Shown here: positions 1 through 64,000 of the stretch, piece after piece
How positions within the stretch are numbered: the first letter of the stretch is position 1
Layout: each line of letters opens with the position of its first letter
Source of the DNA: Podarcis liolepis
Taxonomy: Eukaryota
Reading direction: 5' to 3' (one strand)
Assembly (NCBI GenBank): GCA_965112155.1
Contig: OZ218098.1
Length of the DNA stretch: 64,000 nucleotides
The notes under the pieces: generated by a model
Database searches by the model: none
What the model was told of the DNA's origin: nothing
What the model saw: the letters and a program-made list of their open reading frames with translations, nothing else
Made by a program: the position numbers and the translations under genes

Positions 1-349
1 GGACTTCATAACTGATAGGGGGATTCGAACCCTGGTCTCAGCTCAGCACTCTAACCACTTCACCATGTGCTCTTCAAAGCCTTGGGCTGGACAAGAGGGG
101 GGAAAAGGAGTCAAGCCTGAGGCTCTGGAGGAGAAGAAGTGAGATTTTGCTCTCCTTTGCAGAGAGTCTATGAGTGGGGAAGGGCCTGGGAAGGCAACGC
201 TCCATATAGCAAGGTGGACAAGGAGGAGAAGCATCCCAAGGGGGGAGGACAATGATGAGGAAGGAAAAGGATGGCTCTGCTACCCCAGAGGGACTGGACC
301 AGCTCCATTGCTGGCAAGGAGGAACATAACATCAAGGTCTTAGATCAAA

Positions 350-535
350 GGAATATAGGAAGCTGCCTTAAATAGTGTCAGGCCATTAGTCCATCTAGCT
401 CAGCATTGCCTGTTCTGACTGGCAGCCCAGCTCTACAGGGTCTCAGGTGGGACATTCCCAGCCCTACTAGAGACGGCGGAAGTTGAATCTGGGACCTTCT
501 TGCATGCAACACAAATGCTCTAACACTGAAGTATG
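350..535 (-). mobile_element. Squam3-like tRNA-derived SINE
   Basis: Reverse complement has a tRNA-like head (..CATGCAAGAAGGTCCCAGATTCAA) and the GAGCTAGATGGAC..AAGGCAGCTTCCTAT tail shared with copies at about 23645 and 60305. Confidence 0.7.
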
Positions 536-1275
536 CACCCCCCCCAAAAAAAAGTTTATTCCTGGTTTGTTGGTAGGATGTTGGAGTAGAATTGTGCCAT
601 TCTAATAATCTTAAAATATTTACTCAGGAAGTGCATCTCCCCTACATAATCTTCAGAAACATGCATCATTTCCTTTTTGCATTATGGGTGAGCATTGTAG
701 GTTTTCAGGGGAAGATTGTGCTCTGTTTGGAGTCAGGCAAAATGATCCTGTTTTTCTGGATGAGGGGTTACTTTGCAAAAAGAGGCATTGCCAGAAACTC
801 TACCCCCCCCCAACACACTACCAGATTTTCCCTGGAAAAAGGTAAATCTGCATTAAATGGGGAGGTTGAGTAGGGTGATGTGGGCTGGCATGTGCACACA
901 TGCCTGGAAGCACTCACTGTTTTAATTCACCTTCCAATGGATAATAGAATGTGAAGAGGTGCTAATGTTTGGTTTTCTGTCTGACTGAGCTACCTTTTGT
1001 GGATAACTGGAACCAACCACTAGGTGTCGGTATGACACCTTAAAACTTCATGCCCAGAATCAAGATGGAAACCACTGGTTACGTTTCCTCATGCCATTAG
1101 CAGCTTTGTTTAAAACTTCTGTATAACCTTGGGCTTCTGAAATTCTGTTTAATATTTGCTTCCAGCTGTTATGTTTGTTTCTGCTGAATTCTTTCATATT
1201 CTGCCGGATGATTTGCTTTGCTAGCCTAAATGGGATGGCCACTTTTGGAGGGCAATCCATAAGAGTACACAGACT

Positions 1276-1276
<1 letters not shown>

Positions 1277-1311
<35 letters not shown>

Positions 1312-1313
1312 TA
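1277..1313. repeat. (GT)n microsatellite
   Basis: Direct reading. Confidence 0.9.
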
Positions 1314-1547
1314 TGGCAATGAATCTCACCATAGTGGGGAAGACTGGGCCTAGACAAGCAGCAACACTCTTTTCTTAGGGTCCTTTATCTTTCATGCTGA
1401 TCTGGACCATACAGCTCTTCAAAGAGAGGACCCTGCTCTGTAAAGTAGAAACACAGCCACCCTAGCTGTATACTGCCCTGATAATTTATTTTTAATGGAA
1501 GGGTAGTATATAACTAAGGCATCTGTAAACTTTTACCTGAAGCCTGT

Positions 1548-1813
1548 TGTTAAGTCGTGGGTTGACATAGCAGCCGGCACAGCGATTTCTTCAAGTAGCT
1601 CTTTATTATGGTAAGCTGGAATAGAACTGACTGCGAACAGCTCAGCCGGCCTGTATTTATAGGCAGCCGGCTGTCAACACTGTAACCACAACAGCCCAGA
1701 GTTCCCGCCTAAAATAACAGACGCGGACCTGAGTGAAAACTATCTACAGACCTGAGTGAAAACTATATACAGTATCCCCCTGTTGGCCCAGGGTGAAACT
1801 ACACTACATAACA
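1548..1813 (-). repeat. 3' LTR of the Gypsy element
   Basis: TGTTAAG...CATAACA, same sequence as 6202-6467; minus-strand TATAAAT (1655-1661) and AATAAA (1602-1607); internal duplication GACCTGAGTGAAAACTAT. Confidence 0.95.
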
Positions 1814-1826
1814 CCCCTCCCCACCG
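1814..1826 (-). promoter_or_regulatory. Polypurine tract
   Basis: Minus strand GGTGGGGAGGGG directly abutting the 3' LTR. Confidence 0.85.
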
Positions 1827-1926
1827 AGATAAGGCGTTAGTTACAATCGTAATGGTTTCCTTATATACAGCACTACGCGTAATGGTTCAATTAAGCACAA
1901 AAGCATATCGGTTACATTTCCCATAC

Positions 1927-4900
1927 TTAGACCAACAGTGATACCTGTCCAACAACATAGTCCTTTAAATAAGTTGGGCGCTTGGAAACTCTGCCAGACC
2001 GCCGGGGACTGGTAGCCAAGTCCGGAGGGCCACACAGTTCTCGCTGAGGCTGTGGTGCGACCCTAGGTGGCGTTGGAACCAACTCCCCTGGATCCGCTGC
2101 TGTGGGTGGAGCCTCCGCAAGTGGAGTGGTCTGAGTCTGTTCTGAAACGGCTTGGTTCGGCTCCACGCTGGCAGCTTGCGAGGGAGGTGTAGGTGGGGCC
2201 TCGCCATCTGTACGTGTCTCTTCTGGAGCCGCAAGCGCAGTTGGGGGCACCTCGGTAGTGTCCAAGTCCCCAACCCTGCGCCTAAGCTGGTCTATGTGCC
2301 GTCGCCACAAGCGTCCGTCTTCGAGTGCCACCTGGTACGAGCGAGGTCCAGTGACTCCCACTACTGTGGCTGGCACCCAAGGGATGTCCCCCACATAGTT
2401 CCGGGCAAAGACCTGGTTTCCTGGGACAAATGACCGTGGTGTGTTGGCACAGCCTGGGGGTTCAGCCACGGCAAAGTCTGGGTGTAGCCGGTCGAGCGGT
2501 GACCTGAGGCGGCGGCCCATAAGCAGTTCAGCCGGACTCCTCCCTGTGGCCGCATGAGGGGTGATGTGTTGTACGAACAAGTATTCGGCGACCCGCTCAT
2601 GCCAGTCTCCCCGGTCCAGGCGCGCCAGTGCCTCTTTTGTCGAGCGCACCATTCTTTCCGCTTGCCCGTTGCTGGATGGATGAAAGGGTGCCGTTAGGGC
2701 ATGGCGGATGCCCAGTCCCAAAAGATACCGCTCAAACGTGCCTGACGTGAACTGCGGTCCGTTGTCAGAGACAAGGACATCAGGACACCCATGCGTTGCA
2801 AACAGGCCTCGCAGCACCCGGATGACAGCTTCGGTAGTGGTGGAGGGCATCAGGGCGACCTCCAGCCATTTGGAATAGGCGTCCACCACTACCATAAAGG
2901 TCCGGCCGTGAAAGGGGCCAGCCAGATCGATGTGCACCCTCGACCAGGGTGTCTTTGGCGTCTCCCAGGTGTGTCTCTTAGCTGCCGGTGGTGCAGGCCT
3001 CGACTCCTGGCACGCTTGACAGGCGGACACCCAGGCAGTGATGGCATCGTCCATATTAGGCCACCAGACGTAACACCGAGCCAACGCCTTCATTTTGACA
3101 ATTCCCGGGTGGCCAACGTGCAGAGCCTCCAGGACGCGCTGACGGAGTCCCTGGGGAATCACGACACGGTCTCCCCACAGCAGGCAGCCGCGATGAGCTG
3201 AGAGTTCATGTTGTCTGGTTGCGAAGGGCTGGAACTCCGATGCAAAAGGCCCTTGTGGCCACCCCCTCCACACCCAGTTGAGCACCCGGCTGATGGTGCG
3301 ATCATGGGCAGATGCGGAGGCCACAGTGGCAGCCGATACAGGCGCTGCCGGAAGATCCTCAATCAGAAGGAGCGATGAAGCTGGAGCCGGGTCTTCCACA
3401 AATGCTGGAAGAGGGCAACAGCTGAGGGCGTCGGCATGGCCCATCGATTTCCCCGGGCGATGGATGAGCCGGTAGTGGTAGGCAGCCAGGAAAACAGTCC
3501 ATCGCAGCATGCGTGGTGAGAGGACCGGTGGAGTTGGACGATCACCGGCGAGGAGGCCCAGGAGTGGCTTGTGGTCAGTGATGAGGTCAAAAGTCCTGCC
3601 ATAGAGGTATTCATGGAACCTCTTCACTCCAGCCACAAGTGCCAATGCCTCCTTGTCGAGCTGGCTGTAATTCCGTTCCGTCGGAGATAGTGTCCTGGAA
3701 AAGTAGGCGAGCGGTGCTTCTCTTCCATCTGGAAAACGGTGACTAAGGACAGCACCGATGCCAAAAGGTGAGGCGTCGCAGGCAAGGACCAGCGGCCTGG
3801 ATTCACTGTACTGTACCAGCACACTGTCTGAAGAAAGGAGAGCCTTGACCGCGTTGAAGGCCGCCGTCTCCCGATGACCCCAGGCCCAAGGCGTCTTAGT
3901 GCTAAGGAGTCGGTGAAGAGGCTCAGCCACTGTGGCTTTGTGGGGCAGGAACATGTTATAAAAGTTCAGCAGCCGCAGGAATGCCTGCAACTCCGTTTTG
4001 TTCTTTGGGGCGGGGGCCTGCTGGATAGCGCGGATCTTGGATGTGGTTGGATGAAGACCGGAGGCATCGATAAGATAGCCCAGGAACTCTACCTGTGGAA
4101 CAGCGATCTGGCACTTGTCCCTCTTTACCTTGAGCCCGGCCTCCTGGAACCTGGTCAGCACGGCACGGAGGCGCTCGAACAGCTGCTGGTGTGAGTCTGC
4201 AGACACCAAGACGTCATCAAAATATGGTACCACGCCCGGAAGCCCTTGCAGGAGACGCTCCATAAGGCTTTGGAAGATGCCAGGAGCCACACTCACCCCG
4301 AACTGCAAGCGGCGGCAACGGAATGCCCCCCGGTGGGTGACGATCGTCTGGGCTTCAGCAGTGGCATCATTGACTGGCAGTTGTTGATAGGCTTGGGCAA
4401 GGTCCAGCTTAGCGAAGACCTTACCCTCACCCAGGGAATGCAGCAGGTGTTGGACAACAGGAACCGGGTAAGCGTGCTGCTGAAGTGCCTTGTTGATCGT
4501 GCACTTGTAGTCAGCGCAGATTCTCACCGACCCATCTGGCTTGACAGGCGTGATGATGGGGGTTTCCCACTTTGCGTGGTCAACCGGCTCCAAAACTCCT
4601 TGGGCGATCAGTTTGTCCAGTTGTTCGTCCACCTTAGCCTTGAGAGCAAAGGGAACCCGGCGTGGCTTTAGCTTGATGGGGGCGACTTGTGGATCAAGGC
4701 TAAAGGAGATGGGCGTACCTGTATATTGGCCCAAGGTGCCGTCAAAAACCTCGGCAAAGTCTTTGACCAGACCCTCAGTCTCTGCGTTAGAGATGCAGTT
4801 GATGCCGGTGACTTCCAGGCCGAGGGCATCAAACCAGTCTAGCCCTAGGAGGCTTGGCCGCTGACCTTCGACCACCACCAACCGGAGCAGGCCCGAAAAA

Positions 4901-6006
4901 TCCTTGAAGGCGATCCGGAACCGGCCAACGCCTACCACGGGAATGTCGTTTCCCTGGTAGTCTCTCAGGTGTACGCGGTGAGAGTCGAGTTGCCTTTTGG
5001 ACACTCTGGGTACCAGTCTTTTGATGGAGCTCCATGACACGATGGACAGGGCAGACCCGGTGTCGATCTCCATGTCACATGGAGCTCCTTCAATGAGCAC
5101 CGTGACGTTCAGCTTGCGTCGCGTAGGCGAGTCGGTTTGGCCAATCGTGGTTCCAGACGGGCAGCGGCAGTTGGTGAGAGCGAAACAACTTTCCTTGGCA
5201 GACTGGAGTGAAGACTTGGACTTGCGAGTCGATGAAGGGGGGGTGTCAGACGGAGCTGATCGGCAGACCTTAGCGATGTGGCCCCTTCTGGAACACTTCC
5301 TACAGATGGCGTCTCTGAATCGACACTTGGCACGGGAATGGTTGCCTCCGCAGCCAGCACATTCCGGTTGGCCCTTGGACTTCTGTTGGAACTTCCTGCG
5401 CTCCCGCTTTGTCTGGTGCACGTCATTGTCTTCACTGGAGGATGCCTCCTCACTGCTGGCCTCTTCATGATGCACCGGAACTGGCTCCCTAGCAAGACGC
5501 GGGCTGCTGGACTTGCGGATCTCCTGGGCGGAGCGTTCAGCAGCTTCTGAGGCCACAGCCTCCTCAATGGCTTTCTGTAGCGTGAGGTCTGGCTTGGCTA
5601 GGAGGCGCCGTTGCAGATGGATGTCCCGGACCCCGCAGACGATTCGATCCATCAGGGCATCGTCTAAGTCTCGGAACTCACAGTGCATTGCAGCCTCCCC
5701 CTCTGCCTGGTTCCGGTGGTAGAACGCATGGCGGGCAGCAATCTTGGACGGCTTTGGTGCGTAGTGGTTGCGGAGCTTCTCTTGGATCGTGTCCCATGGT
5801 GTTGCCTGGACTGCTTCAGGCGCAACCAACGCTCGGGCCGTCTCAAACACCTCAGGCCCACAGAGGCTGAGGAATAGGCCCCGCTTCCGCTCCTGTGATA
5901 CTTCTGTCAGCTCGTTGGCTTGGAGGTAGCAGTCGAACCGAGCGAGGTAGGAGTCCCATGATTCAGAGGCTGGCGCAAAAGGCGGTAGAGGCACAAGTGA
6001 AGCCAT
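1927..6006 (-). CDS. Gag-Pol polyprotein, 1359 aa (Gag with two zinc knuckles, protease, RT, RNase H, integrase)
   Basis: Knuckles CAGCGGNHSRAKC and CRKCSRRGHIAKVC; protease IDTGS; RT LQFGV and YFDD; RNase H LACDASPFGIG and TDHKPL; integrase HVGH...CQAC, HIDLAG, SDNGPQF, GQAER; C-terminal RRSGRVSKRPTYLKDYV. Confidence 0.96.
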   Translation of the reverse strand: MASLVPLPPFAPASESWDSYLARFDCYLQANELTEVSQERKRGLFLSLCGPEVFETARALVAPEAVQATPWDTIQEKLRNHYAPKPSKIAARHAFYHRNQAEGEAAMHCEFRDLDDALMDRIVCGVRDIHLQRRLLAKPDLTLQKAIEEAVASEAAERSAQEIRKSSSPRLAREPVPVHHEEASSEEASSSEDNDVHQTKRERRKFQQKSKGQPECAGCGGNHSRAKCRFRDAICRKCSRRGHIAKVCRSAPSDTPPSSTRKSKSSLQSAKESCFALTNCRCPSGTTIGQTDSPTRRKLNVTVLIEGAPCDMEIDTGSALSIVSWSSIKRLVPRVSKRQLDSHRVHLRDYQGNDIPVVGVGRFRIAFKDFSGLLRLVVVEGQRPSLLGLDWFDALGLEVTGINCISNAETEGLVKDFAEVFDGTLGQYTGTPISFSLDPQVAPIKLKPRRVPFALKAKVDEQLDKLIAQGVLEPVDHAKWETPIITPVKPDGSVRICADYKCTINKALQQHAYPVPVVQHLLHSLGEGKVFAKLDLAQAYQQLPVNDATAEAQTIVTHRGAFRCRRLQFGVSVAPGIFQSLMERLLQGLPGVVPYFDDVLVSADSHQQLFERLRAVLTRFQEAGLKVKRDKCQIAVPQVEFLGYLIDASGLHPTTSKIRAIQQAPAPKNKTELQAFLRLLNFYNMFLPHKATVAEPLHRLLSTKTPWAWGHRETAAFNAVKALLSSDSVLVQYSESRPLVLACDASPFGIGAVLSHRFPDGREAPLAYFSRTLSPTERNYSQLDKEALALVAGVKRFHEYLYGRTFDLITDHKPLLGLLAGDRPTPPVLSPRMLRWTVFLAAYHYRLIHRPGKSMGHADALSCCPLPAFVEDPAPASSLLLIEDLPAAPVSAATVASASAHDRTISRVLNWVWRGWPQGPFASEFQPFATRQHELSAHRGCLLWGDRVVIPQGLRQRVLEALHVGHPGIVKMKALARCYVWWPNMDDAITAWVSACQACQESRPAPPAAKRHTWETPKTPWSRVHIDLAGPFHGRTFMVVVDAYSKWLEVALMPSTTTEAVIRVLRGLFATHGCPDVLVSDNGPQFTSGTFERYLLGLGIRHALTAPFHPSSNGQAERMVRSTKEALARLDRGDWHERVAEYLFVQHITPHAATGRSPAELLMGRRLRSPLDRLHPDFAVAEPPGCANTPRSFVPGNQVFARNYVGDIPWVPATVVGVTGPRSYQVALEDGRLWRRHIDQLRRRVGDLDTTEVPPTALAAPEETRTDGEAPPTPPSQAASVEPNQAVSEQTQTTPLAEAPPTAADPGELVPTPPRVAPQPQRELCGPPDLATSPRRSGRVSKRPTYLKDYVVGQVSLLV

Positions 6007-6182
6007 GATTCCGATGCCGGCGTGAAGGGCGATGGATGGAACACAGTGCTCTAGCCAGAACAGTCAGCTCTGAACTGGTTCTGCCCAGTGATTTCGCTCA
6101 GTGATTTCGCTCTGTGATTCAGCTCAGTGATTCAGCTCAGTTCAGAGGCTGGCCGCATCTGGCTGTGCTCTGGTGTCCATCC

Positions 6183-6200
6183 ATCCCACCTTCGTCGCCA
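6183..6200 (-). promoter_or_regulatory. Primer-binding site, probably tRNA-Ser(GCT)
   Basis: Minus strand TGGCGACGAAGGTGGGAT, 1 nt from the LTR; complementary to ATCCCACCTTCGTCG+CCA, the 3' end of vertebrate tRNA-Ser(GCT) as I recall it. Confidence 0.85.
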
Positions 6201-6201
6201 G

Positions 6202-6467
6202 TGTTAAGTCGTGGGTTGACATAGCAGCCGGCACAGCGATTTCTTCAAGTAGCTCTTTATTATGGTAAGCTGGAATAGAACTGACTGCGAACAGCTCAGC
6301 CGGCCTGTATTTATAGGCAGCCGGCTGTCAACACTGTAACCACAACAGCCCAGAGTTCCCGCCTAAAATAACAGACGCGGACCTGAGTGAAAACTATCTA
6401 CAGACCTGAGTGAAAACTATATACAGTATCCCCCTGTTGGCCCAGGGTGAAACTACACTACATAACA
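6202..6467 (-). repeat. 5' LTR of the Gypsy element
   Basis: Matches 1548-1813 with no mismatch found by eye; followed on the minus strand by the PBS. Confidence 0.95.
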
Positions 6468-6623
6468 CCTGTGTTACACCCAGAACATAACACAGGCTAC
6501 CATACTAAAACACACAAATCCAAACAAAAACGGGTTGCTAAAAACTTTCTTGGATGTCCACAAAGAATAAACAAGCAAACACAAATATTCTTGCAACACT
6601 TCCAAACAGGATCTTGAGTTCTG

Positions 6624-7044
6624 TGGTTTTTTTTATAAAAATTTTTATTGGTTTTTCACAGTTTTTATAAACACAAACAATACACAATACAAACAAAAAC
6701 ACACAAACATGTATAATTTCATGTGCCTTTTTCTTAAACCTTACTTCGCCGACTTCCCCATACCTCCCCTTTCTACATCCCAATTTCAAAAATTATTTCA
6801 GCAAATCCTCACACTTAATCTTTTACAGCTGTAATCTCCTTTTTTTAAAAAAAAAACCACGACATTTTAGCATTCATTAATTTTACAATGTTTTTAAGGT
6901 ATATTTTGAATTTCTTCCAGTCTTCTTCCGCCGTCTCTTTCCCCTGGTCACGGATTCTGCCGGTCATTTCAGCCAGTCCCATATAGTCTATCACCTTCAT
7001 CTGCCATTCTTCCAAAGTGGGTAGATCTTGAGTCTTCCAATGCT
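6624..7044 (-). mobile_element. 5'-truncated L1-like LINE with 17-bp TSD
   Basis: TSD CAGGATCTTGAGTTCTG at 6607-6623 and 7045-7061; A tail and AATAAA on the minus strand; ORF2-end-like peptide WKTQDLPTLEEWQMKVIDYMGLAEMT. Confidence 0.8.
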
Positions 7045-7649
7045 CAGGATCTTGAGTTCTGGTAAGTCTTTGGTGGTTTTAACATGGGTAGGAAGTTAGG
7101 TTGCTACATCTGCAGACTGGGTCATTTTTTCCCCTGGTGAAAGCAAACGGGGGCCTGGATGCATGCAACCATGTTATGTCTAAGATGGGCTCCACAATAT
7201 GTTTGAGACTTAGGGTTCCTCCCTGCAACCTCTTTGTTGAGCATTCATTCTGATTGGTTTGCTGGGAAGTTAGATGACGTGGTATCAAAGCTTTCAATGC
7301 TCTCATGCTGCCGTAGTCTCAACAAGGGGACAAGTGCCAGCACTCACTCTCTCAATACAGGCTAGGCTTCCATGACAAAGGAATGTTCTGGCCCCACACA
7401 CCTTGTTCTCTGACCCTTGAAATGTCTTTTGGCATTCCTGGCAGGAATCTTCTTGTGCTCAGTATTTGCTCTGGGATATGGCCAGCCCGAAGGCATATGA
7501 GCTTTGTGTTCAGTGGTGCAGAATAACCTGATGGGAAGGCTGCTCCTTACTCATTTGCCTTTGTGGTTACAATTGATAAAGAGGGAATAATTTCACTAAG
7601 TCCACTCCAGAATAATAGGTAGTGCTGGTTGACTTGGCTGCCTATATAG

Positions 7650-8017
7650 GTAAAAAAGGTAAAGGTAAAGGATCCCTGGATGGTTAAGACCAGTCAAAGA
7701 AGACTATGGGGTTGTGGCGCTCATCTTGCTTTCAGACCAAGGAAGCCAGTGTTTGTCCACAGACAGCTTTCTGGGTCATGTGGCCAGCATGACTAAGCTG
7801 TTTCTGTGCAATGGGACTCCATGAAGGAAGCCAGAGCGTTTACCTTCCTGCCACAGCAGTACCTATTTATCTACTTGCACTGGCGTGCTTTCGAACTGCT
7901 AGTTTGGCAGGAGCTGGGACAGAGCAACAGGAGCTCATTCCATCATGGGGATTCAAACTGCCAACCTTCCAATCGGCAAGCCCAGGAGGCTCAGTGGTTT
8001 AGACCACAGCACCACCT
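7650..8017 (-). mobile_element. Sauria (Squam1) SINE with 13-bp TSD
   Basis: (ACCTTT)n tail; TSD GCTGCCTATATAG at 7637-7649 and 8018-8030; homologous to 10045-10400. Confidence 0.9.
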
Positions 8018-8034
8018 GCTGCCTATATAGTGAC

Positions 8035-8358
8035 TGTCTCAAGGCAAATCTTAAATAAATGTATTATAAACACAGACAACTGGGAAACACTGGCCTGCGA
8101 ATGCTCCAGTTGGAGAACAGCCTTTACCAAAGGTGTCATGGACTTTGAAGACACTTGAACTCAGAACGCAAGGGAGAAAGATGCTAAGAGGAAGGCACGC
8201 TTGGCAAACCCTCACCAGGATCAACTCCTGCCCGGGAACTAATGTCCCCTCTGTGGAAGGACTTGGGGGTCCAGAATCGGCCTCCACAGTCACAGTCTCA
8301 TTGTTAAAACCGTGTTTATGGAAGACAATCTTACTCGGCTACGAGTGATCACCAAAGA
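8035..8358 (+). mobile_element. RTE-clade LINE 3' fragment
   Basis: Degenerate C-terminal peptide (NWETLA...CPLCGRTxGSRIGLHSH-like zinc finger) typical of RTE ORF ends. Confidence 0.55.
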
Positions 8359-9087
8359 TATAGTGCAATGCAGTGTAGTGCAACAAGGATTACTCTGCAT
8401 CATGCTTATTCTCCAATAGGAGCCTTGTACCCGGCGTAGCTTAAAATTCCCAAATCAGTTAAGTTTTGCAATTGGTGGTTCAAATCAGTGCAGTTTTGAA
8501 AGGTTCGGTGCACCATCTTGATTCAAAATGGCATCCAGTTGTATATTCAAACATAGATGAAAACCTGTTCCTTGATATGAGGAAACATTGCGCAAAATTT
8601 GGTAATGATATCTTAAGAGCTGTCCCCAAACTCATAGCAAATGGACAAGCAAATTTCCCAAACATATAGCAGATTATATACAGATGTGTTTGTCCCCCCA
8701 TTTACATAGGGGTTGTGTTCAGGGCCCCTGTATGCATAAGTGAAATCATGTAAAGTGGGGAGCACCCTTTAAATGCCCTTTGTACCATTTTCTCTTTGAT
8801 CCATACCAAAAACAAGGTGAAGCGGAGCAGCCAAACAAAGCCCTGCCATGCCTCCAGTCTCTTCTCCGCTCTCACTGGTGTGCTCTTTGGGCTCTGGGGA
8901 AGGTCTTCTCATGAGCCACAAGGACTCTCAAGCTCTTTCCTGCCATTTCCAGATATGAACTGAATTATTTAGTTATTTCCTAGTGCCAGGCATATATGCA
9001 GTCACGCATGAGATCATCACATGTAAGTGAGGGGAATGCCTCTAATGATGTGTATTTTTCCTCTAGCAAATGCATTAGGTGTGTAAG

Positions 9088-9214
9088 AGTCAGTGTGGTG
9101 TGGTGGTTAAAAGTGTGGGACTACAGTCAGGTTCAAATCCCTCCTCTGCCATGAAGCTTACTGGGTGACATTGGGCCAGTCAAACTAATCTACTTCACAG
9201 GGTGGATGTGAGGA
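9088..9214 (+). mobile_element. MIR-like CORE SINE, interrupted by CR1
   Basis: A/B-box-like head (GTGGTTAA..GGTTCAAATCC) and core GGGTGACATTGGGCCAGTC. Confidence 0.6.
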
Positions 9215-9524
9215 TAGAATAGAATCATAGAATCATGGAATCATAGAGTTGGAATAGACCACAAGGGCCATCGAGTCCAACCCCCTGCCAAGCAGGAAAC
9301 ACCATCAGAGCACTCCTGACATATGGCTGTCAAGCCTCTGCTTAAAGACCTCCAAAGTAGGAGACTCCACCACACTCCTTGGCAGCAAATTCCACTGTCA
9401 AACAGCTCTTACTGTCAGGAAGTTCTTCCTAATGTTTAGGTGGAATCTTCTTTCTTGTAGTTTGGATCCATTGCTCCGTGTCCGCTTCTCTGGAGCAGCA
9501 GAAAACAACCTTTCTCCCTCCTCT
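9215..9524 (-). mobile_element. CR1 LINE 3' end
   Basis: (ATTCTATG)n tail on the minus strand plus the CR1 3' hairpin region and ORF2 end (LNIRKNFLTVRAV). Confidence 0.85.
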
Positions 9525-10044
9525 GATAAACCACATATGCTTCCTTGAGCATCTCAGAAGATGTGTAATTGTGATAACTAGAGGGCTGACGAAAGGCATT
9601 TTGCCTTCTGAGGCAAAGGTCAGAATGGCACCCCCATTTCACATTTTGAAGATGATTGGACTACAAATTGAAACTTTTTCAAAACTGGTGACAGGGTAGC
9701 ATCCTCCACTACACCTGAGGTTAGTAAGATAGACAACGTGACCTGTTTCAGAATTCAAGGGCTGCCCTCCCACATGAGCCCAGCTGTTGCACTGTTCTTG
9801 GTATGACCAGGAAGCCCATGCACCCCTGATCCCTCTGTTGCAGGAGAAATCTGTAGTGCCTCTTGGTTTATATGGGAATACCTTTCCCCCTGCTTAGGGC
9901 TACGAAATACTACTGTACTTTGCCAGCCCTCTTTACATGCTATTTCTATTGTTCCATTCTATTTGAATTTGTTTCCTTTGCTCTTGTGCCAAACTCTCTG
10001 CAAAATATCAGTTGGCTTTTAACAGGTGAGTAACTGGCAGTCTG

Positions 10045-10400
10045 GGGGACGCGGGTGGCGCTGTGGGTTAAACCACAGAGCCTAGGACTTGCCGATCAGA
10101 AGGTTGGCGGTTTGAATCCCCATGACAGGGTGAGCTCCCGTTGCTCGGTCCCTGCTCCTGCCAACCTAGCAGTTCGAAAGCACTTCAAAGTGCAAGTAGA
10201 TAAATAGGTACTACTCCGGCGGGAAGGTAAACGGCATTTCCGTGTGCTGCTCTGGTTCGCCAGAAGTGGCTTAGTCATGCTGGCCACATGACCCGGAAGC
10301 TGTATGCCAGCTCCCTTGGCCAATAAAGCGAGATGAGCGCTGCAACCCCAGAGTCGGCCACGACTAGACCTAATGGTGAGGGGTCCCTTTACCTTTACCT
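10045..10400 (+). mobile_element. Full-length Sauria (Squam1) SINE
   Basis: GGGACGCGGGTGGCGCTGTGGGTTAAACC head, internal GCAAGTAGATAAATAGGTAC, CCCTTTACCTTTACC tail. Confidence 0.92.
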
Positions 10401-12485
10401 ATGCTGAAAAACTCTCTTACCTATAGGAATGATGGTGTGTGCATGTCTCTCTGAGCACACATCGCCCAGTTGGCCCCTGTTAGGACACTTGCATCCTAAT
10501 TTCCATGGAATTCTATATTTCTAATCAGAATTCTGGAGCAATCTGTTACTTTTAGGAAAACACAAAGCCACCCCAGGTTGTAGTTACTCTTGCCCTAAAC
10601 ATGTGCTGGTTTCAGGGTGACTGAACATACCTATTAAATTGTACGGTGCAATAGCTCTAGGAAGTTGGTTCCGTGTTGACCAAGTACAAAATGCTTTGGG
10701 GCAACATAAATCAGGGGAGTGCAGATTCTCCTTGTTTTAGCAAGCAGGTAGCTAATAGATTTGGTGTCATCTGAAAGCAGTCCCAGATGCTGATCCTGAG
10801 CCTTAAAAGAGATCTGGGCACCTGGGCACCTGCACTTTGTTTTAGGAAAAGGAGATAAAGATCTTATTTTTCAGCTCTGCAGAATGAATCCAGATCAGTT
10901 GTATCCCAGTTTTCTTGCTGTATGAGGCAGAACTTGTTTTTCTGGTGAAGCATGCCAGCCCTTTCTGCACTGGAAGTCCTACACCACTTTTTTGCAGCAA
11001 GCACCAGGATCTCCCTTCTCAAGCAGGCGTCTGAAAAGGTATGATTCAAAGTTGTGGCTTGTGGGTGAGTGGGTGGGTGGGTGAGTGGGTGGGTGTGTTG
11101 TGGCAAGTGGAGGTGGTAGGTTCACAGTGTGCCAGGAGCTTGAGACACCTGTTGTAGGATAATCATAAGCAAACTGGCTCTCCTGTGGATTCCCACTGAG
11201 ACATGATGACATGGAATATGCCTTTGTACTCTAGAGGACAATCAGAATTGTGGCAAGCGGTGCTTGCAAAGAGGAGGCACGGTGTGGCATGTGGCTGCAC
11301 TTTGCCAGCATTGGCATCTCCTCCTGAGTTCCAATGACTGAACATCCTGTGCACCGTCTGAGATTGTCTGCATCCAGCAAATCTGCAGATTGCCCATCCA
11401 TTCACATGAACTAAGCAGCATAGCTTCTGGGAATTGGGTGCACTGAACCAGCATACCCGAGATCCCTCTCCCCTGTTGTGGCAGCAGCAGCAGCCACAAC
11501 AGGGAGAGTCAAGTAAGCATGAATAACAAGGCATGACTGACTCATCGTTGTTTTGGTTTTTAAAGTTGGGGCACAAGATATCTGGAAAATAATGGATAAA
11601 TATATGTGCGCAAAATATTTTGAAGAGAACACCTGTTAATATTTTGCACAGTACGATGCTAAGCTGCAGATCCCATAATTCAGGACTGTAACTCAGGCAA
11701 CCGCTTTCCCCCTGTTAGTTTTCACCTTCGTTGGCACAGTTAAGGTTTTCACGTTGGCTTCTTTGGATCTTGTCTAAACTCTGCTTTCGCAGCGGTGACA
11801 TGTCTGCATGTTGGCTTGAAGAACTGTATTTATCTGCACTGAATATTTTTATTAATAAGCAAGCTACTCAAAACAGGGTTAAAGAGATGGCCCCATAACA
11901 TATAGGTTCCAGTGGACAATGTAAGGCTCATACAGGTCACCGGCCTGGCCTTCGCAAGCTGGATAGCTTGGGAATGCAGCTTGAAGGAAAGGGCAATAAG
12001 CCTAATTGAAAACTAAATTCTGGCCATGTAGATATGGTGTTATTTCACCTGCAGTTACATATCCAGGCATTTTGCAACACTTGCCCATTTGCTTTTGCTT
12101 TTTACATATTTAAAAGTTGAAACCTCTTATCTGAGTGATGGGTCTAGGGACAGGGAATTTTCCTCCCCAGTACAAAACTGTGGTTCTCCATTCATGGTAG
12201 AGACCAGCCTTCAGTGGGGGGAAAGAAGGGGGTTAGCAGCCACATCAAATCCATTGCCTAGCTAGATCCTGGACTGCAGGCTTGCCAACCTTGTTTTAGG
12301 CCAGGGATTACCAATGTGGTAACCTCCAGATGTTCATTGGCCATACTTGCTAGGAATGATGAGGATTGGGAGCCCAACATCTGGAGGACATTGTTCCATG
12401 TGGTTCCATTTCCATGGTACAGACTGAACATGATGTGACTGCTAGTAGTCTTGAAGGGCATCCATTCTGTTTCCAGCAGGGAGCT

Positions 12486-12639
12486 ATGACCCAGCCAAAG
12501 CTCAGCCTACTTCAGCTGCCCTTCCCCGATATCTGGAAATATGGCATGTTGGCACTGTCTGTTCTCCTGCTGGTGGTGGCATTAATCATTCTGACTTGCC
12601 AACTGAGCAGATGCCGGAAGTCCAGCAGATTATGGGAAG
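12486..12639 (+). CDS. Synaptotagmin-like gene, coding exon 1 (short N-terminus, TM helix, basic juxtamembrane segment)
   Basis: Acceptor ttctgtttcCAGCAG upstream; gctATG start; MTQPKLSLLQLPFPDIWKYG-MLALSVLLLVVALIILTCQL-SRCRKSSRLWE; donor AG|GTACGT, phase 1. Confidence 0.75.
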
Positions 12640-13530
12640 GTACGTTACAGAGAACATTGTGGATAAGAAGCATGTGTTCCTTTGGGTTGAACAATTATAT
12701 CAAGGACTAAGCCAAATTAGGCGGAAAATCACGATGACCTATCACAAAAAGACAAGGCTTGTTGGAGTGTTACTTGAATAAGCCTCGCTCTCCTGGGCTT
12801 GCTTCTTACTCTTGTCAGGAACACTTGCAGCCTAACTAGGAAAGAACTGAAGGCAACTGAAGAGGTGCAACTGCTCTTTAGAAGAGCTTCCCCATTCGTG
12901 TCAATGGAGGCATAGCTCTGCGAGCGGATCCCCTTTCCACATCCCCTCTCCTTCCATTAATCTGAATGGGGGGAATTGCAAGCATGGAAGCTGCACAGGT
13001 GCATGAAAACACAAAGAGGGCATTATATCTAGGTGCATGCTGACAAACCTATGTGAGCAGCTTTTCATTTTATTGTACAATACTCTAATGCAAAACTTGG
13101 TAGGAGGCATCATTTCCTTATGACCTCATTACTTTGTAATAAAAATTTTCTATGCGTTCAACCAAGCAGAGGCTGGTCCACCCAGGAGAATGGGGCACTG
13201 CCCACCAACCTTGGTCTGCTCTCAGCCAGCCCCCACCTACCTGCTTTCGTACCTCCAGTTCAGCCTCCTCCTTAGTCTCAGTGCTACATAACTCAGAAGG
13301 GAGGAGGGTGGGGATGAAACTGATATTAGTTGGCTCTGCCTATCATTCACCCTAGCTCTGCCTATTGCCCTTTCTGTCTTCTGCCCAACCAGGGCCAATG
13401 GATACCACCCTTTCATGCTCCGACCCATCAAGGATCCTTTTTGAAAAATATTTGTTCCTTCCCCCCTTATATTCATGTATGGACCTACTTGTCTCTGATG
13501 ATATGCACTCAGCTATGTTTGTTCTTGCAG

Positions 13531-13646
13531 AAAGAAAATTTGCCAATGAAGCCCGGAGAAGGATATCAGAAGAGCTTGCCTTCGAGGGGGAAAGATCGCA
13601 GACACCTCTTCTTGGCATTGCTCGAGAGTATATTCAAGAGGTCAAG
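13531..13646 (+). CDS. Synaptotagmin-like gene, coding exon 2 (linker)
   Basis: Acceptor tttgttcttgcag; phase 1 continues as (E)RKFANEARRRISEELAFEGERSQTPLLGIAREYIQEVK; donor either AAG|GCAAGT (end 13646) or GAG|GTCAAG (end 13640), both phase 0. Confidence 0.6.
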
Positions 13647-13914
13647 GCAAGTATAATAATCCCTGGTTGCAACCATATGTGGAATTACCTGCCTGGCATT
13701 GAGTTTGGGGTAAATTGGTTGTTTCAATTTCATTGTTCTGCATGGGACAATGACAATAAAGATATCTATCAGTGTGCAGCTGTGCATAGCAGTGACTGGC
13801 TGGTGTTGGTAACATCAGAACCCCACCCTTCAATCCCTGAAGTGTTTTACAGCTCTTTTAAATGGGATGTTGTTTTATGTTATTTTAATCAACTGAACCT
13901 ATATAATTAATTTA

Positions 13915-14850
13915 ACATCTATATGAAGCTATTGGGAGCACTCGTTAGGAGTCTTGGAGCAAGGTGTCACTGGTATGCTGATGACATACAGCTCTACTTC
14001 TCCATAACATTTGAATCAGGAGTGGTTATGCAAGCTCTGGACTGGTGTCCGAATGCAGTGCTGGATTAGTTGAGGGCCAATAAACTGTTTAAATCCTGGA
14101 AAAACGGAAGCTCTTTGAGAGGGTGATTTGCATGTCTGGGAGGTAGGCAAGTTACCCATTCTGGACAGGGTCGCACTTCCTCTGGAAGTGCAGATATGTA
14201 AGCTTGGGTACTCCTGGGTACATTCCTGTCGCTAGAAGCCGAAGTGTGGTTGGTCAGCTACAGCCTTTCCTGGACAGGAATAGCCTGACCACTGTAGTTC
14301 ATGCACTGGGGCTGGTTTACTGCAATGTGCTCTATGGATATCTGTTCTTTGGGAGCTCCAGCTGCTGCAGAAAGTGGTGGCCAGACTGCTGAAGGGGACA
14401 TCATTAGACTGCTAATGGTGATAACATCTGCAGTGGCTGCCCATCCACTATTGAGCCAGGTTCCAGGCCCTTGTATTAATTTATCTTAGGTTCAAGATAC
14501 CTTAGGGCTGCCTGAACACTTCTTTTCCTGCTTGATCACTGAAATCATCCATAGGTGCGTCACTGGTTGTCCCACAAGCTGATGGAACTCCTTGGACATC
14601 TACATGAAACTGAGCCTTTCATTGGCCCAGCCCTGTAGAATACAGATTCAGTAGGCATCTTCTGCATTAACCTTTAAACATTTGCCGAAGACTTTTCTAT
14701 GCTGCCAGGCCTATGCAGACAATTAAGAAAAACATTTTCTGTAATAGCTAGTGATCTGTGTTTTTTAATTGTGTATTTATAATTGTTGTAAACCACCATT
14801 TGATCGTTTTAAAATGGTGGTATACAAGTATTTTTTATGAATAAATAAAT
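13915..14850 (+). mobile_element. Decayed L2 LINE, RT to 3' end
   Basis: YMKLLGALVRSLGARCHWYADDIQLYF (YADD) then a frameshifted L2 C-terminus and an (AAAT)n tail. Confidence 0.75.
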
Positions 14851-14931
14851 ACGCCTATAACAGTTCAACCCAATGTTTGTTTACTCAGAAGTCAGTCACT
14901 TTTAAGAGCACACCTTTCTCATTTTGTCCAG

Positions 14932-15327
14932 ATCCAAAGAATCCAAAAGAAGCTCAAGAAGCTTGGGATCTGCTTTTCGCCACCAGCTTCAGAAAATAGC
15001 CATGAAATGGGCAACTTGAGTAGTGATGCAGTTGTTTCTGATGAGTATCCAGGCAAACTGAAGTTCTCGCTTCTCTACAACAAAGAGCAGCTGGAGCTCC
15101 TCTTGACCGTCACAGGAGCCCTGGGCCTACCCATCCAACAGTGCACCAACACCTTTGTCAAGGTTAGGCTGCTGAGCTGGGCCTCCTCCCAGTCTCCTGA
15201 TCTCCAGTATATTGTCCACGAATGGCAGACCCACGTTGCAAAGAACTCCAGCAGCCCAGCCTTTGGGGATCAGTTTACTTGTACCCTGCAGGAGGCCGAA
15301 CTGACAACAAGCAGCATCAAGTTACAG
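14932..15327 (+). CDS. Synaptotagmin-like gene, coding exon 3 (linker and C2A, first part)
   Basis: Acceptor ttttgtccag; GKLKFSLLYNKEQLELLLTVTGALGLP...FVKVRLL...QTHVAKNSSSPAFGDQF is a C2-domain pattern; donor CAG|GTGAGA; 396 nt. Confidence 0.88.
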
Positions 15328-15604
15328 GTGAGAGCGATAGTGGGTAGTCTTCTATAGTTTTACAGAAGGGCGCATTTAGAGAAGAGCTTCGCACATTCCT
15401 GGTTCAGTGTTTTAGCACTAAACTTCTGTTCCCACAAAAAAGTAGGCCAGATGATATGGGCTAGTGTGTCTCAGTGGCTGGTAATGGAGTCTTGGTGAGC
15501 CTGGTTGTTGCTTCAGACCAAGCTGTAGTGCAAGCAGGTGGGGGCTCGGGTGAATCAGTGGCAGGCGGCTTCAAGGGAGTGGATATGCCCCAGAATATTA
15601 AGGA

Positions 15605-15740
15605 GGTCAGCATGGATAGCTCAGTTGGTTAGAGCATGGTGCTAATAACTCCAAGGTTGCAGGTTCAATCCCAGTATGAGACAGCTGCATATTCCTGCCT
15701 TGCAGGGGGTTGGACTAGATAATCCTCAGGGTCCCTTCTC
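15605..15740 (+). mobile_element. Squam2/POM-like SINE (tRNA head, CR1-like tail)
   Basis: TAGCTCAGTTGGTTAGAGC...GGTTCAATCCC followed by GCAGGGGGTTGGACTAGAT..CCCTTC. Confidence 0.7.
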
Positions 15741-15959
15741 ATGCTTCTGTTATGCTGATTCCTCTCCTCGGTAGCCCAGAGACCTGCATCACCCAAGGTT
15801 CCTCTCTTCCATTCCTCTTCCCCCACATATTTTTTTAAATAGACTTTTAAAATATTTTCTAATAAGAATTTTTATTAATTTTTCAATTACAATCCAATAA
15901 TAGCCTCATTATAACAATACCAAATTATAATACAATTTCTAATACCATTCATTCAAATA

Positions 15960-16183
15960 CAGCGGTACCTCGGTTTAAGAACAGCCCTGTTTACAAACAA
16001 TTCGGTTTACAAACTCCGCAAAACCAGAAGTAATGTCCCGGTTTGCGAACTTTACTTTGGTCTAAGAACGGAATCTGAACGGTGGAAGGGCACCGGCGGC
16101 AGGAGGCTTCACTAGGGAAAGCGTGCCTTGGTTTAAGAACAAACGTCCGGAACGGATTAAGTTCGTAAACCAAGGTACCACTG
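15960..16183. mobile_element. Tc1/pogo-type MITE
   Basis: TIR CAG(C/T)GGTACCT(C/T)GGTTTA flanked by TA on both sides. Confidence 0.85.
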
Positions 16184-17207
16184 TACTAAATTATATAATT
16201 TAGGTGGCCCCCTGCATGCTAGATTTGATGGTTTGATTATTTTCTTTATTTCTGCGTTCCAAAATCTTATTAATTTCAATTACATTCCAGTCAAAATAAG
16301 AATCCCTTATACAACAACTGCAATATGAATAACTTCCATTTGTGCTGACACATTAGATGATTTATAGAACTACAAGTGAGGCACTCAAGCTATATCCTTG
16401 TTCTTCCTGGTTGGCAATTATTCTGTCTGTGGTGTTTCTTCCTGTCCTTGTGAAATGTTATGTCGGTTTCCCCCCGGTTGTTGCTGTTGCTGATTTTCAG
16501 TGTACATATAACATGAAAGACAGTTATAAGAAATATTTTTTAAAGGTGGAAAACACAACACAAATAGGAGGCATGTAACATAGGTTCGTCTGTATTTAAG
16601 GTGAGTAACAAAGTCCAGTCCCAAGAGAGAGATATGAAAATGGAGGTTGTTCTCGTATAAATAAAGTATACCGAAGTCAAGTGTAATTCCAAATCTCCCA
16701 GGCTTGTAATGAGGGTTGCCTTGCAAATGTTGGTCTTGCTGTATGTATGTGTAAGAAGGCAACGCCATATCATGTGGAAAGCACCTGGAAGTTCCAGCCC
16801 TTGTTTAAATCTCAAGTCACATCTACATGCAGTAAGGGGTGGTATGTGAGATTCTGAGCCATTTTCCCTTGAACTGCAATAGACAGTCGAGCTGCCAAAA
16901 TCATGTATAGGTCCTCCCCACACATTTGAGAGGTGCCATCTCTCCTAGCTGAGGGAAAGACACAGTTCCCAGCCAGGAGGAGGAGGAGGAGATACTGAAC
17001 TCTTCTGCCGGCTCCTGATTTCTCACTGCAAATGTCCCCCCCAAAAAGGCTCCAAAATGGAAGTGAGCCTAGCTGAAGAGGAGAAGGGGGGGCCTGAGGG
17101 CAGTTGCAAGGGGAAAGCAGTGGCTGCAGGTGGGGCTGAGCACTCCTCCATCCCCCTATGCCCTGCAATCTTTGTTATCTTGTGAAGTGTGGATTGGCTG
17201 GGGTATA

Positions 17208-17852
17208 CAGTGGTTCCTTGGTTCTCAAACTTAATCCGTTCTGGAAGTCCGTTCCAAAACCAAAGTGTTTGAAAACCAAGGCGCGCTTTCCCATAGAAAG
17301 TAATGCAAAATGGATTAATCCATTCCAGACTTTTAAAAACAACCCCTAAAACAGCAATTCAACATGAATTTTACTGTCTAACGAGACCATTGATCCATAA
17401 AATGAAAGAACTAATCAATGTACTATAAAATAAGACAGTATTGTAGATGATAAAAATTAACATTAATATTTTTTTCTTACCTGCACTGCTTATAGTCATT
17501 GTTTGGGTGGGGGGCTTTTATCCATTTCCACGGTCACACAATCAATCAATCAATCAATCAATCAGTAGCTGAACTGGGTTCCACACAGTCACAAAAACAA
17601 ATTAACCAAAAAAGCCTCAAAGACTAAAACGCAAAATAAATAGCAAAAACAAAAGCACCAAACGTAATCCGTTCCAGAAGTCCGTTTGACTTCCAAAATG
17701 TTCGAAAACAGCTTCTGATTGGTGCAGGCGCCCCAGAAACAATAGCCAACAGCTGCATCAGACGTCGGTTTCTGAAAAACGTTCGAAAACTGGAACACTT
17801 CCGGGTTTTTGGCGTTTGGGAACCAAGGCGTTTGAGAACCAAAGTACCATTG
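17208..17852. mobile_element. Tc1/pogo-type non-autonomous element, 645 bp
   Basis: TIR CAGTGGTTCCTTGGTTCTCAAAC / GTTTGAGAACCAAAGTACCATTG, TA flanks; internal (CAAT)n. Confidence 0.8.
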
Positions 17853-19132
17853 TAATTCATTGGGAATCTGATATAAGATACACGCACAGTGAAAGTGTAG
17901 ATCTTGCTTGCAGTACCAGCCACCATACAGAAGCAGAGAAAGGTCCAGATCTGCTGTATAAATAGTAGGCTTAGAAAACAACTCCGGATGAAGTTATACA
18001 CAGAAAAGAAAGCTCCAGCTTGGTAGGCTTTTCAGATACATACAGATGCGAAGCATCACCATTGCCCTAACACCAACTAACTAAGACTGAGACTTGCAAG
18101 CTGAAGTTTTATGACATTTCATACATGAAGCTGCTGTTCTCAAAATGAGGGAAGAAATTGCCTCAAAAAAACACAGGGCTATAGTCATGTGGTTTGAGGA
18201 GTGGGGTGGGGCAGAAAACCCTTTCAAAGCATGTAATGATATAATTTTAATTGTAAATAAAAAACTAGGTGCATCATAGATCTGAACTGCTGATCTTTCA
18301 GCTGCCTATGGAGCAATGCCTCCATCTTGTGGAAATCTCCAATAAGTGCATGTCTTTCCTGCAACCATGGGGTACATGCGGTTGCCCTCTGTTCCACTTT
18401 GTTCCATTCCTTTTGCTTGGCTTGACACATGGTGCCCCATTACTGCTATTTGTGCATTTCCTGTCAGCGTATGTTTCCTTTTTTCTCAATATATTGGGCT
18501 CTTAAGCCATTTTTTTAAAAAAAAAATCCTCCCCCAAGCTTCTCAGGCTGCCTGGTGGACTACATACCTACATTTTATCTTGCATGTAGGGGAAACTGTT
18601 TTTGTGAGCTACACAAAAAAGCAAATGGATAAAATTTTGACGTGTTTGTTGATGAGGTGAATGAAATAGTGCTTTTATCAACCCCAGTGTGAAAGGGAGG
18701 CGGCAACTGAACAAATCAGATAATGGGAAAAGCAACAGCATGGGACTTGTGTTATAAGGAATATGGTGGGGTGTCTGTTCAAATAAGTGTAAAATAATTA
18801 TGAAGGTTATTTCCCAGAAAATCAGTGTGGGGTAGTGGTTGTATTGTTGTATTATGGGTTCAAATCCAGGCCATAATTAATTAATGGAGTGCAAACTTTT
18901 GCACTTGGAATGAAAAGCAAAATATTCATGTGGAAATCACATTAATAACACCTGAACTGAGAAACAGCATCTAGGGTCAACTTACGTGATGCAGGAAAAT
19001 GTTCCTTAAGCAATTTGCGTGAGCAAAGTAAGGCCTGGAATTTCAACACCGTCTTACATATCTGAGTGGAAATTCCCCTGAGGTCTTATGACCTTTACAG
19101 GAAATACTGGGCTGTATTCAACTATGGTAACT

Positions 19133-19268
19133 CCGGCTTCCTCAACCTCGGCCCTCCAGATGTTTTTGGCCTACAACTCCCATGATCCCTAGCTAGCAGG
19201 ACCAGTGGTCAGGGATGATGGGAATTGTAGTCTCAAAACATCTGGAGGGCCGAGGTTGAGGAAGCCTG
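19133..19268. mobile_element. Palindromic hAT-like MITE
   Basis: Arms GGCTTCCTCAACCTCGGCCCTCCAGATGTTTT / AAAACATCTGGAGGGCCGAGGTTGAGGAAGCC. Confidence 0.8.
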
Positions 19269-19678
19269 AACTGTTTCTCAGACTACACTCGGTTAGTCAT
19301 GTCCACTAATTTTAATGGGTCTACTCTGAGTAAAGATTAATTGACTATGACCTATTGATTTGTCTTTTCAAACTTCATATACTATGGTGGTCTATGTGTA
19401 GAAATTTTCAGTTTAAATATTGCCTCACTTTTGAGCTCTTTGTGTGGCTTTAAGCAAACCACTATCTCTCTTCAGTCCACCATCCATAGGGATAATACCG
19501 TCGGCCTAATTTATAGGGCCATTAGTATATCATCATCATCATCATTTCTATGCATATATATATATGAATTGCAGGGATAAATGCATGTGAAGCATTTCAG
19601 GAATAAACACCATAAATCAATACAGATTATTACTGTTATTGTTATTGTTATTATTTTATGATGTCAATTATTCCACAG

Positions 19679-19798
19679 GTTAAACACTTTGACAGATATT
19701 CCCGGCATATGCCTCTGGGGGAAGTGAGAATAGCTCTGAATGCACTTAATACTTCCAGAAAGATCGAATTCTGTGAAGAATTGCAGAAGGCGACAAAG
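19679..19798 (+). CDS. Synaptotagmin-like gene, coding exon 4 (C2A end)
   Basis: VKHFDRYSRHMPLGEVRIAL resembles synaptotagmin VYDFDRFSKHDIIGE; ccacag acceptor, AAG|GTAGTG donor; 120 nt, phase 0/0. Confidence 0.9.
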
Positions 19799-20209
19799 GT
19801 AGTGGGGGATTTCTTCATTACTTTGGAAGAATTCTCAAAATCCTACATTAATTTTTTTATTACAAAATAAAAATTCCAGGTTATTGACACAGAAGGTGAG
19901 ATCAAGAGTAGTGCAAGCAGCCACTTGCTCATGGAACGGGGCATCTACTTCCCTTTCTCACCCCTTCAGCCTTCAATTCACCCACAAAATCTGCTCCCAA
20001 GTGTTGAGGGAACACTCCAGAAATGATTTTGAGGGTGCCTGGTGGGGAGGGGGGTTAGAGTGGGATGGAAAAGGAGAAATAGAAAGTCCCTTTGTGCAAG
20101 TGGATTTCTGTCACACAAGGAGACTGCCACAAAGAGAGATCACCCAGAAAATTCTCAAAAGTACGAAGACATGATTCGTGCATTATCAGAGCTGCAGAGT
20201 TCCTATTTA

Positions 20210-20352
20210 TAGATGGGATGCTTATAAATTTGCAGATGACATAAAGCTGGAAGGAACAGCTAACACCATAAAAGACAGAATTAAGATTTAATGTAATTTT
20301 GGCAAGCTGGAAAACCAAGCTGAAACCAACAAGATGAAATGTAAAAGACAAC
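20210..20352 (+). mobile_element. CR1-like RT fragment
   Basis: KFADDIKLEGTANT peptide, degraded downstream. Confidence 0.55.
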
Positions 20353-20878
20353 AGGCCCGAGGGATTTCAATATCCATGCTGAATCTTACCAAATCAAATA
20401 AACAAGAAATTAACTATTCTGTTGTAAGGAAAACAAGCAAAAGTACAACGACAAAAATTAAGCCAGTTTAACCAAACACCTGGGTAGAACAGAAACATGC
20501 ACACAATACATTCGAACAGATTAAACAACCAACGGCCTTAGTAATAGTTCCCACCCTGTTTTTCACTTAGAATAGCCCACTCTGTGCCAAGTAGACTTTC
20601 ACTCTGTGGCTTTTGAACAACTTACTACCTTTCCCCGCCATGAATTGTTGCCCACAAGCATCCACAGGAAGAAACTGCCACCCCTTGTCCATAGAAGCAA
20701 CAGAGTAAGAAACAGACACAAAATAAAAAGCGGGTGGCAATAAGCCATAGCTGATTTCTCTCTCCCCCATTCCAATCCAAAGGAAATTCCTGGGCCTCAA
20801 GGTTGGTAAGGCTGAAGGAGAATTGCAAGTGGATTTGCTGGCCTTCCCCTCCAGCGTTTCCCTTACATCTTTTCACAG

Positions 20879-20990
20879 GACACAGTTGGAGAAGTTCTTG
20901 TGTCACTGAAGTGTCTTCCGATCTCTCAGAAGATAGAGGTTGGGCTACTAAAAGTGAAAACTGCCTTCTTGTACAACAGTCCAGAGAAAC
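20879..20990 (+). CDS. Synaptotagmin-like gene, coding exon 5 (C2B start)
   Basis: DTVGEVLVSLKCLPISQKIEVGLLKVK resembles the LGDICFSLRYVP C2B start; tttcacag acceptor, C|GTAAAT donor, phase 1. Confidence 0.87.
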
Positions 20991-21623
20991 GTAAATATAT
21001 CTGTTTTCTTGTTCTTTCCCTGATGTTTGGGTGCTGCCTCCTTCGGACCTGCTGTCCCACCTGGAAAGCGGTGACTCACAAGAGAGGTGTATTCTTGAAT
21101 ATGTTGATAAAAACTGACCCAGAGATGTAGAGTCTTGGTATCATTAGAGCCAGATTAAAGTTCTACAGACACTGTAGCAGTAATAGTTGAAGGTGGAGAG
21201 TGTCTTGGGAAATGATCATTTTCTCCTCACCCCATGCATTAAAAGCATAAAGTCAATCTTGAAATCCCAGCTCACTATCTCTGTCCCCTTGAAGTTGTTT
21301 CAGGCTGTAGTGCAGGAAGTGGTCCAAAGATGTGACTGAAGAGAATGAATGTAGCATACTGCTGAGCACAAAAACTGAGATAGGTGGGCTGGAGAAATGA
21401 CCAAATAATAATAATTGAAGGGAGTGGGGGAACTATATAGGGACCTAGGACCCTCATCTTCTGATAAATGGAAGTCCAGCTTTGATCTCGGACACCAGCA
21501 GATACAAAACTACAAGGCTTTTCCATACAAAGATGAGGACTACAGGCTTGCTTTTTTTTTTGTTTTTTGTTTTACTGGAATATGAGTTCATGTTTATCTA
21601 AATTTCCAAAAGATCTCTAGAAC

Positions 21624-21810
21624 TAGGGCTACCATACATCTGGATTATCCTGGACATTACTGGGATTTCAAAGGTGGGGTGAATTTCCAAAAAGCAACAC
21701 TTTGCCCTTTTGGGTTTTCCTTTAAAAAAAGCTCAAGAATGTTGGGGTCTTCCTAAAAAAAGAGCTTTCGATGTATTCTGGTTTTTACTTTTTGAAATAT
21801 GGCAACCCTA
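21624..21810. mobile_element. hAT-like MITE
   Basis: TAGGGCTACCATA / TATGGCAACCCTA termini, flanking repeat CTAGAAC. Confidence 0.55.
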
Positions 21811-22206
21811 CTAGAACCCTTGTTTTATATTCTGTAATTGCTTTCTTGCGACCAAGTTAGAGATTAATATGCATATCCAGTTTGCTCCAGAGTATGTTGT
21901 TCTTAGTGCTTCTGAAGCCTTAGCTCATTATATCTCATTTGCAGTGTTAGATTCTTCCTCCTTTTGCCTCTCTTGTATGGCTGTGTCACAGACATTTGTA
22001 GTCTTCCCTCTCCCAGAGATAGAAGGTATTGCTGCTTCCAATAATCGTCAAATTCCTCCCTCTCAGCCTTAATGCAAGGAAAAGATAAATTATTAAATCT
22101 CTGCCCAGTTCAGAGGAATAGTTGTGATCTTGGGTCAATAACTCCAGAATTGACAGAGACTCTGGTGTTCATGTTGCCACTCCTTCTGATGCTTTTTCTG
22201 TTCCAG

Positions 22207-22508
22207 GTATATATGCAAGGATCGATGTCTTCTGCAATCTCCATAAGCAGAAGCATCAGAAATCCAAGCCCAAGACCCTCACATCAATTACTGTCTTCAA
22301 TGAAACATTCCTGTTCCACCTGCCTCAGCCTATAGTTTGGGATTGTGCTCTCCTCATTTCCATTTATGAGCTGCGTCCCAGAAGCAAGCAGCTTGTAGGA
22401 CAGGCTGTGCTGGGGAAACGAGGACCCAACGATATGAATGACCACTGGCATCGCATGGCACAGTCCATCCAGCACCCTGTAGCTAAGTGGCACCCTTTGC
22501 TCATTTAA
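22207..22508 (+). CDS. Synaptotagmin-like gene, coding exon 6 (C2B end and stop)
   Basis: Acceptor tttttctgttccag; (R)IYARIDVF...KQKHQKSKPK...VFNETFLF...LVGQAVLG...DHWHRMAQSIQHPVAKWHPLLI-TAA, with the synaptotagmin HW...P(I/V)AxWHxL terminus. Confidence 0.9.
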
Positions 22509-23033
22509 AAGGAGGATTTTGCAGTTATGTGGATGTGCCCAAACTTTCCTCCTTAACATTGGAGCTTCAGCATCCAAGCAAGCCCTCTTAAGCAGAGGTG
22601 AATAATGACCGGCAGAGTTTGGTCAGAGCAGCAGCAGTAGAGGCCACGTGGCTTCTTTCATGAAAAACTTATTTCTTTTCATTCTCGCAGGTGTTTCTAT
22701 TGAAGAAAAGGATTTCCCCCATCACTGCCACAGTGCCATTGTACTTTATAGCAAACAAGGATACTGGGCCAAGGGGCATAGATGGAAATCAAAGAAACGG
22801 TTGTGGGCACCAAAAATATACCCATTTCACAGAAGAAAAACTGGCAATGTTCAGAACCCAGCCCCCACAAAAAAAGAGAGCAAACAGCCACATGTGCCCC
22901 GTGACACTAAGAAAAAAGCAGGCAACTCTCCTGCCAAACAAACAAGCAAAAAGCCAAAACAACTGTATGTTTTTATTGGTGCCAAAGGTGGGTGTTCTGA
23001 GGGCTCCATTTGTGCTCACAGGCACTGCATTGG

Positions 23034-23417
23034 CAGTGGCGTAGCGAGGGGGGTGCAGGGGGGCCAGCCGCACCGGGCGCAACATCTGGGGGGGCGCTCG
23101 CACTCTCAGCTCTCTGCCCCTACCTGGCTCACTCACTCTCTCTCACTGCAGTGCTGGCTGTGCGAATCCGATCCGAGCCGCCGGGTCGCCGCCCACTGTG
23201 GAGGGGGGGCGGTGCCAGGCGTGCGGTGCGGAGAGAGAGCGAGGGACTATCTGGGGGAGGGACAGTGCAGCGGCCGCCCAGCGCAGCGCTGAGCGCGGGA
23301 GAGAACCACACCAGACCAGACCAGGCAGCAGCAAGAAGAAGCTGGCAGTGGCGGCAGGTTAGGGGGTGCAAATTACTTGCCTTGCCCCGGGTGCTGACAA
23401 CCCACGCTACGCCACTG
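23034..23417. mobile_element. hAT MITE with CpG-rich interior, 8-bp TSD
   Basis: TIR CAGTGGCGTAGCG / CGCTACGCCACTG; TSD TGCATTGG at 23026-23033 and 23418-23425. Confidence 0.9.
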
Positions 23418-23644
23418 TGCATTGGGGAACCTAATGGCAGCATGGTGTGGCTGGAACTGGGGCTTAAACACACTAAGAAAACACAGACACCCCCTTGCCA
23501 TTAAAATAGTCAAGGGATGAATTGGACACGGAGAGGAAGAGGAATGGGATGCCTAGGATTGCATAGGAAACCTGTGTTCATTCTCCATTTTGAACTCAAG
23601 TTCATTTGCCACATTTTCTGCCAGTTGGCCTACAGCTGGGAAGA

Positions 23645-23950
23645 GGCTATAGCTCAGTGTCAGAGCACACACTTTGTGTGCAGAAGATCCCATGTAGGAT
23701 CCCTGACATTTCCAGTTAAAAAGATCGCAGCTAATGTGTCTGGGGAAGACCTCTGCCTGAGGGCCCACATAGCTGCCAGCACAGTAGTGAAGGGAGAACT
23801 GTGGCTCAGGGGTAGACAGCTCCAACTCCCTGGCAACGCCAAGTCAGGCTCCTGTCCGAAAACTCTGAAGCTGCTGCCAGTTAGTGTAGACAATGCTGGG
23901 CTTGGTAGGAAGCAGCTGCCTGTGTTCCTGACAGTTCCTGTGTTCCTGAA
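23645..23950 (+). mobile_element. Squam3-like SINE(s), tandem or rearranged
   Basis: GGCTATAGCTCAGTG head, second GTGGCTCAGGGGTAGA head, CTGCCAGTTAGTGTAGACAATGCTG and duplicated TGTGTTCCTGA tail. Confidence 0.6.
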
Positions 23951-24547
23951 CAGCCCTGACACTTCCGGGTATAGGGCGGTATATAAATTCAAGAAATAAT
24001 GATAATATAAGGGAGCTTCTGATAGAGATGAAAGCAAAGCTAAAGACACTTTTTCATCACGAGTGATGAAAATCCACTGTGTGCCCACCCCACGCTGCCT
24101 CTACACTTCCAGTTCATGCTAGCAGATTGACCAGCTCCCAATGGGTTTCAGAGTCCATTCAACTTGTGGGTACTGAGATTTAAAGCCCTACATAGTTTAG
24201 TGGACAGATGTTTGTCTTCCTCCCTAGTGGTCTGCTCAGTCACTGTGATGTTAATATGAACTGGGGTGCCCTAGTCATTCAAAGCAAGTGATGGCCAGAG
24301 AGAGTCTTTTTGCTTCTGGTACGCCACCTCTGCAGTGTTCTCAGGAATGCTTGCAAAGTGCCTGTGTTTATATCATTTCAGTGCCAGGCAAAGAGCTTTT
24401 AAATGTTCCCACGCTTGATTCTCTCTCTCTCTCTCCCCCCCAACACATCCGTCTATATCTATCTGTGGTTGTCTGCTGAGTTTTCATTGTTAAGATGTGC
24501 CATTTTATTGTGCTTTTTCATGTTTGGATGGAAATGGTTTTTGTATT

Positions 24548-25150
24548 CTTTTTATTATTATTATTATTAAAGATTTTCTTGATTTACAAAAGTATGTGCA
24601 ATGTCTCTCTCTTATATTCCCCCCCCCCCAGTAACATTTTGACAAATCAGTTTCATTTGTTGAGACATTAGGAAGAAAAGGGGGAAAGAGGTGGAGGGGG
24701 GGGAAGATGGGTGGGAGTGGGGTATGGGTGGCAATGTTTCTATTTTACTTACTATATGTAGGGTTTGGTGTCAGCATTGCTTGTGCAGGTTCTTTGCTGT
24801 TCACTTGTGTTCTTTTGGTGGTGAGAGAGGTTGGGGTTGGCCCTAGGGTGTGGATATGCATTTGTGGTTGGCTGTGGTGGTCTTTGTTTTCATGTGCGAG
24901 TGGGGTGGGTGGGTGTTTTGGATCAGGTTAGCCATATTGATTTGTATGCTGTTGGTGGATTTTTGTCATTGTCTTGTTGGGCTTTGTATGGCATAAAGGG
25001 GAGCCATAAAGAAGGTGTCTTCTATTTGTCCCCGTGTCAGTTTCAGCTGGTTTTTGTATTCTTGTTTTGCTTTTATTGTGTCATTACTGTTGCTGTGCCC
25101 TGCCCTCAGAGCCTTTGTTGCTGGATGGAGTGTAATTAATAAATAAATAA
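24548..25150 (-). mobile_element. LINE (L1-like) 3' fragment
   Basis: A-rich (TAA)n tail on the minus strand and A/C-rich strand asymmetry typical of a LINE 3' UTR. Confidence 0.4.
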
Positions 25151-25314
25151 ATAAAGATAGAAGCCATGTCAATCTTAATTTGAGATAGAATGTCAGTGAA
25201 CATTATTTGGATTCTGAATGAGTGCAGAATATGTAACAGCCGCTGACTTCTATTGCAAATACCTATCTCAGATATAATTGTTGACTTTTCAACTGGGTCC
25301 TAAAGCCTGTATGC

Positions 25315-25316
<2 letters not shown>

Positions 25317-25357
<41 letters not shown>
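25317..25357. repeat. (AAT)n microsatellite, probably the tail of a minus-strand L2 fragment extending to about 25500
   Basis: Direct reading; adjacent sequence resembles the L2 tails at about 40500 and 44800. Confidence 0.8.
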
Positions 25358-25358
<1 letters not shown>

Positions 25359-25721
25359 TGTATACTGCTCTTAATCCAAAGATCACAGGGCGGTCTGCAA
25401 CATAAAAACTTAAAATTAGAAAACAAAATATATCACAAAGCAAAAACAAGCACAAACTAATAACCCTCCTCCCACAAACACATTTAAAAGGCCACAGAAT
25501 GTTAATGTTAATCAGCCAATATTGAATAAAATATTGGGGGGGAGATAAACCCTGTTCCGCATAATCGATCATGTGACACAGCACACACACCATTTGATTG
25601 GGAATTCCCCTCAACTGTGGGGGTCCCTCAAATATTTTAGGGGGGGCAAAGGGACCTTGGCCCCTAGGAGTTGGCTCCTAGGCCCCTAGTGGCTATTTGT
25701 GCACATTACAACAGTACAGTA

Positions 25722-25963
25722 CAGTGGTACCTCGGGTTACATACGCTTCAGGTTACATATGCTTCAGGTTACAGACTCTGCTAACTCAAAACTGGTACCT
25801 CAGGTTAAGAACTTTGCTTCAGGATAAGAACAGAAATCGTGCAGTGGTGGTGCGGCGGCAGCAGGAGGCCCCATTAGCTAAAGTGGTGCTTCAGGTTAAG
25901 AACAGTTTCAGGTTAAGAACGGACCTCCGGAATGAATTAAGTACTTAACCTGAGGTACCACTG
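25722..25963 (+). mobile_element. Tc1/pogo-type MITE, 242 bp
   Basis: TIR CAGTGGTACCTC, TA flanks; same family as 30541-30782 and 32692-32889. Confidence 0.9.
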
Positions 25964-28699
25964 TAATCTAAAAGATTACATTTTTCCACACAGATTTGGG
26001 AGAAAGAGGAATTGGTGATTAGATTAAATCTCCACTACCAAAGTGATGATCCACAGGATTTGAACCTCTTGTCCCTTTGCCATTATGTACCTTGTAGTCC
26101 GTTCCCTTCTCCCATTGCTTTTCAATAACTGGAATTTGCCTTTTCTCTCTCCCTCTTTTAATTGTTTTGATTTTGTGTTTAAAAAAAACAAGCGTGCAAA
26201 TGAAAGTTAAAGGACAAAATGGAAACTTGCTTGAGGTTCCTATGGCTGGTGCACTTTAGCGTTTACCCTGGGGGTGGTGAGCATTGCTAGATTGTAATGG
26301 GGGATATTACGCTACGTTAAATGCTGTGTGGAATCTCAGGAACAGATCTGCTTCCCGCTGAATGCGGAAGCTAAATGTCCTAGTGTGCCTATCAGGGATC
26401 TTTTGCTTAGCCATTCAAGAAGTTAAAAATAAACATGCAGTATTTGAATTCAGACTTTTGTGACCCTGGGGCAGGCTAAATGTGGAAGTACAGCATAAGT
26501 GAATGAACGGTAAGGAGGTTGATCTCTGAGTTATGTGAACTCCTTGCCCTGCTGCTGCTTTGCCAGAAGCAGATCGAAAACTGAATGGCTAAGTAAAAAG
26601 AAATTGCTGTGTGACCGCTGACCCTCCATAGTAAATGTGTAAGCATGTCAGCAAACCCCTGGTTTACTGATCTGATTGCTTTTAACATAAAGCCAACTGA
26701 CACACATATATATCCCCCTTTCACAAGAAAAACTGCTATGAATTTTCTGGCACCTTGCACCCGTGTGATTTTGTATCCTCTCAGACTCTTCTACTCAGGT
26801 TAGGGGTAGCCAATGTGGTGCCCTTTAGATCATCTTGGAATATAACCCCCATTAGCCTCAGCTGGCAAGGCTGTTGGTCGGTGGTAACGAGTTGTAGCCC
26901 AGCAATATCTCTACCCTTGCATTAGTTAATCCTTTTTATTTCTCCTGTAGAATGTGGGGTGGTTCACTTTCTTGAGCTATCTGGGGCTGGCTAATTTGCA
27001 GGTCCTCTGTTGTGGTGTTTAACCTTGTTTGCTCTGATGCCTTGCATTATGCACTACACTGTGGACAGGATTATGGGGTATGTGTATTGTGGTAAGCAAT
27101 CTTCCCTGGGGCCTGGCAGAGCTGGACTCGGAAGACTTTGGCACCCTCCTGAACCTACAATTTAATAAAATCATTGTGGGGTGGAAATGAGAAACGGGAT
27201 CTTCATACTGGATGTTAATCACTGCCGCTTGAGTGAAGTCAGTAGGTGAGGATTCTTACATCAATATACTCTTCCTGCATCATTTATTACAGTAAATGGG
27301 TAGTTTTCTATTCATGTTTGCTTCCCAGGGGAAAGGAACTAGGAATAGAATATCAAAACCATTAACACTCCCATTATGAAACCTTTAATTCATGCCACAG
27401 CTCTGCTGGTGACTAAACTGTTAAGGTGGACTTGAGTATCCAGTGGTATATCTACAAAGAACTCTGAGGATACTGAATCCTTCTAGAGATAAATATGGTA
27501 ATTCCATGATGCTGTGTAGGATGACTGCCTTCAAATAGTGGACCATTAGTATGGTGTGCTGGTCTGATTGTCCCAGAACAGTATGTTCTTGACTGTGAAT
27601 CATGGAGCATGTATAAACCCTGGCAGTGCCTTCCATTTTGCTTCACCTTGTGCCTTCATTATAACTTGCACTGGAGTGCTGAAGGGGCAGAATTTTAACT
27701 CCATATTCAGCCCTGTTTGTTCATGTAACGGCTGTGGGATGCCTTATTATATTTGTTGTCCCCTAGTGCAGCACTCTGAAGACCACTAGTGAAATCAACA
27801 GAAAGTCTTTTGGCACCTTTAAGATGGCTTGGTTGCTTCTTGAGCATTCATCCTGATTTATTTGCAAGGAGGTTATATGACAGAGCAATTGTTTTCCCAT
27901 ACTTTCTAGTGCATTTTCCCTTCAGTTTCCTTTCAGCAAAAAATATCCTTTCTGCCAGGAACTGGAGCTGCACCCATGTTCCAAATCAACTTCAATTATG
28001 CAGTCTGAATTTGCTGATATGTGATTGGATCCCACCTCCAAATCACAATAGTTTGGAAACGCCCATGGGCTTATAGTGGCATAAGTGTTTGTGGGCTAGG
28101 GTCTACTTCGTGATCAATGTGTTTTGATCCACAAAAGCTTATGCCGATATAAATTTGGTAGAGTTTCATTTCATTTCGCTTTTAATTTGTAAACCGCCTT
28201 GCTGTATTATTATACACAAGGCGGTTTACAAAGCTGAAGAAACAACAGAGATTATGCACCTTATAACAAAGATGGCCAGTGAACAGGGATTGTGGGAGTT
28301 CTAGTTCAGCAACATTTGGCAGGCCAAGAGTTCCCCACACACCTGATGCAGACCCAGTGCCCTGATGGAGATGAAAATTGCCCTCTTCCAAGCTTTTGGT
28401 TCGACCATGAGGTGATATATCATGCAGATTAGATGAGGAGAAGGGCCTGTATGTGTGTATACACAAGTGTGTGTGTGTGGCTAACACCATTGCTGGCACT
28501 GGAAACAAACGTCAAATTCCTAAAGCACCCCCTAAGAAAAACTACAACCTATTTTCAAAGTGTTTGTTGTTGGGATTGTCCATTCTTTAAAAGATTCCCA
28601 TGGGAAGGATACACACTGCATTTGGGTTTGCCTGGTTGGCATCATGGCAGTGGCATTAGGATTAAACAGGTGCTGTTCTTGGAGAAATACAAATAGTGG

Positions 28700-29185
28700 G
28701 CTCTACTTTAAAGCCCTTTGTGGCCTAGGACCCTCATACCTACAGGACCGCCTCTCCTGGTATGCCCCACGGAGGACCTTAGGATCCATAAATAGCAACA
28801 CCCTAGAGGTCCCGGGCCCTAAGGAAGTTAGATTAGCCTCAACCAGAGCCAGGGCTTTTTCAACACTGGCTCCAGCCTGGTGGAACGCTCTGTCTCATGA
28901 GACCAGGGCCCTGCAGGATCTGATTTCTTTCCGCAGGGCCTATAAGGCAGAGTTGTTCCATCTGGCCTTTGGCTTAGAATCAGTTTGATTCCCTCCCCCT
29001 CTTTCTTTTTCCTTTCTCCTCCTGTGAAGAGGCTGCATCCTAATGTTTTAATGTTGTATTTTAATCTTTTTTAAATTGTATTTTAATCAACTTGTTTTAT
29101 TATTGGTTGTTAGCCGCCCTGAGCCTGGTCTTGGCTGTGGAGGGCGGGGTATAGATAAATTATTATTATTATTACTACTACTACT
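28700..29185 (+). mobile_element. L2 LINE 3' end, relatively young
   Basis: FKALCGLGPSYLQDRL...RAFSTLAPAWWNAL...FRRAYKAELF, 3' stem TAGCCGCCCTGAG..GGGCGGGGTA and (ATT)n tail. Confidence 0.85.
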
Positions 29186-30540
29186 GTAGCCTTATGAGTC
29201 TTTGCCCTCGGGTGGGAAAAATATTGCACCTGGAAAAGCTTTGAGAAGCTTTGAGCCTGCTGTTTTGGGGGGGGGTTGACTTCGGGCCTAGGTGGGGTCA
29301 CCTGTCTTCACCTTCATTCCTTCACTACTACTACTACGGGTGCCCCATGTATTATTGCATTTCTCTTGCTGTTGCGTTCTTATCTCACAGTGAAACAAGT
29401 CTTAGGGTTGATTCACACATGCGCATACAGAGCTGTGGTAAGCCATGAAAAATGTGATGGCGTGGAGGCTGCACTTTCTGGCAAGCTGCATCTGAAAAAT
29501 GGTTCCATGCACTCTTTAGGTGAATTTAATTCAGTGAGAAACCAAGTTACAAATGGAAGCTGTTAATATCGCAGTGCCGGGTAGGCTGATTGTTCTCTGT
29601 TTGCTGCTAACCTCATGTTGTTTCTGAGAATTATTTCATAGAACTGGGTGTGGTTCTACACTCTTGGTGGGCTTCACTTTTGATTTACTTGTTTATGCTC
29701 GGGATGATATCAAAAACATGGTGCAACATGTATTTCAGCTAAAAAAAACCCAGCAGCCTGAAGAACATAAAATCCAAGCACACTTTTGTATCGTAGCCGT
29801 TAAGGTTCCTGCCAAGTCTTGTTTCCTATGGTAACCGATTTCAAGGAATTTTCAGGCTCTTGTGTTGATGAACTTTAAACTATTTAGCTCCTCACTGACA
29901 TTAGGGAGATTTCTCTCTGTATTCAGCCTTGCGTAGAGACACTGTGCTAAAGTGCAACTAAGTGTGCTCCTTAAATCACTCTGTGAAGCCTGGCAAGGCA
30001 AATGAAGTTTATTCAGTGTGCTATTTATGGGCTATGTTGGCCAGAATTGTGACACTGGATATAATCTCTTCAGCTTCTAGGGGAATGTAAACTCTGCCAG
30101 GCCTACCCACCCACTGGTCACACGTCCTTCTCGACTCAGGCATTAATAGTATGGCCTGAAGCCTCTGTTTATTTCTTACCTTCTGTGGCACGTGCTGTTC
30201 TGGAGCTGGGACACCGGACAAAATAGATGGTTCACTGCACGTCCCGTTTTGCTTCTCACTTTGCTGGAAACCAACGCAAACTTATTGCCTCTCCTTACAT
30301 GGCTGACAAAGAGCAAAACCATTATGGGTGCAATGCTCGGGACTCGCAGTGTAGGTTGCAGGATGGCAACCTATACTTAGGAAACTGCCTGCTTTAGTTG
30401 TTTAGAGTCCCCATTTGAGGGGGCTCCTCCGGCAAATTTCTATGTCGTACTCCCTGCTGATTTTGGCAGCAGACACAAAAATAAAATAGGCACAGAGCTG
30501 GGGTGGGTGCTGCCCATTGCCCTGATTGGAATGCCAAGTA

Positions 30541-30782
30541 CAGTGGTACCTTGGGTTAAATACTTAATTCATTCCAGAGGTCTGTTCTTAACCTGAAACT
30601 GTTCTTAACCTGAAGCACCACTTTAGCTAATGGGGCCTCCTGCTGCCGCCGCACCACTGCTGCACGATTTCTGTTCTCATCCTGAAGCAAAGTTCTTAAC
30701 CCGAGGTTCTATTTCTGGGTTAGCGGAGTGTATAACCTGAAGCGTATGTAACCTGAAGCGTATGTAACCCGGGGTACCACTG
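30541..30782 (-). mobile_element. Tc1/pogo-type MITE, 242 bp, inverted relative to 25722-25963
   Basis: TIRs and TA flanks; the reverse complement aligns end to end with the 25722 copy. Confidence 0.9.
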
Positions 30783-32691
30783 TACTCCCTTCCTAGTCGT
30801 TCAATTTGTCATTTGATAAGGAAAGATGGGGTGATAGCCCACCTTTTCTGATCTGCATAGATAAGCTGTGGAGGGAGTGATCCATTCCTATCTGTGTATT
30901 TTCTTGCAAGAGTGTGTGAGAGACAGCAAATGTGAAGTGGTCACACTCACTACTGACACATTCTCCCCCTCCCCCGCCCGCCATGGTTCTTTGGCCAAGA
31001 AACGTTAGCTATCCCTGTATTACTGCCCTGCATAACAAGGCAGTGTGTTGAAGTACTCTTTGAACGTAGTCTTGATTCTATCTGAAAGGCAATCGTTGGT
31101 AATGGCTTCGGCTAGACTCTATCTATCTATGGCAAATCAGAATATGGCGCATAGAGCCTCAGCTCTACAGAATAAAACACAAAAGAACTCATCCAGTCCT
31201 GTAATGTTGCTCTAGTCGCACAGATCTGTAAAACTCATCCCTGGGCTGTAGCAGCCCTGCCATGCACTGTGGGCATTCTTATACCCCACCAAGGTTTTCT
31301 CTGCATTGTTTCCCAACTTGCTGTGCCCCAGGATGGGATGAAGCTGGGCAGAATTCCTTACAAGCCTTTGCTACTTGCACACAGAAATCTGCCATGGCTG
31401 TGCAAGTTCCAGCTCAGAGGAGGCAAAAATAACAGCAAAAGACAAAAGATATAAAGAGCGAGTATGTGTTGTGCATTCCAATTTGACACCCCCCTTTCCA
31501 CTCTTCCTTCCCACGCTCCTCGTGCTATTTATTCCCAACACTGACTTCACTTTGGCAGCAGGGCAAGTGAGAATGGATTGCATTTTGAATAGCAGGGCTA
31601 GTGTGCTGTAGTCTCAGAGCCAGGCCGTTCTGCCACTGGGCCTTGTGACAAAGCAGTTGGCATTGTGCATAGAAAGGAAGAGCAGCGATTTGTCAAAGCT
31701 TGCTGAAGAAATCTTTCCTCCTCCTCCTCTCCCATCTCTGTGTCATGGGCTTCCTAGCAAACACACCTCGAAAGAACTTGCCCAAAGGGAAAGGAAAGGG
31801 TCAGGGTGGAGGGAATGATTCCCTCCACATCTTTAGTGCTGAAGTGATATTTATTATAGATGCCCAGACACATCAAACTCATTAAAGATGGGGAGCTGGG
31901 TGGAGAAACTGCTGGCTATCGGCCATTTTCTGTGCTTTAAAATGGCTACCAGACTTGAGGGGAGCTACTAGGGTGGTCCATGAAACATCGCCAAACAAGA
32001 GGAAATGCACCACCAAAAAAGAGAGTTATTTGCACATGCTAATTAAACATACAGATGCCAATTTAGAAACAATTTCTATAATTTCTATAGAAATGAAATA
32101 CTTTTCAGTCTGCTGTCAGGTGTAACGTGAGCAGGAATTAAGAGTTTTAGAAATGGTTGCATGGGGGAATTCTGGGTGAGACCAGCAGGAAAAGCTGACT
32201 AGTTTCATTTTTTTTGTATCCTAATTTGGTAGCAGCTCATTGCTAAGTAAAGTTTGTTCCTCCTAACCCAGTCTCCGTGGTTCATTTGCAAGGCCAGCTC
32301 AAGACATTTTGGCACCTGAGGAGAATCACAAAATGGCACACGCACCCTGGCCAGGGAAAAAGGGGTGAGTGGAGAGCTAAATCAGGAACATGGGGTAGGG
32401 GATCAAATCAACCTCATCCGATGGCTGAAGTGGGGATCAAAGGCCATCATGGGGGAGGAAAGAGGGACCACTGTGGATCATGCTGGTCTTGGACTGGCTA
32501 GCTCTTCAAACAGACGGTGCCTTTATATAAGAGGATTGACATGTTCAATAAGATGCTCCACTCATTCATTTTCATGCTGGCTGGGTGCTGATTATAATGG
32601 CATTTGTATTTAACACTGAACAAGTCACAATCGTAGGCCACCTGGGAAGTTTTAAATTCAAGCTTCATTCTGAGCATTAGGGAACCTCATA

Positions 32692-32889
32692 CAGTCGTAC
32701 CTCAAATTACAAACGCTTCAGGTTACAAACTCTGCTAACCTGGAAGAGTTACCTCGAGTTGAGAACTTTGCCCCAGGATGAGAACGGAAATTGTGTGAGG
32801 CCCCATTAGTGAAAGCAAGCCTCTAGTTAAGAACAGTTGCAGGTTAAGAACAGACCTCCGAATTAAGTTCGTAACTAGAGGTACCACTG
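32692..32889 (+). mobile_element. Tc1/pogo-type MITE, internally deleted
   Basis: CAGTCGTACCTC...GAGGTACCACTG with TA flanks. Confidence 0.8.
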
Positions 32890-33695
32890 TACTTAGTAGG
32901 TACAGTGTGCTCCGAGACAGATTCAAGGAAAACTTTTAATCCGTTTCATGTCCAGGAAGCTCCTGCCTGCTGACGCACTTAAGTCAGGGAGTTCAGGGAG
33001 CTCAGTGTTCAGTGTGGTTTATGTGGAAGGAAGGCTGTGAATTCCTGCCACAAGCAGTGAAGTCCATTGGCATTTGTTGCTTCAGAGGACGTAGGCAGAG
33101 GCAACACCAGGGAAGACAAGGACGATGGCAGGAAAAAACAACTGAATAACCCTGGTCCCATAGGGACACCGCGTTGTTTCTGGTACCAGATTTCAATGCG
33201 ATTCTTTTATGATGAGACATCTTTTGTGAACAAATTTGAGAACCTCCTGGGCTTATTTAAGTGCGATAAAAGCATTATGAACATACATGCTCTGTGTGGT
33301 GGGAAGAAGTATTTCTGGATACATGGATTAATGCAATTTTCTAGGGATCATTGAATTTAATCTGAGAACATGATTATTCTGGGGAAATATTTAGCTACAG
33401 AACTGGGTGTTAGGTAGGTGAAGAAGTATGCCTGCCAAAGCATCATGTAGGCTGGAAGACTTTAGATGCTCCTTACAGATTTGAGTACAGGCACAGAGGC
33501 AGTAGCAAGTGTGCTGCTAGGGGTCTATGTATAACGGATCTTAGGGTCAAAATAAAAGTAAACGTGAAATGGAAAGCACTCATGCAGAGAGCACAGTACA
33601 ATTTACTCTCTACTAACTGCAGGGGGAAGGGAATTGACATCTTCAGCCAGACAAAGGTCTGTTGAGCAAGCAAAGACCTTGTGCAGGGCTTACGC

Positions 33696-33950
33696 CAGGG
33701 GTAGGCAACCTAAGGCACGTGGGCCAGATGTAGCCCAATCGCCTTCTCAATCTGGCCCACGGACAGTCCAGGAATCAGCGTGTTTTTACATGAGTAGAAT
33801 GTGTGCATTTATTTAAAATGCATCTCTGGGTTATTTGTGGGGCATAGGAATTCGTTCATTCCTCCCCCCCCCCCCCAATATAGTCCAGCCCACCACATGG
33901 TCTGAGGGACGGTGGACCGGCCCACAGCTGAAAAAGGTTGCTGGCCCCTG
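33696..33950. mobile_element. hAT (Charlie-like) MITE with 8-bp TSD
   Basis: CAGGGGTAGGCAACCT / AGGTTGCTGGCCCCTG; TSD GCTTACGC at 33688-33695 and 33951-33958. Confidence 0.88.
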
Positions 33951-35671
33951 GCTTACGCTGACACAACTTGTTAGGCGAACTCCACCCTGTTTCAACAACT
34001 ACCATTATATTGATTCCTTATCTGTATTTTTGTTCAGCGAGCTGAGAAATTATTTCCCATGGCCTTTTCTTGTGATAAATCTTCTGCCTCCCAAAAATAG
34101 CTCAAGTCCTTGAAACATTTTGGCTTCAACAAGCGTGGTATTACTTTCTCTGTTAACATGCAGAATAATGGGAAGAGTATAACTGGGGATTTATTTTTAA
34201 GATGGTTTCAATATTCCTCATCTGTGATAGCATAAAAAACCATTTTTATAGTTGCTGTTTCAAAGCAGCATAGCTGTAACTAGTACATTAAGGCTTCATT
34301 TTTACCAATTAAGAGGTTTTTGTTGTTATTGGTCATGAATGATTGAGATGATCACAGTATTCACATTTTGAGAAATAATCTTTAATTTAGATGACAGTTC
34401 CATTTACTTTCCCTGAGTTCAAGGTAAATTTTCAGCAGCTGCTGTTGTGCTTCTTGTTGATTTGTAAAATTAAAGTATTGCCATACAGCAAATCCGTATT
34501 TCCTGATTGCCCCTTGTCCAAATGTATTTGAAAAGTTAGCGTTTTTCTGCAGAAGCCATGAACCAGAATTTGGCATAGTTTTGCTCTGACATCACATTTT
34601 TGGTTGCTCTCCAAAATCATGCTACCACCAATCTGACTGCACCCAGCATGAATTAAATCCATTCTTTCAGTAACAGGTGTTCATTTTCCCCATCATAAAC
34701 ATTTTGCAGAGCCAATTTAGGAATAAATATTTTACTTGTTCACCTAATTTTTGCAATTTATCACACTTTTCCTCCAAGGAACTCAAGGTGGTGTGCATAG
34801 TTTTCCTCCTCCCCATTTCCTCCTCACAACAACCCTGTGAGGTCATTTAGACTGAGCAGCAGTGACTCGACTAAGGTCACCCAGTGAACTTCCTAACACA
34901 GTGTAATATGTCATGTGTTGTTGCTCATCTGAGGTTGTATTTATCTAATTTTAAGGCCTGCTAGGGACCAATGATTGCTATTATGTCCTGATATATAAAA
35001 CCACAGAATTCAATTTTTTGTGTCATTTCCCCCAATCATTGAGGATAGTTTTTAAGAGTTGGTTCAATTTATTTGTTTAAGGGCTTAAGGTAGAAAAGCC
35101 ACAACTTCTACAAGGTGATGTTTTCAATTTGTGTTGAAGGCTTATCATTTATAAAGGGGGGGGGGGAATCAGATGACTTACCTTTGCTTTGCCTATTTTT
35201 TTGTAGAATCCCTTTGCTTATTAACGTCTGTGTTGTTAATCTCACCAAACTAAGTAGTAGCGGTAGCACCACTTATGCAAGTGTTAATGCAGCTAAATCT
35301 AGATGAGGCCTAGATGGCCAATCACCCTCAAACGCCTTTTTATGTTTAAAACTCATCACCTTGTGAACTTCCTTGTTCATCAAACTCAAAAACAACTTGT
35401 GTTCCGTTCCTTTTGATTCAGGAAGAAGTCTATTATTAGAGTTTCCTCTCCCTTGCTGGGCTTGATAATTAGTACAACCACTTGCATTTAGAAACATGTT
35501 CCATTCTCACTGCAGTGTTCTTATATCTACATGTTCCTGCTCTAAGAAGAGCGACATATAGCTAGATGACTCACTGTGTTGTTCAGGCAAAACTACTGGT
35601 GAGAGCAAACTGTATTCACTGCAACACCTGGGCCAGAGAAAGTTGCCTAGTGTGCGCAAGGAGCTAATGTA

Positions 35672-36042
35672 AAAGGTAAAGGTAAAGGTACCCCTGCCCG
35701 TACGGGCCAGTCTTGCCAGACTCTAGGGTTGTGCGCTCATCTCACTCTATAGGCCGGGAGCCAGCGCTGTCCACAGACACATCCGGGTCACGTGGTCAGT
35801 GTGATGAAGCTGCTCCGGCGAACCGGCACCAGAGCAGCACACGGAAACGCCGTTTACCTTCCCGCTGGTAAGCGGTCCCTATTTATCTACTTGCACCCGG
35901 AGGTGCTTTCGAACTGCTAGGTTGGCAGGCACTGGGACCGAATGACGGGAGCGCACCCCGCCGCGGGGATTCGAACCGCCGACCATGCAATCGGCAAGTC
36001 CTAGGCGCTGAGGTTTTACCCACAGCGCCACCCGCTGGTACT
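35672..36042 (-). mobile_element. Sauria SINE, distinct subfamily, 14-bp TSD
   Basis: TSD AAGGAGCTAATGTA at 35658-35671 and 36043-36056; 3' end GGGCAGGGGTACCTTTACC; CpG-rich, so probably young. Confidence 0.9.
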
Positions 36043-36911
36043 AAGGAGCTAATGTAGAATGTGGCTAATATTAACCACTTTAGAGGTAGTAGACTTGAGG
36101 TGGTAGCATTCTGGAGCGTATCCCTTGATTACAATTGCCAGGGGATGGAGGAACAGGGGCCACATCACAAAATGCTCTCCCATCTACAAAAATGTCCAAC
36201 ATGTAGCAAAACTATTATAGTAAATCACAAAGGCTGCATTAAACCTTTCTACGACCTGCGAGCTTTCGACATGCAATGCTTGTTGTTTTTTAAAAAAGAG
36301 AGCATTAAAAATATGACGGCTACCTCAGGGCTTCCACTAAAGGGGCTGGTTAAGTGAATCCCACTCTGCGTTAACAAAGGAATATACAGCACAGTTCTCT
36401 CAAATTCATGAATACAGTGGATGATTGAATTTTCTTACTGATCCATGCAGGTTTACTTGCATACCGTATATCATTTTATCCTTCCAGAAAAGAGAGCACG
36501 CTGCTAAAGTATAAAACAATCCCTCCTGCAACCCAACAAGGCCAGCAATTAATCGTCTTTATTGCTGCATTTCCCCCTAACTACCAGAACCTTCTTACCA
36601 TTGCATTTTGTCACCTGGCTATTTCTTATTAAGAGGCATTGTTATTTTAGTTCTCAGCTTTTGGGTTGTATCTGGCTCGAATTCAACACAGGACTTGAGA
36701 TCAACATAGACCACCATGAGGAATCTTTCATTTCTGTGCTATTAGAATTTCTCACTTAACACCATAAAATCCTCAAGCTTGCTTTCATTTGTGGCATGCT
36801 ACAATATCCATATTTACAATACCTTTCATTTAGAGAATTTGGTAAAATTTAAATGACATGTGCCGCATAGTAAGAATCAAAGAGAGCAAAAGGTTAAAGA
36901 CTTTAAAAAAG

Positions 36912-36917
36912 TTTATT
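36912..36917 (-). terminator. CHKA: Probable CHKA poly(A) signal (3' UTR about 1.1 kb)
   Basis: Minus-strand AATAAA followed by a U-rich stretch (ccttttgctctctttgattc). Confidence 0.6.
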
Positions 36918-37992
36918 TGTACAATACATGTTAGCAGAAAGCACAAGTCAAATAAGGATGGTAAAAGATATGTTTCTAGAAGCTCTCAAAGTAACATACA
37001 CTTATTGTAAAGTTCACGTATATATTTTAATGTCTTTTCTGCACAAGAAACATCCACTTAGCTGATGGGGAAAGCAGCAGGGTTTTAAACAAGGAGCCGT
37101 GTGCCCCCACAAGGCACCAGCATGCCACAATTGGTCAAATGTTCCTCGCTTGCTCCCCGTCTCATTTGCCCCTCTCTTCCTCCCTCAAGCCAGAGAGGGG
37201 CAGGTAGAGGAATTCAAGGCACTCATCCCAGTGCTGCCTGCACAGGGAACATCCTGTACAACAATGCAATACTGCAGGACTGTTGCTGGGCAGTGAATGC
37301 ACATCCTTGGTCAGAGATGTGGAATGAACTAATCGGACAGCAATTCGTGCGTTCCAGTTGGAGATGCAGCTGTTGTACCTTGTTCTACCGAGATATCAGA
37401 ATGTGAAAGCTACCTTAGTCTGCATGGAAAGAAGCCAGAATGCACCCTTTCGTTGGTTTTTAGCCATTATGTTTTAGTGTTAGTTCACCAGTAGTTTTCT
37501 GGAGATGAATGGCTTGACCTATCCCATAAGAACAGCCTCTGTTCAAATGGGTTTTCAGCCAAAATTCACAGTATATCAACTTCCCCTAAACAGAATTGTG
37601 GTTTTCCCATTGATGCTAGAAATGTAGAATGCATTAAGATAATTTGATAAAAATATCTTACTTAAAATAGGTACCCACAGTTAACACTGTTTACTCTTGA
37701 AGTATGGGATGGTTCACATTAAAACTCAAGGTTTCCCTCATAATACCTTCTAGATTAAAAGCTTGATATTGCACTGTTATATTATACTTCAGCTGTCAAT
37801 TCTCGTTCCAAGGACTTATGAAACTGTAAAAAAAAAGTAAACTTAGCCATTTTGTGCAGTCTTCAGCATTGCATCCGAGTAGTTGGAATTTGCAAAACCT
37901 TCATTACAACTACAGTAGCCTAAGCACAGTGGAATTTCTGCCCAGCTGCCTTCCTTATACAGTACAGAAACAGATTGTCCAGTCTTCAACCC

Positions 37993-38052
37993 TCACACTT
38001 TCAGCTTCCTCTTTTGGTCGAAGTAGGCATCAAATCTTGAGAGTGCATAGTC
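37993..38052 (-). CDS. CHKA: CHKA exon 12, coding part with stop
   Basis: DYALSRFDAYFDQKRKLKV-TGA. Confidence 0.95.
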   Translation of the reverse strand, partial: DYALSRFDAYFDQKRKLKV

Positions 38053-38976
38053 CTAAGTGACGTAAAATATTATCGTTGAGTCATTTTGTATTCTGTCCTA
38101 ATGCCAGAGCAATTAAAGAATGCCAAACTATCACATTTCGCATGAAATACCAGAAACCTGCCTTGAATGCAGCTGTCACATATGTTAAATCTTTACTGAT
38201 ACAATATGGATGCAAAGGATAACTACATTTACATTTCCACTCAAAGTCTTGTCACTGAATATTACAGGCATATTTTTGAAAATAAGTCAAAGAGCAATAA
38301 TAAGATGGGAGAAATCAAACTGATGAGATAACTGAAGCAAGGCATCTGTAATGTCGATGGACAGCTCTTTGGGGTGTTAAGAGCAGCATCCATAAAGGCA
38401 GGGATGGTGAGCCTCTGGGTCCAGTGAATATTTTTATCTGGACAGTTAGGCCTTCCCTCCCCAGGCCTCCCCACCCCTCCAGACTGTGTCTGGAGAGACA
38501 CCTGTCTCCCTGGCCAGCTCAGAAATGCAGCAAATTCAGGAGACTTTAACATTTTTCTCTCTCCACTCGTGTTAAAACTAGAGCAGGCATCCCAAATCTG
38601 CAATTTACAGTGGGAAAAACCTACCACTAGAACAAATGGGAGCTCTCTCCCCCAATGCAAATTACAGGGGGGGAAGTATTATCTACCCACCCATCCCAAA
38701 TCCATTCATGTTTATGTGCATGCACACCTGTGCCCTCCCCACTTTTGCCTCTGGCAAATTATGCCTGAGGGAATGTGGCTCTTTTGTGGAGGAAGTTCTT
38801 GCCCCTTCATTAAGGTCTTGTATACACTACCTACTCCAGTATTGCACCAACAAAGATCAGTCCTGGCTGACTGGCAGTTAGACTGAATGATGTACAAACA
38901 TAGGCTTGGTAGGGTATAATTATCAGGTAGAGTAATCTATATTTCATGGACATAGTAATCACACCGCTGAGCATTA

Positions 38977-39171
<195 letters not shown>

Positions 39172-39289
39172 CTAGGATTTGTTACATCAACAGCATGCTC
39201 ATTTCAACCATACAGAATACATAAGAAATGCAACTTCTCAAGGAGGACAACTCCGGATGCGTTCTCACTCTGCCTCCGGAGTGGTTTGT

Positions 39290-39820
39290 TTATTGTAGAA
39301 AACTTATGCTCTACCCTTCCAGTACATATGCACTACTCAAGGCAGCTTCTAACAGCTAAAACCACAGTCATAAAAATAAAGTAAAAGCATGAAAAACAGA
39401 AATCAGGTTCATAGAATCGTAGAATGGTAAGAGTTGGAAGGGATCCTAAGGGTCACCTATACCAACCCCCTGCAATGCAGGAATCTGCCATGCAGGTTCA
39501 GCAGATAAACGTTCTAAAAGTGAGGGTCCGTCCCCTAAAACTCTCATGCCCAGCAAGACAAATGCTTACCAGGACAGGGAACCTTTAACCAGTCATTGAA
39601 AAAGCAGGATGTCCAAATAGATCTCATGGGGAAAGGTACTCTAAAATCTGGGTGCAGTCACTGAGAAAGCCCTCATGCCAACCAATGTTACCTCAGCCTC
39701 TCCACAGAAGGGCCTCTTAGGGCACAGGAAGGCTGGAATGAGAGAAAATGCCCCCTAAGGTATCCTAGAACCATCATTTAGGGCTTTCAAGATCAACAAC
39801 AATACTTTGAATTGCTGTTT
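39290..39820 (-). mobile_element. Old L2 fragment with a CR1-tailed insert at about 39409-39485
   Basis: Degenerate L2 3' motifs; CATAGAATCGTAGAAT..GAGTTGGAAGGGATC insert. Confidence 0.5.
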
Positions 39821-40174
39821 AGAACTAAAAATGTCCCTGAGTGAATGCTTTTTGTGATTTTAACCATTGCACCCTGAACCCTCTGCTTCAGTTCTAGGAA
39901 ATGGGAGTAGCTGTTCTCAAAGCAGGCAGCAAATGAGCTCCACCAGTCAGGACAAATGATTATGGATAATATTCCATATGGGTCCCCACTTGTCCTACTT
40001 TAAGGATATATAGCTTCTAGATGTTCATTGCTTAAAATTAACCATTTCAGAGCACAGTCTAGATTAAACACTGCTAAGATTTCTTAAGGCAGCATGAACA
40101 ATTTACATTTTCACTGAAAGCAAAATTCAGCAACAGGATCACATACTGTAAATCCAGAATGAAGACAGAAGTTA

Positions 40175-40315
<141 letters not shown>

Positions 40316-41389
40316 TCAAGTCATTTGGGCAAATAGGTATTTTCAGCTATTAAATCAGTGGCACGGTTCCAAAGAAGTTTTAATACCTGCAGTCACATTT
40401 GTTTTTAGCTAAGTATTGGTCCTAGTAGAGTTTTGTATTCCAGTTTTGCTTTTAACAAATTTCCATGAGGCCAAACAAGTTGCTCAGTCTTTAAGATTGT
40501 GGGATGCTCATCCCAGAGAGGCTCACCTGGTGCCTTTGTTACATTATTTTTAGGCACCAAGCAAAAGCACACCTTTTCTCCCAGGCCTTTGGCTAAATAA
40601 ACAATCTATGGCTTTTATGCTGGAGTGGTTATTGTTTTCGTTTCTTACTAAGTTATGTATTTTTGTGTTATACTGTAAACCAACCTGTGATCCTTGAAGG
40701 GTGGTATGGAAATTTAATTACCATATTTTTTTGTGTATAACCTGACCCCATGTGTAAGACAACCCCTATTTTTGGGATCCCAAAAGTAAGAAATTCATCA
40801 CTAATTTTTTTCCATAAAAAAGGTCATCGTATATGGAAAAATATGGTAATAATAATAATCTAAATGTGATTTAGTGTTATAGTGGCAAAACAATTACTAA
40901 CTGGCCATGTATAAAATGGGACATGAGTACTGAAGTTAACAAAAGATATCCTGTATGTAATAAACATTGCCTCCAACTCTAGATGCTCTTTAAGCAAACA
41001 CTGAAATTCAGAAACTTTATTACAGAGGACTTGGGATTTTGGGACTACTGTGGGGCAACATGAACGGCTGCTACTGAGGTCATGTTATAAAATTTTACAA
41101 TGTCGAAAAAATTGAGTATGACAAGTTGTAAAGTTAAAGCGGAAGATACAGCAAATTATGTTTGCCTATCAGTGAAATGGACTTTGGCTACATAATAAGA
41201 CTTCGCCCTTGCATGCCCCTCAAAACCTGCTTGGGGTTGGGTGGCACTATAGAGCAGACTTTGAGGGACCTGCAAGCGGCAGGAGTGGAAGGGGAAATCC
41301 AGATGTACGATTAGAAATCTGCTTGTGCAACATTGGCTTCACTGGCTACAATCACCCACAGACTAAGCTCTGAAATGAAATCCCTTTCA

Positions 41390-41605
<216 letters not shown>

Positions 41606-42834
41606 TTAAGCTTTGCAAAAAAAACCAGAAACACATTCTATTGCTTGTTCCCAGATTAACATTTCATGGCTCCTCATTACTGATCCACAGACACAGAAAT
41701 CCATGTCACATATACTAATAACAAGTTTCAATCCAATATCTGAGATCAGGTTGCTCCTAGAAGCTATTTTTTTGCAAATACGATTACACAGTAAATGTGG
41801 GTAGATGTTAAAGAATCCCACCTTCTAACCACAAGCAAAAGTGAAAACTTTGGAATGAGGCTTAGGCATGTCTCTGCTGTGCAGGAGGTAAAGACCAGAC
41901 ATTCACTAAGAATTCACTGCATAGGTCATTTACAGTACAATGGTATAGGGTTTTTTTTAGGAGCAGCATTCAAGTGGCATCATTATTACCACCAATTTGA
42001 TTGTTCCCAATGTGTTTGGGGAAGGGAGATCACAGTACAATGGCAGAAAAATTATTGCTACCATCTCACACACACCTAATTTTGAGAAGCTTGCAGATGC
42101 CATTTAGCATCAAATATCACATTAGTCTAGGCCAGTATTGTTCAACTCTTACTCCAGGGACGTTCACCTGGCACCATCATTATATATCTTTAGGCTCCAG
42201 GCAAAAACTTTCCTCTATAATGAGGTCTTTGGTCATTAACTATCTGTGACCTTTTGGAAGTGAGGAGGATGTTTTTAATGTATTATTTTTTCCTCTTGGT
42301 TTAATGTATCTCTGTTGAGGCTTTAAGTGGCTTTGGGTTACTTTATGCAAGATAAAGCAACAAGCAAATTTAACCAACAAACAACTGCTGTAACTGAAAA
42401 TACAAACAAGTGAACTGGGGATGTTATACATGTAAAGCATGAGCTTTACCATAAACATTATCAGTGGATGTTATTTCCATTTGTAACAACACCAGTAAGT
42501 TAGCCAGGTACCGGCGAGACAGCATGTTAGAAGAAAACAAAATGCTGCAGCTACATTTTACTAACTGAAAGCGAGTACGTACAGGCAATTTTTAATGCTA
42601 CTGACTAGCATAAACACAATCAAAATATATCTAGCAAAAACTTTCAAAATCCTTCCAGTATTTAGCAAAGTAGTCTGATTTTCAAGCATTAGATACAAAC
42701 ACAAAGTTATTTTATTAAACTTGGGAAACACTGGAAATCTCAATAAATCAATAAACGGCTAAGTACAGAAATATAGTTGAGGAAAACTAAGATGGAAATT
42801 TCGTTTTTGGAAAAATACAAAGGTCCAACGTTTA

Positions 42835-42990
<156 letters not shown>

Positions 42991-43301
42991 TCAACTTAGG
43001 TTCCATTTCTTGTGATGGGATATTGGCAACTTGCTGTACAACAGCACTGTCCATGCCGTATTATTTTATCACAGTATACAATATAAGCAGGGGCTATTGT
43101 ACAAAGTTGATTTACTTTAATACAGCCCAGATTTTTCTTCACTGTAACCTGCAAGTAATGAAGATACAACATGGTTTGCATCACTACTTAGCCTGTCTCA
43201 CTCCAGCCTTAAGACCTTTCCCCAGTAAAAACCAGTTCTAGATTCTAAACAGAATATTCCTTCAATTATGATATGGTATTTATCTCAAACTAATGACTTT
43301 A

Positions 43302-43487
<186 letters not shown>

Positions 43488-44445
43488 TTAAGCAGTAAAA
43501 GAAAAGCAAGAAAAGTGTGTTGAAAGTGTACGGCAAATAAGAATATTTTTCAGCTCTCTGCTGCCTACCGCCACTGAAGAACCTCAGGAGCAGACATTAC
43601 AACTCTTCTCAATCAAAACTCCTCAAGCTGTGTGTCCACTAAAGCTGCTTTTTCCTGTACCTACTCCTACCCCAAGGAAAAGGCAAAGCACTGCAAATAA
43701 GTGCATTTAGGCACTTGCTGGCTTTCCGTTCCCCCACTCTAGGAACAGCAATGGTCTGTCAGGAGGGCTTAAGAGATTCTAATGTTATCAAATTATTTTT
43801 CTCCTTTTAGAATGTTTATTGTGGATGGTGGGGCAGAGGAACCACGTAGTGCCTCCAGAATTATTATTTTTAACAAGTCTACATTCCGCCATGGAGGCCT
43901 ACTAGAGATTCCTTTACTGCCTGTGTGTGGACAGCGAAGCTGACATTATAATTCATGGTAAGAGTGTCTCTTGTTAAAATATTTCCAAGGAAGAAGCAGC
44001 TTTCATTTCTAAAGCATCTAATCATTTATTTCACTCACTGGAGAACTAGGTTAAAGACTTCTGCTATACCACAGTATGGAACCCAAATTACCTTGACTAT
44101 CTCTATGGATCCAAGTTGCAATGGACAACACTCTGCAGAAGTGACTTAACTTGCTGTAACATTGTGCACAGACCCAATGAACGCTAGACCATTTGACTAT
44201 ATTGGAATTTCATTGTGTGGTGCACTAAAAGGAAACTTCCAAGCTAAGCAATCAAAACACTGTTGTCTGAATCGGCTACAATGTAATTATATACTTAGAT
44301 GTTTAGGAATATCCACTGACAATAATAAAATACAAGACAATAATAAAATGCAAGTTTCTTTAGTTAACGTTATGTTTGACTGAAAATGTCTGCAGTCACT
44401 TGAGAGTTGTAAAGCAAATGAAAATTGTCAAGAGTTAGAACGCTA

Positions 44446-44652
<207 letters not shown>

Positions 44653-45053
44653 TTATAAAGGACTTTCTGGCAACCGCAAATTAGCCCAAGGAAAGATACC
44701 TTCCACACCATAAAAAAGGAGGCAACCTTCCAATAAACCCCTCCTTTGAGCTGAAATAAGTGGCATTAAACTTCATTATACACCTTTAGGCACCAGGCAA
44801 AAACGTTCCTTTTTAACCAGGCCTTTGGCTGATCAGCATCTAATGCCCTTTTTAACATGTGTGGGGTTATATATATATACATATACAGTGTTTTTATGTT
44901 GTGATTTTATGTTGTAGCCACCCTAAGATCTGCGGGTATACAGCGGTATACAAATTTAATAATGTAAGATAACAATTTTTATTTTTATTTTTTTATTAAA
45001 TAAATAATCTCTTAGTTATCTAACATTATAGACAATAAAATTACAATTGCTTA

Positions 45054-45209
<156 letters not shown>

Positions 45210-45567
45210 TTAATTAGGAGGAATACAAGCATTGGAAATTTCAATATCAACTTTATTGTTGAAACAACCAACCAATAATGATAATAACAAATATAAGGAA
45301 CCTAGGAAGTGAGTGGGGTGCACTTTGGTTTCCCACTGCTATAGTTTACCACAGGTTCCTCTACTACTGAGTAGGGTACAGTACACTCTGCTCCACCCTA
45401 ATTAAGAGCTATAAGGAGTTAAATCCAAAAACTGAGACAGCAGCTTCCATTCTCCTTATGCCAAATCAAACTACAGAAAGCTACACACTAGCAGATATCT
45501 CACATTTATCTTTGCTAGCACCACAAGGAAGGACACAGTCCTATTCAGTTACAACTTCCACATACTA

Positions 45568-45696
<129 letters not shown>

Positions 45697-47637
45697 CTAA
45701 AGAAAACAAAGTAACTGAATCAGGTACTTATATAATATATATAATATGAAGGGAGATACAGTTGAGGAGATTAACAAAAAGAGATTTACAACTATCAGTT
45801 AGATTCAGATATAGAATCGGATACAGAATATTGCAGTATTCAAACTACAGTATTGCAAAACGTGCAATAAAAACTGTGTAAGACTTAGATTATGCTATCA
45901 CAGTATTAGAATTTATTACTGGCTACCTGTTGACCAACTGGGTGGGTTGTAATACTAGCTTCCAGTCTAAGAATGAGAACAAGTGGCTTAAAAAATAATA
46001 AATGAGTACTATTTGAGTTTACAAACAAAAGTTCCCTGTTATGAGAGTTAATATGCCTCTTTAAGTTCGTCTAAGCATTCACCAATCTAGTGTCTTCCAG
46101 ATGTTTGGACTACTACTTTCACCAGCCATAAGACCATAGCACAAATCCAGCTGGAAAAGGAACAAACCAGGAGCACACTTTTAAGATACCCCATTATTCA
46201 TTTGCAGCTGCATCTTTTACTGCACTACACCTGATGTTGCATATGATGCCAGGTGGGCAAGAATGGGGAGGAAACAACCTTGCAAGCTAAATAAGGACCT
46301 TTGGCAAGGTAATCTGGCCCATAGGCCACTCACAACTGCTCAAGAGGAAGTCTCCCCCCCCCCAATTTTTAATAGGACCTGAATAGCACCAGCTGATTAA
46401 GAATCTTATTATGTTCAGTCAGGCCATGTACACTGAATACTTTCCTGATTAACCAAAACTATCCAAATCTGTATCTGTATTAATTTCTTAAACTGTAATT
46501 TATCACTAACAGAAAACAGCTGTTTTCATCCTTCACAATATATAGTCAACGAAGACTTGGAATTCTAAATATTTAACTGTTTGTGTTGCGTACTGAATTT
46601 TTGCACTGAATATAAAAATAAAATACAACAATTTAAGCTATGAGGTTGGTTAAAAATTAACCTTGATTTTGCTATTACCTTTGCAGTTCTAAAACTAGTG
46701 ATTACATTAGATTTGGCATACCATATTAATTCCAATCCAATGTATGGTAGCCAGTTTTATACAAAGTAGACCTACAGCACACATTCCACTACACTAAATA
46801 CAAATATATACTGTTCTACTGACCGTCTTTTAAGCAGAATGCTGATGTGATTCATTGAGTGATTCTAGAAATGATGTTTGTAGTCTGCATAGGTTTGCTA
46901 GTTCAAAGAGGCATACTAGAAAGTAAGTACTGCCATATACTTTGGATCCAAGATCAAATTGTTTAGTTCAGATGTACTTCAGTAAAAATATACTAGTTTC
47001 AATTCAGTTTTGTCTTTATCTTATGAATGATTCATTGCACCTTTGGAAATAAAGGCTTTTATAATTACCAATGATTTACTCAAAGAACTCTTGAAAGCAA
47101 TTTGAGAATAAGCTTTAGGCAATGAATGGTGTTAATTTTTAACTTCAAAGTTATTGGACTAATTCAAATGGAGACTTTCAAGGTTAATCCTTCAGTGTTT
47201 TAGTTAGGCATTTACGAAAATGTAGACTCAGGATTCAGAGATAGGATCCATGTTTTAAGTAGTTATTTTAAGATGCATTCTTATTCCTCAAAGGTCTCCC
47301 CCCTATGAGTAATTTGCTTATGGGGGACATGTTGGTAGGCTGCAGTACTTTCTCTGCAGCAGGTCTGTGCTGGATCAGGCAGCAAGTTGCAACCTTTTTT
47401 CTTGAACGGATTTGCTTATGAAGAACTGCTGTACCTTGCAGTGTGAATTACGGTACTACATAATTATATACAAACACAGCTGCAGGGTTACACAATGTGA
47501 CAGGACAGAAGAATAGCCTAGGTCATCTTAGAAGTTTTGCATGCTTTACTGTTAACAACCCTTAAAGCGAATAAATTGTATGAACCCATAGGATGAAGTG
47601 TTACCCCTCAAATCTGTTTACAAATTGTAATATCAGT

Positions 47638-48601
47638 CAGTGGCGTAGCGTGGGTTGTCAGCACCCGGGGCAAGGCAAGTAATTTGCGCCCCCTAACCCG
47701 TGGATTTTGCGGCCCCTAACCCGTGGAGCGCGGCCCCCCAGATGTTGCGCCCGGTGTGGCCGGCCCAGCCTGCACCCCCCACGCTACGCCACTGTAGCAC
47801 AGAACACCATCCCTAATCCTGCAACTGCAAAAAGTTCTGCAACACAGCACAACAGACCGTGCAAAAGGATTGTTGTTGATGCTTTTATTAAAAAAATGTA
47901 AACAACAGCCATCTTTATTTACACTATGAGCTAACTGTCTGAGATGGGTAAAACCAATCCCAAAGGGCCCTTACAAACAGTAGATTATGCTACATTTTCC
48001 TTGTTTAAATCCACAATGTTTTGGTTTTTTTAAATGCACTCTACCTCCCCACCCTTATACCCTTTCCACCCAAGACGTACACCTGATGCCTTTGTCACAC
48101 ATTACATGCACCCAACCCCTTCCCTGCAGTCAGCTAGATTTCCCTCGCAATAAACGTGGGTGGGTAGGTACCGGAGAAGGGAAACCTGAAAAGAGAAAGC
48201 GGCTGCTTTCCTGCATTCAGCCTCAGGGTCTTACTGCCCACCCTGCTCTGTTTCGTTGCTGTGTTTGCTCAAACGGAACAAAGAGCAGGGAAAGCCCCTC
48301 CCCTCCAGGCACAGAGAGAGAGAGAGAGAGAGGCGCCCTCCACGAGTTGTCGAGCTTGGGCAACGGCTGCGCCGCCGACGGCGAGGCGCTAAGGCGCCGG
48401 CTCCCCAGGCTGCAGCGCTTGCATGCCTGGCCGCGCCCAGCTCGCCTCAGTGCAGCGGAAAACAGAAGCAGTGGCGGAGACGACGACCCCCCACCCCAAC
48501 CAAGCCTCGATTGCTTGTCCCTTCCCTCTGGACTCGCGCCCCCCCCAGGTGTTGCGCCCGGTGCGGCTGGCACCCCTGGCACCCCCCACGCTACGCCACT
48601 G
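47638..48601. mobile_element. Compound hAT element (one left end, two right ends, about 750 bp cargo), 8-bp TSD
   Basis: TSD ATATCAGT at 47630-47637 and 48602-48609; TIR CAGTGGCGTAGCG; an extra internal CGCTACGCCACTG ends at 47794 without a matching TSD. Confidence 0.88.
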
Positions 48602-48875
48602 ATATCAGTCATGTGTGTCATGTATTTCCTACTGAAACCTATTTTATGCAGGGGAACCATGCAGACCCCCTAGACTAGAATTACAGAACGTAAGAACCCA
48701 AAGACAGGTGCGGAAAGCACTGTTTTTGAAACACTGGCGCAAACAAACAGGACCTAGACATGAGCAAATTGGGTTTTGTTTTTTTAAAAAAAGCTCTAAG
48801 AGTATAAAAAAGCAAATACATATTGCACTTTATAGCAGCAGCCTGATATGGTAACAAAAAAAAGATAAAACTTAC

Positions 48876-48929
48876 TTGTAAATCATTTTCTTTCTGAGCC
48901 TGTCCAGATCCTCCTTTATTACAGGACCT
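48876..48929 (-). CDS. CHKA: CHKA exon 3 (54-nt cassette, alpha2 insert)
   Basis: RSCNKGGSGQAQKENDLQ, similar to the human 18-aa alpha2 insert; phase 0/0. Confidence 0.9.
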
Positions 48930-51900
48930 CTATGAATGAGAAAAGTCAACATTTACAATGAGATGTTGAAAATCAACATAAGCAATAAGCTGCAGCCATC
49001 ACAATTAGGAGGATTCGGAAAGTCTTACAGCTATTTACTTGATATTCATCTGACAGAGTATTAGGATGAGATATGCAACTTCACACGAGACATCACTCTA
49101 GGTACTTAAAAAAAGGATGTGCCATTGAAACCTAATATATCAGCTTGCCTATAGAGACAAAACATACAAGACCACTAGCACGGGATGTGGTCTTCTGTAT
49201 GACTACAGCAGCTGGGAGCCCAAAATTCCTAGTACCGTACACAGAAGCATCCAAATATGGAAGGACCAGGTGAAGCTTTACTATAAACTCAGTTTTGCAA
49301 CAAAGATGCAAGCTAGCAAGCCAGTAGAACAGTGGAAACAAGTTAAAGGAAATATAGCAATATTCACAAACTATTTAAACATAATACTTTATCTAGTTTT
49401 ACACATAAAGGAGGCACTCACTTATCCCAGTTACAACTTGTTGACAGATCTCTTTTCTACTGTAAAGTAACAACAATATTTAAGGCATTTTAGATATAAT
49501 CTTACGTCATTTCTCAAAGCAATATAAGCAAGCAAAGCAATTTTCAGTTCCAGACCTAGCGAACTGAAGCGTGCTTGTTCTGACCTATCGCAAAGCATTT
49601 TCTAAGGTCCCAAGTTGTGCTTTAGCTTCTGGACTCAATGGCACATGCTTTTACTATAATTGCAGAAATAAAATCTTTGTAGTTCATTAAGAACTTCAAA
49701 GCTATAAGGCCCATTCCACTTTGCAGTTCCTTTAAGCAGTAGTTTACTATGGCTACTAGTGATGCAAATCTGCAACGCTACTTTAGAGGCCCCTAAAGGA
49801 AGCCTTCAATTAAAATTATTAAAATTAAATGAGGGCAATGGAACTGAGGATACTTTTTCTGCTCTAATATTCCTTAACCAAGAACCAAATGGACAAATAA
49901 CCAATACCAATTGTTTAAAGGCTTATGAATTTCTCACAGCTGCCTTGCTCCAACTTGAAATAAATGGCTTCCCATAAATAATAATTCTTTCCATTAGAAT
50001 GCTATAATTAAGAAGAATAAGTATATGCTACAGTAAAACTACATCCCTTTCAATGAACACACATATCTTGAATATTCACAAGGGCAAGTTTACAACTGCA
50101 TATTAAAATAGCAATGTTATACAAATAATGTGTCAGTGCCCCCATTTTCTCCTTGGCTACTTCTTGAATAGCAGTCAAAGCTGCATATCACCCAGAAGTA
50201 GTTACTGCTTGATGCTCCCCTGTGATGGTATAATCTATCAGAAGCAAATTGGATTAGAGAGGTTTTTCCTAGGATCATAGAAAGTACCCACCTAATGTAC
50301 TTGGATTACACACTGAAAAGACTGGTCAGTATTTTTTCATTAGTACTCTTCAAACACTTCGCTAAAAAACCTCAGTTGTCCAAACTGGTTTGTTAGCTTG
50401 AAGTGAAAGAAAATGTTATGGATATGATATCCAAATAAAAGAATTCTATACTACACTTGACTGTATCAACCAAAAAAAAGAGTGGGCCTGGAAAGCATTA
50501 AAGCTAAAAGTATATTCAGGTATTTGCTTCATGAACTTTGAAGCAAAAACCACCAGACTAATTTGCCCACATTCCAGATACCTGCTTAGATAGTGACCCA
50601 GTACATTCTTAAAACAGGACTCTTATTGTGTGGACAATGGCCAATTTCCAAGGAGATAACAGGAAACCTATTGTACAGCTTCTACCAAAAACTAAGCTAA
50701 CGGGATTGTGGTGCAGGAAAAAGCTGTTGTAGCTGTTTGATATCCTGCAGAGGCTTGAGATGAGCAGGCATCTAATACATCATCTTTGTGTAATCATGCT
50801 GTCAGACTCCTTCCTGCTTGTTAGCAAGACCTGCTTAATAGAGTAAGCTAGTTGGTCTCTTATAAACATGAAGAGATGCTACCACCTCTGCCTCTCAAGG
50901 CCGTAGTAGTCTGATGAAGTAAGAGACTAGAGAATAATGTAGTCATTTTCCAATTTAATACTATAAAATGCACAAACCGCTATTGTGCAGATCTTCCATA
51001 TAAAATTGAAGTGATGGGGATACCATTTTCACTATTGTGGCCCAAACTTTCTTTGGTAGTACAATTTGATTTTTTAAAAATGAAAATAGGGTGCAAGGCT
51101 AATTTAACAGCAAAATTTAACTAGTAATACTGATTATCATACATTACTGCACTTTAGGCTGAACATTATGTTTTGCTTTTCACAGTTTCTATTTATATAT
51201 AACAGATGAGAGGTGAGAATGTAATTCCATGATAATATGAATCCAGTTGAGGAGACAGGACATCCAAAATATGAAGCTGGTCATATTTGTACTGGGTTGT
51301 CATGTAATAACAATAAGTTCTGAAGTTTAGCACTAGAAAAGCTACCAGTATAAACTGAAATGCAGCCTGGAAAACTAAGGTTCAGTCTTACTATGTCAAT
51401 ACCCAAATACAGACTTTAGTAATAAAATGACAGAGTGGCAATTCCTCTGCCATCAGAAAAGCTAGCAAGAGTTTGGCATTATTTATCATCCTGGCCAGTT
51501 CTGCAGGCCATGCACCTAACCTTTACAAGATGAAATTACTTATCTCTGGTAGTTTTGTACCCAATTGTATTCCAGGCTTAAAATATAAGTACAAAAGTTG
51601 CAATGTTGAGACTACAGAGGGAGGTTTCTCAAGACTGAGAAACATCAAAACAGGTGGTGTCAACCATTTTTAATAAAATATGCTACAGCAGAAAGAATAA
51701 GAGATGTTATTACAACATTCCTACTAACACCAAGAACATCCCTAATCCTTTTTACTTCTGATCAAGTTACCATTCTTTAAAAGGAGCAAAAGGAAGGTGG
51801 GGTGTTTAATGCACTATTTTAGTAGTCAGTTCTCAACAGTTTGGACATTATAAAAATGTTAATAAGGCAAGCATTTTCATGATAACTTCACACTCTGAGT

Positions 51901-52490
51901 CATAAAGAAATGAAACCCGTAGAGAATGCTCCAACTTCAGAGATCTCATACTATACCGTGAATCGTGTCTGTCACCTGGAAACCAGAGTGCTCTAGGCAC
52001 GATCGCATGGACAAGCCTGCAGCAGAGAACACATGCACATACAACTAAAATGGTACATCACCCCCAGAAGACCCTTAATGCCACCCAACAAAACAAGTGT
52101 CCCCTTAACAGGAGTGCAGCTATCAAATTATCTGCCACTAAGAGGCATTTGTGGTTATTCCTTGCTACAAGACATTAAGAGCAAGAATCACATCAGTAAT
52201 GGAGTTTTACAATTGCAGAATTCTATATATTTGTTTAGTTACAAGCAGAAAAAGTAGGTATTCAATACCACAGAATTGCAGTCAGTACTCACAACCTTCT
52301 TCTCAAAATGACTGTGAATGATGGACTATAGGAAGATTAAGTAGTCTTAAATGCTTCCTTTATTATACAATATTGTGATTTTACAGTTAGTAATAGCAAA
52401 ACCAAGTTTTATACCTGGCCATCAAAAATAGGGCACGGGCCCTTATCCCCAGCTCTTTCTTTAATTGGGATATATGGGTATTAAGTACTA

Positions 52491-52801
52491 AATTGGTGCC
52501 CCGCAAGACGAATGCCTCGCAAGACGGAAAACCCGCTAGACGAAAGGGTTTTCCGTTTTTGAGCTGCTTCGCAAGATGATTTCCCCTATGGGCTTGCTTT
52601 GCAAGACGAAAACGTCTTGCAAGTGTTCCTATTTTTTTCGCTTCCCCCCCTTTTTCTAAGCCGCTAATAGCCTTTTAGCTGCTAATCCTTTAATAGCCGC
52701 TAAACTGCTAATCCACTAATAGGGTTGCTTCGCAAGACGAAAAAACCGCTAGACGAAGAGACTCGCGGAACGGATTAATTTCATCTTGCGAGGCACCACT
52801 G
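52491..52801 (+). mobile_element. Tc1/pogo-type MITE (GCAAGACG family) in CHKA intron 2
   Basis: Right TIR CTTGCGAGGCACCACTG-TA, degenerate left TIR; homologous to 61733-62041. Confidence 0.85.
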
Positions 52802-55800
52802 TACTTTGAAACAATGAACAATACTGCAAAGTAGTTTGTGTCAGTGTACAGAAGCAAGAACTTGTATTTGAACTCCAAATTCAAATTGCTTTGTTGGACC
52901 AACATTAGTTTCTTTGTTACAAGGAAATCATTTCTAAAAATGAATCCTTTTAAAGCTAAGCAATGGTGCCAACAACTACTCTAGTTTTCATTCATATGTG
53001 TATGTGTGTGTGGATGTAACAGGATTGAACTGCTATTAAGACATCCTTTCAGATTTTTGGAGGGGAATCCTAGGTATAGCATGTGCATTTGCTTTTCAAA
53101 CACACCAATGATTAATTAGAATAGCAATTCCACAAAAGCACAAATATTCAGCTTGTTTAAAAAGTAGCTCACCTATGTGATTGGAGACTATAGTAATCTC
53201 AACCAGGCTTTCAAGTTTTACACAGATCAACCCAACTAAGCTCACTTCCTGCCTTCATATCATGCATGCATAAAATGTGGCTTAAAATAACAGCTATAAC
53301 TAAGGGAGGCCCCATGCCATTTTTGCATGGTAACTTTAGCCAACCTGAAACAATTTATATTGAACAGTATGTACTGACATTTGTGTCTTCCAGAATTTAT
53401 GTGACAAGCAAACTGGAGTCATTGTTAGCCTGTAAATAATAGTGTTTGTTTTTAAAGAAGGCTTTAGTTGAAATTTACTGGACTGGTTTTCTATGGTAAA
53501 TTTTGAATGAATGGGGAGGTGGGGCAAAACTTTGAACCTCAGATTACATGTGTATTTGATAATGATACTATTATTTTCTGCATGCAGGCATAAACAAAGA
53601 AGAATTAAGTTATAATCAAAATGTTATCTGTTTCAACTAGTGATGGGGAACATATGGCCCTCCTGATGTTGTTAGACTACAACTCTTATCACTCCAATGA
53701 TTGCTAATGATGGCTGGAATTGTTGGTAGCTATATTTCTGTCTTAAGCCATACAGATGGATATTGAGGGTAAGTAATAGTGCAAGAAAATTATACGTATG
53801 TGCATCAGTATTTAAAACCAGCATCCCCGGAACTTTTAAAAATATCAGCATCACTGAAATTATTTTTCTTCTAAATTACTCCTGTTTGGTACAAGGAAGT
53901 TCCTTAAGATCTCAGATGAAGATCTAAAACTATAGCACAATCAGTTTGCTTATGCATTGAATACTGATCTGGAAAAGACAAATGCTTATGCTGAAACCCT
54001 CAATATAATCTGAAAGTTTTACCTTGGGACTGTCTCTGCTTACTTAACCCTTAGTGAACTGCACCAACAAGAGCAGTCATTTCACTGCCACTATGGAAAT
54101 AAAGGAAGTTAGAAATCTCAAAAGATCTTAAATACCAAGACAAAAAAGGTTAGGATATTAACACTCAAATAATTGGCCAAACTAGATCTTGGAGAAAAAT
54201 TCTGAGCTCCAGTGTTATTTTCTTCATATAAGGACACAGAAGGTTTTGTTTAAAAAGTGGGTATTGAGGGAAAGCAGTATGTGCCCATGTTCTGGTTTAG
54301 GATTCTCCAAACTTGGATATTCATAGGAAAATTTCTTCAGAGTACAATGATTACAACAGATATGATGGAAATTACTACTGAGATCCTGAAAACGCTGCCT
54401 TATTTTTTTCAGATGAAAACATTAGCAAATCACTGATGCCCTAATTTCTACAAACTACTTTGTACAGGCAGCCTGTACAAATAAAGGTTACTTATAATAT
54501 GCAATCAGCTCATACACTGAAGATTTTATAAAGCCAGGGGTGTGGCTTAAATAATTTGTTAAAATAAAACATTCAGTGTAACTATCGCTGAACTGTTAGT
54601 TTAATTGATAGTTCTAGTGCCAATGGTTCAAGCCACTGTTTCCTTGTAATACATTGCTAAGATGGACCAGAGAAAGACATTGCAGCAGTAACTTGCTTAC
54701 ATATTTCCAATCCAAGTATTTTGTATACTGCAATACACAATCCGAGCTTCATACTTACAAGCACCAACTGATGCCCCAGTAATCTCATTGTTCTCAGTTA
54801 TATGAAGGCATGCAGAACACTTCATTTCAATATATGGAAATTGCCTGTATATCAGTTTTATAACATGGAGTACAAGCAAGTGGAGATACTTTGGGGGCTA
54901 AGCATATGTTTACAATGAGGAAGCTCCATAGGAGTGGGAACTCTACCCCACTGCTATAATCGTTTGTATATGTGAATGCATTTTCTTTATCCCTTTATCC
55001 ATAATGCATCAGCTGTTTAGTGTTACAGCAGAACTCATTTTGCCACCCTTGTAGAGTGCAAGTGCAAGGAGAAAATCTTCCTTTTACTAGTCATAGATTA
55101 CCTGTATTTTGCCAATGAGTTCAACACTCTCTATCAAGATTACTACATCATTAACTGCTTTAATGCACAGTTGTTGATTGTCATTCTGTTGATAAATCTA
55201 GATTCAAAATAGCTGGTCAGAAAGCAATTCAAGATACGTTAAATCTAAATTGCTTGGTCATTTTCTAAATGATAATGTGTTGTGTATAAAACACAGAAGT
55301 GACAACAATCTTGTACGTGGGTTCATTTCACAAATGGAAATTCAAGAGTATGTCAATGTCTACATGGACAAATTGTTTTAATACAGACCTACCAACATCT
55401 ATACCTAGGACCTAAGGCCATTTCCTGCTCACTGGAACTTACTCAGAGGCACATTACAACTCGTCAGACATGCCACAGTGAATCCTATGTCTAAAAGAAA
55501 TAAACAGACTTGCATTTTTGTGTGTAAATTCTGTGGCTAAACACAACCATTACATAAAAATATGTGGCATGATTCAGTCCACTGCTGGTGCAGTACCTGT
55601 GTGTGAAGGATTCCCACAAGATCAACAGAGAAGTCCAAGAGGTGCTCCTAGATCCACTTATGTCACATGGCTCAGATAGCTTCTGCGACACAAAGTGTTT
55701 TTCATCTACTTAAGACTGTTATGGCAGCTGCAGTCTCATTCTAGACAGGAATAGCATGACCATACCCTGGTAACCTCTAGGATTAGCTTGGAAAACTAAT

Positions 55801-56229
55801 ATGGCTTGGAAAACTCCAACCCACCAACATCCTGTGACGTCAGGTGTACAGCAGATACAGCCACAGCTGCGAAACAACAATCAGGAGTGTTATAGTGCAC
55901 TCCTAACTGCTCCTCTTCAAGCAAGGCCTTCATTCAGCACCTTTTAAATTTGACGCAAAATAAAAGCTCTGTGGGATTGATTCCACTTGGGAGCTCCTAA
56001 CTGCACTTAACTCCTGCCCCAAGCTGGACTTGTTTTTGGTGCCAAACAGAAGACCTACCGTATTTTCATTAGGGAAAGCTGAGCAAGCCTCCCATTTTTG
56101 CAACTGAACCATTAATGTTCCTTTGCAGTCCAGCCAGGGCTAGAAAGGAATAATCAGAGGCACACTTTGATTAGACTCCCAATTATTCCCACTGACAAGC
56201 GGGCTAGATCTAATTTGCCATCCCTGAGC

Positions 56230-56740
56230 TATTGTAATGAACTGTTTGTGTGCCTGCCTTTGAAGATTGCTTGGAATCTGCAACTGGCTCAAAATATTCC
56301 TATTAACTGGGATCTATCCTCACAGGTAATTAAAGAATACTGGTTTCTAGTCCATTTCCAAGTACAATTCAAAGTGCTGATGCTTACCTTTAAAGGCTTA
56401 CATAGCTTAAGACTTGGGTACCAGAAGTAAGGCCCACCTCCATGTCAGCGTGTCCATTATTGGAGGCCATCTCTGGAAGTACTCCTCCAGGCATCCTTAT
56501 CATCAGAAACAAGTGGATGGCAACTAAAGAAACTGCCTGCTTGATGTTGCATGTAAAATTCCCTTTCCAGGGAGGCTTGTCTGATGCACACATTGCTATT
56601 TTTTTCAGCACCAAGCACAGACATGTATTTTCCCATGTTTTAAGTTCAATTGCTTTTAGTTGCAGCTATGCATATCACAATTCTGGGTTTTGTATTTTTA
56701 TCCTGTCATTTATATATATTGTGAATCATGCTGGAAATGT
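56230..56740 (+). mobile_element. Old L2 fragment
   Basis: YWFLVHFQVQFKVLMLTFKGLHSL, an L2 LHWLP..FKxLxLxxKAL-like remnant. Confidence 0.6.
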
Positions 56741-57341
56741 GGCTGAAGCATAACGTAAAACCCTGACATAAGTAAACAGGAGCGCTATTGGATCTACAGG
56801 AATCCTTTGTCCATAGATACGGCACCAGTGAATTGATCATGGCCTCAATTTCCAATTTCCATCTGCATGCATCCAGAGCAATGCACTTGGAAGCAACAAA
56901 ATGGGAAAAGGGAAAATGAAGTGCTTCTACCAAATGCTGTTAGATTACTGACAGTAAAAGCTTGGTACATGTTTCCTGGAAGGAATTTTGGGGAAAGACT
57001 TGAAGCTGCTATATGCTTGTAGTTAATGATTCAACGCAATTCTAGACAGTTATCAGATTTACCATGAATGTTGTTTCTCAGTTTAAGTCTGCAAAGCACA
57101 AAGAGGGTAATAAGTGACAATTTTTCTGAATAGTAAAACTCCAGGAAACGTCCGCATGCATACTGACAAGACAGTGCATCGCACTAACTAAAAAAAACTA
57201 TACATCTGAGATCTGCGTAGAAAGCAATTTCTAGGCAATAAGAAATGAACAAATCTAAACTGAAGAGTTCTCAAATCAGACTATGCATGTGCAATAAAAT
57301 CTATTTTCAAGCCTATTCTAATGCAAGATGTTTAAACATCA

Positions 57342-57527
<186 letters not shown>

Positions 57528-60302
57528 TCACATGACTGAAGTTCAGATTCCAATACCCTGAATTAGACAACTGGACATGAAAGAGCTATTCTACACAGCC
57601 TAACTTTCTATTTTTTCAGCACTGACTATATTATGTCTACATTTATATTCCACATTTCCTCCATGCTCCTCCCACTCCCCATTTTATCTACACAACAACC
57701 CTCTGAGGTAGAGTTACTTCATGGCAGAGTACGGATGTAAACCCTGGTCTTCCAGGTTCTACTCCTAACACTAACTTTATTAATACATAGCTTGAATTTC
57801 ATTCCCAAATCTGTATTTAAATATAAGTTAGAAGAATTAGGAAGAAATTTATGTTTACTAGTACTTTGCATTTATGTCTCCAAAGCCACTGTTTAAGGTA
57901 GAACAGCTAATAAATAATTTTGGACAATGGTAAGGACCATAATATGTGACTAGAGGCAAAGCATGTTTGTTAGATTATTTATAACAATGAGTTCTCTACA
58001 ATGATAAAATGCTACCGTATATAAGAGTGCTGAGCTTATAAAGTGTATTTTCATATATCCTGCACTTCTAAGACATTCACTCAAGGCACTATACATTGAG
58101 TTATCTGATTTTATCACAACACCACCATGAGGTATACAATACTGAGGTATAGTGAATGGGCTGACCACAATTAGTCCTTCTCAGTAAAGTTAAGCAGTCC
58201 ACATTTTTCCCTATAATGACGATTGATATTCACATCAGCCTTGAGGGAACATCTATTTTATCTGCTTCCTTAAAAGAGTTATTGGGTTGGGCATGGCTCC
58301 TACCTTACTGACTGGTTTTGGAAAGATGAGAAGGGGTGCAATGCATTAGTGATGCATTGCCCCTCTCCTCACCCACCCACTCCACCCCATTCCGAAATGA
58401 GTTTTTGGACTGGTGAAGTCATCTGGGTGTTGGGCCCTGTTCAGTCCAGGATGTATTCTACTCTGAGAACAGGTGGAGGTGAAGAAAAGCTGGGATGACT
58501 ACCTCTTGGAACAAAGTGGCATAGCACATTCTTCCTCGCAGTGCAAATGTGGTGCACAGCAGCATTTGAGGTCCTAGCAACAAGGTGCTGAAGGAGAAGT
58601 TGCAAGCAGCTTGGCTGTAGTGCAGAGAATGCAAGAGAAACTACCTCCCACCTCATTAAAAGCCTCTAGTGTGCTCTTAAAATTTCACATATCATCTAGG
58701 AGAGCAATAAAACATATCCTTATTAAGAACTAATTCTATGTTTTAAGTTCAAAAAGCTAGCCTAATTCATCCAGTTATTGTAAAACCAAAGGCATTTACA
58801 GCAGGAGTATGAAAAGTGAAAACTGCTGTGCTATGGTGGAACTTCATGGACATTTCTGAAAGCTCAGAAGATAGAATATAGTTATAGACGGCTGGGGTGC
58901 GTATATGACCAATGAGTGCTGTAATGGAGTTAATTTGGTACTTTAAGATATTCTGCCATTGGTTCAGCTTAACCCCTTAGTCTTTATTCCTAACTGACAA
59001 TCTACATAAGGGCAATACCAAGGGCAAAGTCACAAAATGGCTGCTACCAGAGGTGTGGCCTAATACAAAATGACTACCATCTCCAAAAGAGCAGAAAAAG
59101 GAGACACACAGGAACAAAACTTGTTCCAATTAGGAAAAATCCATTTGAATTTTTTTGGTAAACAAAAAATGTTTGAAAAACTTCCTTTTCCACACAGTTT
59201 TAAGTCTTGGTTGTTATGCTGCGTGTCACTATACATTAGAGCTAGAAAATAAAATATAACTGAATCCAGGAATAATTTTCAATTGCTACAGTCAGCCATA
59301 CAGAGGCATAGTTAGAAATACAAACGCATATTATCTTTATTGAATTAAAAAAGGAAAAAAAACACAGAAAATGAATTAAATAAATCACCAGAGTTGTAGT
59401 TGAGCAATACTGGCCCAAACTAGTGTAACGTTTGAGGCTGAATATCACCTACAAGCTTCTCAAATTTTTTATATTTTGTACGATGAGAAGATAATGCTCT
59501 CCAGTCCCCAAGCAATTTGAGAACAATCCCACTCCCCCCCCCCCACAACAGCAACTTGGGAACAACCAGGGGAAATCTTATAATTATTATGGGTTGTAAT
59601 AAACTTTTACTCAGAGTAGACCAATTGAAATTAATGGCCATGACTAATTTAGGTCATTACCTCAACTCACATCTTTTTTTAAAGTCTCTGAAGGAGCTGC
59701 CTGCTCCATGTAGCTGATAGGCAGCAAAACAAAATAAGCAGAGCAGCAAATGGGTGGACTCGAGGACTAGAAAATAAGACAGATGCAGGAAAGGTGCACC
59801 CATGTGTAGGGGGAAATAGTAATTATTTAGGACCCCAGGGACTCCTACTGCCTTGTGTCCAGACAACTCACTGATTGGCTAAAAAATGACAGGGAGTAGG
59901 CAGACTCATTTCACAGAAATTGCTTAGAATGATAGCTGCACACTTTGCTTCATTACTTTCTTTCTAGGAGGGCTAGAGACTTACCTTTTTAAAAGAAAGC
60001 TTCGAATCTCAGGCCCTTGCCATGGACACTATTGTGGGTGCCTCCAACATGCACTGATTCTATAATGTGTTCATTTCGTGTACATAGAAGCCCACCTTTC
60101 TCCCAAATTGGGTGGCGCCATATAAATAAAATATTATTCTTAAGTGATGCCTCTTGAAGCTTATGCTTTACTACGTTAATTTCAACTGTCAAAGTGCAAT
60201 TGTCATGACAAACTACAAAGGGTGAAGCAATTCAAGGCACAACTCCTTTGATACGCAGTTATAAAGGAATGTTCCACTAGGGTATCTGCTCTGTGTAAGA
60301 GG

Positions 60303-60485
60303 AAGGGTTGCAGCTCAGTGCCTGCTTTACAAGATGAGATCTCAAGATTCAATCCGTGGCATTTCCAGGAAGGGAAAAGAACCTGCTTTAAACCCCCTAG
60401 ACTAGAGCATTACTGCCAGACAGTGCTGACAATATGGAATTAGATGGGCCAATGGTCCAACTTGATATAAAAGCAGCTTCCTGTG
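60303..60485 (+). mobile_element. Squam3-like SINE
   Basis: GCAGCTCAGTG head; CTGCCAGACAGTG..TAGATGGGCCAATGGTC..GCAGCTTCCT tail. Confidence 0.65.
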
Positions 60486-61732
60486 ATGCCCCCTGCTTAG
60501 CATTCATTCTTTCTAAATTTATGAGAGATTACTAAACAGAAGAATGCAGATAGTTTTGCACATAGCTTTGACACCACCCGCTTCTTATTTAAGAGGCAGG
60601 CAGGACCATCCCTCATCTGAGGGGCACATTAGTGATGTGCTCCTCTACACAATGTATAGCTAACAAGGCTCCTCTCACACACAACTTCAGCAATGCTGCC
60701 TGTGTGTTAAACAGGGCTGCCCTGTGGGAACTGTGGCAGGCAGAACTTTCTCTTTCCTGAAGAAGAAAGAGAAAGAACTCTAGCTTGCAATCCCCAACAG
60801 ACCAGCTGATGATGATGTAGCCTTGCTTCTAAGCAAGTCTAAAAGAGGGGAATTTCCTGGCTGAAGTTCTCAAGTACTAGAAGAAACTTAAACCAATTCA
60901 TATTGATGCAATTTGCTACTCATTTATTTCATAAATGGACTGGGCTGCCAACACATCTATTTGTTGGGGGAGGGGAACCTTCAGCAAGAATGTGCCTATG
61001 CAAAGCATCTGCTGCCTTATTCGTTTTAATAAAGCACCAGTTGAAACCAAGGAACCTTACAGTTGCTTGTACTGCTGAAGTAGTAGCAGCTCTAAATCTG
61101 AAAGCAAGCCCTGTTGTGCACTTCCATTCAGGAGGAAAAGCACACCATCATAACTGGTTTATGAAGCTAAATGAAGAAATATGTATGAAGCTAAATGAAC
61201 AAACATTTGAGATAGGCAGCATTTGCTAGTTTGGATTATTTTTCCTAGAGGCAGAATAGTCCAATTTAATAATTAAACCACAAAAAGCTACTCTCGATCT
61301 GTGTCCAGAGTATCAAATTACACAAAGATACTACAACAGAAAGGAGTACAGTACCGGAAACTACTCTCTGCCAAGTTAGCCCATCTTTCTTTGGAGTTAT
61401 TCCCTACTCCTAATCTTTTACAAGAAACCCAAAACTGAAGTGCAGCTGGGGCACTTTTTCTTCAATTGCAAAGAAAAGCCCTTGATTTGCTATCACTAAG
61501 AACCTTCACGGAGAATACTCAAGCTATATACCAGAAAAAGATGACAAAGCAGCAGAAAGTAAAAACTTTCGACCAGCACTTTAAGGATGAACAGCATGCT
61601 ATATTGAAAAACCTGACATCTCTTTCTGTGAGAGAAAAGCAGCTTGAGTAGGGGAAGGTTCGGACCAGAAAACAGGTATGTGCACCCACTCTTTCAACAG
61701 TTTTCTGTGTTTACCCTAACAAACCTATAGTA

Positions 61733-62041
61733 CAGCGGTGCCTCGCAAGACGAAAAGAATCCGTTCTGTGATTCTCTTCGTCTAGCGGTTTTTTCGTCTT
61801 GCGAAGCAAGCCTATTGACGGATTAGCGGCTTAGCGCTATTAGCGGCTTATCGGATCAGCTGATAAGCGGCTTAGAAAAAGGGGGGGAAGGAAAAAAACC
61901 CCGCAGGAACTCGCAAGACATTTTCGTCTTGTGAAGCAAGCCCATAGGAAATTCGTTTTGCGAAGCACCTCCAAAACGGAAAACTCTTTCGTCTAGCGAG
62001 TTTTCCGTCTTGCGAGGCATTCGTCTTGCGGGGCACCACTG
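61733..62041 (-). mobile_element. Tc1/pogo-type MITE in CHKA intron 1, inverted relative to 52491-52801
   Basis: TIR CAG(C/T)GGTGCC(T)CGCAAGACGAA with TA flanks. Confidence 0.9.
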
Positions 62042-64000
62042 TACCAGAAAAACAGGTAGGCGAAATTAAGCACCTCCCTCCACAACACACTTCTTTATTC
62101 TTCAGGTACAAGTGAAAGTTTACAGTAGCAGAAAAACAATGCTTTAGCACCTCTTAAACAAAACCTTATAGAAGAAACCTAAATTTGTGTTTAGTCATGC
62201 CCACATTTTAAACATTTGGAGGATGTGAAGGGTCTTCAGTGCGGCACTTGCACCTGTGTATGCACCCACATAAGCCTCCCCTGGAACACACAAGGTCCTC
62301 CCCCCGCAACTGCTAAAATTAGGGTTGAAAGAAGGATCTATTGTTAGATAGATCTAACAACTGCTTCTCTGGTTTTCAAATGTGCCTAAAGGCCCCATAA
62401 AGTTTACAACCCCCAAGACTTGGTTACTCCAGAACAGCCTTCAACAAGCTGTTGCCCTCCCGATATTTTCAACTACAACTCCCATCAGACCAAGCTAGAA
62501 TTGGCAAAGGCTGCTCCAGAAGTGAAGGGTTTCCCCCCCACTCCGGTATGAGGCTCTACACAAAGATAAGTAGCAAGGAACTATTCCCAGGTGTTTGGGG
62601 GGGGGTTTGTTTTTTGCAAGAGTAAAGTCTTTATTGCAGGGCATGTGAGATGGAAGAGATACTGAAGGGGAAAAACCGTGTGGGTCTATTCTCAGTTGCA
62701 GCTTAAGCAGACTTGCTCAGAAACAAAGCACTGCCGATGCTGAGGATCATGGCTCAACAGATAGGCAGCAGTCCCAGATTATTTTAAATACAGCTATATC
62801 AGTATCTAAAAGAATTGTATTCTTATGTATTTATACAGTATATAACCCATAGAAAAGTAAAGATATCCTAGAAGCTGGTTTCTGGTTTTGATACCACAAG
62901 GGGAGCAGTATGCACCCATCTTTTTCATCCATGTTTTGATAGAACAAGACCACTTCTCAAAGTTAACTAAAATGGGTTATTTGGATAGTTTTAGTATATT
63001 TGAAGCAAATTTAATCACAATTCCTGATTGTTCCTAGAACATATTCAGGCTGTAATCCTATACACATTTCCCCAGGAGGAAATCACATTAAATTCAATTG
63101 GACTTACTTCTGAGTAGGCATGTATTGGATTGTACACTAAAGTAATGTTTATACAAAATAGGGATTCAGATGAGTTTTATAAATGGCAGCTCCAAGAATA
63201 GACACAATGCTGCAAAGATTATTAACGTTTAACAGCAGGAACTGCATGCTAAAAGTTGCGAACAGTTGTGTGTTTAAGAAAGTGTCTATTTTAAATAAAC
63301 TATAGAGATATTAAAGCTACATTCCTAAGCATACTTAAAAGGAAATTTAAGTCCCACTAAGTTCCGTAGTATTCCATATATCTAAGTCAACATACAGTAT
63401 TTAGAATTGGGCTGTAATAATGTTCAACACTATTATATTGTGACCTCTTGGGTTACATTATGACCTCTTTTACACACCAGTGTGATTCTGCCAAATGCCA
63501 GAATCCAGCTACTTGTGAACATTCTGCAACTATGGCTTTTAGAGTTCAGATTAACTATTAACATTCTAAACATGTTAAATGGGGAAATGCTATATGTATT
63601 CCAATGGATTGGTTCTAGTTTTTCAAAATTAATGTTACTTGTCCATGGATCTGGGATAAAGGACAGGACAAATATTTTAAACAAAGCATTTTAAATTAAA
63701 AAAATTACAAGGCAATAAATCCCTCTCTGACATATCTGGTATGAGTATTAACTGTTGGGCATTCTAGGAAAATTAAAGTGATTAGAAAAGGTTTTTGTTT
63801 TACTTCTTTTCTTCAGAGGCAATTATACAAAATCTTTAAAAATTTCCATTCCTGATTACTTACCCATACTATACCCAAGCCAGTTATCTACTCATTGCTG
63901 GCATTGAGAGTCAGAGCAAGGCACCTGATACTACAGTAACTTGTTGCCAAAAAATGACTCATACTGCTGAGCAGTCTCATTCAAAAAAAAATCACAGGGT

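Follow-up and report, generated by a model that had tools for sequence, protein, structure and literature searches.

A predicted leader-spanning hairpin that includes the primer-binding site of a recently active gypsy-type LTR retrotransposon in wall lizards

The 64-kb window (the whole stretch of DNA that was analyzed) contains a complete and intact LTR retrotransposon at 1548-6467, which lies on the minus strand along with all of the features described below. The 5' LTR (6202..6467) is 266 bp long, runs from TGTTA to TAACA, and contains a TATA box at 6315-6308 and an AATAAA motif at 6261-6256. The 3' LTR (1548..1813), which is also 266 bp, follows directly after a polypurine tract, GGTGGGGAGGGG, at 1825-1814. 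The two LTRs are 100% identical, with the match to the 5' LTR listed as 1548-1815, and a 5-bp target-site duplication, ACAGG, was read directly on both flanks (6468..6472, with the second copy at 1543-1547). A single gag-pol ORF of 1359 aa (1927..6006) contains no frameshift and begins with a start codon in a strong context (aucAUGg). Pfam domains were found in the order RVT_1 (489-644), RNase H (709-843), and integrase (950-1110), which is the gypsy order, and the Gag part contains two CCHC knuckles with Cys and His columns that were invariant in an alignment of 14 proteins. The LTR pair with its target duplication, the RT-RNase H-integrase arrangement, and the presence of both a primer-binding site (PBS) and a polypurine tract are those of Ty3/gypsy elements, and the element is a gypsy-type LTR retrotransposon that has been recently active. 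We found neither a second copy nor a related element in the window by tblastn and blastn, no tRNA genes in the window or in 24 loci, and no match in Rfam. Within U3 of the LTR, we also observed a 23-nt tandem duplication at 6380-6426, and a depth peak with loose ends indicated that 6400-6450 is common to other, far more abundant LTR families.

A single gag-pol ORF without a frameshift is a defining feature of the Mag lineage and fits the 1359-aa ORF found here. Together with protein matches named K02A2.6-like and distant relatives that share the PBS type, this sequence evidence suggests that the element probably belongs to the Mag lineage. The best protein match was a Podarcis muralis cluster of 121 member sequences with 98% identity, indicating that the element family is multicopy and young. 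Proteins named K02A2.6-like came next, with 50-62% identity in lacertids, snakes, and geckos, and squamate relatives identified by protein included one from Zootoca at 85% (P0002) and three others at 54-62% (P0003, P0017, and P0018). The stretch was present in 20 sequencing runs from nine studies. For a survey of variants, we placed the reads and contigs of four runs on 5900-6480 at a likeness of at least 80%, and in this survey the element family was abundant in two organisms. Stranded RNA-seq reads on the leader were approximately 5:1 in the sense of element transcripts.

The PBS, TGGCGACGAAGGTGGGAT (6183..6200), begins 1 nt past the end of the LTR, is contiguous over 18 nt, and is unique in the window. 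All 18 nucleotides are complementary, without a mismatch, to the terminal 18 nt of tRF3b-SerGCT-1, the 3' end of tRNA-Ser(GCU) as printed in PMC11551137. Primers of the Mag lineage are tRNA-Ser or tRNA-Leu (PMC3286476), a rule that the PBS of this element fits. The initial annotation had read the region as an LTR-retrotransposon leader with a tRNA-Ser PBS, and the LTRs, the ORF, and the 18/18 tRNA-Ser(GCU) match bear out this assignment. We also noted that CAGAGCACA in the 5' arm of the leader (6164-6172) could base pair with UGUGCUCUG, which belongs to the variable arm of tRNA-Ser(GCU), again as printed in PMC11551137. This match could represent an extended primer contact; we roughly estimate that a 9-mer match of this kind would arise by chance with a probability of approximately 0.02, and the comparison tRNA is not from a lizard.

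Copies of the family carry two versions of the PBS. Positions 6189 and 6191 vary together, and the second version, TGGCGACGAGGATGGGAT, makes up approximately 50% of the depth in DNA and is present in 73% of RNA reads. It matches another published vertebrate tRNA 3' fragment, and we take it to correspond to a second Ser-GCU isodecoder. In addition, position 6182, which is the first base past the 18-nt PBS and lies opposite tRNA A58, showed three alleles and a 1-nt insertion. In retroviruses, the primer tRNA serves as the template for the plus-strand PBS as far as the modified A58. Two PBS versions combined with a variable 6182 are the pattern predicted by primer-templated copying and favor a tRNA primer that can be either of two isodecoders. 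The PBS would be rewritten from whichever tRNA-Ser isodecoder primed the previous cycle, and such rewriting would account for the two versions. PBS toggling and hypervariability of 6182 thus look like the trace that reverse transcription has recently left in the germ line, a firmer result than a regulatory switch in the leader, as discussed below. The reads record an active family of tRNA-Ser-primed elements in wall lizards.

In this lizard family, the stretch between the PBS and gag has lengthened to approximately 175 nt and is built of a 13-nt tandem array flanked by the arms of an imperfect inverted repeat. The leader RNA is accordingly predicted to fold into a long rod (6017..6201) with a 5' arm at 6201-6138, an apical region at 6137-6078, and a 3' arm at 6077-6017. 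The array (6086..6141; 4.3 copies by TRF; direct-repeat family D1) makes the rod apex; Mag-like elements with tandem repeats in the 5' UTR have already been reported (PMC3286476). For the 201-nt RNA of 6204..6004, the minimum free energy (MFE) was -89.6 kcal/mol relative to a mean of -62.0 (standard deviation, 4.9) for dinucleotide shuffles, which corresponds to a z of -5.63 with 0 of 200 shuffles as stable; a separate set of shuffles gave a z of -6.3. The inverted repeat described in the initial annotation therefore exceeds chance, and the hairpin was retained both in the 297-nt context of 6300..6004 (z of -4.09), which that annotation had proposed to fold against shuffled controls, and in a 339-nt context extending into gag. 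The predicted pair table contains 68 pairs from 6201:6017 upward and is imperfect, with many 1-nt bulges. Three long perfect blocks occur within it: 6031-6040/6176-6185 (within the feature labeled I1), 6053-6059/6158-6164 (7 bp), and 6068-6077/6138-6147 (I2). The first and last of these agree with the earlier reading, and the 7-bp block had been placed one base off, at 6159-6165.

The basal part of this rod includes the PBS. Of the 18 PBS nucleotides (6200-6183), 14 form UGGCG/CGCCG, GAAGG/CCUUC, and GAU/AUC helices with a segment of the 3' arm at 6017..6033, the "anti-PBS," which has bulges at 6023 and 6030. The GAAGG/CCUUC and GGCG/CGCC pairings noted earlier inside the PBS are thus present in the pair table. 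The rod ends at 6017, just before the gag AUG at 6006 as had been noticed, with an intervening gap of 10 nt rather than 11 nt, and the AUG is single stranded in the predicted fold. When we paired the PBS 18-mer with the last 45 nt before the AUG, the duplex of -18.1 kcal/mol was not significant alone (z of -0.79; p of 0.2). Significance resides in the whole rod, and the PBS/anti-PBS segment is its weakest part.

Because the PBS lies within the basal stem, hairpin formation and primer annealing exclude each other by construction, as the initial annotation had proposed. Forcing the PBS open raised the MFE to -66.6 kcal/mol, a cost of approximately 23 kcal/mol, and a perfect tRNA:PBS duplex yields -36.2 kcal/mol with the cost of tRNA unfolding not subtracted. 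Since the opening cost and the duplex gain are closely balanced, a chaperone would matter. Alternative folds of the basal helix were also predicted. The MFE structure pairs 6201-6196 with 6017-6022, whereas the centroid of the 297-nt fold instead pairs U5 with 6015-6021. The sequence GCCGGC, a palindrome, occurs in U5 (6227..6232) and at the base of the 3' arm (6016-6021), and the predicted U5:pre-AUG helix between these copies removes the basal helix of the PBS with the 3' arm and frees PBS positions 6200-6197, which is a possible toehold for the primer in this structural model. As the two GCCGGC copies are able to pair mutually or between two RNAs, they are also a candidate dimer contact.

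Four AUGs lie upstream of gag in U5 and the 5' arm (6222, 6184, 6180, and 6158), and none occurs between 6156 and the gag AUG. The AUG at 6222 in U5, 19 nt before the rod base, opens uORF1 (6142..6222), which has 26 codons, spans both the PBS and the 5' arm in full, and has its stop codon at 6144-6142 near the rod apex. The initial annotation had suggested a ribosome shunt. We rejected a shunt of the classical layout, as uORF1 runs into the hairpin rather than ending before its base. On this arrangement, gag-pol translation by reinitiation after a uORF or by helicase-assisted scanning is possible.

We folded natural variants of the family singly, except for the naturally linked pair at 6189 and 6191. 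Nearly all other copies differ from the window at 6075 and 6173. The majority allele at 6173 changes a C-G pair to U.G with no energy cost, and that at 6075 changes a C-G pair to C.A at a cost of 6.2 kcal/mol. Substitutions at 6182 each break a G-C pair (+6.6 kcal/mol), and the commonest allele in RNA reads weakens the stem. In copies with the second PBS version, one pair becomes A.C and one G.U, yielding a fold of -85.5 kcal/mol, and no compensating variant was listed in the four-run survey at 6028 and 6026, the 3'-arm partners of 6189 and 6191. This pattern shows that the 3' arm does not follow the PBS. Among further variants, wobble pairs were kept at 6141 and 6191, pairs were improved at 6154 and 6085, and one pair was broken at 6149; two-sided compensation in the rod was not seen among the family variants of the four runs. 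Variant density was alike in the arms, loop, and gag, indicating that the family is too young for a verdict from covariation. As separate observations, sense RNA-seq depth was approximately 45 to 50 on the 5' arm and approximately 20 to 24 on the 3' arm and gag, with a step around 6080-6100, and five contigs of run X8 cease to match the window below 6098. Derivative copies or short transcripts with only the LTR, PBS, and 5' arm may therefore exist.

We compared the leader with those of distant relatives retrieved with the 14-protein alignment, comprising 3 loci of a viral collection and 80 metagenome loci at 30-49% amino acid identity. A TGGCGAC-type PBS was found beside the LTR end in 41 of these distant relatives, indicating that a tRNA-Ser primer is widely shared among them. 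Their leaders differ widely in length (10 to 510 nt). Fifteen of the 41 have the gag AUG only 10-30 nt downstream of the first PBS base, too close for a hairpin to fit. An AUG at this spacing (in L001, L005, L013, L017, L021, L028, L039, L044, L047, L074, L075, and others) would place an annealed tRNA on or beside the start codon, so that priming and translation would clash without any hairpin. Most of 22 leaders of 55-510 nt folded no better than shuffles, with z near 0, and only two had a comparable fold. In L046 (648-737; z of -3.5, and -3.9 in a second calculation), 14 of the 18 PBS bases find partners 3-19 nt upstream of the AUG, and in L055 (212-589; z of -2.4), 16 of the 18 PBS bases close a 300-nt domain. 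The PBS of L046 is the same 18 nt as the second lizard version, and the leader sequences of L046 and L055 are unrelated. These modeled PBS-closing folds could hint at recurrent selection. In L057 (z of -3.9), the PBS is not part of the fold. For 20 relatives, pairing of the PBS 18-mer with the last 45 nt before the AUG gave a mean z of 0.01, with p below 0.05 in one. Taken with the folds, this result indicates that an anti-PBS is not a general feature of these distant relatives.

These findings lead us to favor, at roughly an even chance, a reading in which the rod is a lineage-specific leader domain and masking of the PBS is a structural consequence of the rod rather than the mark of a conserved, co-evolving tRNA mimic. 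On this reading, the rod has to be opened before priming can occur and is likely to impede scanning. It would then act as a kinetic barrier that the two zinc knuckles of Gag would melt for tRNA annealing, with strand exchange probably beginning at the 5' end of the PBS, which the alternative U5:pre-AUG GCCGGC helix would partly free. We infer that the rod would also slow scanning ribosomes and that gag-pol would be made at a low level, either through scanning assisted by a helicase or through reinitiation once the uORF across the 5' arm has been translated.

The initial annotation had proposed that the 3' arm is a selected anti-PBS that mimics the tRNA 3' end and forms a bistable switch between translation and packaging or priming, perhaps also shielding the PBS from silencing by 3' tRNA fragments. 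Such a switch would explain why the PBS sits in a stem with two mutually exclusive states and why the predicted MFE and centroid differ in the basal helix, and the PBS-closing folds of L046 and L055, which are of independent sequence, would fit as well; a preprint (bioRxiv 10.64898/2026.01.22.698655) reports that 3'-tRFs repress LTR elements via the PBS. We nevertheless consider this proposal unlikely, as the change in PBS version is uncompensated, the majority alleles at 6075 (+6.2 kcal/mol) and, in RNA reads, at 6182 (+6.6 kcal/mol) break pairs of the stem, PBS/pre-AUG pairing is at chance both in the window (z of -0.79) and in 20 relatives (mean z of 0.01), and 15 of 41 relatives are practically without a leader. 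Compared at the sequence level, the distant relatives and the family copies give no sign that masking has been selected as a switch. A more elaborate version, in which the 3' arm would have been selected as an inexact replica of the 3' end of tRNA-Ser that keeps the PBS closed until Gag accumulates, thereby timing the passage from translation to priming and hiding the PBS from silencing guided by 3'-tRFs, and in which the same device would have arisen independently in L046 and L055, is decidedly doubtful. Selection could also be absent altogether. An inverted duplication, produced for example by template switching of reverse transcriptase, might have been fixed in a master copy and tolerated with no role, which would suit a rod that is lineage specific. 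The window copy pairs better than the family majority, implying that pairs are being lost without visible cost, and the five X8 contigs that diverge below 6098 may keep the 5' arm and lack the 3' arm. Against such neutrality, a rod of -90 kcal/mol over the PBS and beside the AUG should have consequences, and the rod has been kept in a transcribed family represented by the 121-member, 98%-identity cluster; we hold a rod without any role to be improbable.

Other functions would concern the leader domain itself. Retroviral packaging signals lie between the PBS and gag, which is where the rod sits, and the rod with its 13-mers might be a Gag/NC site equivalent to Psi in which the GCCGGC palindromes initiate dimers. 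Four repeated motifs in a partly open apex, the two palindromes, and the two CCHC knuckles of Gag are consistent with a role in packaging or dimerization, which we view as rather doubtful since relatives in which the AUG follows the PBS by 10-30 nt must rely on different sequences for packaging. Processing of the imperfect 60-bp hairpin by Drosha or Dicer into miRNA-like RNAs or siRNAs is very improbable. The long imperfect stem has regular 1-nt bulges and RNA depth on the 5' arm is approximately twice that on the 3' arm, but the depth step has simpler causes, such as copies that differ below 6098, and Rfam returned nothing. Finally, the geometry would be right for a cut 3'-arm end to prime the minus strand on the PBS without a tRNA, similarly to Tf1, as it is the 3'-terminal part of the arm that is paired to the 5' end of the PBS. 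The PBS matches the tRNA at 18 of 18 positions and the arm at only 14 of 18 with bulges, it toggles between tRNA-matching versions with no matching arm variant listed, the position opposite tRNA A58 is hypervariable, and a cut at this site would separate the leader from gag. With an imperfect downstream partner set against a perfect tRNA match, we rejected self-priming, the probability of which we put at next to nil.

In HIV-1, U5 can pair with the gag start region (U5:AUG), and the predicted centroid of the lizard element pairs U5 with its gag start region as well. The PBS of HIV-1 lies largely in a loop, whereas that of the lizard element is a strand of the basal stem of a single predicted leader-spanning rod. 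The HIV-1 leader adopts alternative folds, and annealing at the PBS shifts the fold in a manner linked to dimerization and packaging (PMC3854529 and PMC6534999). In yeast elements, the Ty1 5' UTR is largely base paired and potentially inhibits scanning (PMC5454406), and contacts of the Ty3 primer tRNA reach beyond the PBS (PMC5371799). Ty1, with its TIPIRT domain, and Ty3, with its bipartite PBS, resemble the lizard element in that structured 5' regions join translation start, packaging, and priming. Their structures, in contrast, are a pseudoknot or long-range 5'-3' contacts with tRNAiMet as the primer, and the lizard element has a simple rod, tRNA-Ser, and a contiguous 18-nt PBS. In Tf1, as mentioned in PMC5371799, the first nucleotides of the transcript are the partner of the PBS and replace the tRNA. 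The lizard PBS also pairs with the RNA of its own element, but it does so imperfectly with a downstream partner and is fully matched to a tRNA.

The leader hairpin of the plant pararetroviruses CaMV and RTBV, for which an inverted-repeat origin has been proposed, supports a shunt that needs a short uORF with its end immediately upstream of the hairpin, and the stem does not include the tRNA-Met PBS (PMC5902531). Both these viruses and the lizard element have a very stable elongated hairpin (here, -89.6 kcal/mol), upstream AUGs, and a main ORF just past the base (here, an AUG at +10 nt). In the lizard element, however, uORF1 opens 19 nt ahead of the base and terminates at the apex, and the stem contains the PBS. 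Within the Mag lineage, Bombyx Mag and mosquito Mag-like elements share a tRNA-Ser or tRNA-Leu PBS with the lizard element, some with tandem repeats in the 5' UTR (PMC3286476), and the 15 of 41 relatives with the gag AUG directly behind the PBS differ from the lizard leader. Structured leaders that join priming, packaging, and translation are thus known already, as are long leader hairpins, and a PBS that forms the basal strand of a leader-spanning rod is a variant of these. We found no description of such a rod for the Mag lineage in open papers. If the rod gates primer annealing, it would provide a simple natural case in which one helix couples translation, priming, and perhaps escape from tRNA-fragment silencing. 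Because this vertebrate family still appears to be active, gating by the rod is testable with reporters.

The protein comparisons also revealed a cluster from the tick Rhipicephalus microplus (P0020; 41 members) with 52% identity across 99% of the ORF, a level no lower than that of many lizard families, with proteins of Trichinella and Trichuris next at approximately 45%. On sequence similarity, the tick match may reflect parasite-host horizontal transfer of this element group.

Follow-up and report, generated by a model that had tools for sequence, protein, structure and literature searches.

The window analysed here is a stretch of 64,000 nucleotides from the lizard Podarcis liolepis (contig OZ218098.1), in which a synaptotagmin gene, SYT19, sits between RNH1 and CHKA. 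CHKA is the 3' neighbour of SYT19, as originally predicted; the exons found so far (37993-57480) are on the minus strand, so the two genes lie tail to tail, and the CHKA stop is located about 15.5 kb beyond the SYT19 stop. A Ty3/Gypsy-type LTR retrotransposon (1548-6469, minus strand) lies between RNH1 and SYT19. None of the 115 stop-free frames of at least 62 codons in the SYT19 flanks (1-1900, 6100-12450 and 22520-38000) gave a Pfam match.

SYT19 is encoded on the plus strand by six coding exons, which join in frame into 1200 nt (399 aa) with one terminal stop, and this part of the original prediction was confirmed. Exon 1 (12480-12639, ATG at 12486) carries a short luminal N-terminus, the transmembrane (TM) helix and the juxtamembrane cysteines Cys38 and Cys43. 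Exon 2 (13531-13646) encodes the linker, and exon 3 (14932-15327) covers the last part of a helix predicted in the linker (aa 81-105) and the bulk of C2A, including a loop 1 that lacks both aspartates. The end of C2A, with the sole retained aspartate (D227), is encoded by exon 4 (19679-19798), the start of C2B (K273, K280, K287 and K289) by exon 5 (20879-20990), and the remaining C2B, comprising the basic groove (Y302, R304, K313, K315, H316 and K318), the WHPL end and the stop, by exon 6 (22207-22508). The intron phases are 1, 0, 0, 0 and 1. The 399-aa frame is obtained because intron 2 (13647-14931) is a GC-AG intron, with the non-canonical donor AAG/gcaagt at the end of exon 2. Splicing from a GT donor that lies 6 nt further 5' would yield a 397-aa form, also in frame, but this was rejected, since the observed RNA joints are those of the GC donor.

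Use of the GC donor was observed in one spliced RNA contig from run X6 and in 2 reads with 2 different starts from run X19; in both runs the joint across intron 2 is 13644>14930, two letters of which are ambiguous in placement. The RNA of these runs lacks both intron 1 and intron 2. Given this splicing and the presence of homologues from sharks to lizards, the SYT19 locus is not a product of chance. Among recorded RNA sources, none was listed for exon 3. The X6 contig also contains 204 nt upstream of 12481 that have no match on 12000-12480, and a likely AG acceptor is located at 12478-12479, just 5' of coding exon 1; SYT19 therefore probably has a seventh, 5' exon farther upstream. Six candidate donor-like sites for an upstream exon are present within 6100-12470.

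The encoded protein has the features of the synaptotagmin family, and the four motifs quoted in the original prediction were all where expected. The TM helix spans approximately residues 19-38 (hydropathy peak 2.86) and is also present in the AlphaFold model of a 97%-identical protein, P0001, in which this helix and a linker precede two C2 domains (mean pLDDT 80.4). The top Foldseek matches of this model were the C2AB regions of Syt1 (E 2e-21) and Syt7 (E 1e-20), and Pfam recognized C2 in 2 stretches of P0001 (E 2e-17). The C-terminal WHxL motif is a mark of the synaptotagmin family, and its W394 and H395 are invariant in all 101 Syt19 orthologues over which residue conservation was counted. 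SYT19 shares with Syt1 (PDB 2R83, 5CCH) the TM-linker-C2A-C2B arrangement, the C2 fold, the basic C2B strand and the WHxL end (phmmer E 3e-21, about 25% identity). Unlike Syt1, its C2A carries a 10-residue insertion past the third strand.

It is almost certain that this gene is the Podarcis liolepis orthologue of Syt19, spliced and with an intact frame. Its product is identical to the Anolis protein P0005 at 267 of 404 aligned residues (66%), and the last 309 aa of P0005 correspond to Craxton's Anolis syt19 over its full given length (compared by eye, with three anchors and the length checked). Identity to the X. tropicalis protein P0084 is 42%, and the three anchors tested in P0084 agree with Craxton's sequence. 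The gene is thus already known but an orphan: Craxton named and aligned the Syt19 group in 2010 and described it as restricted to vertebrates, missing in mouse and human and 'completely uncharacterised' (PMC2823689). That set held six Syt19 species, with Anolis lacking an N-terminus or transcript (PMC2823689, additional files 3 and 38); the incomplete Anolis model begins at the exon boundary that opens exon 3 in Podarcis. To this the present locus adds a complete set of coding exons, with a GC-AG intron and supporting RNA, and the range of the group now also includes cartilaginous fishes, gar, coelacanth, lungfish and turtles. The original proposal was a little-studied paralogue from outside the mammals with a syt18/syt19-type name, and the gene proved to be Syt19; Syt18 was rejected by eye in Craxton's alignments, in which Anolis syt18 differs from the lizard protein and Anolis syt19 matches it.

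In the C2AB phylogeny SYT19 nested in no nameable mammalian-type clade. The IQ-TREE analysis used 68 of the 142 rows of the FastTree analysis, leaving out long branches including the jellyfish protein P0205, and recovered a Syt19 clade of all 14 rows from sharks to lizards with support 100/100 and a stem of 1.25 against 54 outgroup rows; the corresponding FastTree clade contains 37 rows (support 0.999). The nearest tree neighbour of the lizard protein is P0005 (73% over 267 columns). In IQ-TREE the clade is outside the Syt1/2, 6/9, 7, 12, 17 and Syt13-containing groups and apart from the Syt4/11-like clade. FastTree places the long-branched P0205 next to Syt19 and splits off Syt17 together with Syt19 at a support of only 0.542, and the sister group of Syt19 in IQ-TREE, without long branches, is an open fork.

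Synaptotagmins that sense Ca2+ (Syt1/7/9 type) carry ten acidic Ca2+ ligands (Craxton, PMC2823689). The lizard SYT19 keeps 1 of the 10 aspartates plus one Glu, and by its sequence it falls short of this type. In C2A, Syt1 D172 is replaced by Q160 or a gap, D178 by N163, D230 by H225 and D238 by M233, while D232 is retained as D227; loop 1 is three residues shorter. In C2B there is no Asp ligand (D303 to N295, D309 to R300, D365 to R356, D371 to Q361), and E354 occupies the position of D363. The original count, one aspartate in C2A and none in C2B, was therefore correct. The primary SNARE interface of Syt1, formed by R281, E295, Y338 and R398/399 (PMC12318101), is also replaced. The lizard residues at R281, E295, Y338, R398 and R399 are listed as K273, K287, V329, Q388 and H389, and among the orthologues E295 is K in 100/101, Y338 is V or I in 101/101 and R399 is Q in 100/101. 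We infer that SYT19 would be Ca2+ independent, and the sequence supports the original reading of a probably Ca2+-independent, functional protein.

The basic groove of C2B, on the other hand, is conserved in more than 90% of the 101 orthologues, apart from His/Gln swaps at some lysines. The polybasic face of Syt1 comprises K313, K321, R322, K325 and K327 (PMC7498268). K313 is replaced by R in 99 of the 101 Syt19 orthologues, R322 and K327 are each K or R in 100 and Y311 is kept in 98. The swaps are K325 to H (92/101), K321 to H (71/101) and K326 to Gln (100/101), and the lizard strand accordingly has R304, K313, K315 and K318 with H at 312 and 316 and Q at 317. Having His in place of two polybasic lysines and Gln in place of K326 could weaken the patch or make it depend on pH. 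The pI of C2B is 9.7; that of the whole C2AB is 9.3, as compared with 9.1 in Syt2 and 9.5 in Syt7, and because C2AB is no more basic than in these proteins, its basic character is no specific pointer to a Syt11-like role.

We consider it reasonably probable, by analogy, that SYT19 works in trafficking much as Syt11 does, as an adaptor or brake that binds lipids independently of Ca2+. The prediction for SYT19 is a protein of vesicles or endomembranes that spans the membrane once, presumably with N-out topology and an uncleaved N-terminus, whose Cys38 and Cys43 may be palmitoylated and whose basic C2B groove would bind acidic phospholipids without Ca2+. It would then not trigger fusion but serve as a tether, a brake or an adaptor for sorting, in an inhibitory or adaptor role like that of Syt11. 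As a precedent, Syt11 is basic, does not bind Ca2+, attaches to acidic lipids and has an inhibitory effect on early exo- and endocytosis (PMC12819558). Syt4/Syt11 and Syt13 resemble SYT19 in being of the non-Ca2+-binding type with a basic C2B, but SYT19 forms a clade separate from Syt4/Syt11, so the likeness is one of functional analogy and not of membership. Two paralogue loci in the same genome, which we take to be SYT11 and SYT4, share with SYT19 the position of the intron in C2B loop 1, with the rest of C2B in one exon. Our literature search, judged by title or abstract start of the papers listed, found no binding or cell assays or functional studies on Syt19.

It is also conceivable, though rather unlikely, that SYT19 is a protein-binding scaffold, in which the conserved C2B surface and the WHPL end bind a specific partner (an adaptor, a non-neuronal SNARE or SYT19 itself) and lipid binding is secondary. 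The near-invariant non-canonical surface residues K287 (100/101), Q317 (100), Q389 (100) and H316 (92) point to a dedicated partner. Every position of the DKYSR loop is conserved to at least 90% although ligands have been lost, and the predicted linker helix is in keeping with a scaffold. However, the conserved basic face overlies the lipid-binding region of Syt1, which favors the lipid-binding adaptor or brake.

A dispensable, slowly decaying gene that is transcribed but retains little function in lizards is improbable. Syt19 is apparently absent from several lineages, as no mammal, snake or songbird was among the 120 listed of 143 Syt19 matches, and the alligator model is partial. The expression observed is low (exon depth 1-2.4 for the roughly 12% of run X19 covered). 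In a partial list of 14 differences between the SYT19 exons and X6, 7 codons are replaced and 6 are silent, showing that constraint is only moderate. Against decay, models are full-length or near-full in many lizard families and the frame is intact in other lacertids, C2B is identical to that of Anolis at 106 of 137 residues as compared with 35 of 82 in the linker, and splicing is correct, including the GC-AG intron.

A residual, low-affinity Ca2+ sensor acting through C2A is very improbable for this species. The equivalent of D232 is present in 97/101 orthologues, and the C2A aspartates decrease stepwise from 4/5 in sharks and lungfish to 3 in frogs and 1 in amniotes: D230, D232 and D238 are found in 6/6 and D178 in 5/6 sharks and rays, four aspartates in both lungfish and coelacanth (2/2) and mostly three of five in amphibians. 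Residual sensing is thus possible for fishes but hardly for Podarcis liolepis, since lizards retain D232 alone in C2A (14/14), and in the Podarcis protein loop 1 is shortened and C2B has no Asp. Finally, SYT19 can scarcely be a fast-evolving orthologue of mammalian SYT8, 12, 13 or 17: the long stem conceals its origin, the best named non-Syt19 BLASTP match is Syt17-like (30%) and the tree has no identified Syt8, 14, 15, 16 or 18 row, but the clade lies outside the groups named above, Syt19 is absent from mouse and human in Craxton's survey, and Craxton's set has a separate Syt18 in Anolis and, in Anolis and chicken, a distinct Syt8 marked by an RRP motif and a tail at the C-terminus (by eye).

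As a tentative history, Syt19 may have originated in early jawed vertebrates with a Ca2+-binding, five-aspartate C2A and lost its ligands stepwise, sharks lacking the first, bony fishes the fifth and frogs both, with amniotes keeping one. Repeated outright loss might have followed in mammals, snakes, songbirds and perhaps crocodilians, in mammals possibly at an RNH1-CHKA breakpoint. Literature searches found nothing useful on the chicken gene LOC426222 and, among the papers listed, no report on RNH1 and CHKA synteny, on synaptotagmin loss in snakes or passerines, or on the stepwise ligand erosion, lineage absences or database misnaming of Syt19. If this history is true, Syt19 supplies natural intermediates for studying how a protein that senses Ca2+ becomes a Ca2+-independent trafficking protein. 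Comparing species along this gradual loss of ligands could be used to ask which aspartates are important, and zebrafish, Xenopus and chicken are tractable for the purpose. The 120 listed homologues (of 143) bear the names SYT1, 2, 5, 6, 7, 9, 11, 12, 13, A or B, and none is called Syt19; anyone who relies on such names when studying expression or gene families in reptiles, birds, frogs and fish would take a Ca2+-blind paralogue to be a Ca2+ sensor.

The window holds SYT19, a synaptotagmin gene of a vertebrate group described in the available text of Craxton 2010 (PMC2823689) as absent in mouse and human and 'completely uncharacterised'. The Anolis syt19 given there is the last 309 aa of the Anolis homologue P0005. 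Identity of the window protein is 66% to P0005, 55% to a turtle sequence, 46% to one of quail and 42% to one of X. tropicalis; a shark-like protein stands at 35%, and seven other synaptotagmins at only 25-30%. In an IQ-TREE phylogeny of C2AB (68 rows, 274 columns), 14 Syt19 rows, including the window protein, formed one side of a branch with 100/100 support and a stem of 1.25, and P0005 was its closest row. The original prediction had guessed at a non-mammalian paralogue of the syt18/syt19 type and proposed such a phylogeny as a check; the Anolis match, the identity to P0005 and the separate clade place the protein as Syt19. This group is already known and named, and the finding thus counts as already known. 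Among the matches listed, Syt19 orthologues bear at least 11 different synaptotagmin names in public sources, none of them Syt19.

The six exons of the original prediction (plus strand, 12486-12639, 13531-13646, 14932-15327, 19679-19798, 20879-20990 and 22207-22508) indeed join in phase into 1200 nt that encode 399 aa, and the only stop is the terminal one. Compared with P0001, the Podarcis raffonei RefSeq model named 'synaptotagmin-5-like', the product has 11 differences in 399 positions, which places the window in a lacertid near Podarcis. Each acceptor of exons 2-6 is a pyrimidine tract followed by AG. Four donors are GT, while exon 2 has GC (exon AAG, intron gcaagt), with an alternative in-frame GT donor 6 nt upstream. 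Intron 2 (13647-14931, plus strand) is thus a GC-AG intron, with spliced RNA joints in runs X6 and X19. In the models of Podarcis muralis (P0294) and of Zootoca (P0289) this intron is spliced otherwise, with AHLSHFVQ replacing EVK; these models are likely mis-predictions due to the GC donor.

Reads of four sequencing runs were compared with window 12000-15600, which covers SYT19 exons 1-3 only. In X6, a run from another organism and presumably RNA, one 877-nt contig bridges exons 1 to 2 and 2 to 3, and the second joint, moved by its 2 ambiguous letters, is that of the GC-AG intron. X6 pieces also cover SYT19 introns, so that this run also contains DNA, pre-mRNA or repeats. In X19, recorded as RNA and read to about 12%, two reads with two starts span the exon 2-3 joint; depth over the SYT19 exons is 1-2.4, and first mates lie on the minus strand. 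X1 yielded a contig of 1002 nt, of which 373 nt lie on exon 3 and the rest, judged by length alone, would be exons 4-6 plus about 97 nt; X5 gave only a 211-nt piece within exon 3 that has no joint. The 204 nt of the X6 contig ahead of window 12481 map elsewhere, which points to a further upstream exon. The sequences suggest that it is non-coding, because Anolis, Rhineura, Tiliqua, Hemicordylus and Emydura models share the MTQ start at the same place. Nine unnamed full-length homologues among the matches listed sit on assembly contigs of 1.4-2.5 kb, a size that would fit spliced mRNA, and the available part of Craxton's lists (PMC2823689) holds Syt19 ESTs of chicken, Xenopus and zebrafish. Short intronic repeat fragments at 13722-13766 and 13200-13236 show very high RNA-run depth from unrelated transcripts.

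The predicted model of P0001, folded as the query of the 101-row alignment described below, has a TM-containing helix (15-67), a second helix (81-105) and two C2 domains (mean pLDDT 80.4), with Syt1 and Syt7 as top structural matches. The predicted linker helix at aa 81-105 (window about 13620-14975) is split by intron 2; its pattern, K-I/V-Q-x-x-Q-x-E-L-x-K-L followed by S-P, looks conserved from sharks to lizards, and it is possibly an oligomerisation or partner site.

Calcium ligands were mapped by phmmer alignment to Syt1 (chain index + 137), using the full ten-aspartate numbering of Syt1. Six of the ten are named in the available text of PMC12318101. The lizard protein retains only the D232 equivalent, in agreement with the predicted one or so canonical aspartate in C2A and none in C2B. 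For the wider census, 101 of 120 listed rows were aligned, 19 fused, partial or isoform rows being excluded. Asp at D172/D178/D230/D232/D238 of C2A was counted as 0/5/6/6/6 in cartilaginous fishes (n=6), 2/2/2/2/0 in lungfish and coelacanth (n=2), 3/3/2/3/0 in gar and bowfin (n=3), 4/7/13/13/0 in teleosts (n=13), 0/32/26/33/0 in amphibians (n=33), 0/0/0/14/0 in lizards (n=14), 0/0/0/26/0 in birds (n=26, of which 20 have Glu at D178) and 0/4/0/0/0 in turtles (n=4). By parsimony, with other synaptotagmins as outgroup, the ancestral C2A would have had five aspartates. In C2B, some members do carry acidic residues: Asp stands at D309 in 37/101 rows and at D365 in 15/101, and Glu at D363 in 95/101.

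With no acidic cluster in the loops, Ca2+ chelation would not be expected. The residues that dock Syt1 onto the neuronal SNARE complex are also replaced, E295 by the oppositely charged K in 100/101 rows. Selection has preserved the fold, the terminal WHPL and C2B's basic groove. These features match the class of basic, non-Ca2+-binding synaptotagmins; one of them, Syt11, binds acidic lipids independently of Ca2+ and has a slowing effect on early exo- and endocytosis, in the available text of PMC12819558. Syt19 is therefore probably a tether, brake or adaptor that binds lipids without Ca2+. Histidines stand in for two key lysines, the overall charge is ordinary within the family and constraint is modest, all of which caution against over-reading this mechanism. 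The candidate linker site would suit a mainly protein-binding scaffold, which we consider unlikely beside the retained basic groove. Residual Ca2+ sensing has a small share of the probability; in C2A the lizard protein keeps D232 alone. A gene in decay has a similarly small share. Constraint measured directly is modest, with 27 differences in 673 exon nt vs 78 over 1217 intronic nt, from pieces that may not be orthologous, and 14 of the 27 exon differences classed as 7 replacement vs 6 silent codons. Over longer distances C2B is clearly conserved in the alignments (106/137 to Anolis, 60/136 to sawshark) and the linker less so (35/82 and 14/80). Hidden orthology to a mammalian gene is also improbable given the 100/100 clade, in a 68-row tree that has no identified row for Syt8, 14, 15, 16 or 18 and joins Syt19 to the rest at an open fork. 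Its outgroup labels (Syt17, 7, 2, 6, 12, 13) were each set by one or two named members; clade 'Syt4/11/13' holds a Syt13 row and unnamed rows, and clade 'X' is nearest to exons of the window's own genome that we take to be Syt4/11-like. The literature search, thin on subscription journals, found no functional study of Syt19.

The full-length homologue search returned 143 proteins, of which 120 were listed: cartilaginous fishes, gar, bowfin, teleosts, coelacanth and lungfish, and caecilians, frogs, turtles, lizards, an amphisbaenian and birds, the last only as palaeognaths, Galloanserae (fowl and waterfowl), Charadriiformes (shorebirds), Procellariiformes (petrels) and a loon. Mammals, snakes, passerines and crocodilians are all missing from the 111 named rows, and no snake Syt19 was among the matches listed in the homologue searches. 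Absence from these groups is suggestive only, because nine rows are unnamed, 120 of 143 were listed and each row is one cluster whose other members are mostly outside view. A profile search added an incomplete alligator model (P0132, 234 aa), in which the last exon and some of C2A are missing; either the gene is decaying or the model is poorly predicted. A five-aspartate ancestor, stepwise loss of C2A ligands and then several outright gene losses is a history we propose tentatively, at somewhat less than even chance. The literature search found no mention of a graded loss of ligands, of RNH1-SYT19-CHKA as a gene order, of the GC-AG intron or of the apparent repeated losses.

CHKA lies 3' of SYT19, tail to tail; the original prediction had already put the two genes next to each other. 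The RNH1 (ribonuclease inhibitor) exons lie just upstream of the window on the same, plus strand (G000:C1:77,986,343-77,994,290; L001:343-8310). The green turtle model P0015 joins a ribonuclease inhibitor to Syt19 in one protein, probably an annotation artefact recording adjacency, which suggests the same arrangement there. In human, RNH1 (11p15.5) and CHKA (11q13) are presumably far apart; the literature search found nothing on this separation. The only V-ATPase a-subunit gene on the contig, at 83.84-83.86 Mb (G000:C1) and about 5.8 Mb from CHKA, is likely TCIRG1. Stickleback SYT19 adjoins myosin genes, CALB2A and NLRC5 in the available text of 10.64898/2025.12.22.696110, so the RNH1-SYT19-CHKA neighbourhood is not universal. 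Between RNH1 and SYT19 in the lizard lies a Ty3/Gypsy-type LTR retrotransposon (1548-6469, minus strand). Its stop-free frame of 1378 codons (6063-1930, minus) matches protease, RT, RNase H and integrase, and its two 268-nt terminal repeats are identical to each other, which implies that it inserted recently.
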